This document shows positions 1 to 64,000 of a DNA stretch of 64,000 nucleotides, piece by piece. The notes below the pieces were generated by a model, which did not search any database, was not told where the DNA came from, and worked only from the letters and a program-made list of their open reading frames with translations. The stretch's first letter is position 1, and every line of letters begins with the position of its first letter. The translations under genes were made by a program, and so were the position numbers. This DNA is from an uncultured bacterium (GTDB taxonomy: Bacteria; Krumholzibacteriota; Krumholzibacteriia; JACNKJ01): assembly GCA_963695095.1 (NCBI GenBank), contig CAVOFT010000001.1, forward strand, positions 2,976,001 through 3,040,000, in the 5' to 3' direction.

Positions 1-9
1 GGCGCCCCG

Positions 10-597
10 GTGGGCTTGATCTACGGCGTGCCGGTGGCTCCGGATTTCTGGCCGCCTGCGGAAGTCGGTGGCGGCTCGCCGCGGGCCGCGCGCGAGGTGG
101 CCGATCTCCGCTTCGAGCTCAGCGAGGCCAGCACCGTGCGCTTCCTCGTGCAGGACTTCCTCTACCGGCCTCGCCGTGTGCTGATCGACGGCGCCATGCT
201 GCCAGGCGGCGAACACAGCATTCTCTTCGACTGGGCCGACGAGACGGGCTCCCCTCTCCCGAACGGGCTCTACGGCACGCGCCTGGAGATCACGCGGGAG
301 GGCTTCCATGACGTGCAGCAGCAGGGCGGCCTTCTGCGCAACTCGCTGAGCTGGGACTTCGGTGGCGAGATCGGCCCCCTGCTCACGACGGACGCCGACG
401 GCAGCTTCCGCATTCCCTTCAGCGAGCTGCCGATCGGCGCGTGGGCCTACTGCTGGGATCGGGACATCTGCACGATTCCCGACACGCTCTGGGTGCAGTC
501 GGGGGTGCCGGGCTTCCGCGCGCGCCGGCTCCTGCGCATCGATGGCTTCGACGCCGATCTTCCCGTCACCCTGCGCTGGACTCAGCGGCGCGATTGA
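10..597 (+). CDS. Hypothetical protein with FlgD-Ig-like segment, probably 5'-truncated by the window edge
   Basis: ORF contains LRFELSEASTVRFLVQD...HSILFDWADETGSPLPNGLY, similar to the FlgD-type domains elsewhere in the window; frame is open from the window start. Confidence 0.55.
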   Translation: MGLIYGVPVAPDFWPPAEVGGGSPRAAREVADLRFELSEASTVRFLVQDFLYRPRRVLIDGAMLPGGEHSILFDWADETGSPLPNGLYGTRLEITREGFHDVQQQGGLLRNSLSWDFGGEIGPLLTTDADGSFRIPFSELPIGAWAYCWDRDICTIPDTLWVQSGVPGFRARRLLRIDGFDADLPVTLRWTQRRD

Positions 598-1472
598 TCC
601 CCGCGCCGGCGGCGGCCGTCCGGCTTGCTCAAGGCCTCCGCATCGCTCCCAGCGCGCTCGCCGCCCCCCTTCGCGCCCGCCGCAGCCGCCCGCGCCCGCG
701 CGGGTTCCGGCGCCGGCGCGGGCCGCGCCGGCGGCAACGTCGACCCGCCGCGGTCGATCCAGGCCAGGGTGCCGCTGATCTGCGCCTTGAAGCGCAGCAG
801 CGCCCACTCGGGTTCGAGCCGGCGCAGCGCGAAGGGATCCCGGCCCGTGCTCATGGCGCCGGTCGCGGGGAAGAGCACCGAGGTGTAGCCGAAGGCGGCC
901 AGCCGCGCCGGATCGATGAACCCCTCGCCCCCGGGCGGACAGGCAAAGTGACGCACTGGGTAGCCGAGCTGCTGCTCGATGTCCAGGCCCATGCGCCAGA
1001 TCTCGCGCTCGATCTCCGATTCGCCCGCCAGGCCCGCACAGTCGATGCTGCTGCGCCCGTGATTGCCCACCTGCAGCAGGGCCGGGTCCAGGGCGCGCAA
1101 TTCGCACCAGCTGGCCCGCGCGCTCGGACCTGTCTCCGCGGGCAGAGGTTCGGCCGGCACCTGCTCGGGCGCCACGTAGAGAATGCCCCGGGCGCCGAGC
1201 ACCTGCATCGCCGGGTAGGCCAGACGCACGGTGTTGCGCAGGCCACCGGTGAAGGCCAGCACGGCAAGCCGGCCCGACCGCGGGCGCGCGATCGCCTCGG
1301 CGAAGTCGTCCATGCCGAGGAAGCGGAAACCCGAGGTGTGCAGCACGGCGAGCTGCCACTTGAAGAGGGCAAGGGGAAAGCCCGTCGGATCGGCAGGCCC
1401 CTCGGCGAGGCGCGGATACTCGAGCACTAGCGGCCGCGGGGCGATTCGCCGCGTGAGGGCGTTCAGGCCCAT
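582..1472 (-). CDS. Polysaccharide deacetylase (NodB-like) family protein with degenerate motifs
   Basis: FKWQLAVLHTSGFRFLGMDD, LAVLAFTGG (TFDDG position), SWCELRAL..QVGNHG, VRHFACPPG; ATG at 1472 chosen, ORF track extends to 1607. Confidence 0.6.
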   Translation of the reverse strand: MGLNALTRRIAPRPLVLEYPRLAEGPADPTGFPLALFKWQLAVLHTSGFRFLGMDDFAEAIARPRSGRLAVLAFTGGLRNTVRLAYPAMQVLGARGILYVAPEQVPAEPLPAETGPSARASWCELRALDPALLQVGNHGRSSIDCAGLAGESEIEREIWRMGLDIEQQLGYPVRHFACPPGGEGFIDPARLAAFGYTSVLFPATGAMSTGRDPFALRRLEPEWALLRFKAQISGTLAWIDRGGSTLPPARPAPAPEPARARAAAAGAKGGGERAGSDAEALSKPDGRRRRGDQSRR

Positions 1473-1667
1473 CCGGTCGAGCCAGATGAAGGGCGCGTAG
1501 TCGCCAAGCCAGCGCAAGGCCGACCTCGCTTGCGAAAGGGTTGAGCGGGCCCATCCGGCGGGAGCCAGACCGAATGCTAGGATAGCGCAATCCCTCCGGT
1601 TTGGCAAAGTTCGAGAAATGAACTTCTGCCGATTGCTTGCATGAAAAACGAGATATATTCAATTCGA

Positions 1668-1699
1668 AGCTTGATATTCTCAAGCTATGTGACGATAAT
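1668..1699 (+). promoter_or_regulatory. Sigma70-like promoter (TTGATA-17-GATAAT) overlapped by inverted repeat AGCTTGA-N5-TCAAGCT
   Basis: TTGATA 1671-1676, GATAAT 1694-1699, inverted repeat 1668-1686, in an AT-rich gap upstream of the DUF2089 gene. Confidence 0.6.
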
Positions 1700-1721
1700 G
1701 GCCATGAAAGGCGAGGTGGCG

Positions 1722-2087
1722 ATGGATATCTCCAAGGCGACATGCCCGGGCTGCGGCCAGCCGATGCGCATCCGCCAGGTCCACTGCGAACCCTGCGGGG
1801 TCAATCTGGACGGGGATTTCGAGGTGTCGGCCCTGGCCCGGCTCTCCCTGGAGGAGCAGCTCTTCCTCACCGCCTTCCTGCGCCAGCACGGCAACATCCG
1901 GCGCATGGAGCGGCTCTTCGCGATCAGCTACCCCACGGTGAAGAACCGGCTCAATGCCCTCGCCGCCAAGCTCGACCGCCAGTTCAAGGTGCCCACGCCC
2001 GAGCTGCAGGTGCTCGAAGCGCTCGAGCGCGGCGAGATCGACGTCGAGCAGGCCCTCGCGCGGCTCGAGCCCGGCGAGCGCGACTGA
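1722..2087 (+). CDS. DUF2089 family Zn-ribbon/HTH protein
   Basis: CPGC...CEPC zinc ribbon, GNIRRMERLFAISYPTVKNRL HTH, C-terminal VLEALERGEIDVEQAL; RBS GAGG upstream. Confidence 0.85.
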   Translation: MDISKATCPGCGQPMRIRQVHCEPCGVNLDGDFEVSALARLSLEEQLFLTAFLRQHGNIRRMERLFAISYPTVKNRLNALAAKLDRQFKVPTPELQVLEALERGEIDVEQALARLEPGERD

Positions 2088-2113
2088 CCCAAGGACCAGC
2101 CGAGGAGGCTGCC

Positions 2114-2599
2114 ATGTCCGAAGAACGCAAGAAGGTCCTGGAGCTGCTGGCCGGCGGCAAGATCACCGCCGAGGAAGCCGATCGCCTGCTGGAGCGCCTG
2201 CAGGGGCGCGGCCAGGGCGGTCCGGGCCACGGCCACGGCTGGGGCCGCCGGCATCGCCTGCGCGCCGCGCTGGGCGGGTCGGCGGCGGACCCGGAGACCG
2301 CCGCCGGCACGGATGGCGGCGAGGGCGAGTCCGCCCGACCGCTCCCCCGCTACCTGCGCGTCGTCGTCGACAGCGAGAGCGGCGAGAAGGTGAACATCCG
2401 CGTGCCGCTCAAGCTCGTGCGCACGGGCATCAAGCTGGGCGCCATGCTGCCCAAGGACGCCAAGGCGAAGATCGAGGCCAAGGGCATCGACCTGGAGAGC
2501 CTGGGCGGCAAGGACGCGGAGGAGCTGATCGCGGCGCTCGAAGAGCTGCAGGTCGACGTCGAGGACGGCAAGGACACCGTGCGCATCTTCTGCGAGTAG
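2114..2599 (+). CDS. SHOCT-like domain protein (DUF2089 operon partner)
   Basis: MSEERKKVLELLAGGKITAEEADRLL and EKVNIRVPLKLV...DVEDGKDTVRIFCE; GAGGAGG RBS. Confidence 0.8.
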   Translation: MSEERKKVLELLAGGKITAEEADRLLERLQGRGQGGPGHGHGWGRRHRLRAALGGSAADPETAAGTDGGEGESARPLPRYLRVVVDSESGEKVNIRVPLKLVRTGIKLGAMLPKDAKAKIEAKGIDLESLGGKDAEELIAALEELQVDVEDGKDTVRIFCE

Positions 2600-2638
2600 C
2601 CGGCGCGGGGCGCCGGCGGCCCTCCCATCGCGGCGCCC

Positions 2639-4372
2639 CTACTGCGTGGCGAAGAGGCGCTGGTAGCCCTCGTGCTCGGCGAGCAGGCCGGCATGCGTGC
2701 CCTCGTGCAGGATGCTGCCCCCCTCGAGCCAGAGCACGCGATCGGCGCGCTGGGCCGTGGCCTCGCGGTGCGTCGAGACCAGGATGCCCGCATCGGGCAG
2801 CTGGCTGCGCAGGTGGCCCCAGAACTGCTGCTCGGTGCGAGCGTCCAGGGCACTGGTGACGTCGTCGAGCACCAGCACGGACGGCGCGCCGGCCATGGCG
2901 CGGGCGATCGCCACCCGCTGCTGTTGGCCGCCGGAGAGGCCCTTGCCCCCCTGGGCGACCTCCTTGTCCACGGGCACCTCGCGCGTCAGGCGCGCCGTGC
3001 GCAGCGAGCGCAGCACGGCGTCCCCGCTCACGGTTTCGCGGTCGAGGCTCACGTTCATGCCCACGCTGCCGGCGAAGAGCTGCGGCTCCTGCGGCGCGTA
3101 GCCGATGTGCCGGGCGCGCACCTCGTCCTTGATGGCGGCCAGGGGCTGCGAACCCAGGCGCACCTCGCCCGCGTCCGGCGTGAGCAGGCCGGTGGCGCAC
3201 TCGAGCAGGGTGGACTTGCCGCAGCCCACCGGGCCGACCAGGGCCACGGTCTCGCCCGGCCGCACGCTGAGCGTGACATTGCGCAGCACGGCGAGCGGCT
3301 CGCCCTCGGCCCGCGGGTAGGCAAAGGAGAGCTGCTCCATCCTGAGCACGGGGTGCCGTTCGGGCAGATCCTCGCTGCCGGGCACGCGCTCGGGCGCCGC
3401 CTCCAGCTCCTGCATGCGCTTGATCGAGGTGTGCGTCACGCTCGTGCTCACGAAGAACCAGCTGATCGTCCACAGCGGCATCGTCAGGCCCGACAGGTAG
3501 GCGACGAAGGCGTAGAAGTCGCCGAGGGTGAAGCGGGGATCCGTGAAGACGAACCAGCCGCCGAGAAAGAGCACGATCACCAGGCCCACCTGGTTCATGA
3601 TCGAGAAGAAGCCCTCGAGCACGGCCTGCAGGGTGACCACGCGCTTCTCGGTGCGCTCACGCTCTTTCAGCACGCCGTCGAAGAGGCGCTCCTGCGCGCC
3701 CTCCATGCCGAAGCCCAGCACGATGCGCGAACCGGAGAAGCCGGCCTCGAGGGTCTCCACCGTGCGGCTCATCGCCTGCTGGCGCTCGTTGTAGCGGCGG
3801 TGCTGGAGCGTCTCCGTCCTGGAGAGCAGCCAGACGATCAGCGGCAGGGGCAGCGTGGAAGCCAGGGTCAGCTTCCAGTGCAGGCCGAACATGACGGCCA
3901 GGCTGAAGGCCAGCGTGAGCCCCGCCTCGATGGGCCGGAACACGCCCGAGCAGGCGTACCAGCCCAGCTTGTCGCCCTGGTCGATGTCGTCGGTGAGCCG
4001 CGCCACCAGATCGCCCGGCTTGAAGCGCTGGAAGAAGTCGTGCCGCTTGGCCAGGATGCGCCGCAGCTCCTCCAGGCGGATGCGCATGGCCACGGCCAGG
4101 TTCATCCAGGCGCGGCTGGAGGGCAGGAAGGCCTGGGTCAGGCTGCGCAGGAAGCCCATCGCCAGCAGGACGAGCACCCAGTTGCGCGCGCTCCCCAGGT
4201 TGGGCCGGCCCTCGGCATCCATCACGACCAGGGCATCGATGATGAACTTGAAGATCAGCGGATAGAGCGTGCGCGTGGCGATGCCCAGCACCGTGAGCAG
4301 GAAGACCACGCTGAGGCCGCCCCGCTCGCGCCGCCAGAAGGGCGCGAACCAGCTAAGCACTCTTTTCAGCAC
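2639..4372 (-). CDS. ABC exporter half-transporter (TMD+NBD), degenerate catalytic base
   Basis: Multiple TM helices, Walker A GPVGCGKST, LSGGQQQR signature, Walker B VLVLDD. Confidence 0.9.
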   Translation of the reverse strand: MLKRVLSWFAPFWRRERGGLSVVFLLTVLGIATRTLYPLIFKFIIDALVVMDAEGRPNLGSARNWVLVLLAMGFLRSLTQAFLPSSRAWMNLAVAMRIRLEELRRILAKRHDFFQRFKPGDLVARLTDDIDQGDKLGWYACSGVFRPIEAGLTLAFSLAVMFGLHWKLTLASTLPLPLIVWLLSRTETLQHRRYNERQQAMSRTVETLEAGFSGSRIVLGFGMEGAQERLFDGVLKERERTEKRVVTLQAVLEGFFSIMNQVGLVIVLFLGGWFVFTDPRFTLGDFYAFVAYLSGLTMPLWTISWFFVSTSVTHTSIKRMQELEAAPERVPGSEDLPERHPVLRMEQLSFAYPRAEGEPLAVLRNVTLSVRPGETVALVGPVGCGKSTLLECATGLLTPDAGEVRLGSQPLAAIKDEVRARHIGYAPQEPQLFAGSVGMNVSLDRETVSGDAVLRSLRTARLTREVPVDKEVAQGGKGLSGGQQQRVAIARAMAGAPSVLVLDDVTSALDARTEQQFWGHLRSQLPDAGILVSTHREATAQRADRVLWLEGGSILHEGTHAGLLAEHEGYQRLFATQ

Positions 4373-6149
4373 CGCGCGCCTCCTCCAGTTGCAGGGCCAC
4401 GAGGTCGGCGTAGCGGCCGCCCTGGGCCATCAGCTCCGCGTGGCTGCCGCTCTCAGTTATGCTCCCATCGACGAAGAGGATCCGATCCGCCCGCCGCACC
4501 GTGGACAGGCGGTGGGCGACCACCAGGGTGGTCCGCCCGCGGGTGAGGCGCTCGAGCGTCTCCTGGATGCGCCGCTCGGTGCCGGGGTCCACGCTGCTCG
4601 TCGCCTCGTCGAGGACGAGGATGGGCGGGTCCACGGCGAGCGCGCGCGCGAAGGCCATCAGCTGGCGCTGCCCATAGGAGAGGTCGCGGCCGCGGCTCTC
4701 GAGCAAGGAAGCGTAGCCCTGGGGCCGGCGGCGGATCACCTCGTCCAGGCCCGCCGTGCGCGCGGCCTCCTCGACCTGGCCCTCGCCGATCTCCGGGCGG
4801 AAGGCGCGCAGGTTGTCCGCCACGCTGGCCGGGAACAGGTAGAGGTCCTGCAGCACCAGCCCCAGGCGCCGACGCAACTCGCGCGGATCGAAGTCGCGCA
4901 GGTCGTTGCCGTCCATGGTGATCCGTCCCTCGCTGGGATCCATGAAGCGGCAGAGCAGGCTGACCAGGGTGCTCTTGCCCCCGCCCGTGGGGCCGACCAG
5001 GGCCACGGTTTCGCCCGCGGCGAGCGAGAAGCTCACGTCGTGCAGCACCGGCTTGCCGGGCTCGTAGGCGAAGCCCACGGATTCGAAGCGGATCAGCGCC
5101 GGCTCGTCGGGCACCGGCACCGGCTCGGCCGGCGCCGCCACCGCGGGCGCCGTGTCGAGCACCTGGAAGATGCGATCCGCCGCGCCGCCCGCGCGCTGGA
5201 TCTCGGCGAGCTGCTCCGACAGCGCGATGATCGGCCAGTAGATCTGGGCGATGAGCTGGGCGAAGGCGACCAGGGTGCCCACGGTGATCGTGCCCTCCCC
5301 CACCCAGCGGGCGCCGAGCCAGAGGGCGACCACCGTCATCGCGACTTCGAGGAAGCCGAGGGCGTGGAAGAGCCCGTACTCGAGGAAGTAGAGCTTCACC
5401 GAGAAGCGGTTGTAGCGGCGGTTCTCGGCCGCCACGCGCTCGCGCGCCCAGTCGCTGCGGCCCACGGCCTGCAGGAAGCGCGCGGCGGGCAGGGTCTCGG
5501 CGACGAGGCCCACCAGGCGCGCGTAGAGCGAGCGCTCCTTGCGGAAGCGCGGCCGCATCAGGCGGAAGATGGCGAAGGTGCCGGCCAGCATGAGCGGGAT
5601 CACCACGGCCGCCACGCCGAAGAGGCGCATGTCCAGCTTGGCCAGCACGACGAGGGCGCCGACCAGGGTGCCCAGGGCGTGCAGGATCTGCATCATCATC
5701 GTGCTGGTGAGGGCGACCAGGCGCTGGCTGTCGGACTCGATGCGGCTGACCAGCGTGCCCACGGGCAGCTTCTCGAGCCAGAGCACGCCGAGGCGGAAGA
5801 AGTGCCCGAAGAGCGAGCGCTTGATGGCGTTCACCGCCATCACGCCCGCCTTGCCGAGCAGGATGCCCGAGGCCAGCGCGGCCAGGCCCATGCCCACCAT
5901 CAGGCCCAGGTAGAGCAGGGCCGAGCGGAAGAGGCCGCCCAGGTCGCCGCCCGGCACGTCGACGTCGATGATGTGACGCAGCACCAGGGGCTGCCCCAGG
6001 TGCAGGGCGACGCCGACGAGCCCGAGCGCGAAGGCCGTCAGGAAGGCGGCCAGGTGCGGGCGGACGTAGGGGTGGATGCGGCGGAACATCTCCCAGGTCG
6101 GGAGCCGACCGGCTTCATCCAGGTCGCTGCTGTCGCGCTCCCACCACAT
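4353..6149 (-). CDS. ABC exporter half-transporter (TMD+NBD)
   Basis: Walker A GPTGGGKST, LSYGQRQ, ILVLDEATSSVD, VAHRLST; AAGGAG RBS before ATG 6149. Confidence 0.9.
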   Translation of the reverse strand: MWWERDSSDLDEAGRLPTWEMFRRIHPYVRPHLAAFLTAFALGLVGVALHLGQPLVLRHIIDVDVPGGDLGGLFRSALLYLGLMVGMGLAALASGILLGKAGVMAVNAIKRSLFGHFFRLGVLWLEKLPVGTLVSRIESDSQRLVALTSTMMMQILHALGTLVGALVVLAKLDMRLFGVAAVVIPLMLAGTFAIFRLMRPRFRKERSLYARLVGLVAETLPAARFLQAVGRSDWARERVAAENRRYNRFSVKLYFLEYGLFHALGFLEVAMTVVALWLGARWVGEGTITVGTLVAFAQLIAQIYWPIIALSEQLAEIQRAGGAADRIFQVLDTAPAVAAPAEPVPVPDEPALIRFESVGFAYEPGKPVLHDVSFSLAAGETVALVGPTGGGKSTLVSLLCRFMDPSEGRITMDGNDLRDFDPRELRRRLGLVLQDLYLFPASVADNLRAFRPEIGEGQVEEAARTAGLDEVIRRRPQGYASLLESRGRDLSYGQRQLMAFARALAVDPPILVLDEATSSVDPGTERRIQETLERLTRGRTTLVVAHRLSTVRRADRILFVDGSITESGSHAELMAQGGRYADLVALQLEEARGAEKSA

Positions 6150-6185
6150 GGGGACTCCTTGCCGGAGGGCGGCGTCGCCGCCATG

Positions 6186-6221
6186 AAAAAAGCACCTCAC
6201 CCGCCGAGGCAGGTGAGGCGC
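6186..6221 (-). terminator. Rho-independent terminator
   Basis: Minus strand GCGCCTCACCTGC-CTCG-GCGGGTGAGGTGC followed by TTTTTT, just after the stop at 6248. Confidence 0.8.
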
Positions 6222-6247
6222 CTAAGAGCGGATCGCTGCAGTCTAGA

Positions 6248-6865
6248 CTAGTAGAGCGCCTTGATGCTGCTGATCGTCGCGCCCTCGACCGGGATGTAGC
6301 CGCCCGGGAACTCGCAGAAGATGCCTTCGCGAGTCGGAGTCTCCACCACCAGGTTGTCCCAGTAAATGGTGGAGCCGGGATCCGTGTAGGTGCGCACCTC
6401 GACGACCAGGCCCGTATGGCCGCCGGTCATGGTCCAGGTGTAGCTGGTGACGTCCCAGCCTAGGCCGAGGCCGTAGTCGCTGTTGCCGCTGGCGCTGCCG
6501 TTGTAGGCGTTCACGTCCGTCGGGCTGTCGTTGTAGTGGCCCCAGATGCGGCCGCTCGGCGAAACAGCGGGCGTGTCGTCGTAGCGGGCGATGCTGGCCG
6601 TCACGACGTCGCCATCCATCAAGCCACGGATCCAGCAGACATAGCCCTGAGGCGTGCTGGTGTAATCGTCCACGGTCTTCAAGCTGTACATGCCAGCGTA
6701 GACGGGCTCGGGCGAGGTCACGTTGTAGGTGAGCATTCCGGGAGGCGAAAGCGGAAAGACGGACAGCAGGGTGCTCGTCCCATCCTCCCAGCCGAAGGTG
6801 AAGGTCTCCGCGGCGGCGGGGACCGCCAAGGCGACCAGAGCCAGAAGTAGAAGCAGTTTCTTCAT
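6248..6865 (-). CDS. Secreted beta-rich protein ending in PVEGATISSIKALY
   Basis: Signal peptide MKKLLLLLALVALAVPAAA; normal GC3-rich codon usage. Confidence 0.75.
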   Translation of the reverse strand: MKKLLLLLALVALAVPAAAETFTFGWEDGTSTLLSVFPLSPPGMLTYNVTSPEPVYAGMYSLKTVDDYTSTPQGYVCWIRGLMDGDVVTASIARYDDTPAVSPSGRIWGHYNDSPTDVNAYNGSASGNSDYGLGLGWDVTSYTWTMTGGHTGLVVEVRTYTDPGSTIYWDNLVVETPTREGIFCEFPGGYIPVEGATISSIKALY

Positions 6866-7020
6866 GCCAATCCCCCTAGGGTGCGATGCTTGATGTTCCA
6901 ACGGGTACGCGCGTAGTCCCGCCGCGCCCGCCCTCCGGGCCGGCCCTGGCGGAACGCTTCATCATACCATCTTCCATACCGGAGCGACAAGTCCGGCTAA
7001 GTGAAGTTTTCGCAAAGGGC

Positions 7021-8218
7021 CTACTTGATGACGCCCAAATCCTTGCCCACGGCCGTGAAGGCCGCGATCGCCTTGTCCAGCTGCGCCCGGTCGTGGGCCG
7101 CGGAGATCTGCACGCGGATGCGGGCCTTGCCCTGGGGCACCACGGGGTAGAAGAAGCCGATCACGTAGATGCCCTTGGCCAGCATGGCCTCGGCGAACTG
7201 CTGGCTGAGCTTGGCGTCCCCCAGCATGATGGGCACGATGGGGTGCACGCCGGGCACGATGTCGAAGCCGGCGGCGGTCATCTTCTCGCGGAAGTACTTG
7301 GTGTTGGCCTCGGTCTTGTCGCGGAGCGCCGTGCTGGCCATGATGATCTCGAGCGTCTTGAGCGCCGCGGCGACGATGGCCGGCGCCACGGTGTTCGAGA
7401 ACAGGTAGGGCCGGCACCGCTGGCGCAGCAGGTCGATGATCTCCTGGCGCCCGGTGGTGAAGCCGCCCGAGGCGCCGCCCAGGGCCTTGCCGAGGGTGGA
7501 GGTGATCACGTCCACGCGGCCGAGCACGCCGCAGTGCTCCACGCGTGCCGCGGCCGGTCGGGCCGAAGAAGCCGGTGGCGTGGGAGTCGTCGACCATGAC
7601 CATGGCGTCGTACTTGTCGGCGAGGTCGCAGATCTTGTCGAGCTGGGCGACGGTGCCGTCCATCGAGAAGACGCCGTCGGTGGCGATCATGATGCGCTTG
7701 GCGCCGGCCGCCTTGGCCTCGTCCAGCTGGGCCTTCAGGTCGGCCATGTCGTTGTTCGCGTAGCGGTAGCGCTTGGCCTTGCAGAGGCGGATGCCGTCGA
7801 TGATCGAGGCGTGGTTGAGCGCGTCGCTGATGATCGCGTCCTCTTCGCCCAGCAGCACCTCGAAGAGGCCGCCGTTGGCGTCGAAGCAGGCGGCGTAGAG
7901 GATGGTGTCCTCGGTGCCGAAGAACTCGGCGATCTTCGCCTCGAGCTCCTTGTGGATGTCCTGGGTGCCGCAGATGAAGCGCACCGAGGACAGGCCGAAG
8001 CCGTGCGTGTCCATGCCGGCCTTGGCCGCCTCGATGATCTCGGGGTTGTTGGACAGGCCCAGGTAGTTGTTCGCGCAGAAGTTCAGCACCTCGACGCCCG
8101 TGTTGAGCTTGATGGAGGCCTTCTGGTCGCTGACGATGATCCGCTCCCGCTTGTAGAGCCCCGCGGCCTCGATCTCGGCCAGCGTGGTCTTCAGCTCGGT
8201 GCGCACTTTGTCGAACAT
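7021..8218 (-). CDS. kbl: Glycine C-acetyltransferase (2-amino-3-ketobutyrate CoA ligase); frameshift near 7545
   Basis: [49 protein letters not shown] in one frame; [37 protein letters not shown] in the next. Confidence 0.92.
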
Positions 8219-8268
8219 GGAATCCTCCTGCCCGCTACGCGCGGTGCGTCTTGAGATAGAGGGAGCGC

Positions 8269-9249
8269 TCAGGCCAGCAGGCCCGCCGCCTGCTTCTTCT
8301 GCAGGGCGGCCAGCATGTCCTTGGTCATGGCGTCGAGGTCGTAGGCCGGCTTCCAGCCCCACTCGGCGCGCGCGGCGCTGTCGTCGATGGAATTGGGCCA
8401 GCTGTCGGCGATCGCCTGGCGGCGATCCGGCTCGTACTTGCAGGTGAAGGCCGGCATCGCCTTGCGGATGCTCGCCGCCAGCTCGCCGGCCGAGAAGCTC
8501 ATCGCGGCGATGTTGAAGTCGTTGTGGTGCTTGAGCGACTCGAAGGGCGCGTCCATCAGGTCCAGCGTGGCCTTGATGGCGTCGGGCATGTACATCATCG
8601 GCAGCTTGGTGTCCTCGCGCACGAAGCAGGTGTAGTGGCCCTGCTTGACGGCGTCGTAGTAGATGGCCACGGCGTAGTCCGTGGTGCCGCCGCCGGGCAG
8701 CGTCTCGTGGCTGATGATGCCCGGGTAGCGCACGCCGCGGCAGTCGAGGCCGAAGCGCTTGACGTAGTAGTCGGCCAGCAGCTCGCCGGCCACCTTGGTG
8801 ACGCCGTACATCGTCGTCGGCTTGAGCACGGTCTCGTTGGGCGTCATCTCCAGCGGGGCGCCCGGGCCCCAGACGGCGATCGAGCTGGGCACGAAGATGC
8901 GCAGGAGCTTCTTCTCCACGCCCACGTCCAGCACGTTCTTGAGGCCGACCATGTTCACGTCCCAGCAGAGCGCCGGGTTCTCCTCGCCCACCGCCGAGAG
9001 GATGGCCGCCATGTGGTAGATGGTGTCGATCGCGTACTTGTCCACCACCTCGGCCACGGAGGCCTTGTCGGAGACGTTGATGAAGGCGAAGGGGCCGCCG
9101 TCCAGCAACTCCTTGCTGGGCTTCGTCTTGCGCCCGGTGGCGATGACGTTCTCGCCGCCGAACTTCTGGCGCAGGGCGACGGTGAGCTCGGAGCCGATCT
9201 GCCCGACGGCGCCGGTGACCAGGATTCGCTTCATCTGTCGGGTGGCCAT
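8269..9249 (-). CDS. tdh: L-threonine 3-dehydrogenase, SDR/epimerase type
   Basis: GAVGQIG NAD motif, [17 protein letters not shown] (YxxxK), [26 protein letters not shown]; adjacent to kbl. Confidence 0.88.
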
Positions 9250-9301
9250 GCCTAGCCTCGCTGGGTGGGTGTGGACGGACGCCTGCGGGGGCCGCGCGAC
9301 C

Positions 9302-9315
9302 CGCCCCCGGGGGCG
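9302..9315. repeat. Palindrome CGCCCCCGGGGGCG copy 1
   Basis: Exact 14-mer, intergenic upstream of tdh. Confidence 0.9.
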
Positions 9316-9407
9316 GCCTAGGCGCGGCAAACCGGCGCCAATCTAGTGCAATCGGACCCGGGAATCAAGATGGGGCGGCCCGGATCCGCGTCTCCCACCC
9401 CCGAACG

Positions 9408-9441
9408 AAAACGGGGAGGAGACCCGCAGGTCCCCTCCCCG
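9408..9441 (-). terminator. Rho-independent terminator
   Basis: Minus strand CGGGGAGGGGACC-TGCG-GGTCTCCTCCCCG followed by TTTT, downstream of the stop at 9508. Confidence 0.7.
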
Positions 9442-9507
9442 ATGCAGGCGCTTCTCCGCGTCCCCTCGCGCGCGAAACAACGCGCGCTTGGAGACGCGAA
9501 GGCGCGC

Positions 9508-11517
9508 CTACTTCAGCAAGAGCATCTTGCGGGTCTGCTCCCCGTCCGCGTGCTGGAGGCGGTAGAAGTACATGCCCGTCGCCAGGGTGTTGCCCGCGTC
9601 GTCGCGGCCGTTCCAGATGATCTCCTGCGGTCCCGCCGTCTGCGGCCCGTCCACAAGGGTCGCCACGCGGCGGCCGCTGGCGTCGAAGACCAGCAGCTTC
9701 GCGTCGCCCGCGCTGGGCAGCGTGAAGCGGATCGTCGTCTTCGGGTTGAAGGGGTTGGGCAGGTTCTGCTCGAGGCGCAGCGCGAAGGCTGCCGGCTCCT
9801 CGGGCACGCCCGTCAGATCCGGGTTCAGCCAGTTCATCGCCCGCTGCATGAGCAGCGCCCGATCCGCGGCGTTGTTGATCGCCTCGAAGCCGAAGCCCAG
9901 GTAGACGACGCGATAGGTGCCCGTGTCCGCGGCAACGGCGCCATTGTAGGTGGTGCCGTACCTGAAGATCACGTGCGCTGCCGCATCATAGGCGCTGATC
10001 GCGTCCGGGTACTCCTGGTTGTTCGCGCCGTCGCCGCCGCTGATCGTCAGCATCATGCCGTCGCTGATCGGATCGCCGGCCACGCCGTCCAGGGTGTAGT
10101 CGTTGGTGTCATCGAGCACGAAGTTGGCGTGCAGGTACTGGCGATACCAGGCCAGCACTGAGGACCCCAGCTGCGTCGCCAGCTCCCAGCCGACGTCCTG
10201 CCCGCTCACGAGGAGCGCGCCGCCGCCGTCCAGGTAGGCGCCGAGGGCGGCCCGGTCGGAGGCGTCCAGGGTCGGGAAGGCGAAGCCGACGTTCCAGACG
10301 ACGACGTCGAAGTTCGACAGCAGCGCGCCGGTCAGGGCCGCGCCGCTGCGATCCCAGATCGCGAAGCTGCGGCCGGTGCTGCCCAGCGCGGGGCCGTAGT
10401 AGCTCGACTCGAAGGTCTCGCCGCCGTCGTCGTCCACCAGCAGCACCTGCGTATCCGCCGTGATCGCCGAGTAGCGCAGCCGGCGATCGTCGGTCCGGTT
10501 GCCCTGGCTGTGGATGACCAGCTCCGCGGCGCCGCCGCCCGTTGCGCCGGTCTCGATGACGACGTTGTAGGTGGCCCGCTCGCCGGGCGCCAGCGTCACC
10601 TGGAGGGCGCTGTAGTTGCTGACGCCATCGGTGATGTAGGCGCTCCAGCTGCCGGGCAGGTCGCCGGTATCCAGGCTGAGATCGTAGGTGTCGGTGGCGT
10701 CGCCCACGTTGAACAGGGCGAAGTCGCCGAACTCATGGCTGCCGCTGGCCACCGCCACCCGGTCGCCCAGCGAGTAGTAGCGGAAGGCCCAGTCGCCGGT
10801 GGGCACCGACGTGCAGGACTGCTGCATCGCCTTGTCGCTGTCGCGCTGCAGGAAGGCGACGACGCGCATGTTGGCGGGGTTCCACAGCGGATCCATCGTG
10901 AAGTTGCCGGTCACGGTCTGCGTCTGCCCGGCCGTGTTGATGGTGACGGGCACGTCCGCGACGATGTCGCGCAGGACGTCCTGCTCGTAATCGCCGCTGT
11001 AGAGGCAGTCGTTCTCGATGATGCACACACGCACGCGCAGCGTGCTGATGTCGGCGACATCGTCCTCGAGATCGACCTTCACAGTGGCATAGGGGCTGGG
11101 GCCGAAGCTGTAGCCCGTGACTTCCATCGCCCAGGGCGTGGCGTCGGCGATGTGCGCCTGCACGATGGCATCGTAGGGCCCGCCGTCGATGACGTCGGTA
11201 CCGGCACCCACGAGCACCTCGGTGCCCATCCAGATCAGGGTGGGGAAGGCACTGACGCCGTAGTAGCTGAGACGCGCCATGCCGTCAGGGCAGCTGCCGA
11301 GACCGCCGCTTGAGCTGCTCAGGTAGCGAATGGAATTGAACTCTGTCCCGTCGTAACGGCCCGACATCACGGCCAGGCCTGCGTATGCACGCGGACAGTA
11401 GACTCACCAAGTCGCCGAGCCCATCTCGGCGATGACGGTGCGGGGCACCAGGGCGAAGGCCTGCGCGCTGATGAGCATCAGCAGCGCGGCGGCCAGGGTG
11501 ATCTGGAGACGCTTCAT
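9508..11517 (-). CDS. Secreted Omp28-like/thioredoxin-fold protein with FlgD-type CTD; in-frame TGA at codon 38 (probable selenocysteine, UxxC)
   Basis: ATG 11517 with GGGAGG RBS: MKRLQITLAAALLMLISAQAFA-LVPRTVIAEMGSATW-TGA-VYCPRAY, in frame with the 9508-11370 ORF (YYGVSAFPTL, NMRVVAFLQ, QNLPNPFNPKTTIRF...TRKMLLLK). Confidence 0.85.
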
Positions 11518-11675
11518 GGAACCCTCCCATGGGCAGTGAAGGAGCCTGACCTGCGCGCGCAGGCCGACCTGAGATCAGGATAATCCTACCATGTATGGCC
11601 GGCCGGCGCCCGTGGAAAGGTCAGTCGCACTGACTTTCAAAAACCGGCAACTAACCGCCCAAGCGCTCGAACGGG

Positions 11676-12011
11676 CTAGTGCGGCGAGCCGGCGGCGCAG
11701 TCCGGGCAGGGGCAGAGGGCCCGCAGGTGCTCGAAGGTGAAGATGCCCGTGTTGTGCCCGTCGCTGAAGACGGGCTGCACGGCATAGTGCCCCACGAGGG
11801 CCAGGCTCACCGGATGCACATCGGCGGCCACCCGCTCGGGATCGAGCAGGGGTGAGCCGCTCACCTCGTCCACGCAGCCGGCGCAGCGGCAGGCCAGGCG
11901 CAGCAGGCGCGCCGGATAGACGCTGCGGTGCCCGTCCGCCCAGTCGATGGCGACGTCGTGCTCGCCGTGGCGGCTGATCGATGTCGGACGCGTGCGGGGG
12001 TCGTCGGCCAT
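11676..12011 (-). CDS. DUF971 family (GBBH-like N-terminal) protein
   Basis: IDWADGHRSVY..RLLRLACRCAGC, VGHYAVQPVFSDGHNTGIFTFEHLR. Confidence 0.85.
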   Translation of the reverse strand: MADDPRTRPTSISRHGEHDVAIDWADGHRSVYPARLLRLACRCAGCVDEVSGSPLLDPERVAADVHPVSLALVGHYAVQPVFSDGHNTGIFTFEHLRALCPCPDCAAGSPH

Positions 12012-12048
12012 GCCCACCTCTCTGCAGCCCGCTGGGCGCATTTGCACC

Positions 12049-12062
12049 CGCCCCCGGGGGCG
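12049..12062. repeat. Palindrome CGCCCCCGGGGGCG copy 2 (extends to 18 bp, 12047-12064)
   Basis: Between the mrp stop and the DUF971 start. Confidence 0.9.
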
Positions 12063-12064
12063 GG

Positions 12065-13172
12065 CTAGAAGCTCAGCTTGATCTCGCCCCCCAGCTCGCC
12101 GCTGTGCGTGCGGATGCTGATCTGCGCCGCGAGCTGCGCGGCCAGGTCGCGGAAGGCCTTGCCGTGCGGGCTCTCGGCGTCCATGGCGCTGGGCAGCCCG
12201 CGGTCGCCGCGCTCGCGGATGCCGCCGGCCAGGGGCAGCTCGCCGAGGAAGGCGCAGGCCCATGGCCGCCGCCGCGCGCTTCGTGCCGCCGTTGCCGAAG
12301 ATGTCGTCGCGCTCGCCGCAGTGCGGGCAGGCGTAGTAGCTCATGTTCTCGACGAGGCCGAGCACGGGCGTCTTGAGCATCTCGAACAGCGTGATCGCCT
12401 TCTGCGCCACCTTGAGCGCCACGTCCTGCGGCGTGGAGACCACCACCGCGCCCGTGAGGGCCAGCTTCTGGCAAAGGCTGAGCTGCACGTCGCCGGTGCC
12501 GGGCGGCAGGTCGACGATGAGGTAGTCCAGCTCGCCCCACTCCACGTTGCCGAGGAACTCGTCCAGCGCCTTCGCGAGCATGGGCCCGCGCCAGACCACG
12601 GCCTGCTTCTCGTCGATGAAGAAGCCCATGGAGATCACCTTCACGCCGTGCCGGGTGACGGGCACGATGCGGCCCCCGCTCACCTGCGGCGCCTCGGTGA
12701 TGCCCATCAGCGCCGGCACGCTGGGCCCGTAGATGTCCGCGTCCATCAGCCCGACGCGCGCGCCCTGGGCGGCGAGCGCGACGGCCAGGTTCACGGCCAC
12801 GGTGCTCTTGCCCACGCCGCCCTTGCCGCTGGCCACGGGCACGATGTGCTTGACCCCCGGCACCTGCCCGCCCACCGGGCCCGTGCCGGCGGCCGTGCCC
12901 GCGCTCGGCCCCTGATGCCCGCGCACCTGGGCGGTCATCTTGATGTCCACGGACTCCACGCCGGGCACCTCGCTCACGGCGTTCATGGCCGCGTTCTTCA
13001 TCAGGTCCTTCACGGGGCAAGCCGGCGTGGTCAGCTCGATCGAGAAGGCGACGCGCCCGCCGGCGATCTTCATGTCCTTGATGAAGCCCAGGCTGACGAT
13101 GTCCTGCCTCAGGTCCGGGTCTTCCACGTGGCGCAGGGCGGCCAGCACCGCCTCTTCAGTGACCTTGCTCAT
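12065..13172 (-). CDS. mrp: Mrp/NBP35 (ApbC) Fe-S cluster carrier ATPase with N-terminal DUF59; frameshift near 12255
   Basis: [55 protein letters not shown]-terminus continues in another frame to TAG at 12065. Confidence 0.9.
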
Positions 13173-13260
13173 GGCTTCTCCTTCGTCGGGTCCGGGCTGC
13201 CGGCGGCCGCCCTGCGGCTGCCAACGGCCCTTGCGAAAGTGGACGGCGCAGGCGCGCCCG

Positions 13261-15718
13261 TCAAGGCCGACCGGCCTCGCCGGCGCGGCCGGCCCCGCCG
13301 GCCCCGCTCGCGAAGAGCGCGGCATGGCGCAGCGGCGCGGCCGGCGCTCCCGTCTCGACGCGCAGGCCGGCCGTGAGGGTGAGCGCGGCCGGGGCCAGGC
13401 AGCGCTGATCGTCGCAGGCCTGATAGCTCAGGCGCAGGCGCAGCTCGCGCGGGCCGGGCGCGGCCGCCGGCCCGGCCGCGAGCAGGGCCCGGAAGCGCAG
13501 CTCCCCCACCGGCGCCGGCAGGCGCTGCGCTTCGCCGAGGCTGAGGCCCTCGCCGCGCGATGAGCTCGAGGCGCGGCGGGGCCAGCGCCTCGCCACCGGC
13601 GCCGCCCTCCAGGTGCCAGCCCGCGTCGGCCACGGCCCGCAGCAGGAGCGGCAGGCTCTCGCCGGGCGCCAGGCTCTCGCGGCCCAGGTAGAGCTCGGCG
13701 GCGACGGGCGCCTGGCGCCGGGCGTCCTCGGGCGGGCCCTCCGCGCCGGCCAGCGGCGCGAGGCCGCGCGCCGCGCCCGCGAGGTAGTCGGCCAGCGCGG
13801 CCTGCAGGCTGAGCGTGCCCCGCGGCGCCCGCGCCATCACCGGCTGGAATACCGTGAGGGCGGCCCGCGCCGCCTCGCGGTAGCGCGCCACGCCGCTCGC
13901 CTCGGCCAGGCGCAGCAGGACCTGCGCCGCCACGCCGTTGCCGCTGGGCAAGGCGCCGTCGTAGGGATCCCGGCGGCGGAGGAAGAGGACCTCCTCGTCG
14001 TCGGCCGTGAAGAAGAAGCCGGCGCCCGCGGGGTCGGCGAAGTGCGCGAGCAGCGTGTCGGCCTGCTCGCGCGCCGCGGCGAGCCAGCGCGCGTCGCCCG
14101 TGGCCTCGTGGAGCTCGAGCAGGCCGAGGGCGAGGAAGGCGTGGTCGTCCAGGTTGGCGGCCAGGCGCGCCTCGCCCTCGCGCCAGACGGCGAGCAGGCG
14201 GCCGTCCGCGCGCAGCGAGCCGAGGACGAAGTCCGCCGTCCGGGCGGCGGCCGCTATCCAGACGGGCTCATCGAGCAGGCGGCCCGCGCGGGCGAGGCCC
14301 GCGATCATGAGGCCGTTCCAGGCGGTGAGCACCTTGTCGTCGCGCTCGGGCCAGACGCGCTGGCCGTCGCGGGCCGCGCGCAGCGTCTCGCGCCAGGCGG
14401 CGAGAGCGTCGAGCGCGACGCCCTCGCGGGCGGCGGCCTCCGCGAGCGGCTGCGGCAGGTAGAGGATGCTCTCGCCCGTCGAGCGGCCGCTGGCTTCCTC
14501 GCGGAAATTGCCCGCGGCTTCCACGCCGTAGATGCGGGCGAAGCGCGCGGCGTCCGCCTCGCCGAGCAGCGCGGCCAGCTCGGCCGGGCGCCACAGGTAG
14601 AAGAGGCCCTCCTCGCCCTCGCTGTCGGCGTCCAGGGCGGCGTGGAAGCCGCCGGCGGCGTCGCGCATGTCGCGCAGGGCCCAGCCCGCGATGCCGCGGG
14701 CCACCGCGGCGAGATCCGCGCGGCCGGTGCGCCTGGCCGCCTCGGCGTAGACGGGCAGCAGGAGCGCGTTGTCGTAGAGCATCTTCTCGAAGTGGGGCAG
14801 GAGCCAGCGGGCGTCGGTGCTGTAGCGGTGAAAGCCGCCGCCGAGCTGGTCGTGGATGCCGCCGGCGGCCATGGCCGCCAGCGTGCGCGTCACGAGGTCG
14901 AGCAGGGCGGGATCGCCCGAGCGGGCGTGCTCGGCGAGCAGCAGGGCGAGGGCCTGGTGCGGCGGAAACTTGGGCGCGCTGCCGAAGCCGCCCTGGAGGG
15001 AGTCGAAATCGGCGGCGAGCTGGCCGAGGGCCGCGTCCACCAGCTCGCGGCCCGGCTCGCTGCCGCCGGCGGGCAGCTCGCCCTGGGCGACGATGGCCGC
15101 GGCGACGGCCTCGGCCTGCTTGAGCACCTCGTCGCGCCGCTCGTCCCAGACCTGGCGCAGGTCGACGAGCATCGTCTTGAAGCCGGGCTGGCGCGGGCCG
15201 CGGTCCTCGCGCGGAAAGTAGGTACCGCAGAACCAGGGCTTGCCGTCGGGGGTGAGCCAGAGCGAGTTGGGCCAGCCGCCGCGGCCGGTGAAGAGCTGCG
15301 TGGCCGTCATCATCACGGCGTCCAGGTCGGGAAGCTCCTCGCGGTCCACCTTCACGCAGACGTAGTGCGCGTTCATCAGGGCCGCCGTCTCGGCGTCCTC
15401 GAAGGACTCGTGCTCCATGACGTGGCACCAGTGGCAGGTGGAGTAGCCGACCGAGAGGAAGATGGGCCTGTCCTCGCGCGCGGCGCGGGCCAGCGCCTCC
15501 TCGCCCCAGGGATACCAGTCCACCGGGTTGCGCGCGTGCTGCCGCAGGTAGGGGCTGGACTCGAAGACGAGGCGGTTGAAGTCGGGGCCGCCGTCGGCGG
15601 GCAGGGCGGCGATGGCCGCGGCGTCGGGCAGGGGCTGGCGCATGGCGGGCTCCGTCTCCGCGCTCGCCGCGGCGGGCGCGGCGAGGCTCAGGGCGAGGAG
15701 TAGCGTTGAGAAGCGCAC
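13261..15718 (-). CDS. YyaL/SSP411-like thioredoxin-domain protein (DUF255) with signal peptide and C-terminal DsbD-N-like domain; frameshift near 13560
   Basis: [65 protein letters not shown]; tail [14 protein letters not shown] in ORF 13261-13596. Confidence 0.85.
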
Positions 15719-15764
15719 CCCGCCAACATCGGCCCGCGGCAGCTATCCCGCAAGTGTCGACGAA

Positions 15765-16481
15765 TCAACCCATTCCGCTCTCGTTGTCCTGATCGCCACC
15801 GTTCGGACCCTCGCGCAGGCGGCGCCGCGCCCAGGGCACGAGGAGGGCGAGGGCCGCGAGCACGCCGAGCGCGATGGCCACGAGGCGCAGGGGCAGGGGC
15901 CCGCCGGCGAGGAGCTGGGCCAGGGCGTCGCTGCCGGCCACGTAGAAGAGGTGGCCGGGCAGCATGGCCAGCCAGGTCCAGAAGAGGTAGGTCCAGAAGC
16001 CCACGCTGCTGAGGCCGAAGGCGAAGTTGAGCAAGCTGTAGGGGAAGACCGGAAAGAGGCGGGCGAGGGCCACGGACAGGGCGCCGCGCGAGGCCGTCCA
16101 GCGCTCGACGGCCTGGAAGCCGCGGCGGTGCGCGAGGCGCCGGTGCACGAAGTCGCGGGCCAGGCCGCGCGCGAGCAGGAAGGCGAGGGCGGCGCCCAGC
16201 GTGGTGCCGGCGCTGGCCACGACGAGGCCCTTCAGCGTGCCGAAGAGGGCGCCGGCCGCGAGGGTGAGCGGCAGGCCGGGCAGGGCGGACATGCCCAGCA
16301 GGGCGAAGAGGCCCATGAAGACCAGCGCGCCGAGGCGATCGTGCGCGGCGATCCAGAGGCGCAGCTCGCCTAGCCCTGAGCCCAGGCCCAGCGCGTGGCC
16401 GACGACGAAGAAGATCGCCACGAGGAGCGGCAGCAGAACGGCGCGCAGGATCAGCGAGCGCGGGACGGCCGGCTTCGTCAT
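15765..16481 (-). CDS. TVP38/TMEM64 (DedA/SNARE-associated) membrane protein
   Basis: PGLPLTLAAGALFG, ARLFPVFPYSLLNFAFGLS, LAMLPG. Confidence 0.88.
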   Translation of the reverse strand: MTKPAVPRSLILRAVLLPLLVAIFFVVGHALGLGSGLGELRLWIAAHDRLGALVFMGLFALLGMSALPGLPLTLAAGALFGTLKGLVVASAGTTLGAALAFLLARGLARDFVHRRLAHRRGFQAVERWTASRGALSVALARLFPVFPYSLLNFAFGLSSVGFWTYLFWTWLAMLPGHLFYVAGSDALAQLLAGGPLPLRLVAIALGVLAALALLVPWARRRLREGPNGGDQDNESGMG

Positions 16482-16537
16482 CGCTTCCACGCAGGCTCCT
16501 TCCGCGGCGGGCTGGGCCCTGCCGGCGCTCCGGCGGC

Positions 16538-16551
16538 CGCCCCCGGGGGCG
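16538..16551. repeat. Palindrome CGCCCCCGGGGGCG copy 3
   Basis: Exact 14-mer, intergenic. Confidence 0.9.
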
Positions 16552-16651
16552 GGTCGGCGGTCGCCCCCGATAGCGGGTCGGCCCGCGGCCGGCGGCGCCG
16601 CCACGCTAGACCATTGCCGCGGGTCGGGGCAAGAGCGGCGTGTTGACGGGC

Positions 16652-16665
16652 CGCCCCCGGGGGCG
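16652..16665. repeat. Palindrome CGCCCCCGGGGGCG copy 4
   Basis: Exact 14-mer at the left edge of the TA islet. Confidence 0.9.
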
Positions 16666-16703
16666 GATTGAATGCTAACTCACTGTTTAAGAAGCATTTC
16701 GAT

Positions 16704-16750
16704 GGGCTATTCACGGCGTGAATGGATATCATTCACGGCGTGGATAGCCC
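16704..16750. repeat. 47-bp imperfect inverted repeat built from two ATTCACGGCGTG(A/G)AT units
   Basis: GGGCTATTCACGGCGTGAATG-GATAT-CATTCACGGCGTGGATAGCCC; 21-bp arms, 2 mismatches. Confidence 0.8.
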
Positions 16751-16760
16751 GGCCGACTCA

Positions 16761-16860
16761 AAATGTCGGCACTTACCCCGCTCTGCCGACATTTCGCGTT
16801 GACAGCGGCTCAGATACCCGACGCAAAATGTCGGCATGACTCGTCAGAGTGCCGACAAAA
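16761..16860 (+). promoter_or_regulatory. Two inverted-repeat operators AAATGTCGGCA-N12/13-TGCCGACA flanking a TTGACA -35
   Basis: IR1 16761-16794, TTGACA 16799-16804, IR2 16826-16860 overlapping the abiEi start. Confidence 0.65.
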
Positions 16861-17475
16861 CGAGGCAGCCGAAGGGCGCCGCCGATCCGCTGGAGCTCCT
16901 CCGTGCAGCGGGTCTCGGCGCCTTCTTCCGGCCGAGCCAGCTCGAAGCAGGCGGGCCTCACCCGCGATCGGCTGCCGGCGCTGCTGCGGTCGGGCCGGAT
17001 CGAGCGCGTCGGCCGCGGGCTCTACCGCTTCGCGGACGCCGAGCCCAGCGCGGACTACTCGGTCGCCATGGCCTGCGCGCGGGTGCCCACCAGCGTGGTC
17101 TGCCTGCTCACCGCGCTGCGCATCCACGAGATCGGCACGCAGGCGCCGGCGGCGGTGTGGCTCGCGATCCCCCACAAGGCGCGGGTGCCCCGCCTGCGCG
17201 AACTGAAGCTGCGGGTCGTGCGCTTCAGCGGCAGCGCCTGGACACTCGGCGTCGAGGACACCGCGTTCGAAGGCGTGCCGGCGCGCATCACGTCCCCCGC
17301 GCGAACGGTGGTCGACTGCTTCCGCTTCGAGCGCCTCCTTGGCCCGGAAGTGGCAATGGAGGCGCTACAGGACGGCCTGAGGCGGCGCAAGTTCACGATC
17401 GCCGAGCTGTCCCGTATCGTTCAGGTCCTCCCGTCTCGCCGCCTGAGTGCGGCACTCGACCTGCGGTCGATCTGA
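16836..17475 (+). CDS. abiEi: Type IV TA antitoxin, AbiEi family transcriptional regulator; frameshift near 16950
   Basis: FFRPSQLE / GLTRDRLPALLRSGRIERVGRGLYR wHTH, VVCLLTALRIHEIGTQAP.AVWLAIP, ITSPARTVVDCFRF. Confidence 0.85.
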
Positions 17476-17659
17476 GGCGCTGCCGGCGAGTGGGCTAATG
17501 GGTCAGTTTGCAAGCGCGGTCAATCGGTTGGCTTGGAATGCCTTGAAGGCGGCACGTAGGTTGCGACGGGTTCCGCTTCTGCTGTAGAATACGGTCGAGA
17601 TCGGCGAGGCGGCCCGATTTCCCCCTTCCCTCCCGCCTCCCCGAATCGGAGGGGTTGCT

Positions 17660-18223
17660 TTGACGCCACTGAACCCATACGTCTTCGATTTCCGCAAGGC
17701 GCTTCAGGCAACTGCAGTACTGGTGCGAGCGGATTCCGGCTCCGCGCCGTCATCTTACCTGCGCATTCTCAAACTCCTGTATATCGCCGAGCGCCGCTGC
17801 ATTGAGCAGCGGGGAGTTCCGATTTCCGGGGACCGCTTCTTCGCGCTTGAGAAGGGGCCGGTCAACCACCACGTGATGAATCTGATCAAGAACCGCCATG
17901 ATCGCTCTGCCGAGTGGTTTGGATTCATTGAAACCGACCAAACCAAAATCAAGATCGTGCGCGATCCAGGAAACGGAGCCCTAAGCCAGTTCGAGATTGA
18001 CGCGCTTCAGTGGGCAGTATCCCAGTACTCAAGCATGGACGAATGGGACATCGTTGATGCCACCCATGAGTTTCCCGAATGGAAGGAAACCTACCCCGGC
18101 GATAGCCGAGCCGCGGAGATCCCGTTTGAGCTTATCCTCAAGAAGGTGGGCTGGACAGAGGCCCAAGCCAGGGAACTGATCCAAGAGGCAGAGCGGGACA
18201 GCGAGCTCTCCAAGTTCCTTTGA
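17660..18223 (+). CDS. Panacea (DUF4065/SocA-like) antitoxin
   Basis: YLRILKLLYIAER, PISGDRFFALEKGPV, DIVDATHEFPEWK; lower GC3. Confidence 0.8.
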   Translation: MTPLNPYVFDFRKALQATAVLVRADSGSAPSSYLRILKLLYIAERRCIEQRGVPISGDRFFALEKGPVNHHVMNLIKNRHDRSAEWFGFIETDQTKIKIVRDPGNGALSQFEIDALQWAVSQYSSMDEWDIVDATHEFPEWKETYPGDSRAAEIPFELILKKVGWTEAQARELIQEAERDSELSKFL

Positions 18224-18619
18224 GCCCAGGCGGGCAAGCGATTCGACTTGGGACCGCCTTCTACTTCCAGGCAAGGTCCAGCCCCGCGCCCCACCTGTAT
18301 GTCGTGATTTCAGATCCGGCCGACAATCCCGATGGGATTGTCGTCGTAAACGTTAGCACCTTCAGGCCTTACAAGGATCCGAGCTGTATTCTGGAGCGCG
18401 GAGAGCACCCCAGGATAACGCGGAGAAGCTGCATCGAGTACGATCGGGCCAGAATCCCAAGCATTGAGCGCATAGAGAACGGGCTTGCATCTGGAGCACT
18501 CAGGGCTGTCGAAGACATGCCCGCCCCGACCTTGCAGAAGATCCACTACGGAGCGAGGATCACCAACAGGCTCCAGGGCGAAGCGGTGGCCATCCTCGAA
18601 GTCCCAGGGCCTCATCTAG
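18220..18619 (+). CDS. Putative PemK/MazF-fold toxin coupled to the Panacea antitoxin
   Basis: Start overlaps antitoxin stop; PHLYVVISDP..DGIVVVNVST...DPSCILERGEHPRITRRSCIEYDRAR; probable extra C near 18604 gives ...EVQGLI-TAG at 18619. Confidence 0.6.
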
Positions 18620-18666
18620 CCGGGGCACACCTTCACTTCACCGCGCGCGGCTACCCCTTGCCAACC

Positions 18667-18680
18667 CGCCCCCGGGGGCG
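18667..18680. repeat. Palindrome CGCCCCCGGGGGCG copy 5
   Basis: Exact 14-mer at the right edge of the TA islet. Confidence 0.9.
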
Positions 18681-18716
18681 GCACACTGGGGGCCCCTCTC
18701 CGGAAGGAGCGACGCC

Positions 18717-18965
18717 ATGCCCGAGCCCAAGATCGCCGCGCGCAAGCCCGCCGTGCTCGAACTCGCCGCCGGCACGCACGCCTGGTGCGCCTGCGGGGAG
18801 TCCAAGAACCAGCCCTTCTGCGACGGCAGCCACAAGACGACGGCCTTCCGCCCGCACGTGTTCACGCTGGCGGAGCCGAAGAAGGTGGCCCTGTGCCAGT
18901 GCAAGCACACGGGCGGGCTGCCCTTCTGCGACGGCGCGCACAAGAGCCTGCCGGCCGAGGACTGA
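18717..18965 (+). CDS. CDGSH iron-sulfur domain protein (two CDGSH motifs)
   Basis: WCACGESKNQPFCDGSH and LCQCKHTGGLPFCDGAH; AAGGAG RBS. Confidence 0.93.
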   Translation: MPEPKIAARKPAVLELAAGTHAWCACGESKNQPFCDGSHKTTAFRPHVFTLAEPKKVALCQCKHTGGLPFCDGAHKSLPAED

Positions 18966-18999
18966 GTCGTGGGTTGCTTGGCCGCACGCGTAGGAGGCC

Positions 19000-19774
19000 G
19001 TGGTGCTGGGTTTTCTCGCCGATAGCTGTTGCAGTCCGACGCTGATGCCGGCCGGGCCGAGCTTCGACCCGTGGCTGCTCCTCGGCACGGGGCTGACGAT
19101 CAGCCTCGGCCACTGCATCGGCATGTGCGGGCCGCTGGTGGGCGCCGTGGCGATGGCGCAGCCCGAGGGGGCGCGCAGCGCGCGGCGGCTCGTCCCCGGC
19201 TTCCTGCTCTATCATCTGGGACGCGTGGGCGCCTACGCGCTCATCGGGCTGGCCCTGGGCCTGGTGGGCTCGGCCGCGGACCTGGCCGGGCAGGGCCAGT
19301 GGCTGCGCGGCGGGCTGTCGCTGGCGGTGGGTCTGGCGATGGCGCTGCTCGGGCTCGGCCTCGGGCGGCTGGCTGCCGGCGCGGCACTGGCCGGGCGGCG
19401 CGCGGCTCACGGGCCTTGTAGTGACGCGCTTCCGGGCCTTGATCGGGCGGGGCGGCTTGCTTGGGAAGTTGGGCCTGGGCGTCGCCAACGGCTTCCTGCC
19501 CTGCGGGCCGGTCTACGTGGTGGCGCTCGGGGCGATGGCCGCGGGCAGTCCCTGGCGCGGCGCGGGGGCCATGCTGCTCTTCGGCGCGGGGACGGTGCCG
19601 GTGATGCTGGCCTTGTCCCTCGGCGTCGGGCGCCTGAGCCCGCGCGTGCAGGGGCGCTTCAATCGCGTCGCGGCCGTGCTGGTGCTGCTGATCGCGGCGC
19701 AGCTCCTGCTGCGGGGCGCGGCGGCGTTTGGGTGGGTGGGGCATTTGAGGTTCGGGGAGGTTGTGGTTTACTAG
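19000..19774 (+). CDS. Sulfite exporter TauE/SafE-like (DsbD_2) membrane protein; frameshift near 19400
   Basis: GHCIGMCGPL, LLYHLGRVGAY, then NGFLPCGPVY, MLLFGAGTVP in a second frame; AGGAGG RBS. Confidence 0.82.
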
Positions 19775-19870
19775 TGAATCGATTCCTGCGCGAGATCCAG
19801 GTCGGGTAGATTATATGGATTGCGAAGAACGCCTTGTGGAATGATCTCGGCACCAACTCTGGAGGTGTCC

Positions 19871-21778
19871 GTGCAGCTCTACAGTGGCATGTCCGCCGAC
19901 TTCATGCGCGCTGCTACTCGCAATCAGATCGCCGGCATGCTGAAGCAGGCTTTCTTCGCCTACTACCGCTACGAGTCGGGCGAGGCCGAAGTCCGCTCAT
20001 GGCAGAACTCCCTGCGTGCGGTCACGGACGTCTTCGAGGACGCGAGCCTCACTGATCACGGCGTGTTCCTGGAGTACCAGTTGCCGCTCACCTCTCGCCG
20101 GCTGGACTGCTTGGTCTGCGGGCAGGACACGAGCCGGCGCGATCGTGCCGTGCTCATCGAGCTGAAGCAGTGGGACCGCTGCAGCGAGACCCCCGGCGAG
20201 GACTTGGTGTGTACATGGGTGGGGGGTGCAGAGCGAGACGTGCTGCACCCCTCGGTTCAAGTGAGGCAATATCACCGCTACCTCGCAGACACGCACACAG
20301 CCTTTCATGAGGGAGCCGCGCCAGTCCTGCTCGACTCCTGCTCCTACCTGCACAACTACCAAGCGCTGGAGGGCGATCATCTGTTCGCCCCCAAGTTCGA
20401 GCAGATCCTAGCCGTCAGCCCGGCCTACGCGGCTGACGACTTCGACGCGATCAGCGGCTACCTGCGCGATCGCCTGCAGGCGGGGCAAGGACGGGAGGTC
20501 CTCGATCGCGTCGCACAGAGCCAGTACCGACCCAGCAAGAAGTTGATGGATCATGTAGCCGGCATGATCCAGGGCAACCCAGCTTACGTCCTCCTGGACG
20601 AGCAGCAGGTGGTCTACCGAAAGGTGCTGGCCTGCGCCGAGGCGGGCATGGGCGACCGGCGGAAGACAGTGGTCATCGTCCGGGGCGGGCCGGGCACGGG
20701 CAAGTCGGTGATCGCCCTCAACCTGATGGCCGACCTGTTGCGGAAGGGACGCAACGCACACTACTCCACGGGCTCCAAGGCCTTCACTGAGACACTGCGC
20801 CGGATCGTCGGCTCACGGGGCTCGGCGCAGTTCAAGTACTTCAACAGCTATGCCGAGGCCGGCGCCGGTGACATCGACGTGCTCATCGCCGACGAGGCAC
20901 ACCGCATCCGCGAGACCAGCAACAACCGCTTCACCCCGAGGGTCATGCAAAGCACGAAGCCTCAGATCGAGGAGCTCGTCGAAGCTTCCCGGATCGGGGT
21001 GTTCTTTGTAGACGACCGGCAGGTGGTGCGGCCGAACGAGATCGGATCGTCGGAGTTCATCCGCGCCCACGCCAGCCGGCTGGGCTGCCGGATCCTCGAC
21101 TTCGAGCTGGAGGCACAGTTCCGCTGCGCGGGTTCGGACGGCTTCGTACGCTGGCTGGAGAACACGCTCGGCCTCGTGCGCACCGCCAACGTACTCTGGG
21201 ACGGCAGCGAAGGCTTCGACTTCCGTATCCTCGACTCGCCGCAATCCCTCGAAGACGCGATCCGCGCCAAGTCCGTGGAGGGATTCTCAGCGCGCATGTC
21301 GGCAGGCTTCTGCTGGCCGTGGTCCAAGCCGAACTCGGACGGCACGCTCGTGGAGGATGTCCGGATCGGCGAGTACCGGCGCCCCTGGAACGCGAAGTCG
21401 AGCGCGGGCCGCCTGGCGGCCGGGATTCCGAAGGAAACGCTCTGGGCACACTTGCCCGGCGGCATCGATCAGGTGGGTTGCATCTACACGGCCCAGGGCT
21501 TCGAGTTCGACTACGTCGGCGTGATCTGGGGCCCGGATCTCCGCTACGATCTGGAGAAGAACGCCTGGATCGGGGATCGCGAGCAGTCCTGCGACACGGT
21601 CGTGAAGCGCTCGGGCGATCGCTTCGCGGAACTCGTGAAGAACACCTACCGCGTCCTGCTCTCGCGGGGGCTCAAGGGCTGCTACGTGCACTTCATGGAC
21701 CGGGAGACCGAGCAGTTCATCAGGACCCGCCTGGAGACGACGGCGGCAACAACGGACGGCGGCGGGCATGCGCACTGA
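19871..21778 (+). CDS. DUF2075 (Schlafen group 3-like) helicase with N-terminal PD-(D/E)xK-like nuclease domain
   Basis: RRLDCLVCG..VLIELKQW, HPSVQV, Walker A GGPGTGKS, IADEAHR, QFRCAGS, CIYTAQGFEFDYVGVIWG, NTYRVLLSRG; GGAGG RBS before GTG. Confidence 0.88.
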   Translation: MQLYSGMSADFMRAATRNQIAGMLKQAFFAYYRYESGEAEVRSWQNSLRAVTDVFEDASLTDHGVFLEYQLPLTSRRLDCLVCGQDTSRRDRAVLIELKQWDRCSETPGEDLVCTWVGGAERDVLHPSVQVRQYHRYLADTHTAFHEGAAPVLLDSCSYLHNYQALEGDHLFAPKFEQILAVSPAYAADDFDAISGYLRDRLQAGQGREVLDRVAQSQYRPSKKLMDHVAGMIQGNPAYVLLDEQQVVYRKVLACAEAGMGDRRKTVVIVRGGPGTGKSVIALNLMADLLRKGRNAHYSTGSKAFTETLRRIVGSRGSAQFKYFNSYAEAGAGDIDVLIADEAHRIRETSNNRFTPRVMQSTKPQIEELVEASRIGVFFVDDRQVVRPNEIGSSEFIRAHASRLGCRILDFELEAQFRCAGSDGFVRWLENTLGLVRTANVLWDGSEGFDFRILDSPQSLEDAIRAKSVEGFSARMSAGFCWPWSKPNSDGTLVEDVRIGEYRRPWNAKSSAGRLAAGIPKETLWAHLPGGIDQVGCIYTAQGFEFDYVGVIWGPDLRYDLEKNAWIGDREQSCDTVVKRSGDRFAELVKNTYRVLLSRGLKGCYVHFMDRETEQFIRTRLETTAATTDGGGHAH

Positions 21779-22328
21779 CGACACCTGGATCCAGACCTAC
21801 CGCGGCTGCCAGTTCTGGCCGATGGACCCGCAACCGGCGGACATCGACATCCGTGATGCGGCCCACTCGCTCAGCCTCCTCTGCCGCTTCAATGGCCACT
21901 GCCGGGAGTTCTACTCGGTCGCCGAGCACTGCGTGCGCGTCTCGCGCGCATGTGCGCCGGAGCATGCCCTCTGGGGGCTGCTTCACGACGTTGCCGAGGC
22001 CTACATCGGGGACATCGCCAGGCCAGTCAAGCAGCAGTTCCCAGCTATCGCGGAGATGGAGGATCGCCTGCTCAAGGCAGCCGCGGAGCATTTCGGCCTG
22101 GCTTGGCCGATTCCCGACGAGGTGGGCAAGATCGATGAGATCTTGCTGGCCACCGAGGCCCGCGACCTCATGGAACAGCCCCCTGCCGATTGGAAGCTGA
22201 GCGCTTTGCCTCTCACGGATCCGATCCGCCCGATGACACCGCTCCAGGCCGAGCAGGCGTTCCTCGAGCGCTTCGCCAAGCTCACAGCCAGCAGGAATGC
22301 CCCGCAGCTGGCGCAGGGTCGCCCATGA
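21768..22328 (+). CDS. HD-domain phosphohydrolase, YfdR/YfbR-like 5'-deoxynucleotidase family
   Basis: CRFNGHC..FYSVAEHCVRVS, GLLHDVAEAYIGDI, DEILLATEARDLM. Confidence 0.85.
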   Translation: MRTDDTWIQTYRGCQFWPMDPQPADIDIRDAAHSLSLLCRFNGHCREFYSVAEHCVRVSRACAPEHALWGLLHDVAEAYIGDIARPVKQQFPAIAEMEDRLLKAAAEHFGLAWPIPDEVGKIDEILLATEARDLMEQPPADWKLSALPLTDPIRPMTPLQAEQAFLERFAKLTASRNAPQLAQGRP

Positions 22329-23257
22329 CCGGCTGGCTGGCGAACACGGATACGGACTGGTTCCAGTTCCTCCGTGGCTTGGAGGATGTCGAAGAGGTCA
22401 ACTTCTGGCAGCCGTCGGGAGGCCGGGGCTTCCACGTCCTGAAGCCGGGCGAGCCGCTCCTCTTCAAGCTGAAGTCGCCGCACAACGTCATCGCGGGCTA
22501 CGGGCACTTCGTGCGCCACTCCGTCCTTCCGGCGTGGCTCGCCTGGGACTCGTTTGGCGTGACCAACGGCGCGCCTGATTACGCCGCGATGAGGACTCGC
22601 ATCGAACGCTATCGCTCCGGCCAGCCCAAGGATCCTGCTGGCAACTACGCGGTCGGTTGCTTGGTCCTGGCCCAGCCTTTGTTCTTCCCGAGGGAGCTCT
22701 GGATTCCCCAGCCGGCCGACTGGCCCCGAAACGTCGTGCAGGGCAAGAGCTACGGCCTCGACCGAGGGGAGGGGCTGCGCATCTGGGATGCCTGCCAGGC
22801 GGCAACCGCAGCCTTGAGCAAGGTGCTCCAGCTTCCCCTGGGGCGGGAGAACGAACGGCGCTATGGCGAGCCTCAACTCATCGCGCCGCGACTTGGCCAG
22901 GGGAGCTTTCGTATCGTGGTGCTGGAGAGCTACCGTCGCGCCTGTGCGGTTTCCACTGAGCACTCCCTGCCCGCGTTGGAAGCGGCGCACATCAAACCCT
23001 TCGCCGAGGGCGGCGAGCACAAGGTCGGCAACGGACTTCTGCTTCGCAGCGACATCCATCGCTTGTTCGACAAAGGCTACCTAACCATCACTCCCGGCCA
23101 TAACATTGAGGTGAGCCCTCGCTTGCGCGAGGACTTCAGCAATGGGCGCAGTTACTATCCCTTTCATGGGGAGAAGATCGCCTTGCCAGCCGACAGGGCG
23201 GAGCATCCAGATCCGGCAATGCTCCATTGGCACAACGAGAAACGGTTCCTTGGATGA
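22325..23257 (+). CDS. HNH endonuclease, putative restriction enzyme (COG3440-like)
   Basis: NTDTDWFQFL..EVNFWQPSG N-terminus; RLGQGSFRIVVLESYRRACAVS, LEAAHIKPF, NGLLLRSDIHRLFDKGY, LHWHNE; ATGA overlap. Confidence 0.88.
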   Translation: MTGWLANTDTDWFQFLRGLEDVEEVNFWQPSGGRGFHVLKPGEPLLFKLKSPHNVIAGYGHFVRHSVLPAWLAWDSFGVTNGAPDYAAMRTRIERYRSGQPKDPAGNYAVGCLVLAQPLFFPRELWIPQPADWPRNVVQGKSYGLDRGEGLRIWDACQAATAALSKVLQLPLGRENERRYGEPQLIAPRLGQGSFRIVVLESYRRACAVSTEHSLPALEAAHIKPFAEGGEHKVGNGLLLRSDIHRLFDKGYLTITPGHNIEVSPRLREDFSNGRSYYPFHGEKIALPADRAEHPDPAMLHWHNEKRFLG

Positions 23258-23370
23258 CAAGATTGGAGGAGTGCCAGAGGGCTGGTTGCCGATACCAGTC
23301 CGCCCACATGGCGAGGACATGACGCCGTTCAGGCCAGTGTCGAGTGCATGACCTTCCCTCGAGGTAGCGG

Positions 23371-23718
23371 TTGACCAACCCCCACGCCCTCATCCTCATC
23401 CGCACGCTCCACACGACGATCTACCTCGTCATGGTCGCCGCGATCGCCGTCATCTGGCATGCCGCCCTCACCGGCCGCTTCGGCCCCGCGCTCTGGATCG
23501 CCCTCGCGCTGCTCGCCGTCGAGAGCGCCGTCTTCCTCGGCAACGGCCGCCGCTGCCCCCTCACCGCGCTCGCCGTCCGCTACGGCGCCGAGAAGGGCTA
23601 CGCCTTCGACACCTTCCTGCCCGAGCGCGCCACCCGCTACACCTTCCGCGTCTTCGGGACGCTCATGCTGCTCGGCCTCATCGCCCTCCTCCTCCGCTGG
23701 ACGGGCCTCCTCGCCTGA
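23371..23718 (+). CDS. Small membrane protein (about 3 TM)
   Basis: Hydrophobic ORF with NGRRCPLT motif and GAEKG..FDTFLP. Confidence 0.65.
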   Translation: MTNPHALILIRTLHTTIYLVMVAAIAVIWHAALTGRFGPALWIALALLAVESAVFLGNGRRCPLTALAVRYGAEKGYAFDTFLPERATRYTFRVFGTLMLLGLIALLLRWTGLLA

Positions 23719-23796
23719 CGTGGGCACCTTTGCCCGGACCGAAATGCCGCGCAGGCGGCGTGAAAAGCCGCTATACTTGGCGCGACCAGGAGGTGG

Positions 23797-26184
23797 GTGA
23801 TGTGCGGACGGTCGCTTGCGGCATTCTCTATCCTGATGGTTCTTCCGATATCGGCTGCAACCGCAGCCACGATCCACGTCCCCGCTGACCAGCCCACGAT
23901 CCAGGCGGGTGTCGATGCCGCGGCGCCGGGGGACACGGTCCAGCTTGCCGCGATGGTCTTCACCGGCCCGGGCAACACCGACCTCGGCTTCGGGGGCAAG
24001 GACATCGTCCTGCGCGGAGCGGCGCCGCCCGACAGCTCGGCCATCGATGGCGAAGGTCAGCACCAGGGCTTCTACCTCCATCAGGGCGAGACGGCCGCGG
24101 CCCGCATCGAGCGCCTCACCCTCAAGAACATCGATGGCTACGCCTTTCACGCCTACCAGGCCTCGGCCACGCTCGCCGACATCCGCCTCTTCGATTGCGT
24201 GCACGGCGTGGCCTTCCACACCTCGACGAGCGCGGTGCACGGCCTGCTCTGCGTGCGCACCTCCGATGCGCTAGCGGTCTACGCGGCGAGCGCGAGCGCC
24301 ACGGATGTCGACGTGCGCGAGGGCGGCCTCTACAACGCGCTGGACATCAACTCGGGTGCGAGCCTGACCGTGGACGGCCTGCGCGTCACCGGCAGTTACG
24401 CGCGCTATGGCGTGGTGGACTGCGCGGGCACCCTGGTCCTCCGCAACGCCTACTTCAGCGGCAACCGGCTGAGCCCGCTCAATCCGCGGGCTGTGATCTA
24501 CGGCCACGGGGACGGCGCCGCGCTCGACCTGCAATGGGTGACCATCGTCGACAACGCCACCGACGGCATTCGCACCGAGGACGCCTGTGCGCTCACCGCT
24601 CGCAACGTGACGATCGCGCGCACGGGGGGCGAGGGCTTCGAGCTCAGCGCCGAGGGCTCGGCCGACATCGCCCAGGCGATCGTCGCCTTCTCGACGAAGG
24701 TCGGCATCTTCGCCTGGCCGGGCGGCACGGTCACGCTGGCCTGCTCGGATGTCTACGGCAACGCCCTCGGCGACTTCGGCGGCGCGCTCGGCGATCCCAC
24801 CGGCACCGACGGCATGATCAAGGCCGAACCCATGTTCTGTCAGCTCGGCGGCCCCGACCAGCCGCCCACCCTGAGCGTGAACTCGCCCTGCGCCCCGGCC
24901 AACAGCGACTGCGGGCTACTCATGGGCGCCCACGGCACGGCCTGCGATCTCGTGATGGTCACCGTCTCGGGCACCGTCCTCGACCCGGGCAACCAGCCGG
25001 TGGCGGGGGTCGCCATCGAGGGCTTCTACGACCCCTTGCTGACGGACTCCGCGGGGCACTACGCCTTCGACACCGTCCAGGGCTGGACCGGCGTGCTGCA
25101 TCCGGTGCTCATGAGCCTGCACTTCGACCCGGTGGAGCGCCTCATCGGTCCGCTCATCGTCGACTTGCCGAACCAGGACTTCCTCGCCTATGCGCAGACG
25201 GCCATCCGCGTGCCGCAGGACTTCGCCACCCTGGCCGAGGCGCTGGAGTTCGCCCTCGACGGCGACACCGTGCTGGTGGCGCCCGGCGTCTACACGGGGC
25301 CGGCCAACCGCAACCTCAGTTGCGGCGGCAAGGCGATCGCGGTGCTGGGGACAGGGAGCGCCGGGGCCACCATCATCGACTGCCAGGGCCAGGGCCGCGC
25401 ATTCACTCTGCTCGACGGGGAATCGCCGGCCACGCTCATCGGCGGCCTGACGATCCGCAACGGCCACAGCTCGGCCGCGCTCACGCCGCCGTACAAGGGC
25501 GGCGGCGGCATCTACGTGCAGGACGGCTCGCCCACACTCCGCGACCTTGTCATCGAGGACTGCCTCAGCGACGAGGCCGGGGGCGGGCTCCTGCTGAAAA
25601 GCTCGTCCGCCCTCGTGCAGCGCGTGCACTGCCGCGGCAACGAGGCCCCCGGCCTGGAGGGCATCGGCGGCGGCGCCTTCGCGATCGGCGGCGCCCCCAC
25701 CTTCCGCGACTGCCTGTTCACGGACAACTTCGCCTTCCGCTACGGCGGCGGCCTGCACATCGCCAACGGCACGATCCGGGTCGAAGGCTGCACGGTGGTC
25801 GGCAACACGGCGGGCTGGAGCGGCGGCGGCATCAGCAGCCACAAGTCGAGCAATCCGCCGCAGCTCAGCATCACGCGCAGCCTGATCGCCGACAACCACG
25901 CCACGAGCGGTGGCGCGCTCTTCAACCACGCCCTCTGGCCGGCGCCCGCCTACGACTGCTGCCTCTTCTGGGGCAACGACTCGCCACGCGTCTGGGGCAG
26001 CATCAACGATCCCGTCGGGACGAACGGCAATTTCGCGGCCGATCCCCTGCTCTGCGATCCCGGCGGCGGCGACTTCGGCCTGCAGGCGGGATCGCCCTGC
26101 CTGCCCGAGAACAATGGCTGCGCTGTCCTGATCGGCGCTCTCGGCCAGGGCTGCGACACGCTGCGCGCGGGAGGTCAGCGATGA
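23797..26184 (+). CDS. Secreted right-handed beta-helix repeat protein (two modules)
   Basis: Signal peptide; IHVPADQPTIQAGVDAAAPGDTV and IRVPQDFATLAEAL..GDTVLVAPG; GGG/GGA repeats; ADPLLC..DFGLQAGSPCLP; AGGAGG RBS. Confidence 0.8.
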   Translation: MMCGRSLAAFSILMVLPISAATAATIHVPADQPTIQAGVDAAAPGDTVQLAAMVFTGPGNTDLGFGGKDIVLRGAAPPDSSAIDGEGQHQGFYLHQGETAAARIERLTLKNIDGYAFHAYQASATLADIRLFDCVHGVAFHTSTSAVHGLLCVRTSDALAVYAASASATDVDVREGGLYNALDINSGASLTVDGLRVTGSYARYGVVDCAGTLVLRNAYFSGNRLSPLNPRAVIYGHGDGAALDLQWVTIVDNATDGIRTEDACALTARNVTIARTGGEGFELSAEGSADIAQAIVAFSTKVGIFAWPGGTVTLACSDVYGNALGDFGGALGDPTGTDGMIKAEPMFCQLGGPDQPPTLSVNSPCAPANSDCGLLMGAHGTACDLVMVTVSGTVLDPGNQPVAGVAIEGFYDPLLTDSAGHYAFDTVQGWTGVLHPVLMSLHFDPVERLIGPLIVDLPNQDFLAYAQTAIRVPQDFATLAEALEFALDGDTVLVAPGVYTGPANRNLSCGGKAIAVLGTGSAGATIIDCQGQGRAFTLLDGESPATLIGGLTIRNGHSSAALTPPYKGGGGIYVQDGSPTLRDLVIEDCLSDEAGGGLLLKSSSALVQRVHCRGNEAPGLEGIGGGAFAIGGAPTFRDCLFTDNFAFRYGGGLHIANGTIRVEGCTVVGNTAGWSGGGISSHKSSNPPQLSITRSLIADNHATSGGALFNHALWPAPAYDCCLFWGNDSPRVWGSINDPVGTNGNFAADPLLCDPGGGDFGLQAGSPCLPENNGCAVLIGALGQGCDTLRAGGQR

Positions 26185-27500
26185 AGGCCGCAATCGGCAT
26201 CCTGCTGCTCAGCGCACTGGCGGCGACGGCGCCGGCCGTGGCGAGCGTTTTCCATGTGCCGGCGGAGTACCCCAGCATCCAGTCGGCGCTGGCCGCGGCG
26301 GCCGCAGGGGACACGGTCCTGGTGGCCTGCGGCACCTACTACGAGCACGGGCTGTCTCCGCGCGAATCGTGCCTGATCCGGGGGGAAGGCGGCAGTGCGG
26401 ATTGCGTGGTCATCGATGCCCAGGAGCAGGGCAGTTGCATCATCGCCCAGGCCCGCTACGTGCGCCTGGAGCACCTGACGCTGCGCAATGGCTACTCGAA
26501 CTACCGCGGCGGCGGTCTTGACGCGGGCATCGTTCCCAGCCTGGTGGACGTTGTGGTCGAGAACTGCTTCGCCGCGCAGGATGGCGGCGGAGTCAGCGCC
26601 TCCGGCATCGCTTTCCAGGATCTGGTCCTCAGGAACAACCGCGCCGATCGCGGCGGCGGGCTGTTTCTGCTCGAGTACGGCGGCGCGAGCAGCGGCTTGC
26701 TGGCGGTGGGGAACGAGGCCGAGTCCGGGGCGGCGATCTACATCCAGGACTGCATGTGGCCAAGCAACGCGAAGCTCGATGGCCTCACGCTCGTGGGCAA
26801 CCGCAGCACGGCGGGCGAGGGCATTTTGACGATGTCGGCCATGACCGGCGAATGGGTGAACTGGCTCGCCGTCTCGCGGAGCATCTTCGCCGACAACGAG
26901 GGTTTCGCGCTTGCGTGTCCCGGCGGCTGGTTCAACATGTACGACGTCTCGGACCCGGCCGGCTCGGAGATGGACGCCTTCGTATCCAGCTCCTGCTTCT
27001 GGAACAACTCGCTGGGCGACTTCGGCGGCGAGATCGCCGACCTCACCGGCTTCTACGGCAACCTCTTCGTCGATCCGCGCTTCTGCACGCCGGAGCTGGG
27101 CAACTACGCTCTGCGCGAGGATTCGCCCTGCCTTCCCGAAGGCAACCTCTGCCGGGTGACCATGGGGGCGATCGGCGAGCCCTGCGTGCTGACCGGCGTG
27201 GAGGCCGAAGCCGGGGCACCCGCGGCCTTCCGGGTCGGCAGCTTCCCCAATCCCTTCAACCCCAGCACGCAGATCCGCTTCGTGCTGCCGCGGGCCGCGC
27301 GCGTGAGCCTGCGCGTCTTCGACATCGCCGGCCGCCGCGTGGCCACCCTGCTCGACGGCGCGCGCAGGGATGCCGGCGAGCAGGCGCTGGTCTGGGATGG
27401 GCGCGACGATGCGGGTCAGGCCCTGCCCAGCGGCGTCTACCTCTACCGCCTCGAGGCCGGGGAGCTGCGGGCCACGAGGAAGCTGACCCTGCTCAAATGA
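26181..27500 (+). CDS. Secreted beta-helix protein with FlgD-type CTD
   Basis: MKAAIGILLLSALAATAPAVA signal; FHVPAEYPSIQSAL; FPNPFNPSTQIRF...WDGRDDAGQALPSGVYLYRL...TRKLTLLK; ATGA overlap. Confidence 0.82.
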   Translation: MKAAIGILLLSALAATAPAVASVFHVPAEYPSIQSALAAAAAGDTVLVACGTYYEHGLSPRESCLIRGEGGSADCVVIDAQEQGSCIIAQARYVRLEHLTLRNGYSNYRGGGLDAGIVPSLVDVVVENCFAAQDGGGVSASGIAFQDLVLRNNRADRGGGLFLLEYGGASSGLLAVGNEAESGAAIYIQDCMWPSNAKLDGLTLVGNRSTAGEGILTMSAMTGEWVNWLAVSRSIFADNEGFALACPGGWFNMYDVSDPAGSEMDAFVSSSCFWNNSLGDFGGEIADLTGFYGNLFVDPRFCTPELGNYALREDSPCLPEGNLCRVTMGAIGEPCVLTGVEAEAGAPAAFRVGSFPNPFNPSTQIRFVLPRAARVSLRVFDIAGRRVATLLDGARRDAGEQALVWDGRDDAGQALPSGVYLYRLEAGELRATRKLTLLK

Positions 27501-27742
27501 TCCGCTGATCCGCGTCGCCTCTCGAGGCCCCGCACCCTGGACCGCCCTCGCGCGGCTCGCCCTGCGCGCCATCACCCCCGCAATCGCCGCTGAGGGCGCC
27601 AATCGGTCATTGATATGAGCTCCCGCGCCCGGTACTCTGGCGTCGCTAGCCCGCCCCCCCAGCGGGTGAAGCGCCCTGTCGCGACCCGATTCGCCGCAGT
27701 GTCCCGTCCAGCCTCCCGCTCGCCTGCAGGAGAACGCTGAAC

Positions 27743-28831
27743 ATGTCTGCCTTCGCTCCACGTTTCACCGTCACGAATCCGATCACGGCGGCGCTCACCG
27801 CCATCGAGCGCGCGCGGGGCTTTCTCGAGGCAGCCAAGCTCTCGGAGGCCTGGATCGCGCGCATGAGCCAGCAGGCCTTGCTGCTAGAGGCCCACCACAC
27901 CACCCACATCGAAGGCACCGCGCTGACCCTGGACGAGGCCCGCCGCCTCTGGACCGGCGAGGCCGTTGCGGAGGCCGATCGCAACGACGTCCGCGAGCTT
28001 CTGAACTACCGGGACGCCTTCGAGCTCGTCTCCGAGTACCTCGGCAGCGGGGACCCGATCACCGAAGGCCTCATCCGGGAGATCCACAAGCGGCTGGTGC
28101 GCGGGGTCCGCGGCGGCGCCGCCCAACCGGGGGCCTACCGCAAGACCCAGAACTACGTGATCAACAGCCGCACGGGCGAGGTCATCTACACGCCGCCTTC
28201 TCCCGAGCAGGTAGCGCCCATGATGGCGGATCTCGTCGGCTGGCTCCGCGACGAGTCCGCAGTGCACCCCGTGCTCGTCGCGGGCATAGCGCAGTTCCAG
28301 CTCGTGCACATCCATCCCTTCGTCGACGGCAATGGCCGCACCTCCCGCCTACTCTCCACGCTCTGCCTCTACCGCGCCGGCTACGACTTCAAGCGGCTCT
28401 TCACACTCAGCGAGTTCTACGACCGCGATCGCAGCGCCTTCTATGCCGCCTTGCAGAGCGTTCGGAAGCAGGGCATGGACCTGACCCCTTGGCTCGAGTA
28501 CTTCGTCTACGGCCTTGCGCAGCAACTCGAGGAAGTGAAGGTGCGGGGTACGGCGGTCATCAGCGCCGACCTTTTAGCGAAGGAGCAGAAGCTCGGCGCG
28601 CGCCCGGCGGCGGTCTTGGCTGCCATCCACGAGGCGGGCAGCATCAGCCTCGGCGAGCTGGAGCCGCTCTTCCCCGATGTCAGTCGCCGCTCCCTCCAGC
28701 GCGACCTGAAGCTGCTCGTGGACCGAGGGTTGATCGTGGCCCAGGGCGCTCCGCAGCTCACGGACCCGAATCGCAGCTACGGGCCCGCGCCGACTCCGCC
28801 GCCGGGACCCTCCGCGGGCCCGCCCCGATAG
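27743..28831 (+). CDS. Fic family protein with internal inhibitory helix and C-terminal HTH
   Basis: [12 protein letters not shown] catalytic motif, TTHIEG inhibitory motif, [30 protein letters not shown]. Confidence 0.92.
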
Positions 28832-28846
28832 CGTCCCCCGCCGCCG

Positions 28847-28902
28847 AGCTGTGACAAGCTGTGACAGGGAGCTGTGACAAGCTGTGCCAGCTAGCTCTGA
28901 CA
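28847..28902. repeat. Five direct copies of decamer AGCTGTGACA
   Basis: Starts at 28847, 28857, 28870, 28880 (AGCTGTGCCA) and 28893 (AGCTCTGACA). Confidence 0.85.
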
Positions 28903-28918
28903 CGGCCGCAACGCCACC

Positions 28919-28932
28919 CGCCCCCGGGGGCG
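28919..28932. repeat. Palindrome CGCCCCCGGGGGCG copy 6
   Basis: Exact 14-mer between fic and the cco cluster. Confidence 0.9.
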
Positions 28933-28975
28933 ACCCCGCCGCCCGCAATTCCAACATCCTGCAACCACTGAACCA

Positions 28976-29004
28976 TTGATTACAGGCCCTTTGCTCGGTA
29001 TTCT
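28976..29004 (+). promoter_or_regulatory. Sigma70-like promoter of the cco cluster
   Basis: TTGATT-17 nt-TATTCT. Confidence 0.45.
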
Positions 29005-29065
29005 GCCGGCGCCGCCTGTCGGCCCCGCCGCCGCGGCCTAACCCGAGCCCTGTCCCCAGGATGGC

Positions 29066-31723
29066 ATGCCCTCATCCCCCGAGCATCGCGAGGCCCCCGC
29101 GGGCAGCCGAGGCGCCGGCGCCCCCGCCGAGCCGCCCCTGGCCGCCTGCCCCCTGCCCGGGCTCGCGCCGCCTGAACCCACCGAGGCGCAGAAAGCCGCC
29201 TGGCAAGCCGCCCTCGCCGCCGGGAAGTGCCTCCACTGCGCGGGCGAACTCGGCAAGGGCTGGCGCGCCGAGGACGGCCCCTTCTGCTGCCGCGGCTGCC
29301 GCGCCGTCTACGAGCTGCTCCACGGCGAGGGCCTCACGCGCTACTACGACCTGCGCCAGGGCCCACAGGCCCCCGTGCCCAGCCTGCGCCCGGACAGCTT
29401 CGCCTGGCTGGACCGCCTCATCGAAGAGCGCGCCGCGGCTGGACCCGCCCCCGGGGGCGGCCCCGCGGCTGGCCCTGCCGAAGCGGCCGCCGCCGGCCAG
29501 GCCGAAGCCGCCGCGGCGCCCGGCGCCGACCCGCTGCTGCGCCTCACCCTCGACATCCAGGGCGTCCACTGCGCCGCCTGCGTCTGGCTCATCGAGGAGC
29601 TCTTCCAGCGCGAGGCGGCCGGCATCGAGCTGCGCATCAACCCCGCCATCGGCAGCGTGGACCTCACCTGGAACCCGGCCGCGGGCGAGCTCAAGCGCTA
29701 CCTCGCCGAGGTGGAGCGCTTCGGCTACCGCCTCGGCCCCGCGCGCAAGAGCGCCGCCCCGCGCTCGCGCGCGCTGCTCTTCCGCATGGCCGTCTGCATC
29801 GCCGTCGCCATGAACGTGATGATGTTCAGCCTCACCTACTACTTCGGCCTCGCGCCCACGGACGGCGCCCTCTTCCGCTTCTTCGGCTGGCTGAACCTGG
29901 GCCTGGCCACCGTGTCGATGGTCGGTCGGCGGGCCGGTCTTCCTGCGCGGCGCGCCTCGCGGGCCTGCGCCGCCGCGTGGCCCACCTGGACCTGCCCATC
30001 GCCCTCGGCATGACTGCTGGCCTACGCGGGCTCGGTCTACGCCTACTTCGAGCGGCGGCCCGCACGCGGCCTACTTCGACACCCTCACCGTCTTCGTCGC
30101 CCTCATGCTCGTGGGCCGCTGGGCGCAGGAGCGCATCCTCGAGCGCAACCGCAACTCCCTGCTCGCGGGCGGCGGCGCGGACCTGATCACCGCCAAGCGC
30201 CGCGTGGCCGGCGAGGCCCGCCTCGAGGCCGTGGGCGCGGCCGCGCTCCGGGCCGGCGACGAGCTCTGGATCGCCCCCGGCGACCTGGTGCCCGTCGAGG
30301 GCATCCTCCTGCGCCAGGAGGCCGAGCTCTCGCTGGACTGGATCACCGGCGAGTCCGCCCCCGCCCACTTCGCCGCCCGGCGACCGCCTGCCCGCCGGCG
30401 CCTTCAACGCCAGCCGCCAGGGCTTCGCCGTGGCGGCCGCGCGAGGACTTCGCCGACTCGCGCCTGGAGACCTGCTGCGCAGCCGCGAGGGCGAGGGCGC
30501 CTGGCGCCCAAGCTGGTGGCACCGCGTGAGCACGGTCTACGTGACGCTGGTGCTCAGCGCCGCCGCGCTCGGCTTCGCCATCTGGTTCTGGGTGGTGGGC
30601 GACCTGCGCCGCGCCCTCGAGGTGACCGTGGCCGTGCTGGTCGTCACCTGCCCCTGCGCGCTGGGCCTGGCCACGCCGCTGGCCGAGGAGCTGATCCACA
30701 CGGCCCTGCGCCGCCGCGGCGTGTTCCTGCGCACGCGGCAGCTTCCTGGAGAAGGCCCTGCGCGTGCGCAAGGTGCTGCTGGACAAGACCGGCACGCTCA
30801 CGCTCGACCGCCTGCGCCTCGCGCCCGAGTCCCGCCGCGCGCTCTGGGCCCTGCCCGCCGCCGAGCAGGCCGCCCTCTGGACGATGTGCGCGCGCAGCAA
30901 CCACCCGGTGAGCCGCAGCCTCGCCGAGGCCCTGGCGCGCGGGCGGCGGCGCCGGCGGGCCTCGACCCGGCCGAAGCCGGCGATGGCTGGCGAAGAACTG
31001 CCCGGCCAGGGCCTGCGCTGGGCGCCGACGCCGACGGCGAGTACCGCCTCGGCCGCCCGGCCTTCGCGCTCGCCCGCGCGGCCGGTGGCGAACCCGCCCC
31101 CGGGGGCGACTCGGCGCGAAACGCTGCTTCACGCGCGACGGCGCCCTGCTCGCCGCCTTCCGCTTCGAGGAGGACTACAAGCCCGACGCCGCCGCCGAGC
31201 TCGCCGCGCTCTGCCGCCGCAGGGCTACGCGCTGCACCTGCTCAGCGGCGACACGCCAGGCCAAGGTGGACCGCGCCGCCGCGGCGCTGGGCATCCCGGC
31301 GCGAGCAGGCCCACGGCGGCCTCGACGCCCGAGGCCAAGGCCGCGCTCGTGCGCGACCTCGACGCCAGCGACACGCTGATGGTCGGCGACGGCCTCAACG
31401 ACAGCCCCAGCTTCGAGGCCGCCCTCTGCGCCGCCACCCCGGCCGTGGACCGGCCCGTGCTGCCCGGCAAGGCCGACTTCTACTTCCTGGGCGACGGCAT
31501 CGCCGCCCTCCGCCGCGCGCTGGCCGCCGCCGGCCGCCTGCGCGGCGTGCTGCGCGACAATCTCATCTTCGCGCTCGTCTACAACGTGGCCGCCGTGGCG
31601 CTCTGCCTGGCGGGGCTGGTGACCCCGGTCGTGGCGGCCATCCTGATGCCGGTCAGCTCGGTCGGCATCGTCGCCTTCACCGCCTGGCGGCTCTCGGGCC
31701 GGAGGCTGGCATGGATGTCGTGA
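29066..31723 (+). CDS. ccoI: CcoI/FixI heavy-metal P1B ATPase; multiple frameshifts
   Basis: CLHC, FCCRGC..VYELL..GLTRYYDL, GVHCAACVWLIE, AYFDTL, ITGES, VTCPCALGLATP, DKTGTLT, MVGDGLND spread over several frames. Confidence 0.85.
29446..29459. repeat. Palindrome CGCCCCCGGGGGCG copy 7 (inside ccoI)
   Basis: Exact 14-mer in an Ala/Gly/Pro linker. Confidence 0.9.
31095..31108. repeat. Palindrome CGCCCCCGGGGGCG copy 8 (inside ccoI)
   Basis: Exact 14-mer. Confidence 0.9.
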
Positions 31724-31947
31724 TCGGCCTCGTCTTCGATCAGCCTCGCGCTGGTCGCGCTGGGCTTGGTCTTCTTCTTCGCGCGCCTGCAGGGCGGCGA
31801 CTTCGATCACGGCGACCGGCTCTCGCTGCTGCCCGCTGCGCGAGGACAGGCGAGCAGGGCGCCGCGGCCGCCAAGGCCGACAGCGACGACAAGGGCCCCG
31901 TGCCCGCGGATCCCAAGGAGGGAGGAGTAGTCAATGGCCGCGGCTAA
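31711..31947 (+). CDS. ccoS: cbb3 oxidase assembly protein CcoS-like; frameshifted
   Basis: MDVVIGLVF/ISLALVALGLVFFFARLQGGDFDHGDRLSLL; lies between ccoI and ccoN. Confidence 0.65.
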   Translation: MDVVIGLVFDQPRAGRAGLGLLLRAPAGRRLRSRRPALAAARCARTGEQGAAAAKADSDDKGPVPADPKEGGVVNGRG

Positions 31948-34297
31948 TGCCGCAGACCCGCACCGTCGTCTACGACGACGACATCGTGCGGGCCTTCTCC
32001 ATCGCCACGATCGTCTGGGGCGCGGTCGCCCTGCTGCTGGGCGTCATCATCGCCACGCAGCTCTCGTTCTGGCAGGCGAACTTCGGCACGTCGCTGGCTG
32101 ACCTTCGGCCGCCTGCGCCCGCTGCACACCAACGCGGCCATCTTCGCCTTCGTCGGCAACATGATGTTCGCCGGCATCTACTACTCCACCCAGCGGCTGC
32201 TGCAAGACGCGCATGGCCTCGGACCTCCTGAGCTGGATCCACTTCTGGGGCTGGCAGCTCATCATCGTGGCGCGCCGCCATCACCCTGCCGCTCGGCCTC
32301 ACCCAGGGCAAGGAGTACGCCGAGCTGATCTGGCCCATCGACATCGCCGTCGCGCGTGATCTGGGTGGTCTTCGCGGTCAACTTCTTCTGGACCCTGGCC
32401 AGGCGCAACGAGAAGAACCTCTACGTCGCGCTCTGGTTCTACATCGCCACCATCGTCACCATCGCGGTGCTCTACATCGTCAACAACCTGCAGCTGCCCA
32501 CCAGCTTCGCTGCACAGCTACCCGATCTTCGCCGGCGTGCAGGACGCGCTGGTGCAGTGGTGGTACGGCCACAACGCCGTGGCCTTCTTCCTGACCACGC
32601 CGATCCTCGGCATCATGTACTACTTCCTGCCCAAGGCGGCGGACCGGCCGGTCTACTCCTACCGGCTCTCGATCGTGCACTTCTGGTCGCTGGTCTTCAT
32701 CTACATCTGGGCCGGCCCGCACCACCTGCTCAACACCGCGCTGCCCGACTGGGCGCAGACGCTCGGCATGGTCTTCAGCCTCATGCTCTGGGCGCCCTCC
32801 TGGGGCGGCATGCTCAACGGCCTGCTCACCCTGCGCGGCGCCTGGGACAAGCTGCGCACCGATCCGGTGATCAAGTTCTTCGTCGTCGGCCGTCACCTTC
32901 TACGGCATGTCCACCTTCGAGGGCCCGCTGCTCTCGATCAAGAGCGTCAACGCGCTCGCGCCACTACACCGACTGGATCATCGGCCACGTGCACGGCGGC
33001 GCGCTCGGCTGGAACGGCTTCATGGCCGCCGGCATGTTCTACTGGCTGGTGCCGCGCCTCTGGAAGCACCAAGCTCTGGTCCACGCGCCTGGCCGACCTG
33101 CACTTCTGGATCGGCACCGTCGGCATCCTGCTCTACGTCGTCGTCGATGTGGATCGGCGGCATCAGCCAGGGCCTGTTCTGGCGCGCCCTGGACGCCGAC
33201 GGCTTCCTCAAGTACCCCGACTTCGTCGAGGGCCTGCTGGCCAGCCGCTGCATGTACCACATGCGGCTGATCGGCGGCTCGCTCTTCTTCCTCAGCTTCC
33301 TGCTGGGCATCGTCAACCTGGTCGATGACCATCCGCCGCGGCAGCAAGGCCACCGTACGAGGTCGACGGTGCCGGCCCTGGCGCCCAGCGGCCCCTCGGC
33401 CTGGAAGCTGCTCTTCGGCGCGCCCGGTGCTCTTCGCCGGCGCGGTGATCATCCTCGCCGTGCTGCTGGGCGTCGCGCGGCGTCATCACCAGCGCCGTGG
33501 CCCTGGCCGGCATCGCGGTGGTGACCATCGCCGCCATCCTCGTCCCTCGGCGCGCAAGCGCGGCTCGGGCGAGAGCTGGCACCGGCTGCATCGGAGGGCA
33601 ACTCCGCTCGCCTTCACCGTGCTGGTGCTGGTGGCCATCCTCGTCGGCGGCATCGTGGAGATCGTCCCGACCGTGGTGATCTCCGAGCAAGGTGCCCGAC
33701 CAGCCGCCGCGGCCGCTGGCCGAGAACCCGCGCATCGCAGCAGCCCTACAGCCCGCTGGAGCTGGAGGGCCGCGACCTCTACGTGCGCGAGGGCTGCTAC
33801 ATCTGCCACAGCCAGATGATCCGCCCCTTCCGCCACGAGACGCTGCGCTACGGCGACTACTCGCGCGCTGGAGGAGTTCATCTACGACCACCCCTTCCAG
33901 TGGGGCTCCAAGCGCACCGGCCCGGACCTGCACCGCGTGGGCGGCAAGTACGCCGAACCTCTGGCACTACCTGCACCTGATCGACCCGCGCTCCACCTCG
34001 CCCGGGCTCGAACATGCCGCAGCTACGCCTGGCTCAAGGACCGACCGCGTGGACTTCGCGGGCACGCGGAGCAAGCTGGCAGACGCTGCGGACGCTCGGC
34101 GTGCCCTACGCCGACGAGGAGATCGCCGGCGCCGCGGCCGACGGCCTCGAGCCAGGGCGCGCTGATCGCGGCCGATCTCGCAGACGCAGGGCGTGACGCT
34201 CGCGCCCGACAGCGAGCTGACGGCGCTGATCGCCTACCTGCAGCGGCTCGGCCGCGGCCCCCAGCCGACCGCCGGACCCGCGCGAGGAGGCGACTAG
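31934..34297 (+). CDS. ccoNO: cbb3-type cytochrome c oxidase subunits I+II, apparently fused; many frameshifts
   Basis: [54 protein letters not shown] (CcoN); [27 protein letters not shown] (CcoO); no clear separate RBS/start for O; alternative start 31947. Confidence 0.85.
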
Positions 34298-34298
34298 C

Positions 34299-34509
34299 AT
34301 GTTCCAGGAGTTCTTCGCCGGCAGCCGATCTGCTCGTCTGGCCCCTCGTCGGCCTGCTGCTCTTCCTGGCCGCCTTCGCGGCCGTGCTGGTCTACGTCCT
34401 CGTGGGCCTGCGCAGCCGCGCGCGCACGGAGCGCCTGGCCGGCGCTGCCCCTGGACGAGGAACGCCTCGTCGGACCGCGCCCGGCGACGCCGAAGGGAAG
34501 GTGAGCTGA
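34299..34509 (+). CDS. ccoQ: CcoQ-like small subunit; frameshifted
   Basis: [32 protein letters not shown] single TM; GAGGAGG RBS; position in operon. Confidence 0.6.
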
Positions 34510-34510
34510 G

Positions 34511-35089
34511 ATGACCGAGCGCAAGGACGACTACCAGCCCGACCAGGTCCTCGACCACGACTTCGACGGCATCCAGGAGTACGACAACCGCCTGCCCAAC
34601 TGGTGGCTGTGGATCCTCTACGGCACCATCGTCTTCGCCCTCGGCTACTGGCTCTTCTTCCACACCTTCGGCGTCGGCGACACTGCCGCGTGACGCAGCT
34701 ACGAGGCGGAGATGCCGCCGGCGGCCGAGGCCCAGCTCGCCCGATGGCCGGCGGCAGGCTCGACCGACGAGGCGCTGGCGCTGATGGCCACGCATCCCCG
34801 ACCGCGTGGCCGAGGGCGCGGAGCTCTTCGCGCAGTACTGCGTGGTCTGCCACCGGCGCGGGGCGAGGGCCTCGTCGGCCCCAACCTCACCGACGCCTAC
34901 TGGATCCACGGCGGCAAGCCCCTGGACATCCACAAGGTCGATCACCGACGGCGTGCTGGCCAAGGGCATGGCCGCCTGGGGCCAACCAGCTCGGGCCCAA
35001 GCGCGTGGAGTCGGTGACGGCCTACGTGCTGACGCTGCGCGGACACGAACGTGCCCGGCAAGGCCCCGGAGGGCGAGCTCGTCGAGTAG
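34511..35089 (+). CDS. ccoP: cbb3 oxidase subunit III (monoheme CcoP); frameshifted
   Basis: [47 protein letters not shown]. Confidence 0.85.
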
Positions 35090-35096
35090 CCCGCCG

Positions 35097-36535
35097 GTGC
35101 GAACGAACGCGGAGTCGGCGACTGAGCGAAGCCGCAAGGCGCGGACGCGCCGCGCAGCGCCGGCGGCCGGACCTGGACACCGTCTACACGATCAACGCGG
35201 ACGGGTCGCGCAACTTCCTCCACCCCGCCGACGTGCAGGGCCGCTGGCAGGTGCGCAAGAACCTGCTCTGGGCGCTGCTCGTCGCCGTCTACGTCCGTGC
35301 TGCCCTGGATCGAGCTCGACGGGCAAGCCCGCGGTCCACCTCGACCTGCCCGGCCGCAGCGCGCACCTCTTCGGCCTCACCTTCACCAACCAGGACTTCT
35401 ACCTGGTCTTCTTCCTGGTCACGGGCCTGGGCTTCGGCCTCTTCGTGGTCACCTCGCTCTGGGGTCGCATCTGGTGCGGCTACGCCTGCCCGCAGACCGT
35501 CTTCATGGAAGGGGTCTTCCGCCGCGTCGAGCGCTGGATCGAGGGCCCGCGCGACGCCGCGCATCCGGCGCAACCTCGGCCCCTGGACGGCCGACAAGCT
35601 CTGGCGCAAGGTCCTCAAGCACGCGCTCTTCCTCGCCCTGTCCTGGCTCATCGCCCACGTCTTCCTGTCCTACTTCATTCCCGTGCGCGAGCTGCTCGCG
35701 CGTGGTGCAGGGCAGCCCCGCCGCCCACAGGTCGGCCTTCGTCTGGTCGATGTTCTGGACCGGCGTCCTCTACTTCAACTACGCCTGGTTCCGCGAGCAG
35801 ACCTGCCTGATCATCTGCCCCTACGGCCGGCTGCAGTCGACCCTGATCGACGACGACACGGTCGATCATCGGCTACGACGCGCAGCGCGGCGAGCCGCGG
35901 CACAAGGGCGTGGACGAGGGCGGCGACTGCATCGACTGCTACCGCTGCGTGGAGGTCTGCCCGACCGGCATCGACATCCGCAACGGCCTGCAGATGGAGT
36001 GCATCGGCTGCGCCAACTGCATCGACGCCTGCGACGACGTGATGGCGCGCATCGGCAACGCCCGCGCGGCCTCGTGCGCTACGACTCCCAGCGCGGCTTC
36101 GCCGGCGAGCGGCGTCGCTTCCTGCCGGCCGCGGGTCTTCGTCTACGCCGCGCTGGGCCTCGTCGGCCTGGCGGCCTTCGGCTTCAAGGCGGCCGGCCGC
36201 GAGCCCTTCCAGGCCAACGCTCCTGCGCACGGCCGGCCTGCCCTTCGCCATCGAGGGCGAGAGCCATCCGCAACCTCTACACGCTGCACCTGCAGAACAA
36301 GACGGATGCCGCCCACCGCTATCGCATCGAGCCGGCGCCGGGAGCGCCGGCGGGGCTCAGCTTCATCATCCCCCAGCCGGAGCTGGCCCTCGGCCCGCTG
36401 GAGGACGGCGAGCTGCCGCTCTTCGCCACGCTGCCGCGGGCGGACTACACGGCGACCTTCGACTTCGACCTGCTCGTCACCGAGCTGGAATCGGGCAATC
36501 AGCGCCGGCTGGCGCTGCGCTTCAGGGGGCCCTGA
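35097..36535 (+). CDS. ccoG: Cytochrome c oxidase accessory protein CcoG; frameshifted, start approximate
   Basis: GRIWCGYACPQTVF, WFREQTCLIICPYGRLQS, DCIDCYRCVEVCPTGIDIRNGLQMECIGCANCIDAC, RNLYTLHLQNK. Confidence 0.85.
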
Positions 36536-36536
36536 C

Positions 36537-36665
36537 ATGCGCGCATGGCTACGCGAGCGTCCCTGGATCTGGATCGTCCTCCTGCTCGCGGCCCTGCTGG
36601 CGGGCAGCTGCGCGACGCTGATCATCGCCGAGCGGAACAAGCCGGAGATCGTCAAGGAGCGCTAG
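36537..36665 (+). CDS. 42-aa single-TM protein resembling the N-terminus of CcoH/FixH
   Basis: MRAWLRERPWIWIVLLLAALLAGSCATLIIAERNKPEIVKER directly after ccoG. Confidence 0.5.
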   Translation: MRAWLRERPWIWIVLLLAALLAGSCATLIIAERNKPEIVKER

Positions 36666-36748
36666 CCTCGGTCCCCTGGAAGGCAGGCGCACCAGCGGCT
36701 CCTCCGCCCGCCGGCTTGCGGCGACTGCTTTTCTTCATGGCGATGTGC

Positions 36749-36777
36749 TTGACTACCACGCTGGCTCATAGTATAAT
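36749..36777 (+). promoter_or_regulatory. Near-consensus sigma70 promoter of the HNH gene
   Basis: TTGACT-17 nt-TATAAT. Confidence 0.7.
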
Positions 36778-36823
36778 GTAGCCATCCCCGCCTCCCGCGA
36801 CCTCGTTCTGGCGAGGTCTCTCC

Positions 36824-37900
36824 ATGTCCGAGTTCGTGCCGAATCTCCCCGCCGCCGCGGTGGATGCTAGCCTGCGCGCGGCCGTCGCCGCCTTGCGCCG
36901 CGCCGAACAGAGCGCCGTGCTCTGGTTCGCCGAGCTGATGCGCCGGCGCCTCTATCGCGACCGCGGCTACTCCAGCATTCATGCCTACGCCGAGGCCGTG
37001 CTGGGCTTCGGGCAGGCGAAGACCTATCAGTTCATCCGGCTCGCCGAGTCGCTCGATGGCTTGCCGCAGCTGCGAGCCTCGGTCGAGGCCGGCGAGATGC
37101 CCTGGACCAAGGCCCGCAGCGTGGCGGCGGTCGCCACGCCGCGCTCCGAGGGCCAGTGGATCGCCCTCGCGAAGGCGAGCAGCGCTCGTCAGCTAGAAGC
37201 ACGGATCCGCGAGAGCCGCGGCGAAGCGCGGCGCGATCGCGGCCAGGGCGACTTGCTGGCGCCTGCCCCTGGGCCCATCCCCGCCCCCGCGCCGGTCCCC
37301 GCACCGGCGCCAAAGGTGCAGGTCAGCTTCACGCTCGAGCCCGAGCAGCACGCCCGCTGGCTGGCAATCGTCGAGCGCCTGCGCAAGCAGGGGCACGCCG
37401 AGGCGAAGGAGGAACTGCTGCTGGCTGCCTTCGCGGCACTGGCCGAGGCGGAGTGTACACGTGTACAAAGCGAGGCACCGTATCAGGTCGTGATCTACCG
37501 CTGCGAGGAGTGTGGCGCCGCTCGCCTGCCCGACGGGCGCCCCCTGGCGCCGGCGGTGGCCGCGCAGGCGGCCTGCGACTGCCGAACGCAGCGGGAAGGC
37601 GAGCCAAACCGGGCGTCGATCCCGCCGTCTCTTCGACGACAGGTGCTTGCGCGCGACGGGCACCGCTGTCAAGCGCCAGGCTGCCGGTCCACGCGCTTCC
37701 TGGAGGTGCACCACCGCGAGCCGCGCCGGCGTGGCGGCCGCAACAGCGCGGCGAACCTGATCACCCTCTGCGCGGCCTGCCACCGACTGCTGCACGAACG
37801 CGGCGTGGGACTTGCCGCCGCGCTGCCGGCCGCCGCGCTGCCGGCCCCCGCCCTGCCGGCCGCCGCCCTGCCGGTGGCGGGCTCGCCGAACACGGGCTGA
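36824..37900 (+). CDS. HNH endonuclease with DUF222-like N-terminal helical region
   Basis: LYRDRGYSSIHAYA, IPPSLRRQVLARDGHRCQAPGC..FLEVHH...GGRNSAANLITLCAACHRLLH; C-terminal 15-nt tandem repeat (AAALP x4). Confidence 0.85.
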   Translation: MSEFVPNLPAAAVDASLRAAVAALRRAEQSAVLWFAELMRRRLYRDRGYSSIHAYAEAVLGFGQAKTYQFIRLAESLDGLPQLRASVEAGEMPWTKARSVAAVATPRSEGQWIALAKASSARQLEARIRESRGEARRDRGQGDLLAPAPGPIPAPAPVPAPAPKVQVSFTLEPEQHARWLAIVERLRKQGHAEAKEELLLAAFAALAEAECTRVQSEAPYQVVIYRCEECGAARLPDGRPLAPAVAAQAACDCRTQREGEPNRASIPPSLRRQVLARDGHRCQAPGCRSTRFLEVHHREPRRRGGRNSAANLITLCAACHRLLHERGVGLAAALPAAALPAPALPAAALPVAGSPNTG

Positions 37901-38163
37901 TTGGCGCTGACAGCGAGACCCCCGGCATCGCGACAGGGCATCTGGCCGGAGCCAGAGGGCCGCAGATGCCATGCCTCCTGACGGATCAAGGTTGGGCGGC
38001 TCCGCCTTCCCTGAAAGGGCATGCGCTGCCTCGCGCTTCCCTGGCCTGCCGGCGCGCTCGCCCCGCCGGCGGCGCAAACCCTGTAACAGCCTTGTTGCAA
38101 ATCAGTTAAGGCGCCGCCTCCCGCGGATCGGGGCTAAGGCCGCGCCGTCCCCCTGCCGATAAA

Positions 38164-40719
38164 GTGGAGGAACGCGAATCCCGCTTGAGGAGATCGGCCT
38201 CCATGCCCCCTCGCAGCCAGTCTGTCGCGAGCCCGCGCGACGTCTCCGCCCAGCCCCTGCCCAGCTTCCGCTGGCGGGACAGCCTGCTCGTGCGGATCCC
38301 GCTGGTCTTCGCCATGCTGCTGACCGGGCTGGCGCTCGCCAGCGCCCTCGTGATCGGCAGCGTGGGCCGGCGCCTGCTCGAGGAGCAGGCCCGCGTGCAG
38401 TCGAAGCTGGCGGGCAGCGCCCTGGTCGCCGACTACCAGACCCGCCTGGTCGCCGCGCGCGGGCGGGCCGTCTCGCTGGCCGAACTCGGCGAGCAGCTGC
38501 CCCAGGACGCCGAACTCCACCGGCGCCTGCTGCCGCGCCTGCTCGATCCCGAGGACAAGGAAGAGACGATCGCTGGCGGCGGCCTCTGGCCGGAGCCCCG
38601 CGCCTTCGATCCCGCGCGCGAGCGGCGCAGCTTCTGCTGGCGGCGCGACACGGACGGCAAGCTCCTCTACGTGGACGACTACAACGACCCGGCGGGTACC
38701 GGCTACCTGCGCGCGCCCTGGTACGAGCCCGCCGCCCTGCGCCACATCGCCGCGCCGACCTGGTCCTATGCCGCCAGCGCGCTGCCCGGGCTGCAGCCCA
38801 CGCTCTCCTGCTCCGTGCCGATGCGGCGGGACGGCAAGTTCTACGGCGTGGCCACGGTCGAGATCTGGCTGGCCGGCATGGACTGGCTGCTCGACGACGC
38901 CGCCGCCACGCTCGAGGGCTACGCCCTCGTCCTCGATCGCGAGGGGCGCTTCATCACCTGGCCGCGGGGCAGCGCCGTGCGCGAGCTCAGCGCCAGGCTG
39001 CAGGCCGGCGCCTCGCCACATGCCAGCCTCGAGTCCCTGGCCCTGAAGGACGCCGGCTTCGGGCCCTACGCCGACGCCATCGCCCAGCTCGCCGCCGAGC
39101 CCCCGCCCAGCCCCGGCCAGCGCAATCCCCGCTGCCTGCACCTCTCGGTGGCCAAGGATCCGCTGCTGGGCAGCGCCGCCGTGGCGGCCATCCTCCAGGT
39201 GCCGGAGACGGACTGGTGGATCGTCGCCGTCACGCCGCGCAGCGCTGCGATCGCCTCGGCGGAGTTCTTCGGCCGCATGCTGACCCTGTCCACCATCGGT
39301 CTCATCCTGCTCTGCCTCCTGATCGCCTATCTCCTCCTGCGCTGGATCCTGATCAGCCCGCTCAGCGGCCTCACGCGCCAGCTCCAGGCCTCCTTCGCCA
39401 GTCAGGAGGTGGGCTGCCTCGAGCTGGCCAGCTCCGACGGCGGCGAGCTGGGCACCCTGGTCTACTGGTTCAACCAGCGCAGCCGCCAGCTCGAGAAGCT
39501 GCTGCGCCGCCGCGACGAGGACCAGGTGGCCCTGCTCTCCGCCAAGCGCGCGGCCGAGACCGCCACCCAGGCCAAGAGCGAGTTCCTGGCGGCGATGAGC
39601 CACGAGGTGCGCACGCCGCTGAACAGCATCATCGGCCTGACCGGCCTGCTCGCCGAGTCGCCGCTCGATCGGGAGCAACAGGACTACATCGAGACCGTGC
39701 GCGCCTCGGCGACGACGATGCTCACGCTCATCAACGACATCCTCGACTTCTCCAAGATCGAGGCGGGGCGGCTGGAACTGGAGGCCATCCCCTTCCAGCC
39801 GGCCGCCCTCTGCGCGGAGGTCATCGAGCTGCTCGGCTTCCGCGCCCGCGAGAAGAAGATCTCCGTGCATCTGCGCAAGAGCACGGGCAGCGACACCTGC
39901 TTCCTGGGCGATCCCGGGCGCCTGCGGCAGATCATCCTCAACCTGGTCGGCAACGCGATCAAGTTCACCGAAGCCGGCGAGGTGGAGATCCGCTGCCAGT
40001 CCACGCCGCTCGCGGGCGGCCAGGGCGAGCTGCGCTTCACGGTGCGCGACACGGGGCCGGGCATTCCTGCCGCCGCCCAGGCCGGCCTCTTCCAGGCCTT
40101 CGCGCAGGCCGAGCGCTCCACGACCCGCCGCTTCGGCGGCACCGGCCTCGGCCTGGCGATCAGCCGCCAGCTCGTCGAGCTGATGGGCGGCGAGATCGGC
40201 CTGGAGAGCAACGAGGGCCAGGGCGCCACCTTCTGGGTCGCGCTGCGCCTGCCCCGCTCGTCGAACCTGCCCCCTGCCGCGGCCCCTCGCGAAGCGGAAC
40301 CGGTGGGCGATCTGCGCCTGGACGCCCGCGTGCTCCTGGTCGAGGACAACCCGGTCAACCAGAAGGTGGCCCTGCTCCAGCTCGAACGCCTGGGCTGTCG
40401 CGCCGACCTCGCCACGAACGGCCTGGAGGCCATCGAGGCCTACAAGCGGGGCGAGTACGACGTCATCCTGATGGACTGCCAGATGCCCGTGATGGACGGC
40501 TTCGAGGCCACGCGCATGCTGCGCACCCTGGAGATGCCGGGCCGGCGGACGCCGATCATCGCGCTGACCGCCCACGCGATGAAGGGCGACCGCGACCGCT
40601 GCCTCGCCGCCGGCATGGACGACTACCTGGCCAAGCCCGTCGAGCGGGGCGCCCTGGCGCGCACGCTGAAGCGCTGGGCCCAGGAGCGCCGCGAGCAGGA
40701 ACTCCTGCGGCGCCACTAG
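38164..40719 (+). CDS. Hybrid sensor histidine kinase (Cache-like, HAMP, HisKA, HATPase, REC)
   Basis: [63 protein letters not shown]; start uncertain. Confidence 0.92.
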
Positions 40720-40775
40720 CGGTCTCATTGCCGCCACGAGCGGTCCCATTGCCGCCGCGCCCGCGGCGCGCTAGC

Positions 40776-41849
40776 ATGCCCGGCATGATCCCCGACCGCC
40801 ACCGCCTCGCGCCCGATGCCGCGCTCGCCCTGCTGGCCCGCGCCGAGACCGTCCACCTGGCCGCCGTCGATGCGGGGGGCGCGCCGCTGCTGCGCGCCCT
40901 GCACGTCGTCCTCGTCGAGGGCGAGCTCGTCTGGCACGGCTCGCTGGCCGGCGAGAAGGGCTTCCTGCCGGGCCATCCGGTGCAGGTGGCCGCGCACGAG
41001 CGCGTGGCCGAGATCCCCAGCCACTTCATCGATCCCGAGCGCGCCTGCCCGGCCACGACCTACTACGAGAGCGTGCTGGCCACGGGCGTGCCGGTGGAGG
41101 TCGCCGATCCAGACGAGAAGGCCAGGCTGCTGCAGGCGCTGATGGCGAAGTACCAGCCCGAGGGCGGACATCGGCCGCTCGGCGGCGCCCAGAACGCGGA
41201 CTTCTACCGCGCCGCCGTGGCCGGCACGCGCGTGCTGCGCATGCCGCTGGCCACGCTGAGCGGCAAGAGCAAGCTCGGCCAGAACCGCAGCCCGGAGCAG
41301 CGGCGGCGCATCCTCGAGCGGCTCTGGGAACGGGGCCGCGCGGAGGACCTGGCGGCCATCGACCGCATCCTCGCCGCCAATGCGGACACGCCCTTGCCCG
41401 CCGTTCTCGCGGCTCCCGCCGGCGCGCGGCTGCGCTGTGCGCCGGGCGCCCGGCACGCGCAGGCCGCCGCCGCCCTGCTCGCGGGCCGCTACTGGACCGA
41501 GGGCGAGTCGCCCGCGGCCCTGGCCGCGGCGCATGCGTCATCCCCCGGCTGGCTCGGGGCCGAGGACGCCGCCAGCGGCGAGCTGATCGGCACCGGCCGC
41601 GTGCTGGGCGACGGCCTGCGCCTGGCCTGGATCCTGGACCTCGTCGTGCGCGAGGACTGGCGGGGGCGGGGCCTGGGTAGCGCCCTGCTACGCCTGCTCC
41701 TGGGCCATCCCCTGGCCCGCGGCGCCCGCGCCATCCGCCTGCGCACCCGCGACGCGGAGGCCTTCTACCGCCCCTTCGGTTTCCTTCCCCTGGCCACCGA
41801 CGCCTTCCCCACCCTCCAGCGGCTGCGTCCGCTGGGGAGCGTGGAATAG
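40776..41849 (+). CDS. Flavin-binding split-barrel (PNPOx/NimA-like) domain fused to GNAT acetyltransferase
   Basis: AEIPSHF..ACPATTYYESV, LMAKYQPEGG, SGKSKLGQN; C-terminal AWILDLVVREDWRGRGLG..TRDAEAFYRPFGF; start 40776 or 40785. Confidence 0.75.
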   Translation: MPGMIPDRHRLAPDAALALLARAETVHLAAVDAGGAPLLRALHVVLVEGELVWHGSLAGEKGFLPGHPVQVAAHERVAEIPSHFIDPERACPATTYYESVLATGVPVEVADPDEKARLLQALMAKYQPEGGHRPLGGAQNADFYRAAVAGTRVLRMPLATLSGKSKLGQNRSPEQRRRILERLWERGRAEDLAAIDRILAANADTPLPAVLAAPAGARLRCAPGARHAQAAAALLAGRYWTEGESPAALAAAHASSPGWLGAEDAASGELIGTGRVLGDGLRLAWILDLVVREDWRGRGLGSALLRLLLGHPLARGARAIRLRTRDAEAFYRPFGFLPLATDAFPTLQRLRPLGSVE

Positions 41850-41979
41850 GGATAAACAGGACTTTTTACACTTTACCACCTTTTGTACTGCTCCTTACGG
41901 TCGCTTGGGCTAGACTTGTAGACACTCGGGCTTCGCAAGCAAGGTCCTCCCCGTCCCCGCCACTGTTAAGGAGCCAATC

Positions 41980-42651
41980 ATGCGTATCCCTGCCCCCCCC
42001 GCCGGCCTGGTCCTGCTGACCATTGCCGGACTTGCGTTCGCCCCGCCCGCGCGGGCGGCCGGCGACGAACCCGATCGCGGTCGGCCCGCCGAGGCGCCCG
42101 CGCAGAGCGCCGAGGCGATCCAGGCCCCCGCCGCCCCGCTGCTTCCCGCGGACGGATTGCCCTATGGCCCGCTGGAGCTGCTCACCCTGAACCCCGTCGA
42201 CCCGCTCGACCGCGGTTCGGACCTCACCGACGCCGGCCTGGACGCAGCGCCCGCCATGCCCTCCGCCCTCGAGGAGGCGAAGCTGGCCATGGCCCGCGCG
42301 GCCGTCGAGGCCTCGCGCGCGGCCGGCACCCTCTACGTGATCGGCCCGCAGCCGGCGGCGCTCGCGCCCCCGGAGATGCAGCGCGCGGCCAAGCTGGACC
42401 GCCTGCGCAGCCAGCCTCCGGTGCCCATGCCCGACCTGGCCGGCCCCGCCGGCGTCGGCGGCGGTCTGGAGCCCTTGCAGCTCATCGGCCCCAGCGCGCC
42501 CAGCGCCGAGGAACTGGCCAAGCTCGAGACGAGCTACCCGGCCACGTCCAACCCGGCGCCGCCGGCGGACCCGGCGGCTCGCGCTGAAACCGCAGCGCCG
42601 GCCCCCGCCGCCGATCCCCAGCAGGCCCAGGACGCGGAGGTGCAGCGATGA
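41980..42651 (+). CDS. Secreted Pro/Ala-rich hypothetical protein
   Basis: AAGGAG RBS, signal peptide ending PPARA, ATGA overlap with the next gene. Confidence 0.65.
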   Translation: MRIPAPPAGLVLLTIAGLAFAPPARAAGDEPDRGRPAEAPAQSAEAIQAPAAPLLPADGLPYGPLELLTLNPVDPLDRGSDLTDAGLDAAPAMPSALEEAKLAMARAAVEASRAAGTLYVIGPQPAALAPPEMQRAAKLDRLRSQPPVPMPDLAGPAGVGGGLEPLQLIGPSAPSAEELAKLETSYPATSNPAPPADPAARAETAAPAPAADPQQAQDAEVQR

Positions 42652-45600
42652 AGACGCTCCGCCACGCCGCCCTGCTCGCCGCCCTCGCGCTCGGCATGGG
42701 AACCGCCAGCACTCTGGCCGATCCGCTGGCTCCCAGCCGCGGCGAGTCCAGCCCGGCCGACATCGCGGCCGCTCGCCTGGAAGCCGCTCAGGCCCCGTTG
42801 GGGCAGGATCCGAGCGTCTGGGAGGACGTCGAGGGCATGGCCGAAGAGGCCAACCTGCGCGACGGCCTCAGCGGCCGCGCCAACGACGACAACGACACCG
42901 CGCACTACGGCCGCGGCAGCACGCTCGTCATCCACATCTTCATCAGCCATGACGGCGGCACCTGGACGGGCACGGACATGGACGCCGCCAACGCCAAGGC
43001 GATCGTCGCCAAGGACTTCTTCATCGACAACGCGCCCTACGGCGCCAACCTCAGCTTCGACAACCAGGGCGGCGGCACCTACTGGTTCTATCACGCCGAC
43101 CTACCCTACACGATCGGTGACAGCGGCACCAACGACACCGTTGTCAACGACGCGCTCATCGCCCTCGGCTTCGGCGATGCCGACGGCGACGGCACCCGCG
43201 TGGACGACCTCACCTTCTACTTGCAGAACTGGGATGGCGGCTACGACAACGTGATCGCCTCCTTCCAGGTGCACGTGACCGGCCGCGCCTGGGCCAGCTA
43301 CGGCACCGCGCAGATCCGTCTCTATCTCGACAGCAACGGCAATGTCTGGGCCCACGAGATGGGCCACAGCTTCGGCGCCTGCGACGAGTACGTCGAGGGC
43401 GGCCAGTGCAACGGCGGCATCAACTGCGGCCTCTGCCAGAGCTGGTACCTCGACTATGACGTCAACAACGGCAACTGCCAGCTGGCGAGCTGCCCCATCG
43501 ACGTCAGCTGCGTGATGATCAACAACACCTTCACCAACATCTGCGACTACACGCGCCAGCACTGGGCCTGGTGGGACGGCAACGGCGACAGCCAGCTCGA
43601 CATCGTCGAGCGGCGCGTCACCGGCAGCACCTTCACCAATATCTGGGAGCTCTGGCACAACGGCTGGTTCTACTGGAACAACGTCGACGAGGGGATGGCC
43701 GTCCACCAGCGCTGGAACACCTGGTCGGTGGTCGGCCTGCGCAGTCCGGCGACGGCCGACTACGACCCCTATCTGTACCTGGACAACAACCACAACAACT
43801 ACGTGGCCAACTCCTACACCGGCTTCCCGGTGGACTTCATCGTCGGCGACTACAACCACAACCGTGCCGGCAACGAGCACGTCGAGGTGCGCCGCTACTC
43901 GGGCGACACGGCCGGCTACAACCTCACCTTCGAGAGCGGCACGAGCATGCTCTATCCCGACGGCATCTCGCGCTCGGTGAGCTGGAGCGACTACAACGTC
44001 GTGCGCGTCTGGGATGTGCCGCTCTTCGCGGGCGAGGAGCTGACCTTCTACGCCTGGAATCTGAGCGCGGGCATGGACGTGGGCCTCGCGCTCTACAAGA
44101 GCAACGGCGCCACCTACTTCGCCGGCCGCACCAGCGCGGTGGCCAGCGCCGACGCCTACGGGGCCGGCTCGGGCGAGTCCTTCACCTTCCTGGTGCCGGC
44201 GGACGACGTCTACGGCCTCGTCGCCTGGAGCAACAGCACGGTGAACGGCAGCTTCGAGATCCAGATCGGCCCGACGCCCTACACGCTGGCGGAGGAGACG
44301 CCCTTCCTCTCGGCGCTCGACCTGCGCCTGTTCAACTACGACCCCAACGCCTACTACTGGTCGGTGGTCGGCACGCGTCCCTACGCCGGCACGGACGTGA
44401 CGGGCGCGCTCTATGCGGACCAGAACTACCTCAGCCTGCTCGAGACCTCGAGCGAGTACATTCCCGGCTCGGCGGAGCTCGTGGCCGTGGACTACAACTA
44501 CGCCCCCCTCAACCGCGACCACTGGCGCGTGAACCGCACCAGCGGCACGGGGAACCACACCACGGAGTGGGAGCACGACCCGGAGATCCTGTCGGGCTAT
44601 ACCGGCAGCCTCACCTGGGCCCATGACCACGTGGCGAAGATCTGGGACTTCTACGGCAACGCCGGCCAGAACTACTTCTTCCGCGAGTACCAGAGCGACC
44701 CCGATCTCGACACGGCGCTCTACCTGTACAGCAACAACGGCGGCGACTACTACAAGCGGCGCGCCAGCTTCATCGGGCTGTCGAACTACCACCCGCCGGC
44801 AGACGGCGGCGAGTGGTTCAACGCCACGGCGCCGGCGACGGGCTGGCTCGGCTTCGTCACCGTCACCGAGGACGAGTATGACGGCGGCTACGCGATCATG
44901 GCCGGCCCCGACATCGCCCTCAGCGAAGACGTGGCGGACACCCGCTACGACGAGATCGTCTTCGCCAGCAACACCGTGCCCTGGGCCTGGTGGACGGTCT
45001 TCGGCGTGCGGCCGGCCTCGGGCAGCGAGGCCAGCGTCTGGCTCTACGGCGACGACGCCTACACGATCAGCACGCTGGCCGTGAGCGACCAGTCCGGCGG
45101 CGGCGTGGACTTCGTCGTCGGCGACTACAACCACATCGGCAGCGGCGGGACGGTCTATCCGCGCTTCTATCGCCGGGCCGGCTTCGGCGAGATGGACATG
45201 GAGTTCGAAAGCGGCGGCGAGACGCTGAGCTTCGCCGCGGGCGGCGCGAACTTCTACGATCTCGATTGGCCGGCCGGGGACGTCGTCGAGATCTGGGACC
45301 TCTGGCTCTACGACGGCGACGAGCTCCGGCTCAGGGTGGAGGATCTCACGCGCGGCTCGCTCGACTTCGGCGTGGCCCTCTTCGCCTCGAACGGCGCGGC
45401 CTACTACGCGAGCGAGGAAGGCGCCGCCGTCAGCGCCGACAACGAGGGCGTGGGCGGCCCGGAGTTCATCGACTTCACGGCGGATCACGCCGACTGGTAC
45501 GGCGTCGTCGTCTACAACCAGAACGACGAGGGCGGCGCCTACCGGATCACCGTGCAGGATCGGACGACCGTGGCCGTGGGCGACCTGCCGCTGCCGCAGC

Positions 45601-45875
45601 GCTTCGCCCTGCAGCCGGCCTCGGCCAACCCCTTCGCCGGCGACGTGCTCCTGCGCTACAGCCTGCCCCGCGAGAGCGCGGCGGCCATCGATATCTTCGA
45701 CGTCAACGGCCGCCGCGTGCGCAGGCTGCTGGACGGCTCCGCGCCGGCCGGCAATCACCTGCTCACCTGGGACGGCAAGAGCGACGCCGGCGAGATCCTG
45801 CCCGGCGGCGTCTACCTGGCCCGCCTGCGGGCCGGCGGCGAGTCGCACAGCGCCAAGCTGGTGCGCGTGCGCTAG
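42648..45875 (+). CDS. Secreted zinc metalloprotease-like protein with repeated beta modules and FlgD-type CTD
   Basis: Signal peptide; AHEMGHSFGACDEY; repeats WSVVG.R / VDF.VGDYNH / VE.WD; C-terminal ANPF...WDGKSDAGEILPGGVYLARL. Confidence 0.8.
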   Translation: MKTLRHAALLAALALGMGTASTLADPLAPSRGESSPADIAAARLEAAQAPLGQDPSVWEDVEGMAEEANLRDGLSGRANDDNDTAHYGRGSTLVIHIFISHDGGTWTGTDMDAANAKAIVAKDFFIDNAPYGANLSFDNQGGGTYWFYHADLPYTIGDSGTNDTVVNDALIALGFGDADGDGTRVDDLTFYLQNWDGGYDNVIASFQVHVTGRAWASYGTAQIRLYLDSNGNVWAHEMGHSFGACDEYVEGGQCNGGINCGLCQSWYLDYDVNNGNCQLASCPIDVSCVMINNTFTNICDYTRQHWAWWDGNGDSQLDIVERRVTGSTFTNIWELWHNGWFYWNNVDEGMAVHQRWNTWSVVGLRSPATADYDPYLYLDNNHNNYVANSYTGFPVDFIVGDYNHNRAGNEHVEVRRYSGDTAGYNLTFESGTSMLYPDGISRSVSWSDYNVVRVWDVPLFAGEELTFYAWNLSAGMDVGLALYKSNGATYFAGRTSAVASADAYGAGSGESFTFLVPADDVYGLVAWSNSTVNGSFEIQIGPTPYTLAEETPFLSALDLRLFNYDPNAYYWSVVGTRPYAGTDVTGALYADQNYLSLLETSSEYIPGSAELVAVDYNYAPLNRDHWRVNRTSGTGNHTTEWEHDPEILSGYTGSLTWAHDHVAKIWDFYGNAGQNYFFREYQSDPDLDTALYLYSNNGGDYYKRRASFIGLSNYHPPADGGEWFNATAPATGWLGFVTVTEDEYDGGYAIMAGPDIALSEDVADTRYDEIVFASNTVPWAWWTVFGVRPASGSEASVWLYGDDAYTISTLAVSDQSGGGVDFVVGDYNHIGSGGTVYPRFYRRAGFGEMDMEFESGGETLSFAAGGANFYDLDWPAGDVVEIWDLWLYDGDELRLRVEDLTRGSLDFGVALFASNGAAYYASEEGAAVSADNEGVGGPEFIDFTADHADWYGVVVYNQNDEGGAYRITVQDRTTVAVGDLPLPQRFALQPASANPFAGDVLLRYSLPRESAAAIDIFDVNGRRVRRLLDGSAPAGNHLLTWDGKSDAGEILPGGVYLARLRAGGESHSAKLVRVR

Positions 45876-45900
45876 GGCCGCGCACGATCCTGTTCACCGA

Positions 45901-45933
45901 AGGGGCCGCCGGCGTTTGCCGGCGGCCCCCTTT
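45901..45933 (+). terminator. Rho-independent terminator
   Basis: GGGGCCGCCGGC-GTTT-GCCGGCGGCCCC followed by CTTT. Confidence 0.75.
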
Positions 45934-46029
45934 GCGTCGATGGCCGTGGCGTGAGGTCGACTTGCCTTCGTCCGTCGGGAGGCATGCGCATCGCAGGGAA
46001 CGGCGCCACCTGGGCGGAGGGTCGACGGA

Positions 46030-46148
46030 TCGAGGCGAGGGCAAGGCTGCTGTTAGCGCCCTTTGCCGCCCTGGCCGCGGCAGAGTGTACACGTGTACAA
46101 AATGAACCGCCCTACCAGGTAGTGATCCACCGCTACGAGGAACGCGGC
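46030..46148 (+). pseudogene. Decayed fragment paralogous to the middle of the 36824-37900 HNH gene
   Basis: LLLAPFAALAAAECTRVQNEPPYQVVIHRYEERG versus LLLAAFAALAEAECTRVQSEAPYQVVIYRCEECG. Confidence 0.75.
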
Positions 46149-46339
46149 CCGATCCGAGCGGCCGGCGCCGCAGCGTTTTCCGGAGTGCCGATGGGCTGCG
46201 CAGCGGAGTTCGCGGCAGGTCCTCACGAATCTGGACCAATCCCGTGCGTTTTCGCCTTGCGCCCCCCGCGGGGGCTTAGTAGCTTCTCTTCGCAAACAGC
46301 ACCGATGCAGTCCAAATTGAACCAAGTCGCAGCAATTCC

Positions 46340-46770
46340 ATGATCCGCGTCGCCAAGCTCACCGACTACGGCATCGCCCTGATGACCCGGCTGGCCCAGG
46401 AGCCGCCGGGCAGCGTCACGGCCCGGGACCTCGCCGAGGCCCTGGGCCTGCCCCTGCCCACGGTGAGCAAGCTGCTCAAGTTGCTCGCGCGGCAGGAGCT
46501 GCTCAACTCCCAGCGCGGCGCCAAGGGCGGCTACACCCTGGCGCGACCGGCGGAGGCGATCACCCTGGCCGAGCTGGTCGGCGCCCTCGAGGGACCCGTG
46601 GCCGTCACCGAGTGCGCGAGCGAGGCGGGCTGCACCTGCGGACTGGAGCCCACCTGCGATGTGCGCGAGAACTGGGGCTGGATCAACCGCCAGGTGATGG
46701 GCGCCCTGGAGAACGTCACCCTGCGCCAGATGGCCGGCTCGCTGGCCGGCAAGCAGGGCAGGAGGTCCTG

Positions 46771-46771
<1 letters not shown>
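46340..46771 (+). CDS. Rrf2-family SUF system regulator
   Basis: [44 protein letters not shown]....C.C....C. Confidence 0.9.
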
Positions 46772-48266
<1,495 letters not shown>

Positions 48267-48305
48267 GGCCGCGCGCCCGCGAGCCGCAAAGGAGTGACGA
48301 AGCGC

Positions 48306-49065
<760 letters not shown>

Positions 49066-49090
49066 ACGGACAGCGGGAGAAAGGCGGAGC

Positions 49091-50453
49091 ATGAGCAAGC
49101 AGAGCGAGACGCAGGGGAAGAGCGCCGCCGGCAGCGCCGCCACCCTGATCGCGGACTTCCCCGCCTTCGCCGCCGCCCGCCGCGAGGAGCCCGCGCTGGG
49201 CGACCTGCGCGCGGCCGCCGCGGCGCGCTTCGCGGCCGCCGGCCTGCCGGGCCGCGGGCGCGAGGACTGGAAGTACACCGACCTCAGGCCCTTCGCGGCC
49301 GCCGCCTGGCGGGGCCAGCCCGCCGAGACCGGCGCCGCGGAGCTCGCCGCCGCGCGGCAGGCGCTCGCCGGGCTCACGGCCCTGGCCAGCCATCGCTTCG
49401 TCCTCGTCGATGGCCGCTACCGGCCCGAGCTCTCGGCCCCGGGCGAGCTGCCCGCGGGCCTCGTCGCGACTGCCGCTCGCCGCCGTCAGCCCCAAGCGCC
49501 TGATCGCCGCCGGGCTCGGCCGGCTCACGGCGGCCCCCGACGCCGACTTCGCCGCCCTCAACAGCGCCTGGTGGCAGGACGGCCTGCTGATCGAGATCGC
49601 CCCCGGTGCAGAGCCGGCCCTGCCCGTCGAGCTGATCCACATCAGCAGCGGCGCGGCGACGGGGCGCATGCTCGCTCCCCGGCTCCTGGTCGGCGCCGGC
49701 GAGGGCAGCAAGAGCCGCGTGATCGAGCGCTTCCTGAGCGCCGGCGAGGGCGCCCACTTCACGAACGCCGTCGGCGAGCTCTTCATCGGCGAGGAGGCCG
49801 CGCTCGAGCATCTCAAGCTGCTCGGCGAGAGCGCCGCCGCCTGGCACATCGGCGCCAGCCATGTCGAGCAGGGCGCGCGCAGCCGCTACGCCTCGCAGGA
49901 GATCCTCCTCGGCGGCGCCCTGGCGCGCCGCGAGCTGCAGCTCACCCTCGCCGGCAGCGGCGCCCACTGCAATCTCGAGGCCCTCTACCTCGGCGACGGC
50001 GACGAGCGCCGCGATCTGCGCACGCGCGTGCGCCACGACGCGCCCGACTGCCGGACCCAGGAGCTGTACAAGGGCATCCTGAACGGGCGTGCGCGCGGCA
50101 TCTTCGACGGGCTGATCTACGTGGCCGAGGACGCCCAGAAGACCGACGCCCGCCAGACCAATCGCAACCTGCTGCTGTCGCCGGAGGCCACCGCCTACAG
50201 CATGCCCCGCCTGGAGATCTACGCCGACGACGTGAAGTGCACGCACGGGTCGACCACCGGCCAGATCAGCGACGAGCAGCTCTTCTATCTGCGCACGCGC
50301 GGATTTTCGGCCGAGGCGGCGCGCGCGCTGCTCACCTACGCCTTCGCCAGCGAGCTGCTCGAATCGATCGCGCCGCCGGCCCTGCGCCAGGAGCTGACGG
50401 CGGCCCTGCTCGCGCGCCTGCCGCAGAGCGCGCTCATCGAGGTGGCGCCATGA
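49091..50453 (+). CDS. sufD: Fe-S assembly protein SufD; frameshift near 49470
   Basis: [52 protein letters not shown]. Confidence 0.9.
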
Positions 50454-51769
50454 GCATGGGCAGGCGCCTGGATGCGGACTTCGCGACCGACCCGCCGGGG
50501 GCCGCGCGACTGGAAGCGCGAGCGCCGGGCCGCCGCCGCGACGAGGCCCTGCTCGCCGAGGGCCTGCGCGCCGACTTCCCCATCTTCCAGCACCGCGGTG
50601 CGCGGACGCGAGCTGGTCTACCTGGACAGCGCGGCCAGCGCGCAGAAGCCGCAGGTCGTGCTGGACACCCTGCACCGCTTCTACAGCGAGGGCTACGCGA
50701 ACATCCACCGCGGCGTCTATCTGCTCAGCGAGGAGGCGACGCGCATCTACGAGGGCACGCGCGAGAAGGTGCGCCGGCTGCTGGGCGCCCGCGAGACGCG
50801 CGAGATCGTCTTCCTGCGCGGCACCACCGAGGGCATCAACCTGCTCGCGCAGACCCTCGGCCGCCAGCGCGTGGGCGCCGGCGACGAGATCCTCCTCACG
50901 CACATGGAGCACCACTCGAACATCGTGCCCTGGCAGATGCTCTGCGAGGCGGTAGGAGCGAAGCTGACCGTCGCTCCCATCGACGAGCGCGGGCGTGCTC
51001 GACCTCGAGGCCTGGACGCGGCTGCTCTCCCCGCGCACGAAGCTGGTGGCCGCCGTGCACGTGTCCAACGCCCTGGGCACGGTGAATCCGATCAAGCAGA
51101 TGGCGGCGCTCGCGCACGAGCGCGGGATCCCGGTGGTCGTCGACGGCGCCCAGGCCGTGCCGCACCTGGCCGTCGACGTGCAGGACCTGGACTGCGACTT
51201 CTACGTGTTCAGCGGACACAAGCTCTACGGGCCGACGGGCATCGGCATCCTCTACGGCAAGGCCGCCCTGCTCGAGGAGCTGCCGCCCTACCAGGGCGGG
51301 GGCGACATGATCCGCTCCGTCACCTTCGCGAAGACGAGCTTCGCGCCGCCGCCCTACCGCTTCGAGGCCGGCACGCCGGACATCGCGGGCGCCATCGGGC
51401 TCGGCGCGGCGATCTACTACGTGGAGTCGATCGGCTTCGAGGCCATCGCCGCCCACGAGCAGGCGCTGCTCGCCCACGGCACGGCGCTGCTCGAGGCCAT
51501 CCCCGGCCTGCGCCTGATCGGCACCGCCCCCGGGAAGGCTGGGCGTGCTCTCCTTCGTGATGGAGGGCGTGCACCCCCACGACATCGGCACCATCCTGGA
51601 CGGCGAGGGCATCTGCGTGCGCGCGGGCCACCACTGCGCGCAGCCGGTGATGGAGCGCTTCGGCGTGCCGGCCACCACGCGCGCCTCGCTGGGCCTCTAC
51701 AACACGACGGCGGACCTGGACGCCCTGGCGGCCGGGCTCCACAAGATCCGGGAGCTCTTTCCGCGATGA
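50450..51769 (+). CDS. sufS: Cysteine desulfurase SufS; frameshifts
   Basis: [64 protein letters not shown]. Confidence 0.93.
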
Positions 51770-52230
51770 GCGACCTGCGCGACCTCTACCAGGAGCTGAT
51801 CCTCGACCACGGGCGCAATCCCCGCAACCGCCGCCGCATCGAGGGCTGCGCCGAGGGCCACGCCGGCTGCCGCCGCGCCGAGGGCCACAATCCCCTCTGC
51901 GGCGACAAGCTCACGCTCTACCTGAAGACCGAGGGCGAGCGCGTGGCCGACCTCGCCTTCGAGGGCGCGGGCTGTGCGATCTTCACGGCCTCGTCCTCGC
52001 TGCTCACGGATGCCCTGCGCGGCAAGACCGTCGCCGAAGCGCGGGCGCTCCTGCACGACTTCCTCGCCATGCTCACGGACGAGGAGGCCATGGCCGACCC
52101 CGAGCGGCTGGGCAAGCTGGCCGTCTTCGCCGGCGTGCGCGGCTACCCGGTGCGGGTCAAGTGCGCCGCCCTGGCCTGGCGAACCCTGGAGGCGGCGCTC
52201 GACGGCGCCGCCGAAGCCAGCACGGAGTGA
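51766..52230 (+). CDS. sufU: SUF system NifU-family protein SufU
   Basis: [32 protein letters not shown]. Confidence 0.92.
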
Positions 52231-52232
52231 AC

Positions 52233-52598
52233 ATGGACGGCAAGCCCGACAAGCAGACCCCCGCCGCGAACGCCGAGGAGCTCCAACCCGCCGAAGCCAT
52301 GCGCGAGGCGGCCATCGACGTGCTGCGCACGGTCTTCGATCCGGAGATCCCCGTGAACATCTGGGAGCTGGGGCTGGTCTACGCGGTGGAAGCCGACGCG
52401 GCCGCCGGTGAGTTGCACGTGACAATGACGCTCACCTCGCCCGCCTGCCCCGTGGCCGGCACCCTGCCCGGCGAGGTGGAGCGCAAGCTCGCCGGCGTGC
52501 CCGGCGTCAAGTCGGCCCGCGTCGAGCTCACCTGGGAGCCCGCCTGGACCGTGGCGATGATGTCCGACAGCGCGCGCCTGGAGCTGGGCTTCCTCTAG
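52233..52598 (+). CDS. sufT: DUF59/SufT (PaaD-like) Fe-S assembly protein
   Basis: VFDPEIPVNIWELGLVY, MTLTSPACPVA, WEPAW..MMSDSARLELG. Confidence 0.88.
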   Translation: MDGKPDKQTPAANAEELQPAEAMREAAIDVLRTVFDPEIPVNIWELGLVYAVEADAAAGELHVTMTLTSPACPVAGTLPGEVERKLAGVPGVKSARVELTWEPAWTVAMMSDSARLELGFL

Positions 52599-52606
52599 CC
52601 GCCCGC

Positions 52607-53899
52607 CTAGCGCGGAAACTCCGGCGCCGGCTGCGGCATGAGCGTCACCGGAATCAGGGTCAGGTTCCCCGCCTCGGTGCCCGGGCAGTAGCCCTTCCGC
52701 GCCGGACCGGGCTTGCCCTTCTCGCGCAGGATGAAACAGCAATCGTCGCCGCTCGAGGCGCCGTGCTCGCTGCCCGTCGTCGCCGCAGGTCCCAGCCACC
52801 ACAACTCGATGCGCTGGCGCGGATCCAGCTCGTAGGCCTCTTCGGCCAGGCCGGCCGCGCGGGCGTGCACCGTGTCGACGAGGTTGCTGGTCTGCGCCGA
52901 CGGCAGCCCGGCCTGCTCCAGGCTCGCGCGCACCCAGCCGCGCAGCTCGCCGAGGGCTTCGATGCTGGCGGGCAGCTGAAGTCGCTTGCCCTCCTTCTGC
53001 GCGCGGGCCAGCCGGCGCAGGATCTCCCGCTCGGCCGCGCTCGGCCCCGCCGCGTTCGCGCTCGCCGCGCCCGCGGCGCCGGCCGCAGCGGGCGCACTCC
53101 CCGCCGCCGACGCGGGCTCGGCCTGCGGCGCGCGCTGCTCGGCCAGGCGAGCCCCCAGCCCATTGAAGGCCTCCAGCAATTCGATCAGCTCGCGACAGCC
53201 GCCCGCGGGCAGCGCCAGTTCCACGGGCTTGCGGTCCAGCTGATCGAGCCCCGCGCGCAGGCGCGCGAGCGGCGCGAGCAAGCGTCTGAGCGCGAGCCCG
53301 AGGCCGCCGACGATCAGCATCAGCAGGAGCCCCAGCATCAGCAGCCGCTCGACCAGCGCCGTGCGGGCGCGCGCGGCCAGCGCCTGGCGATCGAAGCCCA
53401 CGAGCGCGCGGCCGAGGCGAGCGCCCTCGCGGTCGAGCACCGGCGATTCGGCGAGAAGCAGGCTGGGGCCTTCGCCGAGCGTCTCGCCCGGGCGCAGCAC
53501 CTGGCCCGCCGCCAGGGGCCTGGCGGGCTCCGGCGCCGCGAAGCGCTCGCCCACCCGCCGCGGATCGACATGGCCCTTGATCTCGCCGCGGGCGTTGACC
53601 ACGACCGCGTAGACCAGGCTGGGATCTTCCTTCTGCAGCGTGCCGACGAAGGGCTGCAGGACGAGCGCCGGCGTGGGCCCCGCCAGCGCCGGCCCGCTCG
53701 CCAGCGCGAGATGTCGGGCGCTCATCAGGAGCCGCGCGCGCTGCTCCGTCGCTGCGCTGGAGGCGCTCTGCCAGCCGGCCAGCAGGGCCGCGGCGACGAG
53801 CGCCATCACGACGACCAGGGCGCCGGCCGCGATGATCAGGTGGCGCAGGCCGAGGCGCCGCGGTCGGAACATCGCACGCTTGACTGGCTTCGCGGGCAT
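52607..53899 (-). CDS. Membrane sensor/HAMP protein with degenerate anti-sigma (HATPase) remnant; paralogue of 54299-56386
   Basis: Two TMs, shared LRPGETLGEG..LLLAESPVL sensor segment, HAMP, tail ...GTEAGNLTL. Confidence 0.7.
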   Translation of the reverse strand: MPAKPVKRAMFRPRRLGLRHLIIAAGALVVVMALVAAALLAGWQSASSAATEQRARLLMSARHLALASGPALAGPTPALVLQPFVGTLQKEDPSLVYAVVVNARGEIKGHVDPRRVGERFAAPEPARPLAAGQVLRPGETLGEGPSLLLAESPVLDREGARLGRALVGFDRQALAARARTALVERLLMLGLLLMLIVGGLGLALRRLLAPLARLRAGLDQLDRKPVELALPAGGCRELIELLEAFNGLGARLAEQRAPQAEPASAAGSAPAAAGAAGAASANAAGPSAAEREILRRLARAQKEGKRLQLPASIEALGELRGWVRASLEQAGLPSAQTSNLVDTVHARAAGLAEEAYELDPRQRIELWWLGPAATTGSEHGASSGDDCCFILREKGKPGPARKGYCPGTEAGNLTLIPVTLMPQPAPEFPR

Positions 53900-53961
53900 C
53901 AGCCCACCTCCTTGCGACCCGTCGGCCGGCGGCCGCAGGGGCCGCCGCGGAAGAGCGCGGC

Positions 53962-54309
53962 TTAGCGGGGAACGGCCAGCGCCGCCTCGCAGCTGTCGTA
54001 GATGGCCAGATACGGCTCGAGGTTCAGCAGTTGAATCACCGAGCGCACCGCCGGCGAGATCGGCGCCAGGTAGAGCGCGCCGTCCTTGCCGAATTCCTCC
54101 GTGAGCGCCAGCAGCGCGCCGATGCCGCTGGACGCCACGAAGCTCACCTCGCCCAGGTCCAGGGCGAGATGCTTGTGGCCGGCGCCGCGGGCTTCGAGGC
54201 AGCGCCGCCGCAGCTCCTGCGCGGCGCTGGCGTCCAGGCGGCCGCTCGCCTTGAACAGCGCGACGGGACCGTGGGTGCTCAGCGGCGACAGCGTGAAATC
54301 AGCGAGCAT
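53962..54309 (-). CDS. STAS domain anti-sigma factor antagonist
   Basis: GRLDASAA, LDLGEVSFVASSGIGAL; AAGGAG RBS. Confidence 0.9.
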   Translation of the reverse strand: MLADFTLSPLSTHGPVALFKASGRLDASAAQELRRRCLEARGAGHKHLALDLGEVSFVASSGIGALLALTEEFGKDGALYLAPISPAVRSVIQLLNLEPYLAIYDSCEAALAVPR

Positions 54310-56386
54310 GGATAGGCTCCTTTGCCAGGGGTGATGGGCTGTTGCTGAAGGCGAGCAGGGTCAGGTTGCCTGCCTCGGTGGCCGGGAAATACTCGAAGCC
54401 GCTCGTGACGCCGCGGATGATGTCCAGGCCCAGGCCGCGGCCGCGCCGGCGCATGGCGGGATCGCTGAGATCGCTGGCCACCCGCGCTTCCGGATGGAAG
54501 CCCCGGCCGCGGTCCCGGAGCAGGAAGTAGCCGCCGGCAAGGCCGGCCGGCTGCGGACCCACCGGCGCCACCCACCAGAGATCGAAGCGCTGGACAGGGT
54601 CGAGCCCGCAGGCGTGCTCGGCGACGTTCGCTGCCGCTTCGTAGACCGCGGTGACCACGAGTCCCTGGTCGGCGGGGGGCAGGGCATCCACCCGGGGGCA
54701 GCTCCGCACCCAGTCGTGCAGGGCGGCCAGACCCGCCAGTTCAGCGGACAGGGCGAGATGGCGGCCCTCGCGCTCGGCGCGTGCCAGGCAGGCGAGGACG
54801 CCCTCGGTGTCGGGATGGCTGCCCCCATTGCCGATGGGGCTGCCCTGGTGCGCGAGCACGAGCAGGGTCTCGTCGTCGGAAGGCTGGCCGTCCGCGCTCC
54901 AGGCCACGACCGCCCGGTGCAGGGTCTCGAGCAGGGCCTGGGCGCCGCGGCCGCCGGCCTGCTGCACGCAGCGCTCGATGCCCGTCAGCGCGAACTGCTT
55001 GCCGGCCGGGTTGAAGGCCTCGTTGATGCCGTCCGTGTACTGCAAGAGCAGCTCGCCGGGCGCCAGCTGCAATTCCTCGTCGTGGAGGGAACGCGCCAGC
55101 ATCGCCGTGGACACCGCGCCCAGCGGAATGCCCTGCGTCACTCGCCACTCGATGTTGCCGTCGGCCTTGCGGTGCAGCAGCGGGCTATGCGCCGCCGAGG
55201 CGAAGCGGAGGCGGCCGCTCTCCACGTCCAGCAGCCCGTAGAACATGGTGACGAACTGCCCCGGCTTGAGCGTGGCCGCGAGCTGGACGTCCAGGGCGAG
55301 CAGCAGCTCGCGCGGCGAGCCGTAGCGCGGCGCATGCGAGCGCCAGAGCGCCGACAGCATCGACATGATCATGCAGCCGCCCAGGCCCTTGCCCGAGACG
55401 TCGGCGATGGCCAGGGCCACGCGGCCGTCGGGCAAGGTGAGGAAGTCGTAGTAGTCGCCGCCCACCTCCGCGGCGGCGCGGTGTGCGCCGGCGATCAGGA
55501 AGTTGCCGGCGACCAGCTCGCCCTCGGGCAGCAGCCCCGACTGGATCTCCCGCGCCAGGCCGAGCTCGTGGGCCAGCCGTTCCTTCTCGACCAGCTCCAC
55601 CTGGGCGCCGCGCAGGCGCCCGGCCATCTCGTTCACGGCGGCCGCAAGCAGGCTGAACTCCGTGCGCCCGGTGATGGGCAGGGCCGTCTCCAGATCGCCG
55701 CGGCCGATGCGCTCCAGGCCGCGGCGCAGGCTGCCCACGGGCCTGAGCAGCCGCGACATCAGGAGCAGGATCAGCGCGAGGGAGAGGATCAGGATGCCGC
55801 CCATGACGAGGAGCTGCTCCTGCCGCGCCGCCTGCACGCGCTCGGCAACGTAGCTGCGCCGCATGCCGACCACGGCCTTGCCGATGGGCTCGCCACCGGG
55901 ATGCAGCACGGGCGATTCGGCGAGCAGCAGCGTCGCCCCCTCGCCGAGGGTCTCGCCCGGGCGCAAGGCCACCGCGCCGGCCAGGGCTTCCACGCGCTCC
56001 GGCGACCTGTAGGTTTCGCCCAGGAGCCGTGCATCGGAGTGGCCCTGAATGATGCCCTCGTGGTCGACGACGACGGCCAGGGCCAGCGCCGGCTCTTCGC
56101 GCTGCATCTCGCGAATCAGGGGGTGCAAGGTCAGCTCGGGGTAGTCGCTGAGCAGGGCGCCGGAGCCCACCATGGCCAGGTTGCGCGCCGTGAGCAGCAG
56201 GCGCGAGCGCAGCTCGGCGCTCAGGGTCTCCCGGCTCTGCCGCTCGGCGACGACGCCGACGCCCAGCACGCCCGCCGCGGTGAGCAGGGCCGCCACCGTC
56301 GTCACGATCAAGCGCAGGCCGAGGATGCGCCGCGGCCGCGTGGCCGCCGCGCCCACCTGCTCCGAGAGTGCTGGGCTTGCTTTCAT
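54299..56386 (-). CDS. HAMP-SpoIIE (PP2C) phosphatase fused to RsbW-like kinase domain
   Basis: ELGLAREIQ, VGGDYYD, IADVSGKG, YTDGINEA, DDETLL; then YEAAANVAEH, RDRGRGF, RGRGLGL. Confidence 0.88.
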   Translation of the reverse strand: MKASPALSEQVGAAATRPRRILGLRLIVTTVAALLTAAGVLGVGVVAERQSRETLSAELRSRLLLTARNLAMVGSGALLSDYPELTLHPLIREMQREEPALALAVVVDHEGIIQGHSDARLLGETYRSPERVEALAGAVALRPGETLGEGATLLLAESPVLHPGGEPIGKAVVGMRRSYVAERVQAARQEQLLVMGGILILSLALILLLMSRLLRPVGSLRRGLERIGRGDLETALPITGRTEFSLLAAAVNEMAGRLRGAQVELVEKERLAHELGLAREIQSGLLPEGELVAGNFLIAGAHRAAAEVGGDYYDFLTLPDGRVALAIADVSGKGLGGCMIMSMLSALWRSHAPRYGSPRELLLALDVQLAATLKPGQFVTMFYGLLDVESGRLRFASAAHSPLLHRKADGNIEWRVTQGIPLGAVSTAMLARSLHDEELQLAPGELLLQYTDGINEAFNPAGKQFALTGIERCVQQAGGRGAQALLETLHRAVVAWSADGQPSDDETLLVLAHQGSPIGNGGSHPDTEGVLACLARAEREGRHLALSAELAGLAALHDWVRSCPRVDALPPADQGLVVTAVYEAAANVAEHACGLDPVQRFDLWWVAPVGPQPAGLAGGYFLLRDRGRGFHPEARVASDLSDPAMRRRGRGLGLDIIRGVTSGFEYFPATEAGNLTLLAFSNSPSPLAKEPIHAR

Positions 56387-58399
56387 CGCTTGAAGATCTC
56401 CTCGCTGCGCGCCAGCTGCGCGCGAGCGCGAGCCAGGTAGCCCTGGGCCCGCTCATCCGTGGGGTCGATGGCCAGCGCCTTTTCCCAGAGCGCCGCCGCG
56501 GCTTCCAGACGGCCGGCGGCGAAGGTCTCCATGCCACGCACGAGGTACTCGCGCTTGAGATGCTCGGCCACCTGCTGGTGATGGGGATCCTTGGTCCAGA
56601 CCAGCTCCCAGTAGCGCAGGGCCTCTTCGCCGCGGCCCGCCTCCGCGGCGGTCGACGCCCCGACGATAGAGCTCCGCCAGCTCCGCGCGCTCGCGGGCCG
56701 AGAGCGAGCGGACGGGCGGCGCGGGCGCGGCGGAAGCCACGGCAGGTGCGCGGGCCGCGGCCTCGCGGCGGGCGCCATCGGTACGCCGCAGCTCGGCGAG
56801 GCGGCGCTGAAGGCCGAGGACGCCGGCATCCGCTGGCGCCAGCTCCGCTGCCTCGGCCAGGCGCAGGGCCGCATCGTCGAAGAGGCCGCGCTCCAGGAAG
56901 CTGCGTGCCCGCTCGAGGCGACCGGCGACGCGGGCCGCGATGGCTTCTTCCGCGCGGCGGAGCATGGCGGCGGCCTCGGCGTCCGCGGGCTGCTGGGCCA
57001 GCACCTCGGCAAAGGCCGCGCGCGCCTCCCGGAGCCGGTCGGCGCCGAAGGCGTCCAGTCCGGCCGCGAAGCGCTCGCGCAGCGCGGCGCTGCGCTGGGC
57101 CCGGCGACCGCTCTCCGCCTGGCAGCGGGCCAGCGCGGCGCTGAGCTGCGGCTGCTCGGGCAGGTAGCCCAGGGCACGGTGGTAGGCGAGGGCGGCGCTG
57201 CCGAAATCCTCGGCGCGCTCATGGCCCTCGGCGATGTCGGCGTGACAGCGCGCGGCCAGGGCCAGCGCGCGCGCATTCGTCGGGTCCAGCGCCAGCAGGG
57301 TGGCCAGGTGCCCGAGAGCATCTTCCTGTTGCTGCGCCTCCCGCGCCGCCGCCGCCATCGCCAGGAGCTCGTCGACGCGCGCGGTCTGCTTGGCGGCGAA
57401 GGCCTTGTCCAGACGCGCCTGGAGGGCCTCGTCCTGCGCGCGCGCGGCGGCGAGGCGCTGGCTGGGCAGGTCGGCGCCGAAGCGCAGGCTGAGCCCGAAG
57501 CGGTGCACGCTCTCCAGCGCATTGTCCTCGAAGACGTAGTTGAGACCCCAGTCCCGCCAGCGGATCTCGGCGCCGGCCTGAAGGCGCTCGTAGCCCCAGC
57601 CCGCGCGCAGGGCGAGCAGGCTGTAGCTCAACTCGAGTCCGGCGTGCAGACCGAGCGCACGCTGCTCCACCCGTTCGAGGTCGAGCGCGGCATCGACGCC
57701 GAGGCCCGCCACCGGGCGCCCATAGCCGAGGCCGATGCGCAGGCTGCGCGGATCGCTCACCGCGTCGCTGTCCAGCCGCAGGCGCGGCTGAACGGCGTTG
57801 CCCAGCCGCAGGCCCAGCCGCAGCGGGCTCAGCGCCGGGCGCTCCCAGCCCAGCGCCAGCGCGGGCTTGAGCTGGAGGCCGAGATCCAGCCCGATCGCGC
57901 CGCCGCTCATGCCGGCCAGCTCCTGACGCCGCAGCTTGACGGCGGCGCCCAGGCTCCAGCCTCTGCCGAAGGGACGCGCATAGGCCAGGCTGAGCTGCTG
58001 CTCCAGATCCTCGAGATCGGTGGCCGTGATCAGGTTGCTCTCGTCCCGGCCCTCGATGCTGGCCACGCTGTAGCTCTGGAAGCCGAGCGCGAGCACGCCC
58101 CAGCGCCAGTTCGGCCAGGCCAGGGCGGCGTACTGCTCCTGCATGGCAAGACCGTAGAGGCTGGCGTGACCCAGCTGCAGCGAACGCCGCTCCAGCAGGC
58201 CGAGGGCGCCCGGGTTCCAGAAGACCAGCTCGGCGCCCTCGGCCGCGGCCGTCGCCGCCCCGCCCATGCCGAGTGCGCGAGCGCCGGCGCCGTAGGCAAA
58301 GATGGACTGCCCGCCGGCGTCCGCGCTTTCCCCGCGCGCCGCGCCCGGTCCGAGCAGGACCAGCAGCAGGAGTAGCCCCATGCGCAGGCGTCTGCTCAT
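56383..58399 (-). CDS. PorV/PorQ-family beta-barrel fused to C-terminal TPR region; frameshift near 56650
   Basis: Signal peptide; GAGARALGMGGA...FWNPGALG; amphipathic strands to HRFGLSLRF; TPR-like helices (LLALDPTNARA, WEKALAIDPTDERA). Confidence 0.78.
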
Positions 58400-61300
58400 C
58401 GCAGCACCGCCACCTTGCGCAGGAGGCGTTCCCTGTCGCCATCGGCGTAGGTCACCTGGAGCTCGGCCAGGTAGACGCCGTTCTGCACCGCGGTGCCGCG
58501 GCCGTTCTTCCCGTCCCAGCGATCGTCCTGCTGCAGGCCCGCCGGCTTGAGCGCCCCGTCGAGGAGCGTGCAGACCAGCTCGCCGCGCCCGGTCCAGAAC
58601 TTGAGGCTCACGCGCGCCGGCCGCTCGAGGTAGTAGGCGATGGTGGTCTCGTCGCGGCCCGCCGCGAAGGGATTGGGGAAGTTGCTGTAGCTCTCGGCCA
58701 GGGAGCGCGGACTGAAGTTGCCCACCGCCGTCCTGAGCGGGAACTCCTGCCCCGCCGCCGGGCGCAGGGCCACGGCGAGCAGCGGGTTCTCCGGCTGCAG
58801 GAGGGCGACATCGGTTGCCGCGAGGGTGAGGCGCAGGCTTTCGCCGGAGAAGTCCTCGCTGAGGACGGCACGTAGCTCGAGAGCCAGCGGCGGTCCGGGC
58901 TCGATGGCCACCGGCGCGCTCGGGCCGATCCAGGCGCTCAGCGAATCGGGAGTCAGCGGGGCGCTCTCGGCCCAGAGCTGCTCGCCACGGTAGAGGCGCA
59001 GTCGGCTCACCGCGCTACCCAGTGCCAGCGCCGCGCCGGCGCGGTCCTCTGCCGCGAGCGCGAATCCGGCCAGTGCTACGGCCCCCGCGCCGGGGGCGGC
59101 GGGATTCGCGAAGCTGAGCAGCGCGCAGGGCACTTCCTGCCCATCGGCGGCGAGCAGGGTGGGCAGGCGGCTGGCCAGCCCGAGCAAGAGGTCCCGCGGC
59201 GCCTCCTCCAGCCAGATGAGACCCGACAGCAGCGGCAGGGCCTCGCCCGGCTCGGCGGCAAGGAGAGCGGGCTGGCCGGTGTTGACATCGAAGGACCACC
59301 AGCCCGGCCCATCCAGCGCCAGCTCGAGGAAGCCGGCGGGCGCCGAGGCCTCCAGATCGAGGCGAATCGTCAGCTCGGCCGTCTCGCCCGGGGCCAGGAT
59401 GCGGTCCCCCAGCGGCAGGTAGACGCTGCCGCCGGCGCTGGGCAGGCTGCTGAGTTCGGCCAGCGGCGCGCCGTTCCAGTCGGCGCGCAGGCGCTCGGCA
59501 TGGAGGCCGGGGACCAGCGAATCGCGCAGGGCGTCCAGGAATCGCAGGCTGCAGCCTGCGGCGCGCAGGCCGCCGTCCCCGCTGCCGCCCGGATGGCGCA
59601 AGCGCACGCGAAGCACCGCCAGATCGCGAGCGCCGACGCCGGCGCTATCGGGCGCCACCGGCAGGGCGTGGGCGATGAGCCGGTCCGCCGTGGACTCGAC
59701 CCGCAGCGGATGGCCGAGCAGAAAGGGCTCGGCATAGGCCGCCGGCACGGGCGCGCCGGAGATCGCGTCGTGCACCTGCAGGCTGCTCGGCGGCTCCAGG
59801 CGCAGGCGGAACAGGCCCAGTGGCGCTCCCTGCGCGAGGTCGCCGATGAGCAGAAGCCGGCGCGGGGCGCCGGCGGCGATGGCGACGAGCGGCGAGCAGG
59901 TCAGAACGAGCGGCCCCGTCTGCCCGGGCGCCAGGATGCGCTCGCCGTGGAGGCCGCCGCTCTCGTCCACCAGGCGCAGGCGCGACAGGCGCCCGCCCAG
60001 GGCGATCGGCGCCGTGCCCGCGCTGTCCACGCCTGCCACCGCGAAGGCAAGCAGGCGCAGATCCGCCGTGATGCCCATGACGCCGGGGTTCTCGAAGCTG
60101 AGCGTCTCGAGCAGGACCGCCGGCTGACCCTGGCCGACCGGGCGCAGGGTGTCCGGGGCCGAGCTGACGAGCAGGCTCTCGGCCGGGGCGCTCACGCGGG
60201 CCGGGCCCGCCGTGATCGGGTAGCTGCCGGCATCCAGGGCCACCGTGACCGGCGCGCCGCTGGTGGCGTCGACGGCGCCGAAGGCCTGGGCATTTTCGAT
60301 GAGGAGACTGAACTCGGGCACCAGGGTGGCGGCCGCGATATCCACCGCGAGATCCAGCGTGACGGGCTCGCCCGCCCGGACGCGCACGGGCTGCGTGAGC
60401 TCGAGATCGAGCAGGTCGCCGCTGGTCTCCATGGCCCCGGCGTTGCGGGCGAGATAGACCTGCGCGCCCTCCTTCACCCGCAGGCCGGCCAGCAGGGCCG
60501 CCGGGGCGATGCCCGCGCCGTCGGGCGCGCGCAGACGCAGGCGCAGGCTCTCCAGACTCACGTCCGAGGCCTGGCCGCCGCCCTGGTGGCTGAAGGTGAG
60601 GTGCAGGGGCAGCACGTCCGTCTGGCCGCGATTGACGACGAAAGGCAGCGAGGCCGTGGCGTGCAGCGCGAGGCTGTCCGCCTCGACCCAGATCTGATGG
60701 GCGCTCGAGACGCTCTCCAGTGACAGGTGCGTGAGGCCGCTCTGCTCGCCCAGACCCGAAGCGCTGCCGCGCAGGGCGACCTGGCCGGCGGCGAGCGCAG
60801 TGTAGGTCCAGCTGACGAGGCCGCTCTCACCGGGATCCAGCGCGAGCGTGGCCGGCGTGGGGCCGCTGAGCCACCCCACTTCGCCCGCGCCCTGGGACAC
60901 GAGCGGCGAAGGCGCTATGCCCGACATCGACTCGGCGCTCAGATTGCGCAGGGTCATGGCGACGTTCAGCGTCTGACCGACGATGCTGCCCGCGGGCGTG
61001 ATGCCGAGACTGCTGAGCAGGGTGGCCGTGCTGAGCAGCTGCGACTCGGGGTTGACCAGGGGCAGATCGCGCGGGCCGTCGTTCGCCGAGGCCATGACGA
61101 TGCCGTCCACCGGCACGCCGAGGCGCAGGGTTGCCGAGTCGGCGAGCGCGGGCGACACCGTGAAGCCGACGAACAGACGCAGGCCCGCCTCCGGCACCGG
61201 AATCGCCGAGAAAGCGCTCTGCCAGGAGCTGCCCAGCCAGGCCAGGACGCCCAGGTCGGCATCGTCGCCGCCGCCCGCGCCCCAGAGACCATCGCCGCCG

Positions 61301-64000
61301 TCCGCCCAGAGCTCGAGATTGCCCAGCTCGTCGCCGCCGGCCGACCCGTCCATGTCGCGCACGGTGAGGTGCTGCAGGGCGTCCGCCGCATAGCCGTTCG
61401 CGGGCAGATGGAAATCCAGGGCCAGCACGGGACCCTCGCCGGGACCCACCGTGGCCACCGGGGCACCGTGATTCGTGAGCTGGGCGGCCACCATGCCGTC
61501 GACGAGGATCGCGCCCTCGCCGCCGAGGGGATACAGGGCCGCCGCCGAGGTGGCGTCGGCGAAGCCGAGCGCCTCGGCCGCCTCGACCATGGCGCCGAGG
61601 CGATCGCCGTCGGCGGCACGGGTGAGCGAGAGGTCGGCGGTCACGAGCAGGCGGCCCAGGCTCTCCGCCGGCAGGGTCCAGGTGAAGCCCGTCAGGCTCG
61701 CTTCTCTGCCCGTGAGGCCGGCCATGGCCAGGGGTGGCCCGCCGTCGGGCAGGCCATCGCCGTTGCTGTCCTCCCAGAGCGCCACGCGCTCGAGGCCCTC
61801 GGCCAGCTCGGCGGGCGTGCCGCTGCCGCTGCCGGCGGCGACGAGGTCGAGGCGCACCAGGGTCTTGGCGACGGCGTAGCTGTTGCTGAACTGCAGGGCG
61901 AGCAGGGGCAGGCGCTCCTGCCCGGGCGCGGCGCTCGACTCGGCCAGGGGTGAGGCCGAAACCGTGATGCGATCGTCGGCGCTGATCCACTGGGTCTGGG
62001 CCGCCGGCACGCTGCGGTCGATGGGACCATCGTTGGCGCTGGCCATGCCCAGCGCCGTATCGGTGGGATCGACCGGCAGGCCGAGGGCGACGGTGGCGCC
62101 TTCGGTGGCCAGAGGGGCGATGTCGGCAGTGACGAACAGGCGCAGGCCGCCCACGGGCACGCTCTCGCTGAGGCCGTAGCGCTCCCAGCGCGCCACGGTG
62201 CTCACCAGCTCGCCCAGGGGCGCGTCGAGCGCGGGATCGAAGAGGCCGTCGCCGTCGTCGCGCCAGAGGCGCAGGGCGGCGATGTCCAGGCCCGCCTGCG
62301 CGCTGCCCCAGTTGACCACGTTGATCTTCTGCAGGACGTCGGCGGCATAACCGTTGGCCGGCACGCGCAGGTCCATCACCAGTGCGTTCAGGGTGCCGGT
62401 CATCAGGGTGGCGTTGCCCGGAGCCCACAATCGCAGCTGCGCCGCCGCCATGCCGTCGACGGGGAAGTCGCCCGCGGGGGCGAGCGGCCAGGCCGCGCCG
62501 AGCGAGCAGGGCTGGGCGAAGCCGAGGTCCTCGGGACCGGCGAGGCGCAGATCGAGGCGGTCGCCGTCGCGCGCCGCCAGCGAGGCGCCGCCGCGCACGT
62601 GCAGGAGGAGCGTGTCGCCGGGGGCCATCGTCAGGTTCAGGCCCGTGAAGCGGGCCGCGCCGGCGCTCATCGCCGCGCTGGCCCGGGGCTCGTTGAAGTC
62701 CACGGGCTCGCCGCCCTCGGTCGCGAGCTGGGCCGTGAGCAGAAGTGCCGACCAGTCGGCATCGAGCTGGGCCGCGCTGCCGGCGCCCGTGCTCGCGTTG
62801 CGCACCGCCAGCGTATCCAGGGTCTGCGCCTCGGGAGTGGCGTTGACGAGGCGCAGCTCGAAGACGGCGACCGGGTTGCCCCCGGGGTAGAGGGACTGGC
62901 CGGCCTGCGCGGGGGCGCTCACCAGGACGCGCGGCAGCTCGGCCTCGCCGATGACGATGGCGAGGGCGGCGCTGTTGTCCTCGGGCGCCGGGTCCTCCGT
63001 CTGCGCGCCGGCCGCGGCCGAGAGCGTCAGGGTCTGGCCGGCGCCGGCGAAGCTGGCCTCGAGTTGCAGCGTGAGGGCCGCCGCGCTCTCGGCCGCCAGC
63101 TCGCCGAGAGTCCAGATGCCGGTCGCCGGCGCGAAGGCGCCCTGGCCGGCGCTGTGGCCCGTCAAGCTGAGCCCGGCGGGCAGTTCGATGAGGACGCCGG
63201 CCCCCACCGCGGGCTGGGGGCCGGCGTTCGCCAGCGTGGCGAGAAGTTCACAGGCCTCGCCCACCTCGAGCGAGTCGTCGTCGATCTCCAGGCCGAGGGT
63301 CAAGTCAGCGGCCCGGACGAGGAGGGCCGCGCTCGTCGAGTCGTTCGCGGCCGTGGGGTCGGCCTGGTCGGCGGCCGCGATCCAGGCCCGCGTGAGGAGC
63401 TGCTGGCCCGCCCAGCCGCCGGCCACCCGCGCCTCCAGCCGGAGCTGCAGGCTGTCCCCCGCGGCGAGCGTGTCCGGGCTCCAGAGGCCGGCGCCGGCAT
63501 CGTAGCCACCCAGCTCGGGGCTGGCGGACTCGAAGAGCAGGCCCGCCGGCAGGCTGTCACGGACGCTGATTCCGCTCGCCGGCTGAGAGCCCAGATTTCG
63601 CAGGACGAGGGTCAGCAGGCGCAGGTCGCCAGGGTCGGCCGCCTCGGCATCCAGGCTGAGCTCCAGCGCGAGGTCGGTGCCGCCCACCGCGATGCGGACG
63701 CCGGCCCTGTCGTTGGCGGGCTCGGGATCGGCCGGCGTCGAGGCGATGCGCTCGGCGCTGTTCTCGATCTCGCTGCCCGCCGTGCCGGGGGCCGGCGTGG
63801 CGTCGAGAACCAGGGTCGCGCTCGCTCCCGCGCTCAGGTCGCCCAGGGCCCACAGGCCGCTGGCCGGCAGGTAGATGCCCTGGCTCGGCGTGTCGCCCAG
63901 GTAGAGCAGGCCGGCCGGCAGCAGGTCGCCGATCTGCACGCCGGTGGCCGCCTGGGGACCCAGGTTGGTCACGATCAGCGTGAAGCTGAGGGGCTCGCCT
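58396..64000 (-). CDS. Very large secreted protein with DUF11 repeats, repeated beta-sandwich modules and FlgD-type CTD; 5' end outside the window
   Basis: TN.GPQ.ATGV...D.LPAGL...DP..AND DUF11 repeats; repeated PVDGM.AAQL / MASANDGP.D modules; NFPNPFAAG...WDGKNGRG..VQNGVY...RKVAVLR. Confidence 0.85.
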   Translation of the reverse strand, partial: GEPLSFTLIVTNLGPQAATGVQIGDLLPAGLLYLGDTPSQGIYLPASGLWALGDLSAGASATLVLDATPAPGTAGSEIENSAERIASTPADPEPANDRAGVRIAVGGTDLALELSLDAEAADPGDLRLLTLVLRNLGSQPASGISVRDSLPAGLLFESASPELGGYDAGAGLWSPDTLAAGDSLQLRLEARVAGGWAGQQLLTRAWIAAADQADPTAANDSTSAALLVRAADLTLGLEIDDDSLEVGEACELLATLANAGPQPAVGAGVLIELPAGLSLTGHSAGQGAFAPATGIWTLGELAAESAAALTLQLEASFAGAGQTLTLSAAAGAQTEDPAPEDNSAALAIVIGEAELPRVLVSAPAQAGQSLYPGGNPVAVFELRLVNATPEAQTLDTLAVRNASTGAGSAAQLDADWSALLLTAQLATEGGEPVDFNEPRASAAMSAGAARFTGLNLTMAPGDTLLLHVRGGASLAARDGDRLDLRLAGPEDLGFAQPCSLGAAWPLAPAGDFPVDGMAAAQLRLWAPGNATLMTGTLNALVMDLRVPANGYAADVLQKINVVNWGSAQAGLDIAALRLWRDDGDGLFDPALDAPLGELVSTVARWERYGLSESVPVGGLRLFVTADIAPLATEGATVALGLPVDPTDTALGMASANDGPIDRSVPAAQTQWISADDRITVSASPLAESSAAPGQERLPLLALQFSNSYAVAKTLVRLDLVAAGSGSGTPAELAEGLERVALWEDSNGDGLPDGGPPLAMAGLTGREASLTGFTWTLPAESLGRLLVTADLSLTRAADGDRLGAMVEAAEALGFADATSAAALYPLGGEGAILVDGMVAAQLTNHGAPVATVGPGEGPVLALDFHLPANGYAADALQHLTVRDMDGSAGGDELGNLELWADGGDGLWGAGGGDDADLGVLAWLGSSWQSAFSAIPVPEAGLRLFVGFTVSPALADSATLRLGVPVDGIVMASANDGPRDLPLVNPESQLLSTATLLSSLGITPAGSIVGQTLNVAMTLRNLSAESMSGIAPSPLVSQGAGEVGWLSGPTPATLALDPGESGLVSWTYTALAAGQVALRGSASGLGEQSGLTHLSLESVSSAHQIWVEADSLALHATASLPFVVNRGQTDVLPLHLTFSHQGGGQASDVSLESLRLRLRAPDGAGIAPAALLAGLRVKEGAQVYLARNAGAMETSGDLLDLELTQPVRVRAGEPVTLDLAVDIAAATLVPEFSLLIENAQAFGAVDATSGAPVTVALDAGSYPITAGPARVSAPAESLLVSSAPDTLRPVGQGQPAVLLETLSFENPGVMGITADLRLLAFAVAGVDSAGTAPIALGGRLSRLRLVDESGGLHGERILAPGQTGPLVLTCSPLVAIAAGAPRRLLLIGDLAQGAPLGLFRLRLEPPSSLQVHDAISGAPVPAAYAEPFLLGHPLRVESTADRLIAHALPVAPDSAGVGARDLAVLRVRLRHPGGSGDGGLRAAGCSLRFLDALRDSLVPGLHAERLRADWNGAPLAELSSLPSAGGSVYLPLGDRILAPGETAELTIRLDLEASAPAGFLELALDGPGWWSFDVNTGQPALLAAEPGEALPLLSGLIWLEEAPRDLLLGLASRLPTLLAADGQEVPCALLSFANPAAPGAGAVALAGFALAAEDRAGAALALGSAVSRLRLYRGEQLWAESAPLTPDSLSAWIGPSAPVAIEPGPPLALELRAVLSEDFSGESLRLTLAATDVALLQPENPLLAVALRPAAGQEFPLRTAVGNFSPRSLAESYSNFPNPFAAGRDETTIAYYLERPARVSLKFWTGRGELVCTLLDGALKPAGLQQDDRWDGKNGRGTAVQNGVYLAELQVTYADGDRERLLRKVAVLR

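Follow-up and report, generated by a model that had tools for sequence, protein, structure and literature searches.

Three genes lie head to tail within a 64,000-nucleotide stretch of DNA from an uncultured Krumholzibacteriota bacterium (hereafter the window). They encode a putative nuclease-helicase (g1), an HD phosphohydrolase (g2) and a PUA-HNH nuclease (g3), and the initial annotation proposed them as an anti-phage system without a name. Do they act together in defence, or are they neighbours by circumstance? We favour, with a probability of about 0.45, the reading that the trio is one operon restricting foreign DNA with modified bases, with a nucleotide-pool accessory included.

Layout and domains of the three genes

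All three genes are intact, co-directional and overlapping on the forward strand between positions 19871 and 23257 (Table 1). As read directly from the sequence, g1 and g2 overlap by 11 nt (ATG at 21768, TGA at 21776-21778) and g2 and g3 share an ATGA at 22325-22328. The motifs IELKQW, GGPGTGKS and DEAH in g1, H...HD in g2 and AAHI...NG..L..D.H in g3 are likewise intact, in agreement with the initial annotation, and each gene aligns over its full length with homologues; none is therefore broken. Several genes neighbouring the trio look split across frames, and the surroundings include an AbiEi gene, a Panacea-domain gene and a SoFic-like gene. The GC3 of g1, g2 and g3 (0.85, 0.83 and 0.76) is below that of the flanking genes, as had been claimed: 0.94 at 19421-19774, 0.98 at 23371-23718 and 0.92 at 23797-26184. 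The regional GC content is 0.64-0.67, compared with 0.71 in the whole window. Around the operon, no sigma-70 promoter or terminator was detected.

Table 1. Features of the locus, in window coordinates
Feature	Position	Strand	Residues	Assignment or basis
Shine-Dalgarno-like GGAGG	19861..19865	+		5 nt upstream of the g1 GTG start; sequence read
g1, nuclease-helicase	19871 (GTG)..21778	+	635 aa	Putative PD-(D/E)xK-like N-domain and DUF2075/SLFN-g3 SF1B helicase
g1 N-terminal domain, putative PD-(D/E)xK nuclease	19871..20635	+	1-255	Motifs and predicted topology
g1 DUF2075 / Schlafen group-3 helicase domain	20663..21700	+		Walker A GGPGTGKS 272-279, Walker B DEAH 341-344
g2, YfdR-like HD phosphohydrolase, putative 5'-deoxynucleotidase	21768..22328	+	186 aa	Homology, conserved HD residues
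g3, PUA-superfamily reader and HNH nuclease	22325..23257	+	310 aa	Putative type IV, modification-dependent restriction enzyme
g3 N-terminal PUA-like (ASCH/EVE-like) domain	22325..22819	+	1-165	AlphaFold pLDDT 74-95, Foldseek
g3 HNH_2 core	22943..23089	+	207-255	Pfam; AlphaFold confidence low in this part

The start of g1 is backed by an alignment in which 31 homologues begin at the same M(R/Q)LY(S/A)G. Its helicase domain matches Pfam PF09848 at 5.3e-87 (residues 265-610), GGPGTGKS and DEAH are invariant among the aligned homologues, and fold matches are to SLFN14/11, RecD2, Dda and Pif1. The protein is the short form, without a C-terminal S24 peptidase domain, in a family of at least 7,999 homologues with 62-66% identity across phyla. 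The N-terminal domain matches no Pfam family even at E<=10 and has a weak Atlas lead to NERD (score 0.84). Across 32 sequences, its residues E40, E68, D79, E97, K99 and Q100 never vary, and AlphaFold predicts a helix at 38-57 and strands at 64-70, 77-85 and 91-99 (pLDDT 80-94). Motifs and predicted topology, with no fold match at domain level, thus point to a putative PD-(D/E)xK nuclease, which is consistent with the earlier description of g1 as a DUF2075 nuclease-helicase.

Judged by sequence, g1 shows the Nhi/AbiO/"Nhi-like" architecture. Nhi (S. epidermidis SERP2475), lactococcal AbiO, Nhi-like (Millman et al. 2022) and the PADLOC candidate PDC-S41 consist of an N-terminal PD-(D/E)xK-type nuclease followed by a DUF2075 SF1B helicase, the arrangement predicted for g1, and Nhi, AbiO and Nhi-like resemble g1 in their Walker A and B motifs and length of about 600-650 aa. 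PADLOC matches on g1 are PDC-S41 (2e-18, in three pieces), AbiO (1.1e-11) and Nhi (4.3e-11), the last two spanning residues 238-393 only. Nhi, AbiO and Nhi-like have been described as single genes, whereas g1 is translationally coupled to an HD and a PUA-HNH gene. Phages that lose a DNA methylase of their own are reported to escape from Nhi-like (bioRxiv 10.1101/2022.08.27.505566), and such sensitivity to phage DNA methylation fits the company that g1 keeps in the trio.

The middle gene is a homologue of YfdR-like HD 5'-deoxynucleotidases, with a predicted enzyme activity. Aligned from end to end, it shares 38-42% identity with annotated yfdR genes, as expected from its earlier assignment to the YfbR/YfdR type, and up to 52% with phage homologues. 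At E<=1e-3 the family counts 27,423 representatives; homologues are present in 318 phage records, and some are annotated as 5'-deoxynucleotidase or dNMP phosphatase. H33, H54, H73-D74, E77, D82 and D133 are conserved in 30 sequences; we take them to correspond to the metal-binding and catalytic residues of YfbR. Searched against the PDB, the family profile finds 2gz4 at 5e-19 and, more weakly, YfbR (2paq, 0.009). The Pfam YfbR-like score of g2, 21.7 bits, is under the gathering threshold of 25.9, and its NCBIfam 5'-deoxynucleotidase score is 15.6, under 122. E. coli YfdR and YfbR and the phage "dNMP phosphatases" are likewise single HD domains of ~180 aa with the pattern H...HD...E....D...D. 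Their genes belong to the early or replication regions of prophages or have salvage genes as neighbours, whereas g2 lies between two nucleases. An identity of g2 as a known dNTP-depletion enzyme (dGTPase, dCTP deaminase) was considered and rejected, as no PADLOC model matched at E<=0.01.

For g3, the earlier guess of a PUA/EVE-like N-terminal domain is upheld by the AlphaFold model and Foldseek. The top PDB match of the protein is the EVE-HNH enzyme VcaM4I (1.4e-5), followed by ASCH, EVE and YTH domains. The N-terminal domain, for which no Pfam family was found, matches ZmASCH (8e-5), af2351 (7e-4) and the EVE structure 2eve (4.5e-3); by Foldseek rank it is nearer to ASCH than to EVE, unlike VcaM4I. 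The HNH assignment made initially is supported by Pfam HNH_2 (1.6e-12), by the PADLOC HNH model PDLC04132 (1.3e-16) and by H213, H222, N236 and H245, which are invariant in 31 sequences. Similar enzymes of about 310 aa with a PUA-superfamily N-terminus and an HNH C-terminus are known from the TspA15I/VcaM4I/CmeDI group and ScoA3V (Lutz et al. 2019, PMC6765204); these cleave 5mC/5hmC or 6mA DNA, and some modification-dependent restriction genes adjoin DUF2075 (PMC6765204). VcaM4I (6yex, 309 aa), the best fold match, is also the sole PDB sequence match of g3 (1.1e-6, C-terminal part only): the two sequences resemble each other in the HNH part alone (residues 182-271), and their overall identity is 18%. 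With at least 7,109 full-length homologues, g3 belongs to a very large family of its own, apart from the characterised PUA-HNH enzymes. PUA-HNH type IV enzymes have no cognate methyltransferase beside them; similarly, the ORFs scanned between 9.5 and 33.8 kb of the window yielded no methyltransferase domain. A phosphorothioate-DNA-dependent restriction endonuclease (NF045808) was rejected as an identity for g3, whose score of 66.7 bits falls short of the cut-off of 180; the alignment spans just the HNH end of the model (positions 164-283) and not the sulphur-binding part.

Taken singly, g1 and g3 are of kinds known as single-gene defence systems (Nhi/AbiO/Nhi-like and PUA-HNH type IV), which weakens the initial interpretation. 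As supposed from the start, the trio matches no named multi-gene system in PADLOC v2: no multi-gene model fits it, and no PADLOC family matches g2 at E<=0.01.

Recurrence of the trio and hydrolases beside g1 homologues

The trio is real but rare. It is repeated at one of 80 HD loci (1/64 among loci with room on both sides), while neither a g1 nor a g3 homologue occurs within 6 kb of the HD gene in the other 79. In this one locus, L001, the genes keep the order g1-g2-g3 in a different genomic context and are 71, 68 and 66% identical to those of the window, a similar divergence for all three. From equal-sized contigs only, four more close relatives of the trio may be added: close g1 and HD relatives are found on contigs of equal size (8993; 8684), as are close HD and HNH relatives (1758; 3484). 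The HD proteins of these relatives, of the window and of L001 fall in one 16-row set with an SH-aLRT of 96. The same set contains the HD protein of L003, whose gene sits among TldD/PmbA, STAS and methyltransferase genes.

Beyond this narrow group, each of the three families is usually found without the other two. The best 120 homologues of g1 and the best 120 of g3 have a single contig size in common (125820), and g3 homologues occur without DUF2075 or HD in all four plasmid contexts examined. The HD family is mostly found beside a deoxynucleoside kinase or housekeeping genes, or in phages; the kinase is the commonest neighbour (14/80 loci). Co-conservation of the trio elsewhere, the lack of which would speak against the initial proposal, is thus near absent, and what stands is L001 and the four cases deduced from contig sizes.

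A broader pattern surrounds g1. The initial annotation had mentioned a pairing of DUF2075 with MazG, and of 13 plasmid contexts six indeed have a MazG-like gene within 4 kb of the g1 homologue. In L082, L083, L089 and L097 the two genes are adjacent or one gene apart, and the distance is 0.7 kb in L096 and 3.7 kb in L086. Five of these six MazG-like proteins, from five phyla, share 34-45% identity with one another. Other partners near g1 homologues are putative readers or nucleases, namely MrcB_N (L082), HNH (L089), an EEP nuclease (L083) and DUF3883/NOV_C (L084, L087, L095). The arrangements, for which we found no name, are MrcB_N-MazG-DUF2075 in Priestia, MazG-HNH-DUF2075 in Bacillus, where the block occurs over at least 80% of its length on 12 plasmids, and MazG-DUF2075-EEP in Halalkalicoccus. 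As at the trio, a small nucleotide hydrolase adjoins the g1 homologue, and a third gene, for a nuclease or a reader, is often present. The hydrolase is, however, of the HD type and downstream of g1 in the trio, as opposed to MazG and upstream in the plasmid neighbourhoods, and the HNH protein of the Bacillus block is not homologous to g3. In a tblastn search with four MazG-like queries no MazG-like sequence was found in the window, where the HD gene holds the slot next to g1. That HD stands in functionally for MazG, another earlier suggestion, is plausible because one HD-MazG fusion occurs among 24 extended HD proteins. Overall, the trio appears to be one version of a broader association, so far undescribed, between such nucleases and nucleotide hydrolases.

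One operon or three neighbours

Overlaps on both sides of g2, the lowered GC3 common to the three genes and the recurrence in L001 are the reasons for treating the trio as one operon. In the mechanism that we infer, from the biochemical activities to defence itself, the PUA-like domain of g3 would read a modified base and its HNH domain would nick or cut. The targeted DNA would then be unwound and degraded by g1, as an ATP-driven SF1B helicase with a PD-(D/E)xK nuclease. Acting on the nucleotide pool, g2 may dephosphorylate (modified) deoxynucleotides that come from degraded DNA or phage synthesis. The phage would be denied their re-use, and the host would be kept from incorporating modified deoxynucleotides and becoming a target of its own enzymes. 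In this role g2 would take the place of the small MazG-like NTP pyrophosphatases near g1 homologues in other lineages.

Less probable, and yet to be taken seriously, is that the genes are defence-island neighbours without functional coupling, with g1 and g3 working independently and g2 being a co-transcribed salvage or housekeeping 5'-deoxynucleotidase or a phage-derived passenger. Such independence would agree with the large, usually separate families, with the 79 HD loci and the four plasmid g3 contexts that lack both partners, and with Nhi and Nhi-like, single-protein systems as described. An HD protein of the same set as g2 has the housekeeping context of L003, and the frequent kinase neighbour together with the abundance of the HD family in phages means that g2 could be an ordinary salvage gene. 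However, it fits less well with a g2 that overlaps both of its neighbours, with a composition common to all three genes, with their joint move into a different context at matched divergence in L001, and with the recurrence of a nucleotide hydrolase (MazG) by g1 homologues in five phyla.

The two remaining readings concern g2. It might be a nucleotide-depletion effector that drains dNMP/dNTP pools and halts phage replication once g1 and/or g3 sense infection. Its intact HD catalytic residues and the annotation of its homologues would allow this, and phage T5 offers a precedent in Dmp, a 5'-deoxynucleotidase that, according to a preprint, can reshape dNMP pools in infection (bioRxiv 10.1101/2024.12.20.629578). 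We nevertheless consider it improbable. This 186-aa, YfdR-type, single-domain enzyme has no regulatory domain and no PADLOC match and is unlike known dNTP-depleting defence enzymes; the depletion mechanism put forward initially is not directly supported. Moreover, a family carried by 318 phage records fits an anti-phage effector poorly, a report on YfdR gives it nucleotide affinities much below those of YfbR (PMC4776307), and the two nucleases of the operon would already serve as effectors. More improbable still is that g2 works by protein binding, blocking a phage or host replication initiator or helicase loader while the nucleases act. Its identity to annotated yfdR genes brings this to mind, since E. 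coli YfdR is a binding partner of DnaA domain I, and the yfdQRST cluster, when overexpressed, inhibits initiation, as described in the same report (PMC4776307). Against this, the HD metal and catalytic residues are invariant in 30 homologues and argue for catalysis.

Beyond this locus, it is possible, albeit rather doubtful, that nuclease-DUF2075 (Nhi-like) helicases are central to a widespread but as yet unnamed kind of modification-directed defence, in which the nuclease has a nucleotide-pool "sanitiser" as its partner. The sanitiser would usually be a MazG-like NTP pyrophosphatase, here a YfdR-like HD dNMP phosphatase, often with a separate modified-base reader nuclease (PUA-HNH, MrcB_N, DUF3883). 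By destroying modified deoxynucleotides, whether set free from the phage or synthesised by it, the hydrolase would starve the phage and at the same time prevent the host from marking its own DNA as a target.

Implications for modification-directed defence

If g2 were a mere passenger, the locus would be an ordinary case of two known single-gene systems lying side by side in a defence island. If it is a working part, DNA-targeting defence would be coupled to the clean-up or denial of modified nucleotides, which differs from the known bulk depletion of dNTPs. This would explain why MazG-like and HD hydrolases recur beside Nhi-like helicase-nucleases in Bacillota, Bacteroidota, Actinomycetota, Gammaproteobacteria and Halobacteria. 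It would also open a way to study by experiment how type IV-like systems, once they have degraded modified DNA, escape being their own targets, and give a defined role to the YfdR family, which is common in phages.

A three-gene operon and its setting

Three head-to-tail open reading frames on the + strand (19871-23257) encode a DUF2075 helicase with a putative nuclease domain (g1), an HD phosphohydrolase (g2) and an HNH nuclease (g3). As a feature of the window this trio is real: coordinates, overlaps, GC3 contrast and motifs all check out, and the observation made in the initial annotation is therefore confirmed. The ATG of g2 lies 11 nt within g1, an ATGA is common to the g2 stop and the g3 ATG, and every motif described for the three proteins was found. 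The lower GC3 also holds, with 0.85 in g1, 0.83 in g2 and 0.76 in g3 versus 0.92-0.98 in the flanking genes, and the region forms a G+C trough within a window of 71% G+C. The start position of g1 agrees with 31 homologues, all opening with M(R/Q)LY(S/A)G. Neither a sigma-70 promoter nor a terminator was found around the operon.

Features of the operon and its surroundings, in window numbering
Feature	Position	Strand	Remarks
AbiEi antitoxin gene	16849-17475		PADLOC 5.9e-53; Pfam AbiEi_4
SocA/Panacea antitoxin-domain gene	17660-18223		in lowest-GC part of the region
ORF after Panacea gene	18220-18993		without family
CDGSH iron-sulphur protein gene	18717-18965
GGAGG upstream of g1	19861-19865	+	five bases before the GTG
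g1	19871-21778	+	635 aa; GTG start
g2	21768-22328	+	186 aa
g3	22325-23257	+	310 aa
Fic-domain gene	27743-28831		PADLOC SoFic 6.8e-63; 4.5 kb downstream of the trio
Second HNH endonuclease gene	36824-37900		PF01844 3.7e-10; position unrelated to the trio

The AbiEi, Panacea and SoFic-like genes are interspersed among ordinary chromosomal genes, with no island boundary indicated by a tRNA, an integrase or attachment-site repeats. With regard to a prophage or integrative-element origin, the window holds no tRNA, the ORFs scanned around the trio include no integrase, and no attachment-site-like direct repeats were found flanking it. G+C falls to 0.58 between 17500 and 18500. No AbiEii toxin gene was recognised beside the AbiEi gene, and the Fic-domain protein is a possible single-gene defence protein. 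A GC-rich palindrome, CCGCCCCCGGGGGCGG, recurs at 16537, 18666, 28905 and 29432-29476, in intergenic or gene-end positions; it could represent a hairpin element of the REP-like or terminator type.

Apparently split or truncated genes occur at 19000-19809/19421-19774, 32537-33819, 23797-27500, 7021-7542 and 50995-52230. The N and C parts of DsbD_2 lie in separate frames, COX1/FixO is fragmented, the FlgD_ig tail of a beta-helix protein is out of frame with the rest, Aminotran_1_2 is represented by its C-terminal half only and Aminotran_5 begins at profile position 127. Genes split across frames point to assembly indel errors or pseudogenes; unlike them, the trio is intact.

Structural make-up of the three proteins

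The helicase of g1 (residues 265-610) belongs to SLFN-g3_helicase, the former DUF2075 (Pfam 5.3e-87). A fold search with the full-length predicted structure, in which the helicase dominated the matches, retrieved the SF1B-type motors SLFN14, SLFN11, RecD2, Dda and Pif1. Even at E<=10 Pfam assigns no family to the N-terminal 255 residues, for which an Atlas lead to NERD (0.84) is weak. Residues E40, E68, D79, E97, K99 and Q100 are invariant among 32 sequences. They lie on a helix and three successive strands, all predicted with confidence, an arrangement such as a PD-(D/E)xK nuclease should have, so that the domain is a putative member of this class. PADLOC returned partial matches only (PDC-S41 2e-18, AbiO 1.1e-11, Nhi 4.3e-11). 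In this context, several reports describe the nuclease-plus-DUF2075 architecture, predicted also for g1, for the defence proteins Nhi (bioRxiv 10.1101/776245) and AbiO (PMC13064643) and for the 'Nhi-like' protein of Millman et al. (bioRxiv 10.1101/2022.05.11.491447; 10.1101/2025.07.10.664194). Loss of a phage DNA methylase lets phages escape Nhi-like, according to a further study (10.1101/2022.08.27.505566).

The g1 family comprises at least 7,999 matches with 62-66% identity across phyla, including archaea. It occurs in a short form of about 625-645 aa, to which the g1 of the window belongs, and a long form of about 805-825 aa. Four of the six long relatives scanned (P0248, P0253, P0255, P0265) carry a C-terminal Peptidase_S24 domain (LexA/UmuD-like), which hints at control through self-cleavage on DNA damage.

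Across 30 homologues of g2 the HD residues H33, H54, H73-D74, E77, D82 and D133 are conserved, and the family profile finds 2gz4 (5e-19) and, weakly, YfbR in the PDB. Over its full length the protein is 38-42% identical to genes annotated yfdR, 5'-deoxynucleotidase, and its identity to phage genes labelled 'dNMP phosphatase / HD hydrolase' reaches 52%. Homologues lie on 133 plasmid and 318 phage records, within an HD family of 27,423 representatives (E<=1e-3), which also includes proteins of about 390 aa with two HD domains in tandem. PADLOC has nothing for g2, and a literature search combining deoxynucleotidase and anti-phage yielded no description of such a system. In a search for HD-DUF2075 fusions, none of the best 150 HD representatives exceeded 505 aa. 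When 24 extended HD proteins were scanned with Pfam, YfdR-like domains were found fused to MazG (P0428), endonuclease VII (P0424) and DUF6378 (P0443), once each; four others gave a weak YfbR-like/HD match only and 17 have no Pfam family.

The C-terminal part of g3 is an HNH_2 nuclease domain (Pfam 1.6e-12) with invariant H213, H222, N236 and H245; residues 182-271 find 6yex as the sole PDB sequence match. Its N-terminal domain matches no Pfam family at E<=10, and the Atlas leads are weak ('restriction endonuclease' 0.81, DUF365 0.80, EVE 0.78). The AlphaFold model is confident for residues 1-165 and poor for the HNH part. Foldseek placed VcaM4I (6yex, an EVE-HNH enzyme) at the top, followed by ASCH, EVE, YTH and TRIP4-ASCH domains; on these grounds g3 joins a reader of the PUA superfamily to HNH, which bears out the PUA/EVE-like N-domain suspected earlier. 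VcaM4I has the same architecture, and because the HNH end alone aligns, g3 falls outside its sequence group. As shown by Lutz et al. (PMC6765204), PUA-superfamily-HNH enzymes cut 5mC/5hmC or 6mA DNA. The NCBIfam model for a phosphorothioate-dependent restriction enzyme was rejected for g3, which scores 66.7 bits where 180 are required and matches over the HNH end only. The family of g3 itself numbers at least 7,109 full-length proteins, with about 55% identity across phyla.

Distribution of the combination

An HD profile scan with one genome per species gave 269 HD loci, the best 80 of which were used. By tblastn, g1 and g3 are both present at a single one of these 80, L001, or at one in 64 when only HD loci with room on both sides are counted. 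L001 keeps the order g1-g2-g3 with identities of 71, 68 and 66%. Its surroundings are unlike those of the window, since an extra HNH_2 gene (1-855; PADLOC HNH 4.1e-20), which shares 35% identity with the g3 C-terminus, lies directly upstream of its g1 and a MazF/PemK toxin gene (5822-6160) lies downstream of the trio. Close g1 and HD relatives have longest contigs of equal size (8993 and 8684), as do close HD and HNH relatives (1758 and 3484); by themselves, these equal sizes suggest four further cases of the trio. A quick tree built from 108 HD proteins, all rows retained, places the HD proteins of the window, L001 and these four presumed cases in one 16-row set (SH-aLRT 96). To the same set belongs the HD gene of L003, a locus in which it stands among TldD/PmbA, STAS and methyltransferase genes.

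The gene found most often beside HD encodes a deoxynucleoside kinase (14 of the 80 loci; the count comes from clustering, and Pfam confirmed two representatives). Such genes (PF01712) lie on either side of the HD gene, in L002, L007, L010 and 11 further loci, and kinase and nucleotidase would work as a pair at one dN/dNMP step. Homologues of g3 on plasmids stand alone in all four contexts examined. The single occurrence among 80 HD loci, the mixed HD neighbours and the lone plasmid g3 genes thus mark the trio as narrow and drawn from families that are usually apart. Co-conservation of the anti-phage system proposed initially is nearly refuted: the order recurs in L001, and 79 of the 80 HD loci lack g1 and g3. 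Each gene belongs to a known kind; their combination is unnamed, rare and narrow, and is probably mobile.

A nucleotide hydrolase beside DUF2075

Homologues of g1 occur on 72 plasmid records, and 13 plasmid contexts were examined. Six contain a MazG-like NTP pyrophosphatase within 4 kb, which bears out the DUF2075-MazG pairing mentioned in the initial annotation. It is adjacent in L082 (Priestia) and L083 (Halalkalicoccus), with MrcB_N and an EEP nuclease, respectively, as third gene, and adjoins a broken DUF2075 copy in L097 (Marivirga). In L089 (Bacillus) it is one gene away, with HNH as third gene, and it lies at 0.7 kb in L096 (an unannotated Halomonas record) and at 3.7 kb in L086 (Nocardiopsis). 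Five of the six share 34-45% mutual identity across five phyla. In L084, L087 and L095 a DUF3883/NOV_C gene adjoins the g1 homologue, and overall such a third gene frequently encodes a putative reader or nuclease. Lutz et al. (PMC6765204) also report modification-dependent restriction genes next to DUF2075. A MazG-HNH-DUF2075 block recurs at >=80% coverage on 12 Bacillus plasmids; its HNH protein, considered as a g3 homologue, is not homologous. Our search found no papers naming both MazG and DUF2075. MazG near g1 homologues, together with the HD-MazG fusion (one of 24), therefore makes the window operon resemble a version of a recurrent arrangement in which HD takes the position of MazG, as the initial annotation had suggested.

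The most likely reading of g1-g2-g3, at a probability of roughly 0.45, is a modification-directed restriction operon, for which we infer both the enzymatic steps and a defence phenotype. In this scheme g3 would recognise a modified base and nick the DNA, g1 would unwind and degrade it, and g2 would dephosphorylate modified or excess deoxynucleotides, thereby withholding them from the phage and preventing their entry into host DNA. This is the 'house-cleaning' logic attributed to MazG-type enzymes. The main rival takes the operon as two single-gene systems merely juxtaposed, with g2 as a passenger nucleotidase; the usual separation of the families speaks for it, the order kept in L001 and the overlapping genes against it, and we regard it as rather unlikely. 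Compared with either a restriction operon or a juxtaposition, bulk nucleotide depletion by g2 is improbable, and a protein-binding role like that of YfdR very improbable. The partnership of Nhi-like helicase-nucleases with a nucleotide hydrolase is the point that merits pursuit.
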